DNA from: Isurus oxyrinchus
Taxonomy: Eukaryota
Reading direction: 5' to 3'
DNA length: 64,000 nucleotides
NCBI GenBank assembly: GCA_026770705.1
Contig: JANJGN010000016.1
Location: forward strand, 86,800,001-86,864,000
In this document: piece after piece, positions 1 through 64,000 of the stretch
How the letters are laid out: each line of letters opens with the position of its first letter
How positions within the stretch are numbered: position 1 is the stretch's first letter
Notes under the pieces: generated by a model
The model's database searches: none
Told to the model about the DNA's origin: nothing
Seen by the model: the letters and a program-made list of their open reading frames with translations, nothing else
Made by a program: the position numbers and the translations under genes

Positions 1-3000
1 CACTTCACAATCCAGTCTGTGTACTCAGATACATCAAACATCACAATCCAGTTTGTGTACTCAGGACACCAATCATCATAATCCCGTCTTTGTGCTCAGG
101 TACATCAAACTTCACAATCCAGTCTGCGTACACCGGTTCATCACAATTCACAATCCAGTCTGTGTACTCAGGTACATCATATTTCACAATCCTGTTCTGC
201 ACTCAGGAACATCACTCTTCACAATCCAGTCTGTGTACTCAGGTACATCACACTTAACAATCCAGTCTTTGTACTCAGGTACATCACACTTCACAATCCA
301 CTTTGTTTACTCAGGCACACCACACATCACAATCCAGTCTGTGTACTCAGGTACATCACATTTCACAATCCAGTCTGTGTACTCAGGTACATCACACTTC
401 ACAATCCACTCTGTGTACTCAGGTACATCACACTTCACAATCCAGTCTGCGTACTCAGGTACATCACACTTCACAATCCAGTCTCTGTACTCAGGTACAT
501 CACACTTCACAATTCAGTCTGTGTACTCAGGTACATCATACTTCACAATCCAGTCTGTGTAAATAGGTGCATCATATTTCACAATCCAGTCTGAGTCCTC
601 AGGAACACCACACATCACAATACTGTCTGTGTACTCAGGTACATCACACTTGACAATCCAGTCTCTGTACTCAGGTACATCACACTTCACAATACATTCT
701 GTGTACTCAGGTACATCACATTTCACAATCCAGTCTGGGTACTCAGGTACATCACATTTCACAATCCAGTCTGTGTACTCAGATACATCACACTTAACAA
801 ACCAGTCTGTGTACTCAGGTACATCACACTTCACAATCCACTCTGTGTACTCAGGTACATCACACTTCACAATCCAGTCTGTGTACTCAGGTACATCACA
901 CTTCACAATCCAGTCTGTGTTCTCAGGTACATCACACTTCACAATCCAGTCTCTGTACTCAGGTACATCACACTTCACAATCCAGTCTGTGTACTCAGGT
1001 ACATCACACTTCACAATCCAGTCTGTGTGCTCAGGTACATCACACATCACAATCCATTCTGTGTACTCAGGTACATCACACTTCACAATCCAGTCTATGT
1101 TCTCAGGTACATCACACTTCATAATCCAGTCTGTGTACTCAGGTACATCACACTTCACAATATAGTCAGTGTACTCAGGTACATCACACTTCACAATCCA
1201 GTTTGTGTACTCAGGTACATCACACTTCACAGTCCAATCAGTGGTAGTCCGGTAAATCACACTTCACAATCCTGCCTGTTGTCTCAGGGACGTCACAGTT
1301 TACAATCAAGTCGGTGTACTCAGCTACGTCACACTTCATAATCCATTTTGTGTACTCAGCTATGTCACACTTCACAATCCACTTTGTGGTCTCAGGTTTA
1401 CCAATCATCACACTCCAGTCTCTCTACTCAGGAACATCATACTTCACAATCCAGTCTGTGTAAATAGGTGCATCATATTTCACAATCCAGTCTGTGTACA
1501 CAGGTACTTCACACTTCACAATCAACTCTGTGTACTCATGTGCATCACACTTCACAACCCAGCCTGTGTCCTCAGGTACATCATATTTCACAATCCAGTC
1601 TGTGTACACAGGTACAACACACTTCACAATCCAGTCTGTGTACTCAGGTACATCACACTTCACAATCCAGTCTGTGTACTCAGGTACACCACACTTCACA
1701 TTCCAGTCTGTGTACTCAGGTACACCACATTTCACAATCCAGTCTGTGTACTCAGGTACATCACACTTCACAATCCAGTCTGTGTACTCAGGTACATCAC
1801 ACTTCACAATCCAGTCTGTGTACTCAGGTACATCACATTTCACAATCCAGTCTGTGTACTCAGGTACATCACACATCACAATCCAATCTGTGTACACAGG
1901 TACATCACACTTCACAATCCAGTCTGTGTACTCAGGTACATCAAATTTCACAATCCAGTCTGAGTCCTCAGGAAAACCACACATCACAATACTGTCTGTG
2001 TACTCAGGTACATCACATTTCACAATCCAGTCTGTGTACACAGGTACATCACACTTCACAATCCACACTGTGTGCTCAGGTACAACAAACTTCACAATCC
2101 AGTCTGTGTACACAGGTACATCAAACATCACAATCCACTTTGTGTACTCAGTACACCAATCGTCACAATCCAGTCTGTGTGCACAAGTACATCACTATTC
2201 ACAATCCACTCTGTGTACACAGGTGGATCATATTTCACAATCCACTCTCTGTACACAGGTACATTACACTTCGCAATCAAGTCTGTGTATTCAGCTACGT
2301 AACACTTCACAAACCAGTCTGAGTACTCAGCTACGTCACACTTCACAATCCAGTCTGTGTACTCAGGTACATCACACTTCACAATCCAGTCTGTGTACTC
2401 AGGTACATCACACTTCACAATCCATTCTGTGTACTCAGGTACATCACACTTCACAATCCATTCTGTGTACTCAGGTACATCACATTTCACAATCCAGTCT
2501 GTGTACTCAGGTACATCACACTTCACAATCCAGGCTGTGTACTCAGGTACATCACACTTCATAATCCAGTCTGTGTACTCAGGTACATCACACTTCACAA
2601 TCCAGTCTGTGTACTCAGGTACATCACATTTCACAATCCAGTCTGTGTACTCAGGTACATCACACATCACAATCCAATCTGTGTACACAGGTACATCACA
2701 CTTCACAATCCAGTCTGTGTACTCAGGTACATCAAATTTCACAATCCAGTCTGAGTCCTCAGGAACACCACACATCACAATACTGTCTGTGTACTCAGGT
2801 ACATCACATTTCCCTATCCAGTCTGTGTACTCAGGTACATCACACATCACAATCCAATCTGTGTACACAGGTACATCACACTTCACAATCCACACTGTGT
2901 GCTCAGGTGCAACAAACTTCACAATCCAGTCTGTGTACACAGGTACATCAAACATCACAATCCACATTGTGTACTCAGTACACCAATCGTCACAATCCAG

Positions 3001-6000
3001 TCTGTGTACCCAGGTACATCACACTTCACAATCCAGTCTCTGTACTCAGTAACACCATACTTCACAATCCAGTCTGTGTGCACAAGTACATCACTCTTCA
3101 CAATCCACTCTGTGTACACAGGTGGATCATATTTCACAATCCACTCTCTGTACACAGGTACATCACACTTCACAATCAAGTCTGTGTATTCAGCTACGTC
3201 ACACTTCACAAACCAGTCTGTGTACTCAGGTACATCACACTTCACAATTCAGTCTGTGTACTCAGGTGCACCATATTTCACAATCCAGTCTGTGTACTCA
3301 GGTACACCACACTTCACAATCCAGTCTGTGTACTCAGGTACATCACACTTCACAATCCAGTCTGTGTACTCAGGTACATCACACTTCACAATCCAGTCTG
3401 TGTACTCAGATACATCAAACATCACAATCCAGTTTGTGTACTTAGGACACCAATCATCATAATCCCGTCTTTGTGCTCAGGTACATCAAACTTCACAATC
3501 CAGTCTGCGTACACCGGTTCATCACAATTCACAATCCAGTCTGTGTACTCAAGTACATCATATTTCACAATCCAGTTCTGCACTCAGGAACATCACTCTT
3601 CACAATCCAGTCTGTGTACTCAGGTACATCACACTTCACAATCCAGTCTTTGTACTCAGGTACATCACACTTCACAATCCACTTTGTTTACTCAGGCACA
3701 CCACACATCACAATCCAGTCTGTGTACTCAGGTACATCAGACTTCACAATCCAGTCTGTGTACTCAGGTAAACCATTCTTCACAATACAATCTGTGTACT
3801 CAGGTACATCACACTTCACAATCCAGTCTGAGTACTCAGGTACATCACACTTCACAAACCATTCTGTGTACTCAGGTACATCACACTGCACAATCCAGTC
3901 TGTGTACTCAGGTACATCACACTTCACAATCCAATCTGTGGTTGTCCGGTACATCACACGTCACAATCCAGTCTGTGTACTCAGGTACATCACACTTCAC
4001 AATCCAGTCTGTGTACTCAGGTACATCACACTTCACAATCCAGTCTCTGTACTCAGGTACATCACACTTCACAATCCAGTCTGTGTACTCAGGTACACCA
4101 CACTTCACAATCCAGTATGTGTACACAGGTACATCACACTTCACAATCCAGTTTGTGTACTCAGGTACATCAGACTTCACAATCCAGTCTGTGTACTCAG
4201 GTAAACCATTCTTCACAATACAATCTGTGTACTCAGGTACATCACACTTCACAATCCTGCATGAGTACTCAGGTACATCACACTTCACAATACAGTCTGT
4301 GTACTCAGGTACATCACACTTCACAATCCAGTGTGTGTACTCAGGTACATCACAGTTTACATTCCATTCTGTGTACTCAGGTACATCACACTTCACAATC
4401 CAGTTTGTGGACTCAGGTACATCACACTTCACAATCCAGTCTGTGTACTCCTGTACATCACAGTTTACATTCCATTCTGTGTACTCAGATACATCACACT
4501 TCACAATCCAGTCTGTGTACTCAGGTACATCACAGTTTACATTCCATTCTGTGTACTCAGATACATCACACTTCACAATCCAGTTTGTGCACTCAGGGAC
4601 ACCAATCATCACACTCCAGTCTCTCTACTCAGGAACATCATACTTCACAGTCCAGTCTGTGTAAATAGTTGCATCGTATTTCACAATCCAGTCTGTGTAC
4701 ACAGGTACATCACATTTCACAATCCAGTCTGTGTACTCAGGTACATCACACTTCACAATCCAGTCTGTGCACTCAGGTACATCTCAATTCACAATCCAGT
4801 CTGAGTACTCAGGACCATCACACTTCACAATACTGTCTATGTACTCAGGTACATCAAACATCACAATCCAGTTCGTGTACTCAGTACACCAATCATCACA
4901 ATCCAGTCTGTGTACTCAGGTAAACCATTCTTCACAATCCAGTCTGTGTACTCAGGTGCATCACACTTCACGATCCATTTTGTGTACTCAGGTACATCAC
5001 ACTTCACGATCCAATATGTGTACTCAGGAACATTACACTTAACAGTCCAGATTGTGTACAGAGGTACATCACACTTCACAATCCAGTCTATGTACTCAGG
5101 TACGTCATATGTCACAATCCATTCTGTGTACTCAGGTACATCACACTTCACAATCCAGTCTGTGTACTCAGGTACATCACACTTCACAATCCAGTCTGTG
5201 TACACAGGTGCATCACAGATCACAATTCAGTTTGTGTACTCAGGTTGACCACACTTCACAATCCAGTCTGTGTACTCAGGTTCATCATATTTCACAATTC
5301 AGTCTATGTACACAGGTACATCACACTTCACAATCCAGTCTGTGTACTCAGCTACGTCACACTTCACAATCCAGTCTGTGTACTCAGGTACATCACACTT
5401 CACAATCCATTTTGTGTACTCAGGTACGTCACACTTCACAATCCAGTCTGTGTACTCAGGTACATCACACTTCACTATCCATTTTGTGTACTCAGGTACG
5501 TCACACTTCATAATCCAGTCTGTGTACTCAGGTACATCACACTTCACAATCCAGTCTGTGCTCTCAGGTTGATCACACTTCACAATCCAGTCTGTGTACT
5601 CAGGTACATCACACTTCACAATCCAGTCTGCGTACTCAGGTACATCACACTTCACAATCCAGTCTGTGTACTCAGGTACATCACTCTTCACAATCCAGTC
5701 TGTGAACTCAGGTACATCGCACTTCACAATCCAGTCTGTGTACTCAGCTACGTCACACTTCACAATCCAGTCTGTGTACTCAGGTACATCACACTTCACA
5801 ATCCAGTCTGTGTACTCAGGTACATCACACTTCACAATCCAGTCTGTGTACTCAGGTACATCACACTGCACAATCCAGTCTGTGTACTCAGGTACATCAC
5901 ACTTCACAATCCAGTCTGTGTACTCAGGTACATCACACTTCACAATCCAGTCTGTGTAATCAGGTTGGCCACACTTCACAATCCAGTCTGTGTACTCAGG

Positions 6001-9000
6001 TACATCACACTTCACAATCCAGTCTGTGTACTCAGGTACATCACACTGCACAATCCAGTCTGTGTACTCAGGTACATCACACTTCACAATCCAGTCTGTG
6101 TACTCAGGTACATCACACTTCACAATCCAGTCTGTGTACTCAGGTACATCACACTTCACAATCCAGTCTGTGTACTCAGGTACATCACACTTCACAATCC
6201 AGTCTATGTACTCAGGTACATCACACTTCACAATCCAATCTGTGTACTCAGGTACATCACACTTCACAATCCAGTCTGCGTAATCAGGTTGGCCACACTT
6301 CACAATCCAGTCTGTGTACTCAGGTACATCACACTGCACAATCCAGTCTGTGTACTCAGGTACATCACACTTCACAATCCAGTCTGTGTACTCAGGTACA
6401 TCACACTTCACAATCCAGTCTGTGTAATCAGGTTGGCCACACTTCACAATCCAGTCTGTGTACTCAGGTACATCACACTTCACAATCCAGTCTGTGTACT
6501 CAGGTACATCACACTGCACAATCCAGTCTGTGTACTCAGGTACATCACACTTCACAATCCAGTCTGTGTACTCAGGTACATCACACTTCACAATCCAGTC
6601 TGTGTACTCAGGTACATCACACTTCACAATCCAGTCTGTGTACTCAGGTACATCACACTTCACAATCCAGTCTATGTACTCAGGTACATCACACTTCACA
6701 ATCCAATCTGTGTACTCAGGTACATCACACTTCACAATCCACTCTGTGTACTCAGGTACATCACACTTCACAATCCAGTCTGTGTACTCAGGTACATCAC
6801 ACTTCACAATCCAGTCTGTGTACTCAGGTACATCACACTACACAATCCAGTCTGTGTACTCAGGTACATCACACTACACAATCCAGTCTGTGTACTCAGG
6901 TACATCACACTTCACAATCCAAACTGTGTACTCAGGTACATCACACTTCACAATCCAAACTGTGTACTCAGGTACATCACACTTCACAATCCAGTCTGTG
7001 TACTCAGGTACATCACTCTTCACAATCCAGTCTGTGTACTCAGGAACATCGCACTTCACAATCCAGTCTGTGTACTCAGGTACATCACACTGCACAATCC
7101 AGTCTGTGTACTCAGGTACATCACACTTCACAATCCAGTCTGTGTACTCAGGTACATCACACTTCACAATCCAGTCTGTGTAATCAGGTTGGCCACACTT
7201 CACAATCCAGTCTGTGTACTCAGGTACATCACACTTCACAATCCAGTCTGTGTACTCAGGTACATCACACTGCAAAATCCAGTCTGTGTACTCAGGTACA
7301 TCACACTTCACAATCCAGTCTGTGTACTCAGGTACATCACACTTCACAATCCAGTCTGTGTACTCAGGTACATCACACTTCACAATCCAGTCTGTGTACT
7401 CAGGTACATCACACTTCACAATCCAGTCTATGTACTCAGGTACATCACACTTCACAATCCAATCTGTGTACTCAGGTACATCACACTTCACAATCCACTC
7501 TGTGTACTCAGGTACATCACACTTCACAATCCAGTCTGTGTACTCAGGTACATCACACTTCACAATCCAGTCTGTGTACTCAGGTACATCACACTACACA
7601 ATCCAGTCTGTGTACTCAGGTACATCACACTACACAATCCAGTCTGTGTACTCAGGTACATCACACTTCACAATCCAAACTGTGTACTCAGGTACATCAC
7701 ACTTCACAATCCAAACTGTGTACTCAGGTACATCACACTTCACAATCCAGTCTGTGTACTCAGGTACATCACTCTTCACAATCCAGTCTGTGTACTCAGG
7801 AACATCGCACTTCACAATCCAGTCTGTGTACTCAGGTACATCACACTGCACAATCCAGTCTGTGTACTCAGGTACATCACACTTCACAATCCAGTCTGTG
7901 TACTCAGGTACATCACACTTCACAATCCAGTCTGTGTAATCAGGTTGGCCACACTTCACAATCCAATCTGTGTACTCAGGTACATCACACTTCACAATCC
8001 AGTCTGTGTACTCAGGTACATCACACTGCACAATCCAGTCTGTGTACTCAGGTACATCACACTTCACAATCCAGTCTGTGTACTCAGGTACATCACACTT
8101 CACAATCCAGTCTGTGTACTCAGATACATCACACTTCACAATCCAGTCTGTGTACTCAGGTACATCACACTTCACAATCCAGTCTATGTACTCAGGTACA
8201 TCACACTTCACAATCCAATCTGTGTACTCAGGTACATCACACTTCACAATCCAGTCTGTGTACTCAGGTACATCACACTTCACAATCCAGTCTGTGTACT
8301 CAGGTACATCACACTTCACAATCCAGTCTGTGTACTCAGGTACATCAAACTACACAATCCAGTCTGTGTACTCAGGTACATCACACTACACAATCCAGTC
8401 TGTGTACTCAGGTACATCACACTTCACAATCCAAACTGTGTACTCAGGTACATCACACTTCACAATCCAAACTGTGTACTCAGGTACATCACACTTCACA
8501 ATCCAGTCTGTGTACTCAGTTACATCACACTTCACCATCCAGTCTGTGTTGTCAGGTACATCACACTTCACAATCCAGTCTCTGTACTCAGGTACATCAC
8601 ACTGCACAATCCAGTCTGTGTACTCAGGTACATCACACTTCACAATCCAGTCTGTGTACTCAGGTACATCACACTTCACAATCCAGTCTGTGTAATCAGG
8701 TTGGCCACACTTCACAATCCAGTCTGTGTACTCAGGTACATCACACTTCACAATCCAGTCTGTGTACTCAGGTACATCACACTGCACAATCCAGTCTGTG
8801 TACTCAGGTACATCACACTTCACAATCCAGTCTGTGTACTCAGGTACATCACACTTCACAATCCAGTCTGTGTACTCAGATACATCACACTTCACAATCC
8901 AGTCTGTGTACTCAGGTACATCACACTTCACAATCCAGTCTATGTACTCAGGTACATCACACTTCACAATCCAATCTGTGTACTCAGGTACATCACACTT

Positions 9001-9500
9001 CACAATCCAGTCTGTGTACTCAGGTACATCACACTTCACAATCCAGTCTGTGTACTCAGGTACATCACACTTCACAATCCAAACTGTGTACTCAGGTACA
9101 TCACACTTCACAATCCAAACTGTGTACTCAGGTACATCACACTTCACAATCCAGTCTGTGTACTCACTTACCTCACACTTCACCATCCAGTCTGTGTTGT
9201 CAGGTACATCACACTTCACAATCCAGTCTCTGTACTCAGGTACATCACACTTCACAATCCAGTCTGTGTACTCAGGTACATCACACTTCACAATCCAGTC
9301 TGTGTACTCAGGTACATCACACTTCACAATCCTGTCTCTGTACTCAGGTACATCACATTTTATAATCCAGTCTCTGTACTCAGGTACATCACATTTCACA
9401 ATCCATTCTGTGTACTCAGGTACATCACACTTCACATTCCAGTCTGTGTAGTCAGGTACACCACACTTCACAATCCAGTCTGTGTACTCAGGTACACCAC
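1..9500. repeat. 36-bp tandem satellite (consensus CACTTCACAATCCAGTCTGTGTACTCAGGTACATCA), ~260 copies, runs off the left edge
   Basis: Directly visible 36-bp periodicity. The ORF track shows 12-aa repeats in several frames. A 756-bp higher-order period is present at ~6.4-9 kb. Confidence 0.98.
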
Positions 9501-9900
9501 CGCCGTCCTCACACTGATCTGAAGCTCCTGTTCTGATTCCTCGAGGGACCAGAGTTTTGTGAGCACCTCATTCGTGAATCACAGCCCCTATATGCTCTGT
9601 TCCTGCCTTAGGTGTTGGTGAAAATTGCTACTGGGAGGTTCTGTGTGGATACGGCCTCCTGCTGAGTTCCCGTCTCACCCTCCTCGGTACAATGGACTGG
9701 GAACATGTGGTGTACCCTGAGAACTTGCAGCTAATAACAATGTCTTCCCCACATGCAGCATCTCTTCCTGTATCTTCACCAACTTGAAACAACTCCTCCA
9801 AACACCCAGTCCTTCCACAAACTCAATCAGAACCAGGAGAAAGTCAGCAGGAACTCAGCTGCACGTTGTTGTTGGTCCCTTTAAATCTCACTGGTCTCTG
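9497..9900 (-). mobile_element. Possible decayed PIF/Harbinger-like transposase N-terminal remnant
   Basis: Minus strand at ~9500-9660 reads RRPYP...QEQSI*GL*FTNEVLTKLWSL...VRTAVV across a frameshift. This resembles recalled fish Harbinger transposase N-termini (RRPYP...EEQC.RRLRF.KE.V.ELC.L). It is truncated by the satellite. Confidence 0.4.
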
Positions 9901-10063
9901 GATCCCTCACACTGCTGAACCTGTACCAAATCTGCTTTACAATCTGACTGAGCTCACCATCTGCTGACTCTGTATCCTTCCGGAACACGCCTGTAACACG
10001 TGTGTTAATGCCCCTTCACCACGATGGTGTCCACTGTGGCCCAGACTGGAAGTGGGAAGAAAC

Positions 10064-10492
10064 CTGCAGCCGCCATTTTGTTTCCATCGGGTTCCTGTCG
10101 TGTCGAAATTCCCGGGGTTATGGAGGCAAAATTTGTGGTCATCGTATTCACTGAACGTATAATCTTGTTTTATAGATTTTAAAGTCATGACTTGGTCGGG
10201 TTTAGCTGATAGGAGGATTCACTGAAATGTTTCTGGGTAAACTTACCCCTGCCGCTTCTCCTTGTGCGGTGATCGTCTCTTTGTGATTTTTTCTCCTGTT
10301 CCAGTCGCCTCTCTCAGCAGCTGCTCTGTCACGTTTCAGTTTAAACCCTGAGGGTGTCTCCCATACTCTCCTCTCTCTCTCTCTCTCTCTCTCGAATATC
10401 TGAACCTGTTTATATCCCTTTGCAGTCTCTTTGTATCCTCCTCACAGCTTACTTTCCCAACCAGCTTTTTATTGTCAGTAGCCCTGACTGTG
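10064..10492 (-). repeat. Left arm of a ~425-bp long-range inverted repeat (partner 33914-34334)
   Basis: The reverse complement aligns by eye along the whole length, including a CR1 RT fragment, (CT)n and GCCGCCATTTTG. Confidence 0.93.
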
Positions 10493-10954
10493 GGTGGAAT
10501 TTTCTGTGCCGTGAGTGAACAATATGGCGAGAAGGCCAGAAATAGGCTTCACCCCACCTTGAAACCAATTTGCGATCGTCCGCTCAGCTGGTCAGTGGCG
10601 GGCTGCGTCTCCCACCATCGGACGTTGGGAGCCTCATTGTAACACATCTGCCTATCAGAATAAGGCCAGCCCACCGGAATCATCCCCCCCGCACCCTCCC
10701 CTGGGCTGGATCGTCCACCCCCCTTGGCGTGATTGTGAGCTGCCGTCTTTCACAACAGCTTGTGCTTGGCGGGCTGCTCTCTGAGGGGGACGGGGAGGGG
10801 AGTTCCCAGTAACATTGTGCAGCACTCGCCAGGGGGGCCTGTTGGGCTTCAAGGGTGAGGCAGGTTGATGGGGGGTCAAGGGCGGCCCTGAAGCTGAGGC
10901 GACTTTGCAGGAGACAAAGGTTTGCCTCGTGGCTGAGGCAGTTTGTGTGGCCAG

Positions 10955-11370
10955 GGGGCGGGGCTGTGGGGCGGGGCTGTGGGGCGGGGCTGTGGTCAGA
11001 GGGGGCGGGGCTGTGGTCAGAGGGGATGGGGCCGTGGGGCGGGGCTGTGGGGCGGGGCTGGAGCCTGAGGGAGCGGGGCTGGGGCCAGAGGGGGCGGGGC
11101 TGTGGGGCGTGGCTGTGGTCAGAGGGGTTGGGGCCGTGGGGCGGGGCTGTGTGGAGGTGCTAGGGCCAGAGGGGGCGGGGCTGGGGCCAGAGGGGGCGGG
11201 GCTGTGGTCAGAGGGGATGGGGCCGTGGGGCGGGGCTGTGGGGCGGTGCTGGGGCCAGAGGTGTCGGTGTCTGGGGGCGTGGCCTGGGGCTGAGAGGAGG
11301 GTCCAGATGGGGAGGGGCCAGATGGGGCGGTACCTGGGATGGGGTGGGGGCGAGGCCTGGGGGCGGGGCC
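10955..11370 (+). repeat. G-rich GGGGCGGGGCTGTG-type minisatellite (GC-box/G-quadruplex-prone)
   Basis: Repeated GGGGCGGGGCT(G/GTG) units. Confidence 0.85.
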
Positions 11371-11525
11371 GGTTGTGAAGGGCAGCCTCTTTCAATGTTT
11401 GGGCCAGTCTCTCCCATGGTCCAAGCTAACAGAGCAGCCTTGCCGTGCGGGTTAGGTGAATGTCTGTGTCTGAGCTGAGAGCACAGCCTGCAGTCCAATG
11501 GGCAAAGCTGCCGCCAATCGGTCAG

Positions 11526-11843
11526 GTAGACGAGATCACGTGTAAAGTAGCTGATGCTAAATACTATTCAGAGATAACGTGTAGAAGAGATCACATGTAA
11601 AGTAGCTGATGCTAAATACTACTTAGAGAACACGTGTAGAAGAGATCATGTGTAAACTATCTGTGCTAAATACTATTCTGAGATCACGTGTAGAAGAGAT
11701 CACGTGTTAAGTAACTGATGCAAAATACTGTTCAGAGATCAGGTGTAGAAGTGATCATGTGTAGAAGAGATTATGTGTAAGATAGCTGAAGCTAAATACT
11801 ATTCAGAGATCAGGTATAGAAGAGATCATGTGTAACCTATATG
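11526..11843 (-). repeat. Inverted 318-bp block of the 55-bp satellite
   Basis: Its reverse complement matches 21043-21360, including diagnostic variants. Confidence 0.93.
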
Positions 11844-11933
11844 TGTACACCCGTATGGTGTGTTCAAGGTACAGAGACAGGAGCAGCAGTCATCCAGCTT
11901 GACCTGCCAGAAGCACAAACTCACATCTGAGAC

Positions 11934-14900
11934 TGAATAGTATTTAGCATCAGCAACTATACACGTGATCTCTTCTACACGTGATCTCTGAATAGTATTC
12001 AGCATCAGCTACTTTACATGTGATCTCTTCTACACGTGATCTCTGAATAGTATTCAGCATCAGCAACTATACACGTGATCTCTTCTACACGTGATCTCTG
12101 AATAGTATTTACCATCATCTACTTTACACGTGATCTCTTCTACATGTGATCTCTGAATTGTATTTAGCATCAGCTGGTTTACACGTGAACTCTTCCACAT
12201 GTGATCTCTGAATAGTATTCAGCATCAGCTACTTTACACGTGATCTCTTCTACACGTGATCACTGAATAGAATTTAGCATCAGTTACTTTACATATGATC
12301 TCTTCTACACGTGATCTCTGAATAGTATTTAGCATCAGCTACTTTACACGTGATCTCTTCTACACGTGATCTCTGAATAGTATTTAGCATCAGCAACTAT
12401 ACACGTGATCTCTTCTACATGTGATCTCTGAATAGTATTTACCATCATCTACTTTACACGTGATCTCTTCTACATGTGATCTCTGAATAGTATTTAGCAT
12501 CAGCTGGTTTACACGTGAACTCTTCTACATGGGATCTCTGAATAGTATTCTGCATCAGCTACTTTACACGTGATCTCTTCTACACGTGATCACTGAATAG
12601 AATTTAGCATCAGTTACTTTACACATGATCTCTTCTACACGTGATCACTGAATAGAATTTAGCATCAGTTACTTTACACATGATCTCTTCTACACGTGAT
12701 CACTGAATAGAATTTAGCATCAGTTACTTTATACATGATCTCTTCTACACGTGATCTCTGAATAGTATTTTGCATCAGCTACTTTACACGTGATCTCTTC
12801 TACACGTTATCACTGAATAGTATTTTGCATCAGCTACTTTTCATGTGATCTCTTCTACACGTGATCACTGAATAGAATTTAGCATCAGTTACTTTACACA
12901 TGATCTCTTCTACACGTGATCTCCAAATAGTATTTAGCATCAGCTACTTTACTCGTGATCTCTTCTACACGTGATCTCTGAATAGTATTTAGCAACAACT
13001 ATTTTACACATGATCTCTTCTACATGTGATTTCTGAATAGTATTTAGCATCAGCTACTTTACATGTGATCTCTTCTACACGTGATCTCTGAATAGTATTT
13101 AGCAACAACTATTTTACACATGATCTCTTCTACATGTGATTTCTGAATAGTATTTTGCATCAGCTACTTTACACGTGATCTCTTCCACACGTGATCTCTG
13201 AATAGTATTTAGTATCAGCTTGTTTACACATGATCTCTTCTACATGTGATCTCTGAATAGTATTTAGCAACAACTATTTTACACATGATCTCTTCTACAC
13301 GTGATCTCTGAATAGTATTTAGCATCAGCTACTTTACACGTGATCTCTTCTACACATGTTCTCTGAATAGTATTTAGCATCAGATAGTTTATACGTGATC
13401 TCTTCTACATGTTATCACTGAATAGTATTTAGCATCAGCTACTTTACACATGATCCTTTCTACATGTGATCTCATCTGCACATGATCTCCGAATAGTATT
13501 TAGCATCATATAGTTTACACATGATATCTTCTACACCTGATATCTGAATAGTATTTAGCTCCAGCCAATTTACTCGTGATCTCTTCCACACAAGATCTCT
13601 GAAGAGTATTTAGCTTCAGCTATCTTACACATAATCTCTTCCACACATGATCTCTTCTGCACCTGATCTCTGAATAGTATTTTGCATCAGCTACTTTATA
13701 CATGATCTCTTCTACACGTGATCTCTGAATACTATTTAGAATCAGATAGTGTACACGTGAGCCCTTCTACATGTGATCTCAGAATAGTATTTAGTATCAG
13801 CTAATTTACACGTGATCTCTTCTTCACGTGATCTCTGAATAGTATTTAGCATCATCTACCTTTCACGTGATCTCTTCTACACGTGTTCTCTGAATAGTAT
13901 TTTGCATCAGCTAGTTAACATGATCTCTTCTACATGTGTACTCTGAATAGTATTTGGCATCAGCTACTTTACACCTGATCTCTTCTACACGTGATCTATG
14001 AATAGTATTTAGCTTCAGCTACTTTACACATGATCTCTTCTACACATGATCTCTGAATAGTATTTAGCATCAGCAACTATACACGTGATCTCTTCTACAT
14101 GTGATCTCTGAATAGTATTTACCATCATCTACTTTACACGTGATCTCTTCTACATGTGATCTCTGAATAGTATTTAGCATCAGCTGGTTTACACGTGAAC
14201 TCTTCTACATGGGATCTCTGAATAGTATTCTGCATCAGCTACTTTACACGTGATCTCTTCTACACGTGATCACTGAATAGAATTTAGCATCAGTTACTTT
14301 ACACATGATCTCTTCTACACGTGATCACTGAATAGAATTTAGCATCAGTTACTTTACACATGATCTCTTCTACACGTGATCACTGAATAGAATTTAGCAT
14401 CAGTTACTTTATACATGATCTCTTCTACACGTGATCTCTGAATAGTATTTTGCATCAGCTACTTTACACGTGATCTCTTCTACACGTTATCACTGAATAG
14501 TATTTTGCATCAGCTACTTTTCATGTGATCTCTTCTACACGTGATCACTGAATAGAATTTAGCATCAGTTACTTTACACATGATCTCTTCTACACGTGAT
14601 CTCCAAATAGTATTTAGCATCAGCTACTTTACTCGTGATCTCTTCTACACGTGATCTCTGAATAGTATTTAGCAACAACTATTTTACACATGATCTCTTC
14701 TACATGTGATTTCTGAATAGTATTTAGCATCAGCTACTTTACATGTGATCTCTTCTACACGTGATCTCTGAATAGTATTTAGCAACAACTATTTTACACA
14801 TGATCTCTTCTACATGTGATTTCTGAATAGTATTTTGCATCAGCTACTTTACACGTGATCTCTTCCACACGTGATCTCTGAATAGTATTTAGTATCAGCT

Positions 14901-17900
14901 TGTTTACACATGATCTCTTCTACATGTGATCTCTGAATAGTATTTAGCAACAACTATTTTACACATGATCTCTTCTACACGTGATCTCTGAATAGTATTT
15001 AGCATCAGCTACTTTACACGTGATCTCTTCTACACATGTTCTCTGAATAGTATTTAGCATCAGATAGTTTATACGTGATCTCTTCTACATGTTATCACTG
15101 AATAGTATTTAGCATCAGCTACTTTACACATGATCCTTTCTACATGTGATCTCATCTGCACATGATCTCCGAATAGTATTTAGCATCATATAGTTTACAC
15201 ATGATATCTTCTACACCTGATATCTGAATAGTATTTAGCTCCAGCCAATTTACTCGTGATCTCTTCCACACAAGATCTCTGAAGAGTATTTAGCTTCAGC
15301 TATCTTACACATAATCTCTTCCACACATGATCTCTTCTGCACCTGATCTCTGAATAGTATTTTGCATCAGCTACTTTATACATGATCTCTTCTACACGTG
15401 ATCTCTGAATACTATTTAGAATCAGATAGTGTACACGTGAGCCCTTCTACATGTGATCTCAGAATAGTATTTAGTATCAGCTAATTTACACGTGATCTCT
15501 TCTTCACGTGATCTCTGAATAGTATTTAGCATCATCTACCTTTCACATGATCTCTTCTACACGTGTTCTCTGAATAGTATTTTGCATCAGCTAGTTAACA
15601 TGATCTCTTCTACATGTGTACTCTGAATAGTATTTGGCATCAGCTACTTTACACCTGATCTCTTCTACACGTGATCTATGAATAGTATTTAGCTTCAGCT
15701 ACTTTACACATGATCTCTTCTACACATGATCTCTGAATAGTATTTAGCATCAGCTTGTTTACACGTGATCTCTTCTGTACCTGATCTCTGAATAGTATTT
15801 AGCATCAGCTACTTTACACATGATCTCTTCTACATGTGATCTCTGAATAGTATTTAGCATCAGCTTGTTTACACGTGATCTCTTCTACATGTGATCGCTG
15901 AATATTATTTAGCATCAGCTACTTTACATGTGATCTCTTCTACACATGATCTCGGAATACCATTTAGCATCAGCTACTTTACACGTGATCTATTCTACAT
16001 GTGATCTCTGAATAGTATTTAGCATCAGCTTGTTTACACATGATCTCTTCTACATGTGATCGTTGAATATTATTTAGCATCAGCTACTTTACATGTGATC
16101 TCTTTTACACATGATCTCGGAATACCATTTAGCATCAGCTACTTTACACATGATCTCTTCTACATATGATCTCTGAATAGTATTTAGCACCAGCTACTTT
16201 ATACATGATCTCTTTACACGTGATCTCTGAATAGTATTCAGCATCAGCAAGTTTACACATGATCTCTTCTACATGTGATCTCTGAATAGTATTTAGCACC
16301 AGCTAGTTTACACGTGATCTCTTCTACACGTGATCTCAGAATAGAATTTAGCATCAGCTACTTTACACGTAATCCCTTCTACACATGATCTCTGAATAGT
16401 ATTTAGCACCAGCTACTTTACAAGTGATCTCTTCTACACGTGATCTCAGAATAGAATTTAGCATCAGCTACTTTCCACGTGATCCCTTCTACACATGATC
16501 TCTGAATAGTATTTAGCACCAGCTACTTTACACGTGATCCCTTCTACACGTGATCACCGAATAGAATTTAGCATCAGCTACTTTACACGTGATCCCTTCT
16601 ACACGTGATCACTGAATAGTATTTAGCATCAGCTACTTTACACATGATCTCTTCTACACATGATCTCTGAATATTATTTAGCATCAACTACTTTACTCGT
16701 GATCTCTTCTATATGTCATTACTGAATATTATTTAGCATCAGTTACTTTACACATGATCTCTTCTACACATGATCTCTGAATAGTATTTAGCACCAGCTA
16801 CTTTACACGTGATCTCTTCTACACGTGATCTCTGAATAGTGTTTAGCATCAGCTTATTTACACGCGATCTCTTCTACATGTGATCTCCGAATACTATTTC
16901 GCTTCAGCTAGTTTACACGTGATCTCTTCCACACATGATCTCTGAACGGTATTTTGCATCAGCTAGTTTACACGTGATCTCTTCTGCACCTGATCTCTGA
17001 ATAACATTTAGCATCAGCTAGTTAACGTGATCTTTTCAACACGTGTTCTCTGAATAGTATTTAGCATCAACTTGTTTTCACGTGATCTCTTCTACACGTT
17101 ATCTCTGAATAGTATTTAGCATCAGCTTGTTTTCACGTGATCTCTTCTACATGTGATCTGTGAATAGTATTTAGCATCCGCTACTTTACACGTGATCTCT
17201 TCTACACGTGATCTCAGAATAGAATTTAGCATCAGCTACTTTACACGTGATCTCTTCCACATGTGTTCTCTGAATAGTATTTAGCATCAGCTTGTTTTCA
17301 CGTGATCTCTTCTACATGTGATCTGTGAATAGTATTTAGCACCAGCTACTTTACACGTGATCCCTTCTACACGTGATCACTGAATAGAATTTAGCATCAG
17401 CTACTTTACACGTGATCCCTTCTACACGTGATCACTGAATATAATTTAGCATCAGTTACTTTACACATGATCTCTTCTACACGTGATCTCTGAATAGTAT
17501 TTAGCATCAGTTACTTTACACATGATCTCTTCTACACGTGATCTCGGAATAGTATTTAGCATCAGCTACTTTACACATGATCTCTTCTACACGTGATCTC
17601 TGAATAATACTTAGCATCAGCTAGTTTACACGTGATCTCTTCTACATGTGATCTCTGAATAGTATTTAGCATCAGCTACTTTACACGTGATCTCTTCTAC
17701 ACGTGATCTCTGAATAGTATTTAGCATCAGCTACTTTACACGTGATCTCTTCTACACGTGATCTCGGAATAGCATTTAGCATCAGCTACTTTACACGTGA
17801 TCTCTTCTACACTTGATCTCTGAATAGTATTTAGCTTCAGCTACTTTACACATGATCTCTTCTACATGTGATCTCGGAATAGTATTTAGCATCAGTTACT

Positions 17901-20900
17901 TTACACATCATTTCTTCCACACGTGACCTCTGAATAGTATTTAGCATCAGCTACTTTACACGTGAACTCTTCTACAGGTCACCTCTGAATATTATTTAGC
18001 ATCAACTACTTTACACGTGATCTCTTCTACACGTGATCTCTGAATAGTATTCAGCATCAGCTACTTTACACGTGATCTCTTCTACATGTGATCTCGGAAT
18101 AGTATTTAGCATCAGCTACTTTACACGTGATCTCTTCTACACATGATCTCAGAATAGTATTTAGCACCAGCTACTTTACACGTGATCTCTTCTACACGTG
18201 ATCTCTGAATAGTGTTTAGCATCAGCTTATTTACACGCGATCTCTTCTACACATGATCTCTGAATATAATTTAGCATCAGCGACTTTACACGTGATCCTT
18301 TCTACACGTGATCTCAGAATAGTATGTAGCATCAGGTAGCTTACACATGATCTCTTCCACACATGATCTCTGAACAGTATTTTGCATCAGCTTGTTTACA
18401 GGTGATCTGTTCTACACGTGATCTCTGGACAGTATTTAGCATCAGCTACTTTACACATGATCCCTTCTACATGTGATCACTGAATAGAATTTAGCATTAG
18501 CAACTTTACACGTGATCCCTTCTACACGTGATCACTGAATATTATTTAGCATCAGTTACTTTACACATGATCTCTTCTACACGTGATCTCTGAATAGTAT
18601 TTAGCATCAGTTACTTTACACATGATCTCTTCTACACGTGATCTCGGAATAGTATTTAGCATCAGCTACTTTACACGTGATCTCTTCTACACGTGATCTC
18701 TGAATAATACTTAGCATCAGCTAGTTTACACGTGATCTCTTCTACATGTGAACTCTGAATAGTATTTAGCATCAGCTACTTTACACGTGATCTCTTCTAC
18801 ACGTGATCTCGGAATAGCATTTAGCATCAGCTACTTTACACATGATCTCTTCTACACTTGATCTCTGAATAGTATTTAGCTTCAGCTACTTTACACATGA
18901 TCTCTTCTACATGTGATCTCGGAATAGTATTTAGCATCAGTTACTTTACATATCATTTCTTCCACACGTGACCTCTGAATAGTATTTAGCATCAGCTACT
19001 TTACACGTGAACTCTTCTACAGGTAATCTCTGAATATTATTTAACATCAACTACTTTACACGTGATCTCTTCTACACGTGATCTCTGAATAGTATTCAGC
19101 ATCAGCTACTTTACACGTGATCTCTTCTACATGTGATCTCGGAATAGTATTTAGCATCAGCTACTTTACACGTGATCTCTTCTACACGTGATCTCTGAAT
19201 AGTATTTAGCATCAGCTTATTTACACGCGATCTCTTCTACACATGATCTCTGAATATAATTTAGCATCAGAGACTTTACTCGTGATCCTTTCTACACGTG
19301 ATCTCAGAATAGTATGTAGCATCAGGTAGCTTACACATGATCTCTTCCGCACATGATCTCTGAACAGTATTTTGCATCTGCTTGTTTACAGGTGATCTGT
19401 TCTACACGTGATCTCTGAACAGTATTTAGCATCAGCTACTTTACACATGATCCCTTTTACACGTGATCACTGAATAGAATTTAGCATCAGTTACTTAACA
19501 CATGATCTCTTCTACACTTGATCTCTGAATAGTATTTAGCTTCAGCTACTTTACACATGATCTCTTCTACATGTGATCTCGGAATAGTATTTAGCATCAG
19601 TTACTTTACTCATCATTTCTTCCACACGTGACCTCTGAATAGTATTTAGCATCAGCTACTTTACACGTGAACTCTTCTACAGGTCATCTCTGAATATTAT
19701 TTAGCATCAACTACTTTACACGTGATCTCTTCTACACGTGATCTCTGAATAGTATTCAGCATCAGCTACTTTACACGTGATCTCTTCTACATTTGATCTC
19801 GGAATAGTATTTAGCATCAGCTACTTTACACGTGATCTCTTCTACACATGATCTCAGAATAGTATTTAGCACCAGCTACTTTACACGCGATCTCTTCTAC
19901 ACATGATCTCTGAATATAATTTAGCATCAGCGACTTTACACGTGATCCTTTCTACACGTGATCTCAGAATATTATGTAGCATCAGGTAGCTTCCACATGA
20001 TCTCTTCCACACATAATCTCTGAACAGTATTTTGCATCAGCTTGTTTACAGGCGATCTGTTCTACACGTGATCTCTGAACAGTATTTAGCATCAGCTACT
20101 TTACACATGATCCCTTTTACACGTGATCACTGAATAGAATTTAGCATCAGCTACTTTACACATGATCTCTTTTACACGTGATCACTGAATATAATTTAGC
20201 ATCAGTTACTTAACACATGATCTCTTCTACATGTGATCTCTGAATAGTATTTAGCATCAGTTACTTTACACATGATTTCTTCCACACGTGATCTCTGAAT
20301 AGTATTTAGCATCAGCTACTTTACACGTGAAATCTTCTACAGGTCATCTTTGAATATTATTTAGCATCAACTACTTTACACGTGATCTCTTCTACACGTG
20401 ATCTCTGAATAGTATTCAGCATCAGCTACTTTACACATGATCTCTTCTACACGTGATCTCTGAATAGTATTTAGCATCAGCTTATTACACGCAATCTCTT
20501 CTACACATGATCTCTGAATATAATTTAGCATCAGCGACTTTACACGTGATCCTTTTTACACGTGATCTCAGAATAGTATGTAGCATCAGGTAGCTTCCAC
20601 ATGATCTCTTCCACACATAATCTCTGAACAGTATTTTGCATCAGCTTGTTTACAGGTGATCTGTTCTACACGTGATCTCTGAACAGTATTTAGCATCAGC
20701 TACTTTACACATGATCCCTTTTACACGTGATCACTGAATAGAATTTAGCATCAGTTACTTAACACATGATCTCTTCTACACTTGATCTCTGAATAGTATT
20801 TAGCATCAGCTACTTTACACATGATCTCTTCTACATGTGATCTCTGAATAGTATTTAGCATCAGCTTGTTTACACGTGATCTCTTCTACACATGATATGG

Positions 20901-23900
20901 GAATAGTATTTAGCATCAGCAACTTTACTCGTGATCTCTTCAACACAATATCTCTGACTAGTATTTAACTTCAGCTATCTTACACATGATGTCTTCTACA
21001 CGTGATCACTTCTACACCTAATCTCTGAATAGTATTTAACATCATATAGGTTACACATGATCTCTTCTATACCTGATCTCTGAATAGTATTTAGCTTCAG
21101 CTATCTTACACATAATCTCTTCTACACATGATCACTTCTACACCTGATCTCTGAACAGTATTTTGCATCAGTTACTTAACACGTGATCTCTTCTACACGT
21201 GATCTCAGAATAGTATTTAGCACAGATAGTTTACACATGATCTCTTCTACACGTGTTCTCTAAGTAGTATTTAGCATCAGCTACTTTACATGTGATCTCT
21301 TCTACACGTTATCTCTGAATAGTATTTAGCATCAGCTACTTTACACGTGATCTCGTCTACACATGATCTCTGAATAGTATTTAGCACAGATAGATTACAC
21401 GTGATCTCTTCTACACGTGATCTCTCAATAGTATTTAGCATCAGTTACTTTACACGTGATCTCTTCTACACATGATCTCTGAATAGTATTAGCATCAGCT
21501 ACTTTACACGTGATCTCTTCTATATGTGATCTCTGAATAGTATTTTGCTTCAGCTAGTTTACACGTGATCTCTTCTACACGTTATCACTGAATAGTATTT
21601 AGCATCATATAGTTTACACATGATCTCTTCTACACCTGATCTCTGAATAGTATTTAGCTTCAGCTAGTTTACACATGATCTCTTCTACACGTGATCTCTG
21701 TATAGTATTTAGCATCATATAGTTTACACATGATCTCTTCTACACGTGATCTCTGAATAGTATTTTGCTTCAGCTAGTTTACACATGATCTCTTCTACAC
21801 GTTATCACTGAATAGTATTTAGCATCATATAGTTTACACACGATCTCTTCTACACCTGATATCTGAATAGTATTTAGCTTCAGCCAATTTACTCGTGATC
21901 TCTTCCACACAAGATCTCTGAATAGTATTTAGCTTAGCTATCTTACACATAATCTCTTCTACACATGATCTCTTCTGCACCTGATCTCTGAATAGTATTT
22001 TGCATCATCTACTTAACACATGATCTCTTCTACACGTGATCTCTGAATACTATTTAGCATCAGATAGTGTACACGTGATCTCTTCTACATGTGATCTCTG
22101 AATACTATTTAGCATCAGATAGTGTACACGTGATCTCTTCTGCACCTGATCTCTGAATAGTCTTTTGCATCAGCTACTTAACACATGATCTCTTCTACAC
22201 GTGATCTCTGAATAGTACTTAGCAACAGCTTGTTTACACATGATCTCTTCTACATGTGATCTCTGAATAGTATTTTGCATCAACTAATTTACACGTGATA
22301 TCAGAATACTATTTAGCTTCAGCAACATTACTCGTAATCTCTTCAACACAATATCTCTGACTAGTATTTAACTTCAGCTATCTTACACATGATCTCTTCT
22401 ACAAGTGATCACTTCTACACCTGATCTCTGAATAGTATTTTGCATCAGTTACTTACCACATGATCTCTTCTACACGTGACCTCTGAATATTATTTAGCAC
22501 CAGCTAGTTTACACGTGATCTCTTCTACATGTGATCTCTGAATAGTATTTAGCATCAGCTACTTTACACGTGATCTCTTCTACACGTGATCTCTGAATAG
22601 TATTTAGCATCAGCTACTTTACACATGATTTCATCCACACGTGATCTCTGAATATTATTTAGCAGCAGCGACTTTACACGTGATCTCTTCTACACGTGGT
22701 CACTGAATAGAATTTAGCATTAGTTACTTTACACATGATCTCTTCTACATGTCATTTCTGAATATTATTTAGCATCAGCTTATTTACACGTGATCTCTTC
22801 TACACATGATCTCTGAATATAATTTAGCATCAGCTACATTACACATGATCCTTTCTACACGTGATCTCGGAATAGTATGTAGCATCAGCTAGTTTAGACG
22901 TGAACAATTCTACACATGATATCTGAATACTATTTAGCTTCAGCTTGTTTACACGTGATGTCTTCTACACGTGATCTCTGAATAGTATTTAGCATCAGAT
23001 AGTTTACATGTGATCTCTTCTACACCTGATCACTGAATAGTATTTAGCACCAGCTAGTTTACTAGTGATCTCTTCTACATGTGATCTCCGAATACTATTT
23101 CGCTTCAGCTAGTTTACACGTGATCTCTTCCACACATGATCTCTGAACAGTATTTTGCATCAGCTAGTTTACACGTGATCTCTTCTGCACCTGATCTCTG
23201 AATAACATTTAGCATCAGCTAGTTAACATGATCTCTTCGACACGTGTTCTCAGAATAGTATTTTGCATCAGCTACTTTACACCTGATCTCTTCTACACGT
23301 GATCTATGAATAGTATTTAGCTTCAGTTACTTTGCATGTGATCTCTTCTACACGTGATCTCTGAATAGTATTTAGCATCAGCTAGCTTACATTTGATCTC
23401 TTCTACACGTGATCTCTGCATAGTATTTAGCATCAGCTTGTTTACACATGATCTCTTCTATACATGATCTCTGAATAGTATTTAGCTTCAGTTACTTTAT
23501 ACATGATCTCTTCTACACGTGATCTCTGAATAGTATTTAGCATCAGCTAGCTTACATTTGATCTCTTCTACACGTGATCTCTGCATAGTATTTAGCATCA
23601 GCTTGTTTACACATGATCTCTTCTACATGTGATCTCTGAATAGTATTTAGCATCAGCTAATTTACACGTGATCTCTTCTACACGTGATCTCTGAATAGTA
23701 TTTAGCATCAGCTTGTTTACATGTGATCTCTTCTACACGTGATCTCTGAATAGTATTTAGCATCAGCTAGTTTACACGTGATCTCTTCTGCACGTGATCT
23801 CTGAACAGTATTTAGCATCAGCTACTTTACACGTGATCTCTTCTATACCTGATCTCTGCATAGTATTTAGCTTGTTTTCACGTGATCTCTTCTACACGTG

Positions 23901-26900
23901 ATCTCTGAATAGTGTTTAGCATCAGCTACTTTACACGTGATCTCTTCTACACATGATCTCAGAATAGTATGTAGCATCAGGTAGCTTACACGTGAACAAT
24001 TCTACACGTGATATCTGAATAGTATTTAGCTTCAGCTACTTTACATGTGATCTTTTCTACACTTGATCTCTGAATATAATTTAGCATCAGCTTGTTTACA
24101 CATGATCTCTTCCACACATGATCTCTGAACAGTATTTTGCATCAGCTTGTTTACAGGTGATCTGTTCCACACGTGATCTCTGAACAGTATTTAGCATCAG
24201 CTTGTTTACACATGATCTCTTCTACACGTGATCTCTGAACAGTATTTAGCATCAGCTTGTTTACACGTGATCTCTTCTACACGTGATCTCTGAACAGTAT
24301 TGAGCATCAGCTTGTTTACACATGATCTCTTCTACACGTGATCTCTGAATAGTATTTAGCATCAGCTTGTTTGCACGTGATCTCTTCTACACGTGATATC
24401 GGAATAGTATTTAGCATCAGCAACTCTACTCGTGATCTCTTCAACACAATATCTCTGACTAGAATTTAACTTCAGCTATCTTACACATGATGTCTTCTAC
24501 ACGTGATCACTTCTACACCTAATCTCTGAATAGTATTTAGCATCATATAGGTTACACATGATCTCTTCTATACCTGATCTCTGAACAGTATTTTGCATCA
24601 GTTACTTAACACGTGATCTCTTCTACACGTGATCTCAGAATAATATTTAGCACAGATAGTTTACACGTGATCTCTTCTACACGTGTTCTCTAAGTAGTAT
24701 TTAGCATCAGCTACTTTACACGTGATCTCGTCTACACGTGATCTCTGAATAGTATTTAGCATCAGCTACTTTACACATGATCTCTTCTACACATGATCAC
24801 TTCTACACCTGATCTCTGAACAGTATTTTGCATCAGTTACTTAACACGTGATCTCTTCTACACGTGATCTCAGAATAATATTTAGCACAGATAGTTTATA
24901 CGTGATCTCTTCTACACGTGTTCTCTAAGTAGTATTTAGCATCAGCTACTTTACACGTGATCTCTTCTACACATGATCTCTGAACAGTATTTAGCACAGA
25001 TAGATTACACGTGATCTCTTCTACACGTGTTCTCTAAGTAGTATTTAGCATCAGCTACTTTACACATTATCTCTTCTACACGTGATCTCTGAATAGTATT
25101 TAGCATCATCTAATTTATAAGTGATCTCTTCTACACGTGATCTCTGAATATTATCTAGCATCAGCTACTTTACACGTGATCTCTTCTATATGTGATCTCT
25201 GAATAGTATTTTGCTTCAGCTAGTTTACACGTGATCTCTTCTGCACGTTATCACTGAATAGTATTTAGCATCATATAATTTACACACGATCTCTTCTACA
25301 CCTGATATCTGAATAGTATTTAGCTTCAGCCAATTTATTCGTGATCTCTTCCACAAGAGATCTCTGAATAGTATTTAGTTTAGCTATCTTACACATAATC
25401 TCTTCTACACATGATCTCTTCTGCACCTGATCTCTGAATAGTATTTTGCATCAGCTACTTAACACATGATCTCTTCTACACGTGATCTCTGAATAGTACT
25501 TAGCATCAGCTTGTTTACACATGATCTCTTCTACATGTGATCTCTGAATAGTATTTAGCATCAGCTACTTTACACGTGATCTCTTCTACACGTGATCTCT
25601 GATTGGTATTTAGCATCAGCTTGTTTGCACGTGATCTCTTTACACATGATCTCTGAATATTATCTAGCATCAGCTACTTTACACGTGATCTCTTCTATAT
25701 GAGGTCTCTGAATAGTATTTTGCTTCAGCTAGTTTACACATGATCTCTTCTACACGTGATCTCTGAATAGTATTTAGCATCATATAGTTTACACATGATC
25801 TCTTCTACACGTGATCTCCGAATAGTATTTTGCTTCAGCCAATTTACTCGTGAGCTCTTCCACACGAGATCTCTGAATAGTATTTAGCTTCAGCTATCTT
25901 ACACATAATCTCTTCCACACGTGATCTCTTCTGCACCTGATCTCTGAATAGTATTTTGCATCAGCTACTTAACACATGATCTCTTCTACACGTGATCTCT
26001 GAATAGTACTTAGCATCAGCTTGTTTACACATGATCTCTTCTACATGTGATCACTGAATAGTATTTAGCATCAGCTTGTTTACACATGATCTCTTCTACA
26101 TGTGATCTCTGAATAGTATTTTGCATCAGCTAATTTCCACGTGATCTCTTCTACACGTGATATCGGAATACTATTTAGCTTCAGCAACATTACTCGTGAT
26201 CTCTTCAACACAATATATCTGACTAGTATTTAACATCAGCTATCTTACACATGATCTCTTCTACAAGTGATCACTTCTACACCTGATCTCTGAATAGTAT
26301 TTTGCATCAGTTACTTAACACATGATCTCTTCTACACGTGACCTCTGAATATTATTTAGCATCAGCTAGTTTACACGTGATCACTTCTACATGTGATCTC
26401 TGAATAGTATTTAGCATCATCTAATTTATAAGTGATCTCTTCTACACGTCATCTCTGAATATTATCTAGCATCAGCTACTTTACACGTGATCTCTTCTAC
26501 ACGTGATCTCTGAATAGTATTTAGCATCAGCTACTTTACACGTGATCTCTTCTACACGTGATCTCTGAAAACTATTTAGCATCAGCTACTTTACACGTGA
26601 TCTCTTCTCCACATGATCTCTGAAAACTATTTAGCATCATCTAGTTTTCACATGACCTCTTCTACATGTGATCTCTTAAGAGTATTTAGCATCAGCTTGT
26701 TTACATGTGATCTCTTCTACACGTGATCTCTGAATAGTATTTAGCATCAGCTAATTTACATGTGATATCTTCTACACGAGATCTCTGAATAGTATTTAGC
26801 ACCAGATAGTTTACACATGATCTCTTCTACACGTGATCACTGAATAGACTTTAGCATCAGCTGTTTTACACGTGATCTCTTCTGCACGTGTTGTCTGAAT

Positions 26901-29900
26901 AGTATTTAGCATCTGCGACTTTACACGTGATCTCTTCTACACGTGATCTATGAATAGTATTAGCTTCAGCTAATTTACACATGATCTCTTGTACACGTGA
27001 TCTCTGAATAGTATTTAGCCTCAGCTAATTTACACGTGATCTCTTCTACACGTGATCTCTGATTGGTATTTAGCATCAGCTTGTTTGCACGTGATCTCTT
27101 CTAAACGTGATCTCAGAATGGAATTTAGCATCAGCTACATTACACGTGATCTCTTCTAAACGTGATCTCAGAATAGAATTTAGCATCAGCTACATTACAC
27201 GTGATCTCTTCTACATGTGATCTGTGAATAGTATTTAGCATCAGCTACTTTACACGTGATCTCTTCTACACATGATCTCGGAATTGCATTTAACACCAGC
27301 TACTTTACGTGTGATCTCTTCCACATGTGATCTGTGAATAGTATTTAGCATCTGTTACTTTACACGTGATCTCTTCTACACATGATCTCAGAATAGCATT
27401 TAGCACCAGCTACTTTACACGTGATCTCTTCTACACATGATCTCTGAATAGTATTTAGCATCAGCTACTTTACACGTGATCCCTTCTACACGTGATCTCT
27501 TCTACATGTGATCTCTGAATAGTATTTAGCATCATCTAATTTATAAGTGATCTCTTCTACATGTCATCTCTGAATATTATCTAGCATCAGCTACTTTACA
27601 CGTGATCTCTTCTACACGTGATCTCTGAATAGTATTTAGCATCAGCTACTTTACACGTGATCTCTTGTACACGTGATCTCTGAAAACTATTTAGCATCAG
27701 CTACTTTACACGTGATCTCTTCTCCACATGATCTCTGAAAACTATTTAGCATCATCTAGTTTTCACATGACCTCTTCTACATGTGATCTCTTAAGAGTAT
27801 TTAGCATCAGCTTGTTTACATGTGATCTCTTCTACACGTGATCTCTGAATAGTATTTAGCATCAGCTAATTTACATGTGATATCTTCTACACGAGATCTC
27901 TGAATAGTATTTAGCACCAGATAGTTTACACATGATCTCTTCTACACGTGATCACTGAATAGACTTTAGCATCAGCTGTTTTACACGTGATCTCTTCTGC
28001 ACGTGTTGTCTGAATAGTATTTAGCATCTGCGACTTTACACGTGATCTCTTCTACACGTGATCTATGAATAGTATTAGCTTCAGCTAATTTACACATGAT
28101 CTCTTCTACACGTGATCTCTGAATAGTATTTAGCCTCAGCTAATTTACACGTGATCTCTTCTACATGTGATCTCTGAATAGTATTTAGCATCAGCTACTT
28201 TACACGTGATCTCTTCTACACGTGATCTCTGATTGGTATTTAGCATCAGCTTGTTTGCACGTGATCTCTTCTAAACGTGATCTCAGAATGGAATTTAGCA
28301 TCAGCTACATTACACGTGATCTCTTCTAAACGTGATCTCAGAATAGAATTTAGCATCAGCTACATTACACGTGATCTCTTCTACATGTGATCTGTGAATA
28401 GTATTTAGCATCAGCTACTTTACACGTGATCTCTTCTACACATGATCTCGGAATTGCATTTAACACCAGCTACTTTACGCGTGATCTCTTCCACATGTGA
28501 TCTGTGATTAGTATTTAGCATCTGTTACTTTACACGTGATCTCTTCTACACATGATCTCAGAATAGCATTTAGCACCAGCTACTTTACACGTGATCTCTT
28601 CTACACATGATCTCTGAATAGTATTTAGCATCAGCTACTTTACACGTGATCCCTTCTACACGTGATCACTGAATAGAATTTAGCATCAGTTACTTTACAC
28701 ATGATCTCTTCTACACGTGATCTCTGAATAGTATTTAGCATCAGCTACTTTACACATGATCTCTTCTACACATGATCTCTGAATAGTATTTAGCACCAGC
28801 TACTTTACACATGATCTCTTCTACATGTGATCTCGGAATAGTATTTAGCATCAGCTTGTTTACACATGATCTCTTCTACATGTGATCTCTGAATAGTATT
28901 TAGCATCAGCTAATTTATATGTGATCTCTTCTACACATGATCTCTGAATAGTATTTATCATCAGCTTGTTTACATGTGATCTCTTCTACACATGATCTCT
29001 GAATAGTATTTAGCATCATATAGGTTACACATGATCTCTTCTACATGTGATCTCGGAATATATTTAGCATCAGCTACTTTACACATGATCTCTTCTACAC
29101 GTGATCTCTGAATAGTATTTAGCATCATCTAATTTATACGTGATCTCTTCTACATGTCATCTCTGAATATTATCTAGCATCAGCTACTTTACACGTGATC
29201 TCTTCTATATGTGATCTCTGCATAGTGTTTAGCAACAACTACTATACACATGATCTCTTCTACACGTGATCTCTTCTACACGTGATCTCTGAATAGTATT
29301 TTGCCTCAACTCATTTACACGTGATCTCTTCTACAAATGATCTCTGAATAGTATTTAGCATCAGCTTGTTTACATGTGATCTCTTCTATACCTGATCTCT
29401 GAATAGTATTTAGCATCATATAGGTTACACATGATCTCTTCTATACCTGATCTCTGAATAGTATTTAGTTTAGCTATCTTACACATGATCTCTTCTGCAC
29501 CTGATCTCTGAATAGTATTTTGCATCATCTGCTTAACACATGATCTCTTCTACACGTGATCTCTGAATAGTATTTAGCATCAGCTTGTTTACACATGATC
29601 TCTTCTACATGTGATCTCTGAATAGTATTTAGCATCAGCTAATTTACACGTGATCTCTTCTACACATGATCTCTGAATAGTATTTATCATCAGCTTGTTT
29701 ACATGTGATCTCTTCTACATGTGATCTCTGAATAGTATTTAGCTTCAGCTAATTTACACATGATCTCTTCTACACGTGTTCTCTGAATAGTATTTAGCAT
29801 CAGCTACTTTACACATGATCTCTTCTACACGTGTTCTCTGAATAGTATTTAGCATCAGCTACTTTACACATGATCTCTTCTACACGTGTTCTCTGAATAG

Positions 29901-31030
29901 TATTTAGCATCAGCTACTTTACACATGATCTCTTCTATACCTGATCTCTGAATAGTATTTAGCATCAGCTACTTTACACATGATCTCTTCTACACGTGAT
30001 CTCTGAATGGTATTTAGCATCAGCTACTTTACACATGATCTCTTCTACACGTGATCTCTGAATAGTATTTAGCATCAGCTACTTTACACGTGATCTCTTC
30101 TAAACGTGATCTCAGAATAGAATTTAGCATCAGCTACATTACACGTGATCTCTTCTACACATGATCTCGGAATTGAATTTAACACCAGCTACTTTACACG
30201 TGATCTCTTCCACATGTGATCTGTGAATAGTATTTAGCATCAGTTACTTTACACGTGATCCCTTCTACACATGATCTCGGAATAGTATTTAGCACCAGCT
30301 ACTTTACACGTGATCTCTTGTACACGTGATCTCTGAATAGTATTTAGCATCAGCTACTTTACACGTGATCCCTTCTACATGTGATCACTGAATAGAATTT
30401 AGCATCAGTTACTTTATACATGATCTCTTCTAAACGTGATCTCTGAATAGAATTTAGCATCAGCTACTTTACACATGATCTCTTCTACATGTGATCTCGG
30501 AATAGTATTTAGCATCAGCTACTTTACACGTGATCTCTTCTACACGTGATCTCTGAATAGTATTTAGCATCAGTTACTTTACACGTGATCTCTTCTACAT
30601 GTGATCTCTGAATAGTATTTAGCATCAGCTACTTTACACGTGATCTCTTCTACACGTGATCTCTGAATAGTATTTAGCATCAGCTTGTTTACATGTGATC
30701 TCTTCTACATGTCATCTCCGAATATTATTTAGCTTCGGCTAGTTTACACATGATCTCTTCTATACGTGATCTCTGAATATTATTTTGTATCAGTTGGTTT
30801 CACACGTGATCTCTTCTAAATGTGATCTCTGAATAGTATTTAGCATCAGATAGTTTACACGTGATCTCTTCTACACGTGATCTCTTCTACATGTGATCTC
30901 GGAATAGTATTTAGCATCAGCTACTTTACATGTGATCTCTTCTACATGTGATCTCTGAATAGTATTTAGCATCAGCTTGTTTACACGTGATCTCTTCTAC
31001 ACGTGATCTCTGAATAGTATTTAGTATCCA
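11934..31030. repeat. 55-bp tandem satellite (TGAATAGTATTTAGCATCAGCTACTTTACACGTGATCTCTTCTACACGTGATCTC), ~345 copies
   Basis: 55-bp periodicity with an internal 16-bp sub-repeat carrying CACGTG. No ORFs in the track. Internal kb-scale duplications. Confidence 0.98.
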
Positions 31031-31199
31031 ACACGAGCTCTCTGACATTAAACCCCCAGGTTAAGGGACCCTCTATCTCGCACAGAGCACCGTATAGTAT
31101 CTAATTCTAGAGTCCGCTGTCACACTCAACAATTATCCTGACAACTCCCAGAGCATCATCTGGGGTAACTCCGGGGTGCAGAGAATGGGAGGTCATGGG

Positions 31200-31930
31200 T
31201 CAGTGTCACAATTGCTAATAATGGAGAAAATAGACTGGGGGAAATTCAAGAGGCAGCATTAGAGCAACATAGATATCCCAGAGAGTTGTGGGGCTAGAGG
31301 ATGTTACAGAGATGGCGGGGGCGGGGGAGGGTACAGGCTATGGAGGGATTTCTAAACAAGGGTGCGAATTTTAAACTCAAGGCTGTGCTTGACTGAGAGT
31401 CAGTGTGAGTCAGTGAGCGCAGGGGTGATAGACGAAGGAGACACAGGCAGCAGATTTTGGGTGATATCGAGAGTATGGAGGGTAGGATGTTGGATGTGGG
31501 TCAGGAGTATGTTAGAATAGTCGTGTCTGGAGGTTACACAGACATTGATGAGGGTTTCCATAGAAGATGAGCTGAGCTGGGCCTGAGTCAGGTGTTTTTA
31601 TGTAAGTGGAAATAGACGGTCTTAGTGATGACACAGTTACATGGTTAGAAGCCCATCTCAGGGGCAAATATAACACCAAGTTTGTGAACAGCCACAGAGC
31701 AGACAGGGAGAGGGATGGAACTGGTGGCTAGGAAATGGAGATTGTGGCGTGGACTGAAGGCATTGGCTTTGGAATTCCTGGTATTCAGTTGGTGGATATT
31801 TCTGCTCATCCAGGAGTGAATATCAGATACGAGTCTGATCATTTTGAGACTGTGGAGAGGTTGAGAGAGATGGTGGTGAGATGGAGCTGGGTGCTGTCAG
31901 TGTACACGTGGAACCTGATGCTGTGATTTC
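31200..31930 (-). mobile_element. L2-clade LINE ORF2 3' fragment (decayed)
   Basis: ORF 31645-31842 (SDIHSWMSRNIHQLN...LATSSIPLP...LGVIFAPEMGF) matches the L2 RT C-terminal pattern. A degenerate YADD region lies at ~31895-31920. Confidence 0.8.
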
Positions 31931-32432
31931 AGATGTGGGGCAGTAAGTAGATGAGAAATCGGAGGCGGCCACAATTAGATCCTTGAGAGACACCAGAGGG
32001 AACAGACCAGGAGCTGGAAGAGAAGCCATTGCAGGTAATTCTCTGTGATTAGATCGATAAGAATGGAATTCCCAGTCAGCACTCTGTCTCTTCCAGGACG
32101 AGATAGCACAGAACAGGCTCGAGCAGGACCTGACCATGGGGAGGAGGGGCACGTCAGTATGAGGTCCCTCCCCTTGAGGAGGCAGTGCTGGTGGTGAGCG
32201 GGAGGGCAGTGGGAGACACAGTGAATGCAGGGAGAGCAGCTGGGGGGCATCTCATCGGGAGGTATGTGAGCATTCCAGCTTCCTCACAGAGACACAGACA
32301 TTCCCAATCCCGAATCCCCCAAACACATCCTCACTCCCAACTCCATATGGTCTCATCACACATCCCGTCCTGTAGAGGTCACACAGACTGTACCCAAACC
32401 CTCCCAATGTTATCATTGCAGGTTCCAGAAGC

Positions 32433-32681
32433 AAGATCCACCTCACCTCCACCCCCATAGAGGAATAGGAAGATCCATCTCACCCCCTCCCCCATAGAGG
32501 AATAGGAAGATCCATCTCACCTCCCTTCCCCATAGAGGAATAGGAAGATCCACCTCACCTCCCTCCCCCATAGAGGAATAGGAAGATCCACCTCACCTCC
32601 CTCCCCCATAGAGGAATAGGAAGATCCACCTCACCCCCTCCCCCATAGAGGAATAGGAAGATCTACCTCACCTCCCTCCCC
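32433..32681. repeat. 37-38-bp minisatellite (ATAGAGGAATAGGAAGATCCACCTCACCTCCCTCCCCC), ~6 copies
   Basis: Direct tandem copies at 32457, 32494, 32532, 32570, 32608 and 32645. Confidence 0.92.
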
Positions 32682-32699
32682 ACGCTCCAGTACTTTTCA

Positions 32700-33815
32700 T
32701 TAGTGATGATAACTTCTAGAAAGATTAATGGGGTAAAAGGTGATAAATCCCCTGGACCTGGTGCCCAACATCCTCGGGGTCTAATAGATGTGGCTGCAGA
32801 GAGAGCGGATGCATGGGTTTCATCTTCCTGAATTCCCCAGATTCTAGACCATTCCCCATGGATTGGAAGGTAGTGAATGTAACCCCACTGTTCCAGAAAG
32901 GAGGGAGGGAGAAAACAGGGAATTATAGACCAGTTAGTCTGACATCAGGAATAGGGAAAATACTGGAATCTTTTATGGGGGATGTGGTAACAGGACACTT
33001 GGAAAATCCCGGCCTTGATTAGACTCGGTCAACAGGGATTTATGAAAGGGAATCATGTCTGACTGAAGGATTGTAGATTTTTCAGTGTGTAACTGGCAGG
33101 GTCGATACGGAGGAGCCATCGATTCGGTATATTTGGATTTTCAGGAGACACTGGATAAGATTCCACACGGGAGGTTGTGACACAAGATTAGGGCTCATGG
33201 GATTGGGGAGAATGTATGAACATGGATTCCGGACAAGCTAACGGACAGAACACGGCGGGAATGAACCAGTCACTATTCAAACATATTAGATAGGTTTGAA
33301 ATAAAGATAGAATTGCTTTAGGAGCAGTTCAGAGAAGGTCCACTGGACTCATTCCTGGGATGAAGGTGTTGTTTTATGAAGGAAGCTCCAACAGGTCAGG
33401 CCTATATCCACTGGAGTTTCAAAGAGCGAGAGGGGATCTTATTGAAACATATAAGATCCAGCGGGGACTTGATAGAGTGGATCCCCTGAGGATGTTTCCT
33501 CATCTGGGGGAGACTAGAACTAGGGGTCATAGTTTAAAAATAAGGGGTCTCCCTTTTAAGCAAGAGATGTGAAGAAAAGCTTTATCCCAAAGTGTAGTTG
33601 GTGTGTGGAATTCTCTTCCCCAGAAAGTAGTGGAGCCAGGGTTTCTGAATTGATTCAGGGCAGAGTTAGATTTTTATAGGCAACAAAGTCAAGGCTTAAG
33701 GGGGGCAGGAAAGTGGAGCTGAGACTATAACCGGATTAGCCATTCTCGTATTGAATGACGGAGCAGGCTCGAAGGGCCGAATGGCCTACTGCTGTTCCGA
33801 TGTTCCTGTGTCCCT
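32700..33815 (+). mobile_element. CR1 LINE, 5'-truncated and internally deleted, with 3' end
   Basis: PMDWKVVNVTPLFQKGGREKTGNYRPVSLTS and GLYPLEFQRARGDLIETYKI...TRGHSLKIRG, followed by a CR1-type 3' UTR (GAAGGGCCGAATGGCCTACT). Confidence 0.88.
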
Positions 33816-33913
33816 GTTATCAGGATGGAGAGCTGGAACTAACAGGACAGGATCATTGGGTCTCTGCTATTTACAATCGAGAGCAATGATTTAGACGAGG
33901 GGTCTGAGTGTAA

Positions 33914-34334
33914 CACAGACAGGGCTACTGACAATAAATAGTTAGTTGGGAAAGTAAGCTGTGAGGAGGATACAAAGAGACTGCAAAGGGATATAAACAG
34001 GTTCAGATATTCGAGAGAGAGAGAGAGAGGAGAGTATGGGAGACACCCTCAGGGCTTAAACTGAAACGTGACAGAGCAGCTGCTGAGAGAGGCGACTGGA
34101 ACAGGAGAAAAAAATCACAAAGAGACGATCACCGCACAAGGAGAAGTGGCAGGGGTAAGTTTACCCAGAAACAGTTCAGTGAATCCTCCTATCAGCTAAA
34201 CCCGATCAAGTGATGTATTCAAAACTGTAAAATAAGATTAGTTGATTAAATATGATGACCACAAATTTTGCCTCCATAACCCCGGAAATTTCGACACGAC
34301 AGGAACCCGATTGGAAACAAAATGGCGGCTGCAG
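33914..34334 (+). repeat. Right arm of the ~425-bp long-range inverted repeat (partner 10064-10492)
   Basis: Reverse complement of 10064-10492 with scattered substitutions. Confidence 0.93.
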
Positions 34335-34343
34335 ATAAAAAAA

Positions 34344-35485
34344 ACAACTTCTCATTCTCCCTGGTCCCTTGGATCTCTAACTCTGGGAGATTTCCTGTAT
34401 CTTTGTCAGTGAAGACAGACACAAAGTAATCATTTAGCTTCTCTGCCATTTCTCTATTCCCCATTATAAATTCTCTTAGCTGCCTGTAATGGACCCACAT
34501 TTATTTTAGCTAAACATTTCCTTTTTCATACCTACAGAAGCTTTTACAGTCCGTTTATATGTCTTTTGCGAGTTTACGTTCATTTTCTATTCTCCCTTTA
34601 TCAGTTTCTTGGCCCTCCTTTGCTGTTTTCTAAAATGCTCCCAATCCTTAAGTTTGTTAATATTTTCGACAACTTTATAAGCCTTTACTTTAATCTTAAA
34701 CAATCCTTAATGTCCTTTGTTAGCCACATTGACTGATTTTCCTTTTTTGGTTTTTGTGCCTTGAAGGAATGTATAATTGCAGTAAACTATGTAATAATTC
34801 ACTAAAGACTATCCATTGCCAATGTACTGTCGCACCTTTCAATGTATTTCCCAATCCACATCAAGCAATTTTCCCTCTCACAAAAACCCAAGGAGAAATC
34901 ATTTTCCTTGTTGAAATTTAACACACTGGTTTCGGATTGAACTGCCTCACTTTTAAACATAATGTAAATTACCGAATACTCGATCTATAATAGCCTGTAC
35001 TCTGGTCCGTTCCTCAACATTCTGCTCTAGAAAACCATCCCTAACACACTCCAGAAACTCCTCCTCCCCAGTGTCAGTGCTCATTGCTCTTACCCAGTCT
35101 ATATGCAAATTGAAATCACCCATGATCACTGTATTACCCATTCTACACATGTCTCTAATCTCCTGATCAATATCATGCCCCACATTACCAATACTGTTTG
35201 GTGGCTGATGAACAGCTCCAACCAATCTTTGCTGCCTCTTGCTGTTTCTTAGCTCCCACACAAACAGATTCCACACATTGTTCTTCTGATCTGAGATCCA
35301 CTCATACTAATGCCTGATCCTGTCCCTTATTATCAGCGCAGTACTAACACCTTTTTCTTTCTCCTGTCCTTCCTAAATGTCAAATAACATTGAATATTCA
35401 GTTCCCAGTCTTTGTCACCCTGTAGCCACATTTCTGTAATGGCAATTAGATCATAGGCATTTACCTCTATCTGTGCCTTTAATTT
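34344..35485 (-). mobile_element. CR1 LINE ORF2 endonuclease-region fragment (decayed)
   Basis: WELRNSK...PPNS...VIMGDFNLHIDW...FLECVRDGFLEQ (APE motifs) and EMAEKLNDYFVSVFT. Confidence 0.88.
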
Positions 35486-35876
35486 GCTAGTTAATAATGC
35501 TTGCACACAAACAGCAGAGAGACCTTACCCTGAGTGAGACACAGCCAGAGTGAGTGTGGGTATTGGCAATTTGGTGCACAGTGGGAATTCGCTACACAAG
35601 GGAAGAGGTGCTCTTTGTGTTTTTTTCTTTGCTATCCAACTTCTTAAATCTTCAGAGAGTGGTCTTGCCCTGCTGCAGCAGTAGAGGCTACAAGGGAAAG
35701 GAATGGCTGGTAAGTAGTGGGTAAGGTCGGGTAAGTATTTACTACTTTTATTGCTTATAGTTTAAGGACTATAATCAAAGATTGGTTTATGGTTTGTATA
35801 TTCTGTAGTAATGAGGATCAGGAAAGAAGGGCCCTAGAGTAATTGATTTACAATGTTTAATTTAAAGGGATAAATC

Positions 35877-36813
35877 ATGGCAGGAGAGCTCAAAGCCGTG
35901 GTGTGCTCTTCGTGCTCCATGTGTGAAGCTGGGAACATTTCCAGTGCCCGGGACCAGCATTTGTGCAGGAAGTGTGTCCAGCTGCAGCTCCTGGAAGCTC
36001 AGATTTCAGAGCTGGAACGGAAGCTGGAGACACTGTGGAGCATCCGCAAGTCTGAGAGCATCGTGGATAGCACATTTAGAGAGGTGGTCACATTGCAGCT
36101 GAAGTGACTTGAGGAAGGAAAGGAATGGGTGACCACAAGGCAGTCCAAACGAAACAGGCAGGTAGTTCAGGAGTCCCCTGCGGTCCCGCTCACAAATCGG
36201 TATTACATTTTGGAGTCTGATGAGGATGCTGGTTCCTCCAGAGAGTGCAGACAGAGCCAAGCTTCTGGCACCACAAGCAGCCTGTCTGTACCAGACGGGA
36301 GGAAGAGCAATAGTAATAGAGGATTATATAGTCAGGGGAACAGTTAGGCGCTACTGCGGCTGTCAACGTGACTCCAGGATGGTGTGTTGCCTCCTTGGTG
36401 CCAGGGTCCGGGATGTCACTGAACAGCTGCAGGGCATCCTGAAGGGGGTGGGTGATAAGGCAGAGGTCATGGTACATGTTGGTACCAATGACATAGGTAG
36501 AAAGAGGGATGAGGTCTTGCATCAATATTTCAGGGAGTTAGGCAGTAGACTAAAAAGCAAGACCTCTCGGGTTGTAATCTCTGGATTACTCCCAGTGCCA
36601 CGTGCTAGTGAGCACAGAAGTAGGAGAATAGTGCAGATAAATACGTGGATTAAGAGTTGGTGCAGGAGGGAGGGTTTTAGATTCCTGGATCACTGGGACC
36701 GTTTCTGGGGAAGGTGGGACCTGTACAAGTGGATCGGTCTACATCTGAACCAGAGCGGGACTAACATCCTTGCAGGCGGGTTTGCCAGTGCTGTTGGGAG
36801 GTGTTTAAAATAA
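35877..36813 (+). pseudogene. CR1 ORF1p remnant: CxxC...CxxC/coiled-coil N-terminus plus SGNH esterase domain
   Basis: VVCSSCSMC...CRKCVQLQLLE; degenerate GDS motif (EDYIVRG), VHVGTND and GLHLN. Interrupted by a stop at 36105-36107 and a frameshift. Confidence 0.85.
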
Positions 36814-36929
36814 TTAGGCAGGGGGAGGGGACACAGAATGTTAACAGAATAGGGACACATCATAATACAGTAAAACAATCAAGTCAGACGGAGTACAGCT
36901 GCATTAAGTTTCAAGGGAGTAAGGCAAGG

Positions 36930-39681
36930 CTGGATGGCCTCTACTTTAATGCCAGGAGTATTACAGGTAAAACGGATGAGTTAAGGGTGAGGATTGACAC
37001 GTGGAATTGTGATATATTGGCCATCACTGAAACGTGGCTGAGGGAGGGGCAGGATTGGCAGCTCAACATTCTGGGATATAGAATCTTCAGGCGAGACGAG
37101 GAGGGGATAAAAGAGGAGGAGGCATTGTATTATTTGTTAAGGAGTCAGTTACTGCAGTAAGGAGAGATGATATCTTGGAGGGGGCATCGAATGAAGCTTT
37201 GTGGGTGGAGCTTAGGAATAAAAAAGGGGCAGCCACATTGTTAGGTGTTTATTATAGATCCCCAGATAGTCAGCAGGAAATTGAGGAGCAAATATGAGCA
37301 CAATTTGCGGAGGTGTGTAAAAACAATAACAATAGGGTAATTATATTAGGAGATTTCAACTTTCCCAACATTAATTGGGATAGACATGGTGTTAAGTGCT
37401 TGGATGGATTGGATATTTTGAAATGTTTACAGGAGGACTTTTTAGGTCAATATGTAGAGGGTCCAACAAGGGATGGCGCCGTGCTGGACTAATTCTGGAG
37501 AATGAAGCCAGACAGGTGGCTGAGGTGGTGGTGGGGGAGCATTTTAGTGATATTGACCACAACATGGTACAGTTTAAGCTTGTTATGGACAAAGAAATAG
37601 GCAAGTTGCAAAAAAATGTTTTGGATTGGGAGAGAGTGGATTTTAGTAAAATAAGGCAGGATCTGGCCAAGGTAGACCGGGAACAGTTACTTGTGGGGAA
37701 ATCTACAGAGGAGCAGTGGGGGGTATTGAAAAAGGAAATGGGGAGTGTACAGGCTCAACATGTTCCCTCTAGGGTGATAGGGAAGGAGTAACAAGCCCAG
37801 AGAACCATGGATGACCAGAGTTATTCAGGATACGATGAAAATGAAGAGAGAGACTTTTAGCAGGTACAAGGGAAGCAAATCAGCGGAGGCATTAGTGGAG
37901 TACAGACAGTGCAGAGTGGAGCTTAGAAAGCAATTAGGAGAGCAAAGAGGGGATATGAGAAAGCTCTGGCTGGTAAAAGTAGGGAAAATCCCAAGATAAT
38001 CCAGATGTATATCAATGGGAAGAGGATAACCAGGGAAAGAGTAGGGCCCATTAGGGACCAAGGGGGCAATCTATGGGTGGAGCCAGCGGACATCGCTAGA
38101 GTGTTGAATGAATACTTCTCATCCGTCTTCAACCCAGAGAATGAGAATGAAGGTATGGAACTCGGGGAGAGAGACTGCAAGGTTCTTAAATAAATTGATA
38201 TATGGAGTGACAAGGTATTGGAGATGTTGGCAGGCTGAAAAGTGGACAAATCTCCAGGTCCGGACGATCTGTCTTCCAGACTGCTGAAGGAGGTAAGGGA
38301 GAAGATCTGAAGGGCTCTGACCCAAATTTTTAATTCCTCTCTGGCCACGGGGGAGGTGCCAGAGGACTGGAGAAAAGCTAATGTGGTTCCGCTATATAAG
38401 AAGTGTTGTAGAGATAAGCCAGGGAATTACAGGCCAGTGAGTCTCACATCAGTGGTAGGGAAATTATTGGAGAAAGTTCTGAAGGAGAGTATCTATCTCC
38501 ACTTGGAAAGGCAAGGTTTGATCAGGGATAGTCAGCATGGCTTTGTCAGAGGGGGGCATGCCTTACAAATTTGATTGAATGTTTTGAGGAGGTGACCAGG
38601 TGTGTAGATAAGGGTAGTGCAGTTGATGTAGTTTATATGGATTTCAGCAAAGCCTTCGACAAGTTCCCACATGGGAGAATTATAAAGAAGGCAAATGGAC
38701 ATGGGATACAGGGTAATTTGATAAGATGGATTCAAAATTGGTTTAGTTGTAGGAGACAGAGGGTGATGACAGAAGGATGCTTTAGTGACTGGAAGCCAGT
38801 GTCCAGTGGTGTACCACAGGGATCTGTGCTCAGTCCCCTATTATTCGTCGTTTATATAAACGACATAGATGACTATGTGGGGGGAGGATTAGTAAATTTG
38901 CGGATGACACAAAGATTGGCCGGGTGGTTAACAGTGAGGCTGAGTCTTGGGCTACAGGAAGATATAGACAGGATGGTCAAATGGGCAGATAAGTGGCAGA
39001 TGGAACTTAACCCTGAAAAGTGTGAGGTGATACACTTTGGAAGGAGTAATTTGACAAGGAAGTATTCAATGAAAGGCATGAGACTTGGAAGTTCTGAGGA
39101 ACAAAGTGACATTGGAGTGTGTGTCCATAGATTTCTGAAGGCGGAGGGGCATGTTAGTGGGATGATGAAAAAGACATATGGGACACTTGCCTTTATCAAT
39201 CGAGGCATAGATTACAAAATTTGGGAGTCATGTTGGAGTGTATAGAACCTTGGTGAGGCCACAGCTGGAATACTGTGTGCAGTTCTGGTCGCCACATTAT
39301 AGGAAGGATGTGATTGCACTGGACGGGGTGCAGAGGAGATTCAACAGGATGTTGCCTGGGATGAAACATTTAAGTTATGAAGAGAGGTTGGAAATGCTTG
39401 GGTTGTTTTCATTGGAGCAGAGAAGACTGAGGGGCCACCTGATCGAGGTGTACAAGATTATGAGGGGCATGGACAGGGTGGATAGGGAGCAGCTGTTCCC
39501 CTTAGTTGAAGGGTCAGTTATGAGGGGATATAAGTTCAAGGTGAGGGGCAGGAAGTTTAGGGGGGATGTGAGGGGAACATTTTTTACCCAGAGGGTGGTG
39601 ACAGTCTGGAATGCATTGCCTGGGAGGGTGGTGCAGGCGGGTTGCCTCACATCATTTAAAAAGTACCTGGATGAGCACTAG
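36930..39681 (+). pseudogene. CR1 ORF2p remnant: APE endonuclease plus reverse transcriptase
   Basis: LYFNARSI...DILAITETWL; PEDWRKANVVPLYKK...PGNYRPVSLTS; VYMDFSKAFD; GVPQGSVLSPLLF; YRTLVRPQLEYCVQFWSP. Broken into several ORFs. Confidence 0.92.
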
Positions 39682-39899
39682 GAACGTCATAACATTCCAG
39701 GCTATGGGCCAAGTGCTGGTAAATTGGATTAGGTAGGAAGATCAGGTGTTTCTCACGTGTCAGTGTAGACTCGATGGGCTGAAGGGTCTCTTCCCCACTG
39801 TGTGATTCTGTGATTCTGTGATTGTGTGAATAGTCTTGTTATAAAAGAACCGTTCGGATGAATGACCATAATATGATAGAATTTACATTATGTTTTAAA

Positions 39900-41045
39900 A
39901 TGTACAGACTGGATTGTGAAATGTGAGGTACCTGAGTACACAGAGTGGATTGTGAAGTGTGATGTACGTGAGTACACAGACTACATTGTGAAGTGTGATG
40001 TACCTGAGTACACAGACTGGATTGTGAAGTGTGATGTACGTGAGTACACAGACTGCATTGTGAAGTGTGATGTACCTGAGTATACAGACTGGATTGTGAA
40101 ATGTGACGTACCTGTGTACACAGACTGGAATGTGATGTGTGATGTACCTGAGTACACAGATTGGATTGTGAAGTGTGATGTACCTGAGTACACAGACTGG
40201 ATTGTGAAATGTGACGTACCTGTGTACACAGACTGGATTGTTAAGTGTGATGTACCTGAGTACATAGACTGGATTGTTAAGTGTGATGTACCAGAGTACA
40301 CAGAATGGATTGTTAAGTGTGATGTACCTGAGTACACAGACTGGATTGTGAAGTGTGGTGTATCTGAGTACACAGAGTAGCTTGTGAAGTGTGATTTACC
40401 AGAGTACACAGACTAGATTGTGAAGTGTGGTGCACCTGAGTACACAGACTGGATTGTGAAGTGTGATGTACCTGAGTAGACAGCCTGGATTGTGAAGTGT
40501 GATGTACCTGAGTACACAGACTGGATTGTGAAGTGTGATGTACCTGAGTACAGAGACTGGATTGTGAAGTATGATGCTCCTGAGTACACAGACTGGATTG
40601 TGAAATGTGATGTACCTGAGTACACAGACTGGATTGTGAAATGTGATGTACCTGAGTACACAGACTGGATTGTGAAGTGTGATGTACCTGAGTACACAGA
40701 CTGGATTGTGAAGCGTGATGTACCTGAGTACACAAACTGGATTGTGAAGTGTGTTGTACCTGAGTACACAGACTGGATTGTGAAATGTGATGTACCTGAG
40801 TACACAGACTGGATTGTGAAGTGTGTTGTACCTGAGTACACAGACTGGATTTTGAAGTGTGATGTACCTGAGTACACAGACTGGATTGTGAAGTGTGATG
40901 TACCTGAGTACACAGACTGGATTTTGAAGTGTGATGTACCTGAGTACACAGACTGGATTGTGAAGTGTGATGTACCTGAGTACTCAGACTGGATTTTGAA
41001 GTGTGTTGTACCTGAGTACACAGACTGGACTGTGAAATGTAACAT
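39900..41045 (-). repeat. Second array of the 36-bp satellite, in inverted orientation (~32 copies)
   Basis: The unit TGATGTACCTGAGTACACAGACTGGATTGTGAAGTG is the reverse complement of the 1-9500 unit. Confidence 0.97.
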
Positions 41046-41529
41046 CACCAGTAAGTAACCATTGTTAAACAATATTAATGACATTTTGCTGAGCAACTTA
41101 TTAATAAAATTTTATTGCAGCTTTTTGCAGATCTTTATATATTGGCACAATAATCTGGTCTGCATATATTACTGTATATAGATGACATATATTTGTAAAA
41201 CATATTTTAAATCATATAATATGATACATATGACTTATTACTCAGGCTTCCCTATATATTACTCAGCAGGATATATCATCACTAACATTTTAACTATGTA
41301 GTGTCACAGCTCTGATAACCATCTTAATCTTATGTATCTTTCATTCTCTCTGTGTTTACTGACACAATTCTCTGGTTTGTGGGTTCCCCTATGTACAAAC
41401 CATCTGTGATGTCCTTGGAGTAATGGCTCAAACTGACTTCATCAAACTGACATTCCAAATAGGCCGACATTGTTCATAACGGGATTATCTGTAATTGAGT
41501 CAGATCTGAGCGTCAGCAGCTAAACTAGA

Positions 41530-43330
41530 GAGAGGGATGGAGGTCAATTAGGGGGAGGGGTGAAAGTCAAATAGAGAAGGGTTGGAGGTCAGATAGACAG
41601 AGAGATGGAGGTCAGGTAGAGAAAGGGATAGAGTTCAGACAGAGGGTTGGAGGTCAGATAGAGAGAGTGATGGAGGTCAGATAGACAGAGAGATGGAGGT
41701 TAGGTAGAGAAAGGGATATATATCAGATAGAGGGATGGAGTCATATAGAGAGAGGGGTGGAGGTCAGATAGAGAGAGGAATGAAGGGCTGAAATGCAGAG
41801 TGATGGTGGTCAGATGGAGCGAGGGATGGAGGTCAGGTGGACAGATGTCTGGAGCTCAGGTTGAGAGAGGGGTGGATGTCAGATAGGGATAGGTGTGGAG
41901 AGCAGGAAGAGAGAGAGATGTAGGTCAGATAGAGAGAGGGATGGAGTCAGATAGAGAGAGGGATGGAGGTCTGAAACGCAGAGGGATGGAGTCAGATAGA
42001 GAGAAGGATGGAGTCAGTTAGAGAGGGGGATGAAGGTCAGATAGAGAGAGGGATGGAGCTCAGATAGAGAGAGGGATGGAGTCAGATAGAGAGAAGGATA
42101 GAGGGCAGATAGAGAGAGGGATGGAGTCAGATAGAGAGAGGGATGGAGTCAGATAGAGAGAAGGATAGAGGGCAGATAGAGAGAGGGATGGAGGTCTGTA
42201 ATGCAGAGTGATGGAGTTCAGATAGAGAGAGGGATGGAGTCAGATAGAGAGAGGGATGGAGTCAGATAGAGAGAGGGATGGAGGTCTGATAGAGAGAGGG
42301 ATGGAGTCAGATAGAGAGAGGGAGGGAGTCAGATAGAGAGAGGGATGGAGTCAGGTAGAGAGAGAGATGGAGTCAGATAGAGAGAGGGATGGAGTCAGAT
42401 AGAGAGAGGGATGGAGTCAGATAGAGAGAGGGATGGAGGTCAGATAGAGAGAGGGATGGAGTCAGATAGAGAGAGGGATGGAGTCAGGTAGAGAGAGGGA
42501 TGAAGGTCAGGTAGCGAGAGGGATGGAGGTCAGATAGAGAGAGGGATGGAGTCAGGTAGAGAGAGGGATGGAGTCAGATAGAGAGAGGGATGGAGTCAGA
42601 TAGAGAGAGGTATGGAGTCAGACAGAGAGAGGGATGGAGGTCAGATAGAGAGAGGGATGGAGTCAGATAGAGAGAGGGATGGAGTCAGATAGAGAGAGGG
42701 ATGGAGGTCTGAAATGCAGAGTGATGGAGGTCAGATGGAGCGAGGGATGCGGTCAGGTGGAGAGATGGCTGGAGGTCAGGTAGAGAGAGGGATGGAGTCA
42801 GATAGAGAGAGGGATGGAGTCAGATAGAGAGAGGGATGGAGGTCTGAAACGCAGAGTGATGGAGGTCAGATGGAGCGAGGGATGCGTTCAGGTGGAGAGA
42901 TGGCTGGAGGTCAGGTAGAGAGAGGGGTGGAGGTCAGAAGGGAGAGGGGTGGAGGACAGGTAGAGAGAGAGATGGAGGTCAGTTAGAGGGATGGCTGGAG
43001 TACAGATAGAGAGTAGGCTGGAGATCAGAAAGAGAGAAGAGTAGAGGTCAGATGAAGAGAGGGATGGAGGTTGGAGAGAAAGACGGATGGAGGTTAGAGA
43101 GAAAGACGGATGGAAGTCAGACAGAGAGAGGAATGAAGATCAGATAGAGAGAGGGATAGAGGTTAGAACGAGAGACAAATGGAGCTCAGAGCGAGAGAGG
43201 GATGGAGGTTGGATAGAGAGTGGGATAGAGGTCAGATAACTACAGGGATGGAGGTCAGAGAGAGAGAGATGGAGGTCAGATAGAGAGAGGGATGGAGAGC
43301 TGTTCAGGAGAGAGATGGAGCTCGGATACA
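41530..43330. repeat. Purine-rich ~22-23-bp minisatellite (GAGAGGGATGGAGTCAGATAGA)
   Basis: Direct tandem copies, degenerate at the edges. Confidence 0.92.
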
Positions 43331-43349
43331 CCAGGGGTGAAGCTCAGTG

Positions 43350-44168
43350 AGGTGTGTATCTGAGAGGAAGGTCGGACACTCAGAGGGAGGGATGGAGATC
43401 AGGGAGGTGTGTATCTGAGAGGAAGTTCGGTCACTCAGGGAGAGGGATGGTGATCAGGGAGGTGTGTATCTGAGAGGAAGTTCGGTCACTCAGGGAGAGG
43501 GATGGAGATCAGGGAGGTGTGTATCTGAGAGGAAGTTCGGTCACTCAGGGAGAGGGATGGTGATCAGGGAGGTGTGTATCTGAGAGGAAGTTCGGTCACT
43601 CAGGGAGAGGGATGGAGATCAGGGAGGTATGTATCTGAGAGGAAGTTCGGTCACTCAGGGAGAGGGATGGTGATCAGGGAGGTGTGTATCTGAGAGGAAG
43701 GTGGGACAATCAGAAGGAGGGATGGAGATCAGGGAGATGCGTATTTGAGAGGAAGGTCGGACACTCAGAGGGAGGGATGGAGATCAGGGAGGTGTGTATC
43801 AGAGAGGAAGGTCGGACACTCAGAAGGAGGGATGGAGATCAGGGAGATGCGTATTTGAGAGGAAGGTCGGACACTCAGAGGGAGGGATGGAGATCAGGGA
43901 GGTGTGTATCTGAGAGGAAGGTCGGACACTCAGAGGGAGGGATGGAGATCAGGGAGGTGTGTATCTGAGAGGAAGGTCGGACACTCAGAGGGAGGGATGG
44001 AGATCAGGGAGGTGTCTAACTCAGAGGAAGGTCGGACACTCAGAGGGGGGATGGAGATCAGGGAAGTGTGTATCTGAGAGGAAGGTCGGACACTCAGAGG
44101 GAGGGATGGAGATCAGGGAGGTGTGTATCTGAGAGGAAGGTCGGACACTCAGAGGGAGGGATGGAGAT
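43350..44168. repeat. 55-bp minisatellite (GGTGTGTATCTGAGAGGAAG...GGGATGGAGATCAGGGA), ~15 copies; unrelated to the large 55-bp satellite
   Basis: Copies at 43461, 43516, 43571 etc. Confidence 0.92.
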
Positions 44169-44494
44169 GAGGTGGAACGAGGTTACTGTCCATTCTCTCC
44201 ACCTGTGCTGCAGTTTGGTGCAGACTAACCTGTTGCTCTGTGGATCCCTGGTTAATGCAATCCCCTTGCTCCCTGCCTTGCAGCCTCTCTCAATCCACAC
44301 CACCACTTCTTCCCTGTAGGGAATGGGATTGAGCCAGTAACCCAGAGGAGATGAGTTCAAATCCCAGGATGGGAAATAGTGAAATGGAATTGGATAAATC
44401 TGATCATTTGTGTTCTGGCTGCAGAAATTGTCCATAAATCCTGCTGGATTGCTGTAAAACACAAGGTACTCAGTGAGGGAAGCTGCCGGTCTCA

Positions 44495-44775
44495 CCCTCT
44501 CACTCTCTACCCTGTCAATCACTTTATGAATTTTATATATTTCAATGGGATCACCTCTCATTCTTCTAAACTCCAGGGAATAATGTCCCAGTCTACTCAA
44601 TCTCTCCTCATCGAACAATCCCCTCATCCCAGGAATCACTCTGGGGAATATCTGCTGCACTCCTTCCAAGGCTGGTATATCCTTCCTCAGGTAAGGAGAC
44701 CGAATCTGTACACAGTAATCCAGGTGTGGTCTCACCAAGGTCCGATAGAATTATAGTAAGACTTCTTCACTCTGA
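44495..44775 (-). mobile_element. CR1 RT C-terminal fragment
   Basis: VRPHLDYCVQIRSPYLRKDIPALEGVQ...RMRGDPIEIYKI. Confidence 0.85.
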
Positions 44776-44796
44776 CAGGTACAGGAGCTGACACAG

Positions 44797-45245
44797 AGTC
44801 TCTCTCTCTCACACTAACCCATCCCTCTCCCTCTCACTCTCTCTATCTCTCTCTCTCTCTCAATCTCTGTCGCTCTCTCCATCTCCCTCCCTATCACTCA
44901 CACTAACTCATTCATCTCATCCCTCTCTCTCACTCTCTGTCTCTCACTCTCTCTCTCACTCTCTCTCTCACTCTCTCTCTCTCTCTCAATCTCTGTCGCT
45001 CTCTCCATCTCCCTCTCACTCACACTAACCCATCCCTCTCTCCCGCTCTCTCGCTCTCTCTATCTCACACTCTCTCTCTCTCTCTCTCTCAAACTCTCTA
45101 TGTCGCTCTCCCTCTATATCTAACTCTCCATCTCACCCTCTCTCTCTCTATCTCTCTGCCTCTCTCTCCATCTCCCTGTCTCTCTCTCACTCTCTCTCTC
45201 TCTCTCTCCCCCTCTCTCTCTCTCACTCTCTCTCAATCTCTATCC
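44797..45245. repeat. (CT)n-rich microsatellite/low complexity
   Basis: Direct observation. Confidence 0.95.
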
Positions 45246-45909
45246 TGCCTTGTCCCTCTGTAGATGTTCTCTGGGTGTGAGTGTTTAATATAAGGGGGTG
45301 TTTGTCAGTATATTTTCGATGCTCTATGGTTTCTGAGCATGGTGGGAGGGGATCAGGGCTCTGTTCTTTGACGTGACGCAGTGATATCTGTCCCAGTCTC
45401 TCAGACTGTGATGCTGTTGTTTTCTGTGACTGACGCTATGATATTGATTGTAATCTCACTCAGTGTGACACGAGGTTACATGTCTTGATCAGTGGTGAGG
45501 GAGGAGCAGACTGAACAAGGAGCTGCAATCATCAGTCACTGCCGAAATCCTTCACACAGCCCGCACACTCCGCAAACTTCTTCACTAAATATTCTTTCAG
45601 CTCCTTAATGAGAGGCCTGGAGCTGAAAAGGGAAAAAGAGAAAGATATCTTTTCGAGAGGCTCATGGACACAATGTACACTGTACATTACCCACTAATGA
45701 CACTCTGTCTACATTTAACTCATTGTTTAAGCTCCAGCCCACCTCCTGTTCCCATCCATATGTTTCAGTCAAGGAGCCTGATAAGCCTCTAGCACAGGAG
45801 GAGGCCATTCAGCCCCTTGTGTCTGTGCTAGCTGTGCACTCGGATCATTCAGAACTAACCTCTCAGTTTAATGTCTGTAATGGGGAAGTGACTGGAACCT
45901 GTTATTAGA

Positions 45910-46935
45910 GACAGAATGAGTGATAAATATGAACTGATCAGAGAGAGTCAGCATGGATTTAAAAAGGATCAGACATCTTTAACTAACCTGGTTACATTTT
46001 TTAAGGAGGTCACTAATGTGGTAGATTCAGGAATGTATATGGAAGTGATTGATATGGATTTCCAGAAGACATTCGAGAAGGTTCAACATGAGAGACTGTG
46101 AATAAAAATGGAAGCAGATGGAATTTGAGGAAACCTGTTGCCATGGATGAGGAACTGGTTAGGAGGCAGGAGACAGAGAGTAGGGATAATGTGTATGTGC
46201 TCCAATGAGCAAGATGTGAATAGTGATGTCCCCAGGGATCTGTGCTGGAGCCTCAGCTTTTCACAATATTTATCAATGATTTGGATGAAGAAATAGAGAG
46301 CCATATATCCAAGATTGCTGCCGACACTAAGTTAGGCGGCTTGGAGGAGGTTACAGAGATGGGGAGTGTCGAGGACTGAGAGGGATTTGAGAACAAGGAT
46401 GAGAATTTTAAAATCGAGACATTGCTGGGCTGGGAGGTCAGTGAGCACAGGGGGTGATGGGTGAACGGGACTTGGTGTGAGTTCAGATCCGGGCAGCAGA
46501 GTTTGGGATGAGCTCATGTTTACGGAGTGTGGAAGGTGTGACTCCGGCCAGGGCAGCATTGGAATCGTCACATTTCAGGGAACAAAGACATGGAGGAGAT
46601 TCTCAGCAGCAGATGGTCTGAGGCAGGCCGGACTCGGGCGATGTTACTGAGGTGGAAATAGGCTCTCTTAGTGATGGAGCGGATGATGTGGTCAGAAGCT
46701 CATCTCAGGGTCAAACTGGACACCATGGCTGTGAACTGTGTGGTTCAGTGTCAGACAGACCCAGGGAGAGGGATGGAATCGGTGATGAGGGAACAGAGTT
46801 TGTGATGGGGACTGAAGACAATGGCAGATGGAGCTCAACGTGGGGAGTGTGAAATCATCCACTTTGGACCGAAGAAAGATGGATCAGAGTAATTTGTAAA
46901 TGGTGAGATGCTGGCAGCTGTGGAGGAGCAGAAAG
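45910..46935 (+). mobile_element. CR1 RT fragment interrupted by a minus-strand L2 fragment (~46340-46820)
   Basis: CR1 peptides LIRESQHGFKK...MDFQKTFEKV and ...ADTKLGG end at ~46340. CR1 resumes with WQMELN.G...IIHFG at ~46822. The insert reads LDFKILILVLKSL...LCNLLQ (L2) on the minus strand. Confidence 0.8.
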
Positions 46936-47609
46936 ATGAGGCCAAGATTGTGAAGAGTCTGGTTCAGCAGCAGACAGTGCTCAGGGAGAGGGATGGAGTT
47001 TGTATCGGGAGCTGAAGACGATGGCTTTGATCTTCCCAATGTGTTTCCCAGTGAGCCTGCCTCCTCAGTCCTGACTGCTCTTAGCTGCTGTGCTTTTCAC
47101 TGATCGGACAGTTATTATTACAGATTCAGACCACAGCAGAAACCCCCAGTGTAAAAAATAACTGCAAAGATTGTCCGATCGCAAGATTGAAACGTAACCA
47201 AGAGAGGAAGTGAAAGAAGGAGCTCAGAGCAGCTGGATGTTTGTTACTGACACGGGAGAAAACTGTGAACCGTGTCCACTACCTAGAATCTTACAGCACA
47301 GAAGGAGGCCATTCAGCCCATCCTGCCTGTGAGTTACCCAGTGAGTCCCACTCCCCCTCTCTGTCCCCATAACCCAGCAAATCTTTCCTTTTCAGGTAGA
47401 TCTCCAATTCCCTTTTGTAGACCTGGGTCCACAGCTCAAGACTGTCTCGAACCTGGGCTCGAAATTGGCATCTCATTCATTCATTGGAAGACAAAATGCC
47501 CGGAGTGGGAAATGGAGCTCAGATCTCCAAACATTCCCTCTCCCCTCCTGAGGGACACTTCATGCTGGGATACATTTCGATGGAATCCGGGAGCACAACA
47601 TGGGGGAGG

Positions 47610-48441
47610 CTGTGGGGTAGCAGCAATGTTACTGGACCAGTAATCCAGAGGCCCAGGGTAACGCTCTGGGGTCACACTTTCAAATCCCACCCTGGCAGCT
47701 GGTGGAATTTAAATTCAATTAATAAATCCAGAATTAAAAGTTAGTCTCAGTCACGGTGACCATGAAACCATTGTCGATTGATGTAAAAACCCATCTGGTT
47801 CACTCATGTCCTTTAGGGAAGGAAATCTGCTGTCCTTACCTGGTCTGGCCTACATGTGACTCCAGACCCACAGCAATGTGGTTGACTCTTCACTGCCTCT
47901 GAAATGTCCTCCCATTTGTACCAAACTGCTATGAGGTCTAAAAGGAATGAAAGCAGACGGACCACCCACCATTGATCTAGACACCGGAAACGACAACAGC
48001 AAACTCAGCCCTGTCCACCCTGCAAAGTCCTCCTGACTGACATCTAGGGACTAGTGCCAAAATTGGGAGAGCTGTCTCACAGACTAGTCAAGCAACAGCC
48101 TGACAGAGTCATCCTCACGGAATCATACCTTACAGATAATGTCCCAGACACCACCATCACCATCCCACCAGCAGGACAGGCCCAGCACAGGTGGTGACAC
48201 AGTGGTATACAGTCAGGAGGGAGTTGCCCTGGGAGTTATCAACATCAACACCCAACCCCATGAAGTCACATGGCATCAGGTCAAACATGGGCAAGGAAAC
48301 CTCCTGCTGATTACCACGTACTGCCCTCCCTCAGCTGGTGAAGCAGTGCCCCTCCATGTTGAACATCACTTGGAGGGAGGACTGAGAGTGGCAAAGGCAC
48401 AGAATGTACTCAGTGTGGAGGACTTCAATGTGCATCACTAA
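47610..48441 (+). mobile_element. tRNA-derived SINE-like head followed by a LINE APE-endonuclease fragment
   Basis: Stem-loop CTGGA-CCAGTAA-TCCAG at 47632-47648 and B-box-like TTTCAAATCC at 47678-47687. Downstream: QQPD.VILTESYL and QDRPSTGGDTVVY...LLITTYCPP...DFNVHH. Confidence 0.65.
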
Positions 48442-48529
48442 GAGCTGCTAGGTGTGTTGAAGCCTCGACCTGATAGCAGGATATTTGACTGCAGGAGCCA
48501 TCACCACTGAGCATAATTCTCTCATCGAC

Positions 48530-49170
48530 AACGTGAATTTTTATAGCGCCTTAACATAAAAAACATCCCAAGAGGTTTCAGAGAGCTGCAGTAAGAGGAA
48601 CGGGGGAGGGGATGGTGGGACTTTAGGAAGAGGGATCGAAGTCTTAGGTGAAAGGATGGAGTTTGATGGAGGAGAGAGAAGCCTGGAGAGGGGGAGGGAT
48701 TAAGGCAGGAATTCAGGGAGCTGGGCCTAGGCGTCTGAAGGCTCTGCTGTCAATGTTGGGATGAATGAAGCAGCGATGGGCAGGAGAGCAGAGTCAGAAG
48801 GTGGAAGGGTGAGGGAGGGAATGTGAGTCTGCAGCAGAACACAGAGGTAGGGAGGAGCGAGGCCATGGAGTGCATTGGAGGGCAGTGAGGTCAGGGGTTA
48901 CAGGTCAGTGAGGTCAGGGATAATGTAGGAACAACACTTCATGTGGCACAGGGTATTGAATGCTGCATTTCGGACAGTTGGGATTTATGGAGCGTGGATG
49001 AAGGAAGCCGGGAGAGGACATCGGAATAATGGAGTCAGGAGGCGAGACAAACAGGGATAAGGGTTTCTGTGGTCAAGGGGCTGATGTAGTGCAGAGACGG
49101 ACAATGTTGTGGAGATGGAAATGAGAGGCTTACGGGATGGAGAGATGTGGAGTTTGAAGCTCAGATACTG
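48530..49170 (-). mobile_element. Old L2-like 3' fragment
   Basis: The reverse complement of an L2-type tail (TTTATAGCGCCTT) is at ~48540, followed by degenerate L2 C-terminal sequence. Confidence 0.5.
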
Positions 49171-49339
49171 GGGGCCCAATGGGAAGGAGGCCCATGTTTA
49201 CTGGTCCCTATTGGAGGCTCCAGTGGGAAGGAGGCCCATGTTTACTGGTCTCTATTGGAGGGTCCAGTGGGACATGGACACCATGGTTGATGTGTGGGAC
49301 AGTTCCTTGTTGTCAATGTGTGATTGTCCACCTTTGAGT

Positions 49340-50315
49340 AAGTCACAAGCAAGGTGGATAAAGGGGAAACTGTAGATGTGGTGTACACGGAATTTTTAAA
49401 TGCATTTGATAAGGTGACACATCAAACATTGCTGCATAAGATGAGAGCTCATGGGCCAGGATTTTGCTCTCGTCGGGTGAACTCGGTGGGGGTGAGAGTG
49501 GGCATTCAGGAAGCCGACCACTGCCGGTGATTGGAGCCTGAGCGGGATTTCACACTGGCGAGCCAATTAAAGCCCTCCCAGCGTGAACCACGTGCTACAG
49601 CGCTCAGCGCTGCCTGTGTCGGGGGTGGGAGGGAGGGGTGTAAGCGGAGAGCTTTGTGCATGAGTGCGAGTCTGCACAGGAAAAGCTCCCTGAGGCACGG
49701 AGCGGCCTGTAAGGTAGCTAAATGTGTCGATCTCATCAAGATGGGTAGGAATGTAATTTGTTAAGAGGAGGTAGGGAGTCTGCAAAGGGATATGGACAGG
49801 TTAAGTGAGAGGACAACAATTTGTCAGATGGAGCGTAATGTGTGAAAATGTGAACCTGGCAGGAAGAATACAAAAGCAGGATATTATTTAAATGGAGCGA
49901 GATCCTGCAGAACTCTGAGATCCAGAGGGATCTGGGTGTCCTGGTGCATGAATCACAAAAAGTTGGTTTGCAGATGCAGGAAGTGATTCGGAAGGCACAT
50001 GGAGTGTTGGAGTTTGTTGCAAGGGGAATGGAATATAAACATAAGGAAGTTTTACTGCAGCTGTACAGGGACGTTGGTGAGACCACATCTGGAGCAGTGT
50101 GTACAGTTTTGGTCTCCTTATTTGAAAAAGGATATAATTGCGTTCGAAGCAGTTGAGAGAAGGTTCATTCGGCTCACTCCTGGGATGAGGGGTTTATTTC
50201 ATGAAGGCAGGTTGGACAGGTTGGACCTCCAGTCAGTGCAATGGAGAAGAATGAGAGGGGATCTTATTAAAACATATAGAATCCTGAAGGGATATGATAG
50301 AATGGATTCCAGGAG
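49340..50315 (+). mobile_element. CR1 RT fragments with an unrelated insertion at ~49453-49715
   Basis: VDKG..VDVVY; HESQKVGLQMQEVIRKAHG; TLVRPHLEQCVQFWSPYLKKD...MRGDLIKTYRIL. Confidence 0.82.
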
Positions 50316-50334
50316 GTTGACCCCACTTCTCAGG

Positions 50335-50790
50335 AGAGAGAAAAAGGAGTAGGTGGAGGGACAAAGAAAGAGAGACAGAAAGTTAGGGAGAAAGAGAGAG
50401 AAAGAGTGAGAGGGAGAGAGAGGGAAAGGAAGAGAAGGGGAGGGAGAGAGAGAGCAAACAAGGAGAGTGAGACAAGAAGAACAAGACAAGGAGACAGGCA
50501 GAACGAGAGGGAGAGAGAGACAGGGAGTGACGGACAGAGAGAGGGAGAGATAGAGAGAGAGTNNNNNNNNNNNNNNNNNNNNNNNNNNNNNNNNNNNNNN
50601 NNNNNNNNNNNNNNNNNNNNNNNNNNNNNNNNNNNNNNNNNNNNNNNNNNNNNNNNNNNNNNNNNNNNNNNNNNNNNNNNNNNNNNNNNNNNNNNNNNCT
50701 GAGAGAGGGAGAGACAGAGAGTGACGGACAGAGAGAGGGAGAGAGAGAGACAGAGAGTGATGGACAGATACTGAGAGAGGGAGGGAGAGA
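50335..50790. repeat. (GA)n-rich tract containing an assembly gap (N at 50563-50698)
   Basis: Direct observation. Confidence 0.95.
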
Positions 50791-50796
50791 GTTGAA

Positions 50797-50893
50797 GAGG
50801 AAGTGAAAGGTGCTGACGTGGTTCTCTCTGGGTGATACCATTTACATACTGAGGAACAGCCAGTGAGACTCTGACAGGCTGCAGCTGTATAAA
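50797..50893 (+). promoter_or_regulatory. Ig light-chain V promoter: ETS-IRF composite GAGGAAGTGAAA (50797-50808), TGACGT (50814-50819), octamer variant ATTTACAT (50840-50847), E-box CAGCTG (50882-50887), TATAAA (50888-50893)
   Basis: Octamer-TATA order and position (~60-115 bp upstream of the leader ATG) match IgL V promoters. The octamer has one mismatch to ATTTGCAT. Confidence 0.8.
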
Positions 50894-50953
50894 GCTGAGC
50901 CCAGTGAAGGGAGAGTTTATCAGTGACCAGGCACAGGGACAGGAGCAGACACC

Positions 50954-51002
50954 ATGATTTCAGCCATCCAGCTGATCTGGCCTCTGGCATTCTGCATCGC
51001 AG
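50954..51002 (+). CDS. IGKV: Ig kappa leader exon (MISAIQLIWPLAFCIA + G)
   Basis: Kozak ACCATG, hydrophobic signal peptide, phase-1 donor AG/GTAC at 51003. Splices in frame to the V exon (G-I-S-G). Confidence 0.93.
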
Positions 51003-51188
51003 GTACAAATCTCTCTCCTTCCACCGTGAATATTTTCCTGCTCTCTATTTCCAGCCAATTCGACTGACTTGTGATTGAAGGGAAAATGCTGAAAGCAGAG
51101 GAACGGTCACTGTCTCTAACAATATCTCATTTTACAGGCTCTTTGTGTGACAGTTCTTACTTTACACTGTTTCTTTATTACCCCTCAG

Positions 51189-51483
51189 GTATCAGTGGGG
51201 AAATCACCATGAAACAGCCTCCCCTGGTGTCAGTGAGCCTGGGCCAGACCACCACCATCACCTGTACGGCCAGTCAGTCTGTAAGCAGCTATATGAATTG
51301 GTACCAGCAGCGAGAAGGACAGAAACCGACTCTCCTGATCTATGGGGCAACAAACCGATTCACAGGAACATCCGAGCGATTCACCGGCAGTGGATCTGGC
51401 ACTCAATTCACCCTGACAATCAGCAATGTACAGAATGAGGATGTCGCTGATTATTACTGTCAGCAACGGCAAAGCTTCCCCTA
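51189..51483 (+). CDS. IGKV: Ig kappa-type (shark NS4/type III-like) V exon, unrearranged and open
   Basis: Acceptor CCCCTCAG at 51181-51188. Reads [22 protein letters not shown]...[15 protein letters not shown]...[35 protein letters not shown] with conserved Cys/Trp/Cys. Followed by a 12-RSS. Confidence 0.97.
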
Positions 51484-51511
51484 CACAGTGATACAGAGCC
51501 TGACAAAAACC
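51484..51511 (+). other. V recombination signal sequence, 12-bp spacer
   Basis: CACAGTG-atacagagcctg-ACAAAAACC; perfect heptamer and nonamer. Confidence 0.98.
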
Positions 51512-51516
51512 TCAAT

Positions 51517-53285
51517 ACACACAGCACCACCTCCTGTACTGACACATCCCACGGTTATATAGAATATATAATAATGGGCACACAGCACCACCTCCTGTAC
51601 TGACCCATCCCCCAGTTATATAGAATATATAATAATGGACACACAGCACCACCTCCTGTACTGACACATCCCACAGTTATATAGAATATATAATAATGGA
51701 CACACAGTCCCACCTCCTGTACTGACACATCCCACAGTTATATAGAATATATAATAATGGACACACAATCCCACCTCCTGTACTGACACATCCCACAGTT
51801 ATATAGAATATATAATAATGGACACACAATCCAAACTTCCTGTACTGACACATCCCACGGTTATATAGAATATATAATAATGGACACACAGTCCCACCTC
51901 CTGTACTGACACATCCCACAGTTATATAGAATATATAATAATGGACACACAGCACGACCTCCTGTACTGACACATCCCACAGTTATATAGAATATATAAT
52001 AATGGACACACTGTCCCACCTCCTGTACTGACACATCCCACAGTTATATAGAATATATAATAATGGACACACAGCACCATCTCCTGAACTGACACATCCC
52101 ACAGTTATATAGAATATATAATAATGGACACACAGTCCCACCTCATGTACTGACACATCCCACAGTTATATAGAATATATAATAATGGACACACAGCACC
52201 ATCTCCTGTACTGACAAATCCCATAGTTATATAGAATATATAATAATGGACACACAGCACCACCTCCTAACTGACACATCCCACAGTTATATAGAATATA
52301 CAATAATGGACACACAGTCCCACCTCCTGTACTGACACATCCCACAGTTATATAGAATATATAATAATGGACACACAGTCCCACCTCCTGTACTGACACA
52401 TCCCACAGTTATATAGAATATATAATAATGGACACACAATCCCACCTCCTGTACTGACACATCCCACAGTTATATAGAATATATAATAATGGACACACAA
52501 TCCAAACCTCCTGTACTGACACATCCCACGGTTATATAGAATATATAATAATGGACACACAGTCCCACCTCCTGTACTGACACATCCCACAGTTATATAG
52601 AATATATAATAATGGACACACAGCACGACCTCCTGTACTGACACATCCCATAGTTATATAGAATATATAATAATGGACACACTGTCCCACCTCCTGTACT
52701 GACACATCCCACAGTTATATAGAATATATAATAATGGACACAAAGCACCATCTCCTGAACTGACACATCCCACAGTTATATAGAATATATAATAATGGAC
52801 ACACAGTCCCACCTCATGTACTGACACATCCCACAGTTATATAGAATATATAATAATGGACACACAGCACCATCTCCTGTACTGACAAATCCCATAGTTA
52901 TATAGAATATATAATAATGGACACACAGCACCACCTCCTAACTGACACATCCCACAGTTATATAGAATATATAATAACGGACAGACCGTCCCAGCTCCTG
53001 TACTGATACATCCCACAGTTATATAGAATATATAATAATGGACACACAGTCCCACCTCCTAACTGACACATCCCACAGTTATATAGAATATATAATAATG
53101 GACACACAGTCCCACCTCCTGTACTGACACATCCCACAGTTATATAGAATATATAATAATGGACACACACCACCACCTCCTGTACTGACACATCCCACAG
53201 TTACATAGAATATATAATAATGGACACACTGTCCCACCTCCTGTACTGACACATCCCACAGTTATATAGAATATATAATAATGGT
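51517..53285. repeat. 61-bp minisatellite in the V-J interval, ~29 copies, with a 671-bp (11-unit) internal duplication
   Basis: Unit GACACACAGTCCCACCTCCTGTACTGACACATCCCACAGTTATATAGAATATATAATAATG. The TCCAAAC variant recurs at 51830 and 52501. Confidence 0.95.
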
Positions 53286-53417
53286 CACTTTACCTCTTAC
53301 CTTACATGTCCACATATGAAGAGCAGCTGAAAGATTTATCATATAAAATTGGGATTCTCAATTCTCCCAACAAAAAAAAGGCATTGAGAGGAAGAGAGAG
53401 GGAAAGAGAGAGTGTTC

Positions 53418-53550
53418 AAGGTGAGTGTGAGTGAGAGACAGAGAGAGGGTGAGAGTGAGTTAAAGGTGAGTGTGAGTGAGAGACAGAGAGAGGGTGAGAG
53501 TGAGTTAAAGGTGAGTGTGAGTGAGAGACAGAGAGAGGGTGAGAGTGACT
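53418..53550. repeat. 45-bp GA-rich tandem repeat x3 immediately upstream of the J RSS
   Basis: AAGGTG starts at 53418, 53463 and 53508. Confidence 0.9.
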
Positions 53551-53569
53551 GAATGAAGCAGAGAGCTGA

Positions 53570-53608
53570 GGTTTTTGTACAGCCCCTGCACTGGAAGCAC
53601 TCAGTGTG
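53570..53608 (-). other. J recombination signal sequence, 23-bp spacer
   Basis: GGTTTTTGT (53570-53578), 23 nt, CAGTGTG (53602-53608; reads CACACTG on the minus strand, CAC intact). The V12/J23 arrangement is kappa-type. Confidence 0.96.
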
Positions 53609-53643
53609 GGTTACGTTCGGTAAAGGAACCAAACTCAGACTGA
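53609..53643 (+). CDS. IGKJ: Ig kappa J segment (VTFGKGTKLRL)
   Basis: FGxGT motif; phase-1 donor A/GTAAGT at 53644. Confidence 0.97.
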
Positions 53644-54294
53644 GTAAGTAAACCCCAATCCTCTCTTATTAACCCTTTCAATACTAAAACTTTCTCAAAC
53701 ACTAATGCTGAATAGTTGAAGGTGTTAGTGAGGAGCTGCAGTGAATGAAATGGTTCAGTGAACAACACTGTGTATAACAGGGTGCCCAGCTGTATTTCTT
53801 TCATTACATTCCCCCCTTTAAGCAGCAAGATAGAAATAACCAACTTTTACCCACCGTCTAGAGGAGATCTGGACGTTTGCAGACTGTGCTGACATTGCTG
53901 CACCATGGACTGAAATCACTCACTAGACTCCTGTCAGTCTCAGTGTGACAGACACGGGCAGAGTTTGATATGAGCTCCGGCTCCCTCTCACAGTCTCTGA
54001 TATAACTGATCACAGCACCAGCACAGTGAGACACCGAGGTCCCACCTCCCCCAGCTTGAACTCTGCTCTCTCCACTCCCTGGTTATCTCTTGGCAAATTT
54101 CTGATGACAAACAGGTAGAGCAGGGCCCACAATCCAGTGGCTTCAGTGTTCCAGGGTTTCGGGGAGACTCTCCGTTTCCCCCGAATGTTTAAATGTCACT
54201 CTCTAGACTCCAGACCTCCCGGAATCTGCTATCCATCTCTCTCCTGAAGACACTGTCTCTGACTGGGGAACAGCTCCACCCTCCCCAAGTGGGC

Positions 54295-54617
54295 TCATTC
54301 CTCCAAGTGACTTGTGCACATAATCCAGGCTGAGACTCCAGTGCGGTATTGAGGGAGGGCAGCACTGTCAGAGGAGCTGTCTTTCAGATGAGACAAACTG
54401 AGGTCTGCCCTCTCAGTGGGATGTAAAAGTTCCCACGGCGCTGTGAGAAGAAGAGCAGGGGAGTTCTTGCGCATTTTCTGTTTAGTATTTATCTCTCAAA
54501 GAACATCACAAAAAAACCTGACTTTCTGGCCATCATCACTCTACTGACTGGGATCTTACTGTGTACAGTTAGCTGTAAAAATCCTGAGATGATGACTGGT
54601 GCTATAGAAATGCAAGT
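54295..54617 (+). mobile_element. Deu-domain SINE (SacSINE1/AmnSINE1-like) in the J-C intron
   Basis: GCTGAGACTCCAGTGCGGTATTGAGGGAGGGCAGCACTGTCAGAGG...CTTTCAGATGAGAC...GAAGAAGAGCAGGGGAGTTC resembles the recalled Deu domain. It ends in an L2-like tail, GCTATAGAAATGCAAGT. Confidence 0.7.
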
Positions 54618-55089
54618 ATTGAGACTGAAGGTTCCTAATCCTGACCCTCGCACTCACACTTTCCATGGTTCATGGTGTCATTCGGAGTCGTGACCTTGTC
54701 TGACCCCCAGACTCTGAGACTAATTGTAGCCTCACCCTTGACCTCTCTCCAGTGCTGGGCAGCAAGGTTTGAAATGAAATCTAGAATCTTCTATACTGAG
54801 ACCCAATCTGAATCCTTTCTGAAGTGGGTTGATCCAAATGTGCTCCAACATTCTGGGATAAAGTTCTCTCGATGTGTGTGTGATCTGAGGATTGTTAATG
54901 TGAACCTGTTTCCTCGGACAGGCTGATCAATAGTCAGAGCTTCCTGACAGCTTAACAGTGTCTTAGAGGGACACTGAGTCTTTAAACACTCTTACTATTA
55001 ACCATTTCAGTGCTGAATTTGTGGTAATCCTCTTTATAAATGTCTAAGTAACAGCCCAATATGATTTAACCAGATTAACATCAAACCTT

Positions 55090-56432
55090 TACCTCCTGCC
55101 ACTCAACCAATTTGAAACACAACTTGCTCCTTTCCCTGGGATCCAATGAGTTTTAACTTTCTGACCAGTCTGTCCATGTCAGAAGTCTTGCTAAAATCCA
55201 CATCGATTACATCAAACTCGCTATCGTTGTCAACCCTTCTTGTTACCTCCTCATGATGATGAGAATTTCTCTTAGAAAGATTTCTGACATTTGCCCACCA
55301 CTGAGGTTAGAGTGACTGGTCTGTAATTTCTCAGTCTATCCCTTCCTCCCTTTTTAAACAACATTATCAGTCCTCCAGCCCTCTGACACCACACCCCTAT
55401 CCAGAGAGGATTGGGAAATAATGGTCAGAGCCTCTGCTATTTCTTCCCTTGTTTCCTTTCCTGCCTGGGATACAATTCATCCGGGTCTGGGGATTTATCC
55501 ACTCTCCAAGATGCTGAACACATTAATATCTCCTCTCTCACGATGTTTATCCCATCCAATATTTCACAATTCTGCTCCTCCTCAACTAGAATGTCCGCGT
55601 TGTCCCTCTCTTGTGTGAAAACAGATGTAAATTATTCATTCAGAACCATCTATGTGCTTCCAGCCCCACCCCCTCCCCCCAATACAGAGAGTGAGTGAGA
55701 CGGAGGGAGGGAGAGAGAGAGGGAGAGTGAGAGGGAGAGAGAGAGGGAGAGAGAGAGGGAGAGAGAGAGGGAGAGAGAGAGGGAGATAGAGAAAAGGAAA
55801 GAGAGAGAGAGTCAGAGAGTAAGGAGGAGAGAGAAGGAGGGAAAGAGGGGGAGAGGGAGGGAGAGAGAGGGAGAGGGTGACAGAGATACAGAGAGAGAGA
55901 GTGGGTGAGAAAGAGATACAGGGGGAGTCAGGAAGAGTGACAGAGAGTGAGTGACAGAGATCTATTTTTTGGTCTCCAATTGGCCTTACTCAACCTTTAG
56001 TTATCCTCTTGCAATGTCCCACGCTATTTCTTTGTGTGAAGATATTTGTTCTGAGCCCATTTTATATCTTTCCTGAATGTTTCCCATTGCTCTGACACTG
56101 ATTTATCTTCAGGTTTCTGTTTCCTGTCCATTTTGGCAAATTGGCCTTTCCCTAATGTACAAATTTTACACTTTACCTTTTTCCATAACTGCTCTAAACC
56201 TAACTGAATTATGATCACTATTATCCAAATACTCTCCCACTGATACACCTTCCACCTGGCCAGATTCATTCCCTGAAATTGTCTAAAACTGCCCCTTCTC
56301 TTGCTGAGTTTGTTATGTTCTGCCGAAAAAAAATCACCTGGATGGATTATAAGAATTTTGCATCATCTAAACATTTACACAGATTTCATCCCAGTTAATA
56401 TTCGGGAAGTTGAAATTCATTATAATGACAGT
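55090..56432 (-). mobile_element. CR1 fragments in the J-C intron, split by a (GA)n tract (~55690-55960)
   Basis: Minus strand gives DKSPDPDELYP-like and F.KTSDM-like RT segments, ORF 56024-56269 (EQWETFRKDI), and an APE VIIMNFNFPNINWD motif near 56385-56430. Confidence 0.75.
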
Positions 56433-56460
56433 GATTAAACTTACTTCTCTTCCATTTCAG

Positions 56461-56789
56461 GCAGAGAGAAGTCACCACCCACAGTGACCCTGCTGCCCCC
56501 CTCCCCAGAGGAGGTCAAGACCAAGGGCACTGCCACCCTGGTGTGCCTTGCCAATCACTTCTATCCCGATGAGGTGAAGGTGGAGTGGAAGAAGGACGGT
56601 GCAGCTATTTCGGACGGGGTTCAGACCAGCAACTACCTGCGAGCTTCAGACAGCACCTACAGCGTCAGCAGCCTGCTGACCCTCTCTGGCTCTGGCTGGG
56701 AGTCCAACGCCAGCTTCTCCTGTGTCGTCACCCACGAGAGCCTCTCCTCTCCCCTCAGCAAGAGCATCAGGAGATCAGAATGTGCGTAG
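56461..56789 (+). CDS. IGKC: Ig kappa-type constant exon
   Basis: Acceptor TTCTCTTCCATTTCAG. In frame with J: S-REKSPPTVTLLPPSPEEVKTKGTATLVCLANHFYPDEVKVEWKKDG...STYSVSSLLTL...FSCVVTHESLSSPLSKSIRRSECA*. C1-set Cys/Trp/Cys plus penultimate interchain Cys. Confidence 0.97.
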
Positions 56790-56945
56790 AGTGTTAGAGA
56801 CAGTCCACAGAGGAGATACAACTTTAAATAGAACAGGGGTGAGCTGGGAGGGCAAAGGTCATTGTCAGCACCAAATTACAACTCTCTTCCTTCTCAGGAC
56901 TGGCTCTGAGACACTTTTGAGGGTCAGGGGTTAAGGCACGTTATT

Positions 56946-57085
56946 GGGACAGTGTACAGGGAGCTTTACTCTGTATCTAACCCCGTGCTGTACCTGTCCT
57001 GGGAGTGTTTGATGGGGACAGTGTAGAGGGAGCTTTACTCTGTATCTAGCCCCCTGCAGCACCTGTCCTGGGAGTGTTTGATGGG
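56946..57085. repeat. Two copies of a 69-bp repeat (GGGACAGTGTAGAGGGAGCTTTACTCTGTATCTAACCCC...) in the 3' UTR
   Basis: Copies start at 56946 and 57015. Confidence 0.85.
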
Positions 57086-57288
57086 TCAGTTTAATCTCGT
57101 GATGCTAAGTTAAACCTCTCTAAGATGCTGAAGACTGTCAGCTGTACAAAAATAATGTGACCCTCCGAAGTGTCTGCTTCAGTAAACCAGACCCCTTCCT
57201 GCTCACCCTGCAGTTACAATTTAAGGTTTAGTCACTGTTTAAAGGGACAGGATTCTCATGTTCTGGAGAAAATCTCCACAAGCGTTTT

Positions 57289-57389
57289 AATAAACCTCCA
57301 TTCTCCCTGTGAATTTCTCCAGCTTCCTCTGGCTGGGCTGTTTATTCAAGTCTTTTTTCTGTAAATGTCAATGTGTAAAAGGTAATAAA
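57289..57389 (+). terminator. Candidate polyadenylation signals AATAAA at 57289-57294 and 57384-57389
   Basis: Canonical hexamers 0.5-0.6 kb after the C stop. The second is followed by GT/T-rich sequence. Confidence 0.7.
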
Positions 57390-57426
57390 CATTAAGAATA
57401 TTCAGTCTCTGTCTGGTGAGTGCTTT

Positions 57427-57650
57427 GGAAAGTCCCACCTCCCCATCAGCTGATTGGCTGCATTTCAGCAAGTGATTGTCCTGATTGGCTGGTTGGCCTG
57501 TCAATCAATGACACATCAACAGCAGATTTGATTCAAAGCCAAGTATCAATCATTTTAAAATGATCAGTTTTATTCTGAATCTCTTGAATTTACAAGATTA
57601 AAAACAGAAAAGAAACTGGAAGTTGCTGGGATTAAATCATCACAACCACA
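57427..57650. promoter_or_regulatory. Candidate 3' enhancer: kappaB site GGAAAGTCCC, E-boxes, inverted CCAAT boxes, RUNX site
   Basis: 57427-57436 is the reverse complement of GGGACTTTCC. CAGCTG at 57447, CAAGTG at 57469, ATTGG at 57453 and 57484, AACCACA at 57644. Confidence 0.45.
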
Positions 57651-57709
57651 ATTAAGTCAGGAGTGCAAACTGTAGCCAGTCCAGGAGATGTGCTCTCAGG
57701 CCCTGTGCT

Positions 57710-58030
57710 ACTTTTACACTCGATCCTGTTGCAATAACCACCAACATTCCATCTACCTTCCGAATCACTTGCTGCATCTGCAAACCGACTTTTTGTGATT
57801 CATGCACCAGGACACCCAGATCCCTCTGGATCGCAGAGTTCTGCAGCCTCGTTCCATTCAAATAATTTACTGCTTTTCTATTCTTCCTACCAAGCGGACA
57901 ATACACATTCTCCCACATTATTCCCCACCTGCCAAATATTTCCCCACTCGCTTAACCGATCTAAATCCCTTTATTGGCCCATTCTGTCCTCTTGACAACT
58001 TACTTTCCAAGCAATATTTCTGTCATCAAC
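57710..58030 (-). mobile_element. CR1 RT fragment
   Basis: LGRKNRKAVNYLNGTRLQNSAIQRDLGVLVHESQKV. Confidence 0.85.
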
Positions 58031-58039
58031 AAGTCTATT

Positions 58040-58510
58040 TATTTTTTATTCATTTATGGCTTGTGGGTGTCGCTGACTAGGTCAGAATCTATTGCCCATC
58101 CCTAATTGCCCTTGAGAATGTGGTGGTGAGCTGCCTTCTTGAATCATGCTGTCCACGTGGTGTAGGTACACCCACAGTGCTGTTAGGGAGGGAGTTCTAG
58201 GATTTTGACCCAGAGACAGGGAAGGAACAAGGATATATTTCCAAATCAGGATGGTGAGTGTCTTGTAGGGGAACTTCCAGGTCGTGGTTTTCCCACCTAC
58301 CTGCTGCCCTTGTCCTTCTAGATATCGGTAGTCGTGGGTTTGGAAGGTGCTGTCTAAGGAGACTTGGCGTGTTTCCGCATTGCATCGTGTAGATGGTACA
58401 CACTGCTGCCACTGTGTGTCGGTAGTGGAGGAAGTGAATGTTTGTGGATGTGGTGCCAATCAAGTGGGCTGTTTTGTCCTGGATTGTGTCAAGCTTCTTG
58501 AGTGTTGTAG
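58040..58510 (-). mobile_element. LINE 3' end fragment
   Basis: Minus strand reads IGTTSTNIHFLHYRHTVAAVCTIYTMQC..., then GGGCAATTAGGGATGGGCAATAG and an A-rich tail. Confidence 0.7.
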
Positions 58511-61500
58511 GGGGTGGAGGGGTGGGGGTGGGTGATGCCGTGGGTGGAGGTGGAGGGTGATGCCGGGGTTGGGGGCGTGGGTGATGCCGGGGGTGGGGGG
58601 GGGGTGGGTGATGTTGGAGGTTGGGGGTGTGGGTGATGCTGCCGGTGGGAGGGTGAATGATGCCGGGGGTAGCGTGATGGGTGATGCTGGGGTTGAGGTG
58701 CTGGGTGATGCCGGGGGTGGGGGAGAGGGTGATGCCGGGGGTGGGGGTGGGAGTGGGGGACAGGGTGTGGGTGATGCCGGGGGTGGGGCACAGGGTGATG
58801 CCGGGGGTGGGGGTGGGAGTGGAGGACGGGGTGTGGGTGATGCCGGGGGTGGGGGTGGGAGTGGGGGACGGGGTGTGGGTGATGCCGGGGGTGCGGGAGT
58901 GAGTGATGCTGGGGGTGTGGGAGGTGGGTGATGCTGGGGGTGCGGGGTGGTTGATGTCGGCGATAGGGGGGGTGGGTGGTTGATGTTGGGGGTGGCGTGA
59001 TGGGTGATGCTGAGGTAGAGGGGGTGAGTGATGCCAGGGATGGGGGAGTGTTTAATGCCGGAGCCGGAGGGGTGGAGGCCGGGTGGGTGGTAGTGGGTGA
59101 TGCCGGGGTGATGCCGGGGGTGGGGTTTGAGTGATGCCGGGTGTGACGTGATGGGTGATGCCGGGGGTGAGCGGGTGTGTGATGCCGGGGTAGTGGGCGT
59201 GGGTGATGCCGGGGGTGAGGGAGAGGGTAATGCCAGATGTGGGTGTGTGCATGATGCCGGTGGTGGGTGTTGAGTGATGCCGGGGTGGGTGGGTGGGTGA
59301 TGCCGGGGATGAGGCGGTGGGTAATGCCGGGTGTAGCATAATGGGTGATGCCAGGGGTGGGGGCATGGTTGACGCCAGGTGATGCCAGGGGTGGGGGGGT
59401 GGGTGATGCCAGGGTGAAGGGCGTGGATGATGCCTGGGGTAGGGATGGTGGGTGATGCAGGGGGTGGAGAAATGTGTGATGTTCTGGGTGGTGGGGTGGG
59501 TGATGCCGAGCGTGAGGGTGTGTGTGATGCTGAGGGTGGGGGTTGGTTGATGCCTGGAATGGGGGCCTGGGTGATGCAGGGGTGGGAGAGTGAGAAATGC
59601 CAGAGCTGGGGGTTGGGTGGTGCCAGGGCTGGAGGGTGAGGGACCCATGGGTGGGGGATTGGGTGATGCTGGGTTGAGGGAGAGGGTAATGCCGGATGGT
59701 GGGGGGCTGGGAGAAGCCGGGGATGGGGGAGTGTGTGATGCCGGGCGTGACAGGGTGGTGATGCCGGGGTAGGGGGTGAGGGTGATGCCGGAGTGTGGGT
59801 GGGGGTTGTGGGTGATGCCAGTGTTGGCAGTGTGGGTGTTACTGGGGGTGGGGGTGGTGGGTGATGCCGGGGGTGGTGGGGTGGATGATGCCGGGAGTGG
59901 TGGGTGAGGGTAATGCCCGTGTTGGGTGTGTGGGTGTTGCTGGGGGTGAGGGGGCAGGTGATACCGGGGGTGGGGGAATAGGGGATGCCGGGGGTTGGTG
60001 GGCTTGGGTGATGCCGGGCGTGGGGGCGCGGATGATGCCGGGGGTGGGGGTGGGGTTTGTGGGTGATATAAGGGGTGTTGGGGTCGGTGATATCAGGGGT
60101 GTTGGGGTCGGTGATGCCAGTGTTGGGGGTGTGGATGCAGCTGAGGGATGGGCTGGTGGGTGATGCCGGGGGTAGAGGGGGGAGGAGAATGCCGGGGATG
60201 GGGGTTGTGGGTTGTCGGGGGTGGGAAGGATGGTCGATGCCATGGGTGGGGGGTGGGTGATGCCGGGGTTGAGGGGGTGGGTGATGCCTGGGGTGGCGTG
60301 GTAGTCTTTGCCGGCTATGGGAGGGGTGGGTGATGCCATGGTTGAGGTTTGAAGTGATGCCAGGTGTGAAGGGGTGGTTGATGCCTGAGGTGGGGGCGTG
60401 GGTGAGGCCATGGGTGGGGGAGTTGGGTGATGCCGGTGGTGGGCGTGTTGATGATGCAGAGGTTGGGGGTGTGGCTGATGCCATGGTTGGGGGGGTGGGT
60501 GATGCTTGGGATGGGGGTGGTGGGGGAATAGGTGATGTCGAGTGTGGAGGGAGTGGGTGGTGCCGGGGGTGAGGGGGTGAGTGATGCCGGGGGTGAGGGT
60601 GCGGATGTTGCCGTGGGTGGGGTGCCAGGTGATGCCCAAAGTGGGGTGGGTAAAGCCTGCGGTTGGTGATGCCAGGGTTGGGGCCTGCGTGGTGCTGGGT
60701 TTGGGGGGCGTTGTTGATTCCGGGGATGGGGTGAGTGGATGGTGGTGCGGGTGGGGGGGGTGTGGATGATGCCGGGGATGGGAGGGGTGGGTGATGCCAT
60801 GAATGGGGGGGTGGGGGATGCCGTGAGTGGAGGGGTGGGTGATGCTAAGGTTGGGGGTTGATTGATGCCGGGGGTGGGGGGCTGGGTGATGCCGGTGGTG
60901 GGGGTGTGGGTGATGCAGGGGATGGGGTGGTTGGTGATGCCATGGGTGGGGCAGTGGGTAATGCCGGGGGTGGAGGATGTTGGTGATGCCAGGGTTGGGG
61001 GAATAGGTGATGTTGGGGGTGTTGGGATGGGTGATGCCAGGTGTGAGGGGGTGTGTGATGCCGGGGTTGTGGGCGTGAGTGACTCCTGGGGTCGGGTTGG
61101 GCGATGCTGAGGGTGGGGGTTGGCTGATGCCTAGGATGGGGGCCTAGGTGATGCCGGGGGGTGGGGGAATGTGAAATGCCAGAGGTGGGGGTGTGGGTGA
61201 TGCCGGGGCTGGTGGTGTGGGTGATGCCGGGAGCGTGTGATGCCAGTGTTGGCGGTGTGGGTGTTGCTGGGGGTGGGGGTGGTGGGTGATGCCAGGGTTG
61301 GTGGGGTCGATGATGCCGGGAGTGGTGGGTGAGGGTAATGCCCGTGCTGGGGGTGTGGGTGTTGCTGGGGGTGAGGGGGCATGTGATACCGGGGGTGGGG
61401 GAATAGGGGGTGCTGGGGGGGTGGGGGGATTGGATGATGCTGGGAGTGGGGGCTGAGGGACCCATGGGTGGGGGATTGGGTGATGCTCAGTTGAGGGAGT

Positions 61501-64000
61501 GGGTAATGCCGGAGTGTGGGGGGCTGGGTGATGCCGGGGTACGGGGTGTGGGTGATGCTGGGAGTGGGGGGTGTGGGTAATGCTCGTGTTGGGCGTTGGG
61601 TGTTGCTGGAGATGAGGGGGCAGGTGATACCATGGGTGGGAGTGCTGGGTGATGCCGAGAGTGCTGGAGTGGGTGATGCCGGGGGTTGGGGTGGGTGATG
61701 CCGGGGGTGACGTGATGGGTGATGCTGGGGTTGAGGAGGTTGGTGATGCCGGGGTGAAGGGCATGGGTGATGCCTGGGGTAGGGTGGTGGGTGATGCCGG
61801 GTGTGGGATGGTGGGTGATGCCAGGGGTGGTGAATAGGTGATGCCGAGGGTGGGGGGGGTGGGTGATGCCGGGCGTGAGGGGGTGTGTGATGCCGGGGTT
61901 GTGAGCGTGGTTGATGCCTGGGATGGGGGCCTGGGTGATGCCGGGTGTGGGGTGTGGGTGATGCCGTGGGTGGGGGGCCAGTTGATGCCGGGGTGGGGGG
62001 GTGGGTAATACCAGAGGTGGGAGTGTGGGTGATGCCGGTGGTGGAGGTTGGGTGATGCCGTGGGTGGGGGTTGGCTGATGCTGGGAGTGGGGTGGTGGGT
62101 GATGCCGCGGGTGGGGGTTGGCTGATGCTGGGGGTGGAGGTGAGGGACACATGGGTGGGGGGTTGGTTGATGCTGGGGTTGAGGGACTCGGTAATGATGG
62201 AGGTGGGGGTGTGGGTGATGCCGGGGGTGGGGGAGTGGGTGGTGCCGGGAGTGAAGGGGTCGTGATACCGGGGTAGGGAGTGTGGGTGTTGCCATGGGTG
62301 GGGGAGTGGTTGCTGCTGGGGTTACGGTGGTGGTGATGCCGGGTGTAGCATGATGGGTGATGCCAGGGGTGGTTGTGGTGGGTGATGCCGGGGGTGGGGG
62401 CACGGATGTTGCCGTGGGTGGGGTGCCAGGTGGTGTCGAGAGTGGGTAATGCCTGGGGTGGGTGTTGCCAGGGTTGGGGACTGTGTGGTGCTGGGTGTGG
62501 GTGGGGGGTGGTTGATTCCGGAGACGGGTGTATGGATGGTGGTGCAGGTGGGGGGGTGGTGTGGATGATGCCGGGTGTATGGAGGTGGGTGCTGCCGGGG
62601 ATGGTGTGGTAAGTGATGCCATGGGTGGGGTGTGGGCGTTGCAGGGGATAGGGGCGAGTGCGTGATGCCGTGGGTGGGGGGGTGTGGGTGATGCCGGGGG
62701 TGGAGGAGGTTGTTGATGCCGGGGGAGGGGCAATAGGTGATGTCGGGGGTGTTGTGGAGGGTGATGCCAGGCGTCAGGGGGTGTGTGATGCCAGGATTGT
62801 GGGCGTGAGTGATGCCTGGGGTAGGGGTTGGGCGATGCCGAGGGTGGGGGTTGGTTGATGCCTAGGATGGGGGCCTAGGTGATGCCGGGTGTGGGGGAGT
62901 GTGAAATGCCAGAGGTGGGGGTGTGGGTGATGCCGGGGCTGGGGGCCTGTATTATGCCAGGGGTGCGGAAGTGGGTAATACCAGAGCTGGGGGTGTGGGT
63001 GATGCCGGTGGTGGTGGTTGGGTGACGCCACGCGTGGGGTTTGGCTGATGCCGGGGGTGGGGGTGAGTGACCCATGGGTGAGGGGTTGGGTGAAACTGGG
63101 GGTGAGGGAGTGGGTAATGCCGGAGGTGAGGGGCTGGGAGATACCGGGGATGGGGGAGTGGGTGATGCTGGGCATGTGGGGATGGTGATGCCGGGGTAGG
63201 GGTTGTGGGTGATGCCAGGAGTTGGATTGGGGTTTGTGGGTGATGCCGGGGGTGGTGGTGTGGGTGATGCCAGCAGTGGGTGGTGCCATTGTTGGCAGTT
63301 TGGGTGTTGCTGGGAGTGGGGTTGGTGGGTGATGGCGGGTTAGTGGGATGGGTGATGCCCGGAGTGGGGTGTATGGGTGATACCACTGTTGGCAGCGTAG
63401 GTGTTGCTGGGGGTGAGGTGGGAGGTGATACCGGGAGTGGGGGTGCTGGGTGATGCCGTGGTTGGGCAAGTGGGTGATGCTGGGGGTGGGGGAATAGGTG
63501 AAGTTGGGTGTGGGGGGGGTTGGCTGGTGCCGGTGGTGAGGGGGTGGGTGATGCCGGGAGTTAGAGGGAGTGTGATGTCTGGGGTAGGGGGAGGGTAATG
63601 CTGGGGCTGGGTGATGGCAGGGTTGGTGGAGTGGTTGTTGTTGGCAGTAAGGGGGTGGGTGATGCTGGAGGTGGGGGTGGGGGTGGTAGGTGATGCTGGG
63701 TGTGGGTGTTGCTGGCGGTGAGGGTGTGGGTGATGCTAGGGGTGATGCCGGGGGTGGGTGTTGGCACGGTTGGAGGGGTGGGTGATTCTGGGGGTGGGGG
63801 TGGGGGGGGTGGATGATGCCGGGTGTGGGAGACGTGTGATGCTGGGGAGGTGGTTTGTTGCGTGAAGCCGCGGTTGGGGGTAGTTCGTGTTGCCGGGGGT
63901 GATGGGTGTGTGTGATGCCGGGTGTGGGTGATGACGGGGCTTGGGGGGGTTGGTGATGCCGGGGGTGGTGGGGTGGCTGATGCCCGGAGTGGGGGCAGTG
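58510..64000 (+). repeat. G-rich degenerate satellite (core GGGTGATGCCGGGGGTGGGG) with ~1.6-1.8-kb higher-order blocks; runs off the right edge
   Basis: TGATGCC recurs every ~15-30 bp amid G-runs. Diagnostic motifs recur at ~59590/61170/62900 and 60600/62400. Confidence 0.93.

Follow-up and report, generated by a model that had tools for sequence, protein, structure and literature searches.

A copy-number-variable 61-bp minisatellite with cryptic 23-RSS-like units in the V-J interval of kappa light-chain clusters of Isurus oxyrinchus

The question raised by this locus is whether a minisatellite that lies between the two real RSSs of a shark light-chain gene, and is built of units that themselves resemble a 23-RSS, serves V-J rearrangement or only happens to lie within it. 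It arises in a window of 64,000 nucleotides from Isurus oxyrinchus (GenBank assembly GCA_026770705.1, contig JANJGN010000016.1, positions 86,800,001 to 86,864,000, forward strand). About 66% of this window is tandem repeat, of 36-, 55-, 23-, 55-bp and G-rich 24-bp families (1–9500, 11526–31028, 39904–44172 and 58524–64000), with the 36-bp family reappearing inverted at 39904–41040. An earlier note on this DNA had read the minisatellite as an array of decoy or RAG-loading sites, and as a VNTR.

The kappa cassette and its array

The window holds one intact shark-type kappa light-chain cassette, V-J-C, whose V matches antibody light-chain V domains among PDB entries. It is classed as shark kappa by its layout, its leader-intron length and the combination of a V 12-RSS with a J 23-RSS, which we take to be the kappa-type arrangement; the label is therefore layout-based, and not tree-based. 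The octamer variant upstream, one mismatch from the Ig octamer consensus, is identical in 25/25 clusters. The parts of the cassette are:

50840–50847, plus strand: octamer-like promoter motif ATTTACAT
50954–51002, plus strand: leader exon, with a 186-bp intron after it (a 186-nt splice is present in putative RNA contigs)
51189–51483, plus strand: V-kappa exon, frame open
51484–51511, plus strand: V 12-RSS, perfect; together with the 5 nt that follow, a possible 'unit zero' in phase with the array
51517–53284, plus strand: 61-bp minisatellite, 29 units
53285–53384, plus strand: unique spacer of ~99 bp after the array, whole or partial in 24/25 clusters
53385–53548, plus strand: second VNTR, a 45-bp GA-rich repeat, 3.6 copies in the window
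53418, 53463 and 53508: AAG/GTGAGT donors within the 45-bp repeat
53418–53426, plus strand: first splice donor 3' of V; in a paralogous cluster (L053), two putative RNA contigs join the equivalent donor to the C exon
53570–53608, minus strand: J 23-RSS, heptamer CACACTG, perfect nonamer
53609–53643, plus strand: J-kappa segment
56461–56789, plus strand: C-kappa exon, coding part

The array, of 29 units of 61 bp with 92% matches, adjoins the V nonamer, as the earlier note had it, beginning 5 nt past the V 12-RSS. The V heptamer lies 2125 bp from the J coding start, of which 357 bp remain once the array is discounted, in keeping with the proposed inflation of the V-J distance; the supposed baseline of ~350 bp did not hold, being absent from all 25 clusters, none of which is without a unit and the shortest of which has a V-J distance of 553 bp. 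The heptamer-like stretch occupies positions 34–40 of the unit and the nonamer-like stretch positions 3–11 of the next, separated by 23 nt, and the nonamer-like motif arises only at the junction of two units. CAC stands at the heptamer-like start in 25/29 window units, the full CACAGTT is present in 22/29, and CACAGTT is combined with a nonamer of at least 6/9 in 12/29. The statement that most units read CACAGTT followed by ACACAGTCC was too generous, this exact form being found in just 7/29. Four sites of CACAGTT, 23 nt and ACACAATCC, all on the strand that carries the V RSS, were borne out:

51733–51771, plus strand: best cryptic 23-RSS, copy 1 (CACAGTT / ACACAATCC)
51794–51832, plus strand: best cryptic 23-RSS, copy 2 (CACAGTT / ACACAATCC)
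52404–52442, plus strand: best cryptic 23-RSS, copy 3, +671 duplicate
52465–52503, plus strand: best cryptic 23-RSS, copy 4, +671 duplicate
51649–52971, plus strand: higher-order 11-unit (671-bp) duplication inside the array, 3 mismatches in 652 bp

The duplication that links these copies is real, and its copies are non-identical, the mismatches falling across 51649–52300. An 11-unit block duplicated within the window array is what an assembly artefact inflating the array could have produced; however, the blocks differ at 3/652 bases, 183 distinct 61-mers occur and variants are private to each cluster, and such an artefact is very improbable.

The array faces the same way as the V 12-RSS, and the geometry put forward from this orientation is right: by the established 12/23 geometry, pairing of the V 12-RSS with an array unit would invert the segment and remove the V's signal. 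A strong hairpin was considered for the unit and rejected, the fold of two units being no better than that of shuffles (z −0.18).

A VNTR across the kappa locus

Genome-wide, 25 V genes were found at a protein identity of at least 87%, all on C16:85.8–88.5 Mb, and the analysed set consists of all 25 clusters and one orphan array. The clusters (C16:85.79–88.47 Mb; 11 on the plus strand and 14 on the minus) are all split. V and J are present in 25/25, with C inside the fetched stretch in 20; the V frame is open in 25/25, with no frameshift or stop, and the V RSS is consensus in 24/25, the RSSs being near-identical whatever the array length. V differences among the clusters are concentrated in the CDRs. 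Departures in single clusters include a diverged J with an altered FGxG motif and a changed J heptamer (L051), a V heptamer of CACTGTG (L050), and YSC replacing YYC (L040 and L044).

The 61-bp repeat occupies the same V-J position in 25/25 clusters, at 1–70 units per cluster (median 13, total 418). V-J distance spans 553–6070 bp, of which the non-array part accounts for 310–1815 bp, much of it the 45-bp VNTR. That the array is a minisatellite VNTR is thus upheld, by head-to-tail 61-bp units and a 70-fold range of length among paralogues. A 28-letter motif (at most 1 mismatch) gave 344 genome-wide matches, 343 of them in the kappa locus: 331 in the 25 clusters and a further 12 in the orphan array, with 1 elsewhere. 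The repeat is therefore not common at non-Ig loci; it was the opposite finding that the earlier note had named as counting against its reading. Clusters with less than 1% flank difference are up to 14-fold apart in copy number (2 vs 29 units), the median flank divergence among the 25 being 1.7%; copy-number difference is weakly related to flank divergence (rho 0.12, with pairs that are not independent), and a tree of the cluster flanks has 1/22 branches well supported.

A truncated last unit, with the start of the spacer lost, is shared by L034, L042 and L051 (70, 23 and 16 units), and L035 is entirely without the post-array spacer. The 45-bp GA-rich VNTR next to the J RSS differs greatly from one cluster to another and, unlike the 61-mer, is not kappa-specific, since related copies are present on C7, C864, C1163 and C1409. 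The orphan array (L055, C16:85.714–85.717 Mb), of ~16 units, sits on the margin of the kappa locus, where 9.9 kb contain neither leader nor V, J or C, and is split by a ~1.1-kb retroelement-looking insertion; it is probably a decayed cluster.

One V, J and C per cluster, a V 12-RSS with a J 23-RSS, and tens of near-identical clusters also characterise elasmobranch Ig-kappa in the available parts of the accounts of nurse shark NS4 and horned shark type III (PMC2193156, PMC5192425). NS4, as far as the available text of PMC2193156 goes, further shares the 186-bp leader intron, whereas ~10% of its genes are germline-joined, against 0/25 here, and its intervening sequence is nearly uniform at 502–524 bp, against the 553–6070 bp seen here on account of two VNTRs. 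The results and legends of that account make no mention of an interval repeat, and the intervening sequences are not in the available text.

A single ectopic copy lies 33 Mb away, at C16:52.63 Mb (L057), where a 114-bp piece of kappa minisatellite, starting at the cryptic heptamer, sits inside a high-copy repeat. The empty site was found in 12/24 copies of the host repeat, with 11/14 bases in common with the unit; a gapped-pattern search for the empty site gave no match. There is a 4-nt microhomology across the would-be cut, with ~8 target bases lost and no target duplication, and the right end of the insert is AT-rich and re-primed. RAG signal-end insertion is the less probable origin of this one case (n=1), a homeology-primed repair patch accounting for the insert, which by its sequence looks like a templated patch of this kind.

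Likeness to a 23-RSS, its conservation and its predicted use

Likeness was assessed against 20,000 shuffled units, counting a heptamer of at least 6/7 and a nonamer of at least 6/9 at an exact spacer of 12 or 23. Shuffles as RSS-like as the unit made up 0.31% (mononucleotide) and 0.77% (dinucleotide), and with the 15 heptamer-side bases fixed, an equally good nonamer at exactly 23 arose in ~3%. A limit of at most four total mismatches, the filter that flagged strong RSS-like sites in the available part of PMC11153149, was reached by 0.9–1.3% of shuffled units; it is satisfied by 229/418 units, spread over 23/25 clusters, and by 12 sites in the window array vs 2 in total in the window's other 8 repeat regions. 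The 23-RSS likeness of the unit exceeds chance (shuffle P about 0.01), although the test is post hoc. All 12 window sites that pass have a 23-nt spacer and none a 12-nt spacer, and they would thus not pair with J under the 12/23 rule. Units acting as cryptic 12-RSSs that join J were rejected on the same count, the nonamer at spacer 12 scoring 3/9 in 29/29 units, with no site at four mismatches or fewer. The top strand of the array carries 138 CAC and no GTG, and these CACs, convergent with the J RSS, can be set beside the RAG off-targets at CAC in mouse Igk in the available part of Zhang et al. 2024 (PMC11153149).

The columns that make up this likeness are no better kept than the rest of the unit. 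Over 183 distinct 61-mers (38 units of other lengths being excluded), mean divergence is 0.033 for the heptamer, 0.040 for the spacer, 0.041 for the remaining columns and 0.101 for the nonamer; the heptamer does not differ from the rest (P 0.86) and the nonamer is more variable (P 0.009), P values that are rough and overstated because the units have common ancestry. Purifying selection on heptamer and nonamer is not seen in this comparison, and 5/13 distinct indels fall within the 23-nt spacer, equal to the expectation from its length. Because each nonamer comes from the following unit, an interval with one copy lacks it; clusters of 1 and 2 units contain no RSS-like site, yet they are intact. 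Internal unit heads are mostly of the better AGTCC type (242/393), whereas first unit heads, which cannot serve as nonamers, are of the poorer AGCAC/AGCAT type in 24/25 clusters, a contrast that may be the edge effect of a single ancestral change.

How far RAG might use such units can be gauged from published mammalian screens, each available in part. In a 12-RSS screen (PMC9723617) the array's CACAGTTAT scored 0.067 vs 1.144 for CACAGTGAT, 17-fold less, and the real J heptamer plus two bases, CACACTGAG, scored 0.034, below the array's. Among 23-RSS nonamers (PMC12711392, Table S2), ACAAAGTCC is listed at 0.70, ACACAGACC at 0.59 and ACACAATCC at 0.59, with the consensus at 0.90, and 3/10 array nonamers looked up fall in the predicted top 1000; the commonest, ACACAGTCC and ACACAGCAC, are not in that functional list. 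A published RIC of −38.2 for ACACAATCC (PMC12711392) refers to a different heptamer and spacer context. Units with ACACAATCC, ACACAGACC or ACAAAGTCC number 28/418 (~7%), in 8/25 clusters, and 4/29 in the window. The four best window units have a heptamer and a nonamer that appear weakly usable in the mammalian screens. On these values, weak cleavage of the best units is plausible, as predicted from mammalian RAG acting in other sequence contexts.

Four public contig sets, presumed to be RNA and drawn from no more than three samples, were searched for transcribed sequence by alignment at 85% likeness to L053, a two-unit paralogue. Ten joints were listed: 1 leader splice, 7 V-to-J joints and 2 in or next to the 45-bp repeat. 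The V-to-J joints carry non-templated letters, and J-to-C splices are present, in these putative RNA contigs; they are to be read at the level of the kappa family, the window's own V type not being among the joints listed. No joint to a 61-bp unit and no strand change occurs among the ten, a test of low power, since rare variants are lost in contigs, 34 loose ends fall outside the listing and non-productive joints are under-represented in RNA. Two X1 contigs (depth 28.9 and 15.5) traverse the spacer and are joined, from the first AAG/GTGAGT donor of the 45-bp repeat, to the C exon:

53311–53420 (window equivalent of L053:1600–1709), to the C exon at 56461: putative interval-to-C transcript, X1 contigs

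Depth in the RSS bin is 41 (X1) and 33 (X2), with 7 and 0 in the leader-intron bins, and the frame read through past V meets a stop in the first unit. These interval-to-C contigs, from one sample of putative RNA, are likely a sterile L-V-RSS-array-spacer-C transcript of unrearranged clusters. In sharks, V promoters are known to drive sterile transcription of IgL genes that have not rearranged (PMC5192425, available part). One X2 contig has the leader spliced directly to C (L053:937 to the C exon), with V-J skipped.

These observations bear on two functional readings. On the first, the array has been selected as a store of cryptic 23-RSSs that vie with J for pairing with the V 12-RSS and, through inversion, put the cluster out of use. 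Likeness above chance, restriction to the kappa locus, retention in 25/25 clusters and the 28 units with published top-1000 nonamers (ACACAATCC, ACACAGACC, ACAAAGTCC) are in its favour, and RAG-cut cryptic 23-RSSs in satellite DNA provide a precedent (PMC2193808, available part). Against it, the RSS-like columns are unconserved, the nonamer columns least conserved of all; top-class units are present in just 8/25 clusters and missing in 17/25; the 1- and 2-unit clusters without any sites are intact; and, more weakly, 0/10 listed RNA joints change strand. The decoy or RAG-loading array of the earlier note is thus unsupported as a selected feature, and it is improbable that the array has this function or that it caps the number of the 25 clusters that join productively in a given B cell. 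We hold it quite doubtful, likewise, that the VNTR is a copy-number-variable bank of RAG-cleavable 23-RSSs, bred from the V signal and competing with J as an inversional switch-off. Were this true, the odds of productive joining in a given cluster would depend on its VNTR length and unit quality, providing a cis mechanism for light-chain exclusion and a heritable repertoire bias in a 25-cluster locus.

On the second reading, the RSS-likeness is incidental, and array length (V-J 0.55–6 kb), or the AT-rich, transcribed nature of the array, alters rearrangement frequency. The V-J distance does range 11-fold among near-identical clusters, the interval is covered by putative RNA contigs and spliced to C, and the nurse shark retains ~500 bp (PMC2193156, available text). 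However, CDR3 ends in the RNA contigs, from other individuals, match by eye the V types of 2-, 8-, 11-, 12- and 12-or-21-unit clusters, and a copy number that drifts freely between 1 and 70 points to weak selection. A spacer or chromatin rheostat of this sort is unlikely.

Origin of the unit and its place among known systems

With its phase set at the heptamer, the array reads on from the RSS of the V, with 12/15 first bases in agreement (global alignment P 0.003–0.007); beyond the heptamer, 6/8 first spacer bases match the V 12-RSS (P 0.01–0.03), while alignment of the unit tail as a whole to the V RSS past the heptamer falls short of significance (P about 0.2). An AT-rich quasi-palindrome makes up the remainder of the tail (20/29, P 0.014). 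The sequence after the array, tested as a decayed extra unit head, gave no significant result (P 0.20–0.33). Copying from the J 23-RSS (P 0.05–0.19) or from the V 3' end (P 0.89) was unsupported. By this comparison of sequences, which is suggestive only, descent of the unit tail from a duplicated and decayed V 12-RSS is more likely than not, though unproven. The unit could instead be unrelated to any RSS, having arisen by internal duplication of an ACACA-TCCCAC motif together with the quasi-palindrome, with its likeness due to chance on a CA-rich strand. An internal repeat of 11/12 (P 0.02–0.08), the quasi-palindrome itself and the presence of a 6/7 heptamer in 15% of dinucleotide-shuffled units argue for such an origin; the in-register 12/15 match to the adjoining RSS and the matching first spacer bases argue against it, and it is possible, though doubtful.

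The reading that we favour, and consider probable, is that the array is a likely neutral VNTR specific to the kappa locus, whose cryptic 23-RSSs are incidental by-products of tandem duplication and for the most part weak. It draws further support from the second, unrelated VNTR that has expanded within this interval and from the repeat-rich window as a whole. Counted against it are the 229/418 units that pass the four-mismatch filter, the rarity (~3%) of so good a nonamer at 23 in the shuffles with fixed bases, the better heads of internal units and the score of the J heptamer, which lies below that of the array. Its presence, its range of 1–70 copies, its rapid turnover and its junction-only nonamer were all observed directly; for its history, a route in three steps can be proposed. 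Before the clusters multiplied, a stretch from the V 12-RSS heptamer would have been duplicated, the copy decaying such that the heptamer and first spacer bases were kept and the nonamer was lost to the AT-rich quasi-palindrome. Head-to-tail amplification would then have set the next unit's ACACA(G/A)TCC 23 nt behind the heptamer, and unequal exchange or slippage would since have altered the copy number of each cluster separately. Ordinary joining of V to J deletes the entire array. Weak off-target use by RAG is predicted for the best ~7% of units, where an occasional inversion would disable a cluster; this would not constitute a selected role.

An extra 23-RSS that pairs with V-kappa 12-RSSs to give a non-productive product is familiar from the mammalian RS/KDE, which the array resembles in geometry. 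RS/KDE consists of one conserved site lying 3' of C-kappa, and its use removes C; in contrast, the array presents many degenerate, unconserved sites upstream of J, which would act by inversion and are absent from the 10 listed joints. The mouse gamma-satellite is alike in having a tandem unit that holds 23-RSS-like sites (Cowell et al. 2003, PMC2193808, available part). Its 234-bp unit lies outside Ig loci and its cleavage was established by experiment, whereas the kappa array lies between two real RSSs and is known from sequence. No paper describing the 61-bp repeat was found in a literature search that left most subscription journals outside it, and the available parts of PMC2435157, PMC12227049 and PMC12205992 hold no information on it. 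The parts are of known kinds, namely shark kappa miniclusters and satellite-borne cryptic RSSs; their combination in every V-J interval was not found in the literature searched.

For practical purposes, PCR across V-J would under-sample long clusters. More broadly, the array bears on what prevents the dozens of self-contained light-chain clusters of a shark from all rearranging in one B cell. Even if the array is neutral, the locus offers a natural experiment on the effects of V-J distance and cryptic RSS load: its 25 near-identical clusters nearly all share one strong RSS pair, with V-J distance ranging from 0.55 to 6 kb and weak competing 23-RSS-like sites from 0 to 53.

Follow-up and report, generated by a model that had tools for sequence, protein, structure and literature searches.

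The window analysed here, a stretch of 64 kb, holds one immunoglobulin (Ig) light-chain V-J-C cluster surrounded by satellites and repeats. The V promoter region (50810..50953, plus strand) shows 99.4% mean identity over 20 paralogues. It carries a TATA-like box and an octamer-like ATTTACAT, which differs by one base from the canonical octamer and is present in 21 of the 25 clusters of this type. The leader starts at 50954 and the V coding part runs to 51483. The V exon (51190..51511, plus strand), recognized by its V-set match and by matches to antibody V domains, has an RSS with a 12-bp spacer at 51484; an RSS and a J segment (J near 53607) were located from the sequence and by motif search at 53577..53646 on the same strand. 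The Ig light-chain constant exon (56462..56789, plus strand) is open, kappa/NS4-like and 108 aa long. It exists in 25 genome copies, 98-100% identical, all in C16 between 85.78 and 88.48 Mb. By sequence likeness, the cluster is presumably of the shark kappa (NS4/type III) type. It shares with nurse shark NS4 and horn shark type III clusters the split V-J-C organization and the existence of many near-identical copies, and also the arginine at the J-C junction that the available part of PMC2193156 reports for NS4 chains; for nurse shark NS4 and horn shark type III, that part mentions no 3' element.

The cluster alignment comprises 25 clusters: the orphan partial copy L025 was left out, and L026 and L027 were counted as one cluster. 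At C16 86253328 and 86487839, copies of the 3' flank were found with no C exon listed nearby; these two and the orphan L025 are remnants of broken clusters. Two conserved non-repeat islands are visible in the intron. The J-proximal one (53700-54200) is 98.9% identical in 21 paralogues, is the only long intron part common to the terminal cluster, and is a good candidate for an intronic enhancer. The second (54800-55000) contains an ETS-like CTTCCTG in 22 of the 25 clusters and a PU.1-like string in 5 of them, and is missing in the terminal cluster comparison. The 13-mer GTCCCACCTCCCC, with CAGCT within a few bases after it, occurs both in the J-proximal island (54039-54051) and in the 3' element described below (57432-57444). 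Its first 11 bases are found 10 times in the 61-bp minisatellite of the V-J spacer (51517-53288) and are absent from 445 kb of background sequence, which included ten stretches beyond the last cluster; directly after this motif the terminal cluster diverges from the other clusters. The 3'UTR contains a dispersed 69-bp minisatellite (56946-57085), whose copy number differs among clusters.

The flank behind the poly(A) site

AATAAA signals are present at 57289 and 57384. One contig of the X13 run, presumed to be RNA, stops at 57404 and carries an A tail there, with no depth past this position, so that the second AATAAA (57384-89) is the used signal, with cleavage at about 57404 (57384..57404, plus strand). 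A GU-rich stretch follows (57405..57426, plus strand), in which none of the 22 columns varies among the 25 clusters and whose likely role is that of a downstream poly(A) element. The earlier note had placed an NF-kB (kB) site past the second AATAAA, and the 10-mer in question does lie there, 23 bp beyond the cleavage site.

The distribution of the segment containing this site, hereafter the element, was analyzed over the genome. With searches that skip very common words, the element gave 27 DNA matches, all inside the C16 kappa array, and its core alone gave 26 matches at E<=10, none of them outside the array. The element was found beside all 25 C-kappa exons and in 0 of 49 non-kappa loci. A dispersed-repeat origin, which the earlier note had named as a point to check, is thereby ruled out. 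In agreement with that note, for which transposon sequence resumed after the motifs, the DNA from 57654 on has matches in 21 of the 49 non-kappa loci and marks the start of a dispersed repeat. The dispersed-repeat DNA closing the shared flank (57654..58520) is of a kind, called type A, present in 11 of the 25 clusters, and is followed by a long G-rich satellite. This satellite, of 24-bp units, occupies positions 58524-64000 of the window and C16 86.864-86.884 Mb, and extends over 25 kb downstream of the cluster. At 57654 the clusters are distributed as follows: 11 of type A, 13 of type B, and the terminal cluster L024. A second, very close species (organism B) has both the A and the B junctions. 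The non-repeat flank of L024 recurs with 86-88% identity at eight places, six of which lie 14-20 kb downstream of a type B element; the boundary at 57654 is therefore likely to be an insertion site rather than the edge of a protected element.

A CCAAT-DECA composite in the shared core

The core common to the clusters measures 85 bp and contains an Sp/KLF box, two CCAAT boxes and a DECA motif. The Sp/KLF-like box CCACCTCCCC (57435..57444, plus strand), presumably recognized by a factor of that type, is present in all 25 clusters and resembles CC(C/A)C(G/A)CCC, a motif reported at Prep peaks in the available part of PMC6023610. CCAAT box 1, of NF-Y type (57450..57459, minus strand), overlaps CAGCTG (57447-52) and reads CTGATTGGCT in 21 clusters and CTGATTGGTT in the 4 others, a variant that retains the consensus. 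CCAAT box 2 (57481..57490, minus strand), 31 bp from box 1, is identical in 25 of 25. At 57498-57507, 7 bp from CCAAT box 2, CTGTCAATCA is the reverse complement of the PBX-PREP DECA motif TGATTGACAG (minus strand; motif according to the accessible text of PMC6023610), which is intact in 22 clusters and altered in 3. It is the least likely motif of the segment and had been overlooked by the earlier note. The motifs which that note did list are all present: CAGCTG, CTGATTGGCT at 57450-59 and 57481-90, CAAGTG at 57469-74, an IRF/ETS-like stretch at 57607-23 and AACCACA at 57644-50. CAGCTG and CAAGTG are each found in 25 of the 25 clusters; since CANNTG occurs about 2.1 times per 227 bp in non-kappa loci, two E-boxes correspond to the chance rate. 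The IRF/ETS-like and RUNX-like (57644-50) strings belong to an AT-rich tail (57511..57653), where 35 of 143 columns vary, and are intact in 13 and 22 of the 25 clusters respectively. Divergence of the tail (10.7% vs 9-10% in the flank) indicates that it varies approximately like flanking DNA. A PU.1-IRF composite GGAANNGAAA was searched for in the element and not found, and the CpG count is 0 in 400 bp.

The order KLF-CCAAT-CCAAT-DECA, followed by TTTTAAAA about 45 bp on, could suggest that a downstream transcript in sense orientation, probably non-coding, has the core as its promoter; this transcript would survive only in the terminal cluster and be severed by insertions elsewhere, and good splice donor and acceptor strings are indeed seen in the L024 flank. 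We consider this most improbable, as X13 depth is zero past 57404 (only presence can be read from contigs), eight paralogous flanks lack the putative second exon, and the nearest coding exons are in opposite orientation. The element was also rejected as the promoter of a neighbouring protein gene, the nearest coding exons past the last cluster being on the opposite strand. Two coding exons (L028 6800-6950 and 7788-8009, minus strand; C16 88.483-88.484 Mb) converge on the last kappa cluster, and presumably resemble the C-terminus of RABGAP1/RABGAP1L. A paralogue on C8, 65% identical, is preceded on its strand by DUF3694 exons lying about 100 kb upstream; when the neighbouring exon was compared with PDB and Atlas, the results were blank or weak.

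The location of the core directly past the used cleavage site is compatible with an aid to pausing or termination: proteins bound 30-100 bp past cleavage, on the G-rich box and on the CCAAT boxes in inverted orientation, would delay polymerase II and keep read-through out of the neighbouring cluster or repeats. A precedent, by its title, is the 1989 work of Connelly and Manley, in which an adenovirus CCAAT box is said to be part of a termination signal. A DECA partner at fixed spacing is, however, a signature of activating elements, and this function seems to us very unlikely.

To place the composite in its genomic context, its occurrences were counted over the assembly. CCAAT-N(4-12)-DECA has 85 matches in 4.98 Gb, and the reversed control pattern has 0. 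The kappa array accounts for 23 matches, and 50 of the 62 others show the same 7-bp spacer (many of them are copies of a few families). The kappa composite, which spans 26 bp, has the modal spacing of the genome, and it possesses the spacing and the DECA motif of TALE/NF-Y composites. Among the matches listed, the CpG observed/expected ratio is at least 0.6 at 17 of 34 other composite sites. The flanks of the kappa element are similar to none of 37 other composite loci.

Several of these other sites form families. In one dispersed family, flanks are shared around the CCAAT-DECA composite (L052, L053, L055, L060, L084, L089, L092 and L097); it may be an old SINE-like element by which TALE/NF-Y sites are spread. 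As a dispersed family bears a similar composite, the CCAAT-DECA motif can be spread by repeats. A CpG-rich element with CCAAT-N7-DECA occurs in a multi-copy family: L078-L083, L094-L096 (C44, C59, C127, C213, C296, C341), L091 and L063, the last being about 75% conserved. In L094-L096 and L091 the composite is 3' of a receptor-like ORF (7tm_1 confirmed for L094). The possibility that the multi-copy sites on C44 and C59 are other Ig genes was rejected: no Ig match was present among the matches listed, and the long ORF adjacent to one of these sites is a 7tm_1 receptor. No similar element was found near 11 other light-chain-like C exons (C13 and C36) by motif scan and word-size-7 BLAST of the stretches around them, so that an element common to other light-chain-like genes was also rejected.

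Variation among the clusters was then compared along the flank. Columns within motifs vary less than columns between motifs (2/40 vs 9/44, p=0.036), a value that is generous because the motifs were chosen after viewing the alignment, and that treats non-independent paralogues. Between the terminal cluster L024 and six clusters of group B there are 1-3 substitutions in 107 positions of the core, 12-16 in 135 of the tail, and 9-10% divergence in the further flank (the six comparisons share one branch). A divergence step is thus located at the end of DECA, and it is also observed within group B. Within group A there is no step (core 0.037 vs tail 0.033). The core is more variable than the 3'UTR (11/84 vs 17/305 columns, p=0.03), and diversity climbs gradually with distance from the poly(A) site. 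This gradual rise, together with the equal values of group A, is the pattern expected if gene conversion weakens with distance from the C exon.

These last observations are consistent with the core being a relic, i.e. a fragment of an old promoter or repeat with CCAAT-DECA, copied passively, homogenised by gene conversion and functionless, with the kB 10-mer as a chance deletion. The lack of CpG, the similar composite of the dispersed family, and a tree of the clusters that is mosaic and poorly resolved also point in this direction. Several results argue for constraint instead: changes fall mostly between motifs, the CCAAT-1 variant retains the consensus, divergence steps up at the DECA end (L024 vs group B, and within group B), and the core has neither flank similarity to the 37 composite loci nor another genomic copy. 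The evidence for constraint is mixed; overall we consider a relic rather unlikely, though it is the likeliest of the alternatives to our preferred reading.

Two forms of the kB site

The exact Ig-kB 10-mer reported by the earlier note, GGGACTTTCC, is present at 57427-57436 on the minus strand, as the single copy in 64 kb. After shuffling of the window it appears in 5 of 100 shuffles. In non-kappa loci the exact 10-mer occurs twice in 345 kb, and a looser kB consensus 0.036 times per 227 bp. The note took the exact 10-mer as meaningful for the locus and proposed to look at its conservation across IgK clusters and species. This comparison does not sustain the claim, as the 10-mer is a minority allele: the no-T form GGAAAGTCCC is found in 3 of the 25 clusters (L001, L002 and L021, as read from the assembly), and the 22 others carry GGAAATGTCCC, which has an extra T and is one base longer (majority 11-bp form, GGGACATTTCC). 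In organism B the main contig reads GGAAATGTCCC at full depth in all three runs, each from a different study (X6, X11 and X5), the cross-species comparison being with one other species, nearly identical here. A minor no-T allele may be present in organism B, as rare variants get dropped from contigs. Lack of conservation of the motif in paralogues, which the note itself had given as an observation that would count against it, is therefore what we observe.

In the tree of the clusters, the no-T copies do not fall together: L021 is placed with the T-bearing L023, apart from L001 and L002 (only 1 of the 22 inner branches is strongly supported), and the deletion therefore either recurred or was spread by conversion. 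From these alignments, the exact kB site is likely a derived variant produced by a recent one-base deletion. Within the cluster stretches examined, the kB consensus is absent from 20 of the 25 clusters, and none was found between J and C in the window and in the paralogue stretches.

The majority form could itself be the bound site of an NF-kB-responsive 3' enhancer, either by p50 homodimers at 11-bp spacing or by Rel proteins at a half-site, the 10-bp form being then a stronger allele. The region 57380-57439 shows zero substitutions among the 25 clusters and both kB half-sites are always retained, the 11-bp form keeping GGGAC and GGAAA; the neighbouring 3'UTR is, however, equally invariant. 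In the accessible portions of the corresponding papers, p50 homodimers are described as preferring 11-bp spacing (PMC10527052), half-site binding by Rel and binding of consensus probes by shark NF-kB family members are reported (PMC12043515), and one kB-site difference alters lambda enhancer strength between mouse and human (PMC8269369). Since the half-sites are kept, p50 prefers the 11-bp spacing and Rel binds half-sites, weak binding of the 11-bp form is possible. The 11-bp string, searched in the literature, gave only unrelated titles among the matches listed, and was not found there as a kB site. The 11-bp form has three G:C pairs at one end only and does not conform to the 10-bp kB consensus. 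With the 10-mer in 3 of 25 clusters, the IRF/ETS-like stretch intact in 13, no kB consensus in 20, E-boxes at chance rate and a mammalian kB-dependent enhancer that is intronic, the NF-kB-centred reading is unsupported, and we regard an NF-kB-responsive enhancer as distinctly unlikely.

Comparison with known enhancers and possible role

The element was compared with three known regulatory systems. In mammals, according to the available part of PMC8269369, the kB-dependent kappa enhancer (iE-kappa) is intronic and two further enhancers are located 3'. The shark element resembles iE-kappa by the identical kB 10-mer in three clusters, the E-boxes nearby and the kappa-type gene. It differs from it by lying 3' of C and beyond the poly(A) site instead of inside the J-C intron, by a canonical kB site that is not conserved across copies and species (the 10-mer is missing in 22 of 25), and by E-boxes at chance density. 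The mammalian kappa 3' enhancer and the distal enhancer Ed lie kilobases away from the poly(A) site, and the kappa 3' enhancer has a conserved PU.1-IRF composite GGAANNGAAA. Like these enhancers, the shark element is downstream of C-kappa, in unique DNA, and has an Sp-type box; unlike them, it abuts the poly(A) site, is dominated by NF-Y and TALE motifs, and has no intact GGAANNGAAA, its IRF/ETS-like stretch being intact in 13 of 25 clusters. The mammalian kappa 3' enhancer is described as dependent on SP1 in the available part of PMC8269369.

The third system is the TALE/NF-Y composite element of zebrafish. In zebrafish, the DECA motif together with a CCAAT box about 20 bp away forms a motif of about 27 bp co-bound by TALE and NF-Y; Prep peaks are enriched in an Sp/KLF motif, H3K27ac drops when NF-Y is lost, and the TALE/NF-Y elements act as enhancers (Ladam 2018, PMC6023610; Stanney 2019, 10.1101/720102; accessible parts of both). 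The shark element likewise has an exact DECA, a CCAAT box within 26 bp (about 27 reported) and an Sp/KLF-like box nearby. Contrary to the zebrafish sites, which those parts describe as active in early embryos near promoters of regulatory genes, it abuts an Ig poly(A) site, lies in CpG-free DNA, is repeated in an antigen-receptor array, and is known here from its sequence. By its motifs, the element fits neither iE-kappa nor the kappa 3' enhancer, and at the level of sequence it corresponds to the known TALE/NF-Y composite.

A cis-regulatory role is plausible, because the element is non-repeat DNA, accompanies all 25 C-kappa exons, is near a used poly(A) site and carries a non-random composite. 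The earlier proposal of a candidate ancestral IgK 3' enhancer is thus retained for its unique flank with a non-random combination of transcription factor motifs, and is unsupported in its NF-kB-centred and ancestral aspects. In our preferred reading, to which we give an even chance, the 85 bp that the clusters have in common form a predicted Sp/KLF + NF-Y + NF-Y + PBX/PREP module for ubiquitous (housekeeping) factors. It would act locally and without B-cell specificity on the cluster to which it belongs, as an opener or a weak enhancer, and so leave the cluster's 3' end accessible for transcription. More generally, the motif content suggests that the element is likely a cluster-autonomous, non-B-cell-specific cis-element with a latent kB half-site.

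By analogy with zebrafish, the DECA motif would be bound by Pbx-Prep and both CCAAT boxes, placed three helical turns apart, by NF-Y, and the bound factors would favour H3K27 acetylation and accessibility. Each self-contained minilocus would then have its own accessible 3' anchor, and B-cell specificity would need another source, such as the V promoter or the J-proximal island of the intron. Rel proteins may have a weak affinity for the 11-bp majority form, and a one-base deletion would create a canonical kB site in three clusters only. A bolder version, which we hold to be unlikely, is that every kappa minilocus has its own TALE/NF-Y/KLF enhancer behind the poly(A) site together with a latent kB site, made into the exact mammalian Ig-kB sequence by deletion in 3 of the 25 clusters. 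If this were true, the array would be a natural allelic series of a kappa gene gaining NF-kB control.

The perfect kB site, not being what the clusters have in common, is uninformative on an ancient kappa enhancer. No description of a shark light-chain enhancer was found in the literature searched, a search that covered little of the subscription immunology journals. Rearrangement of shark Ig clusters involves one or a few of them at once, and the available part of PMC2435157 ascribes this to infrequent formation of promoter-enhancer complexes. An 85-bp candidate with natural alleles (kB site of 10 or 11 bp, DECA intact or changed) makes this promoter-enhancer idea testable and, if the bolder version holds, limited TALE/NF-Y occupancy could help to choose which cluster a B cell opens.
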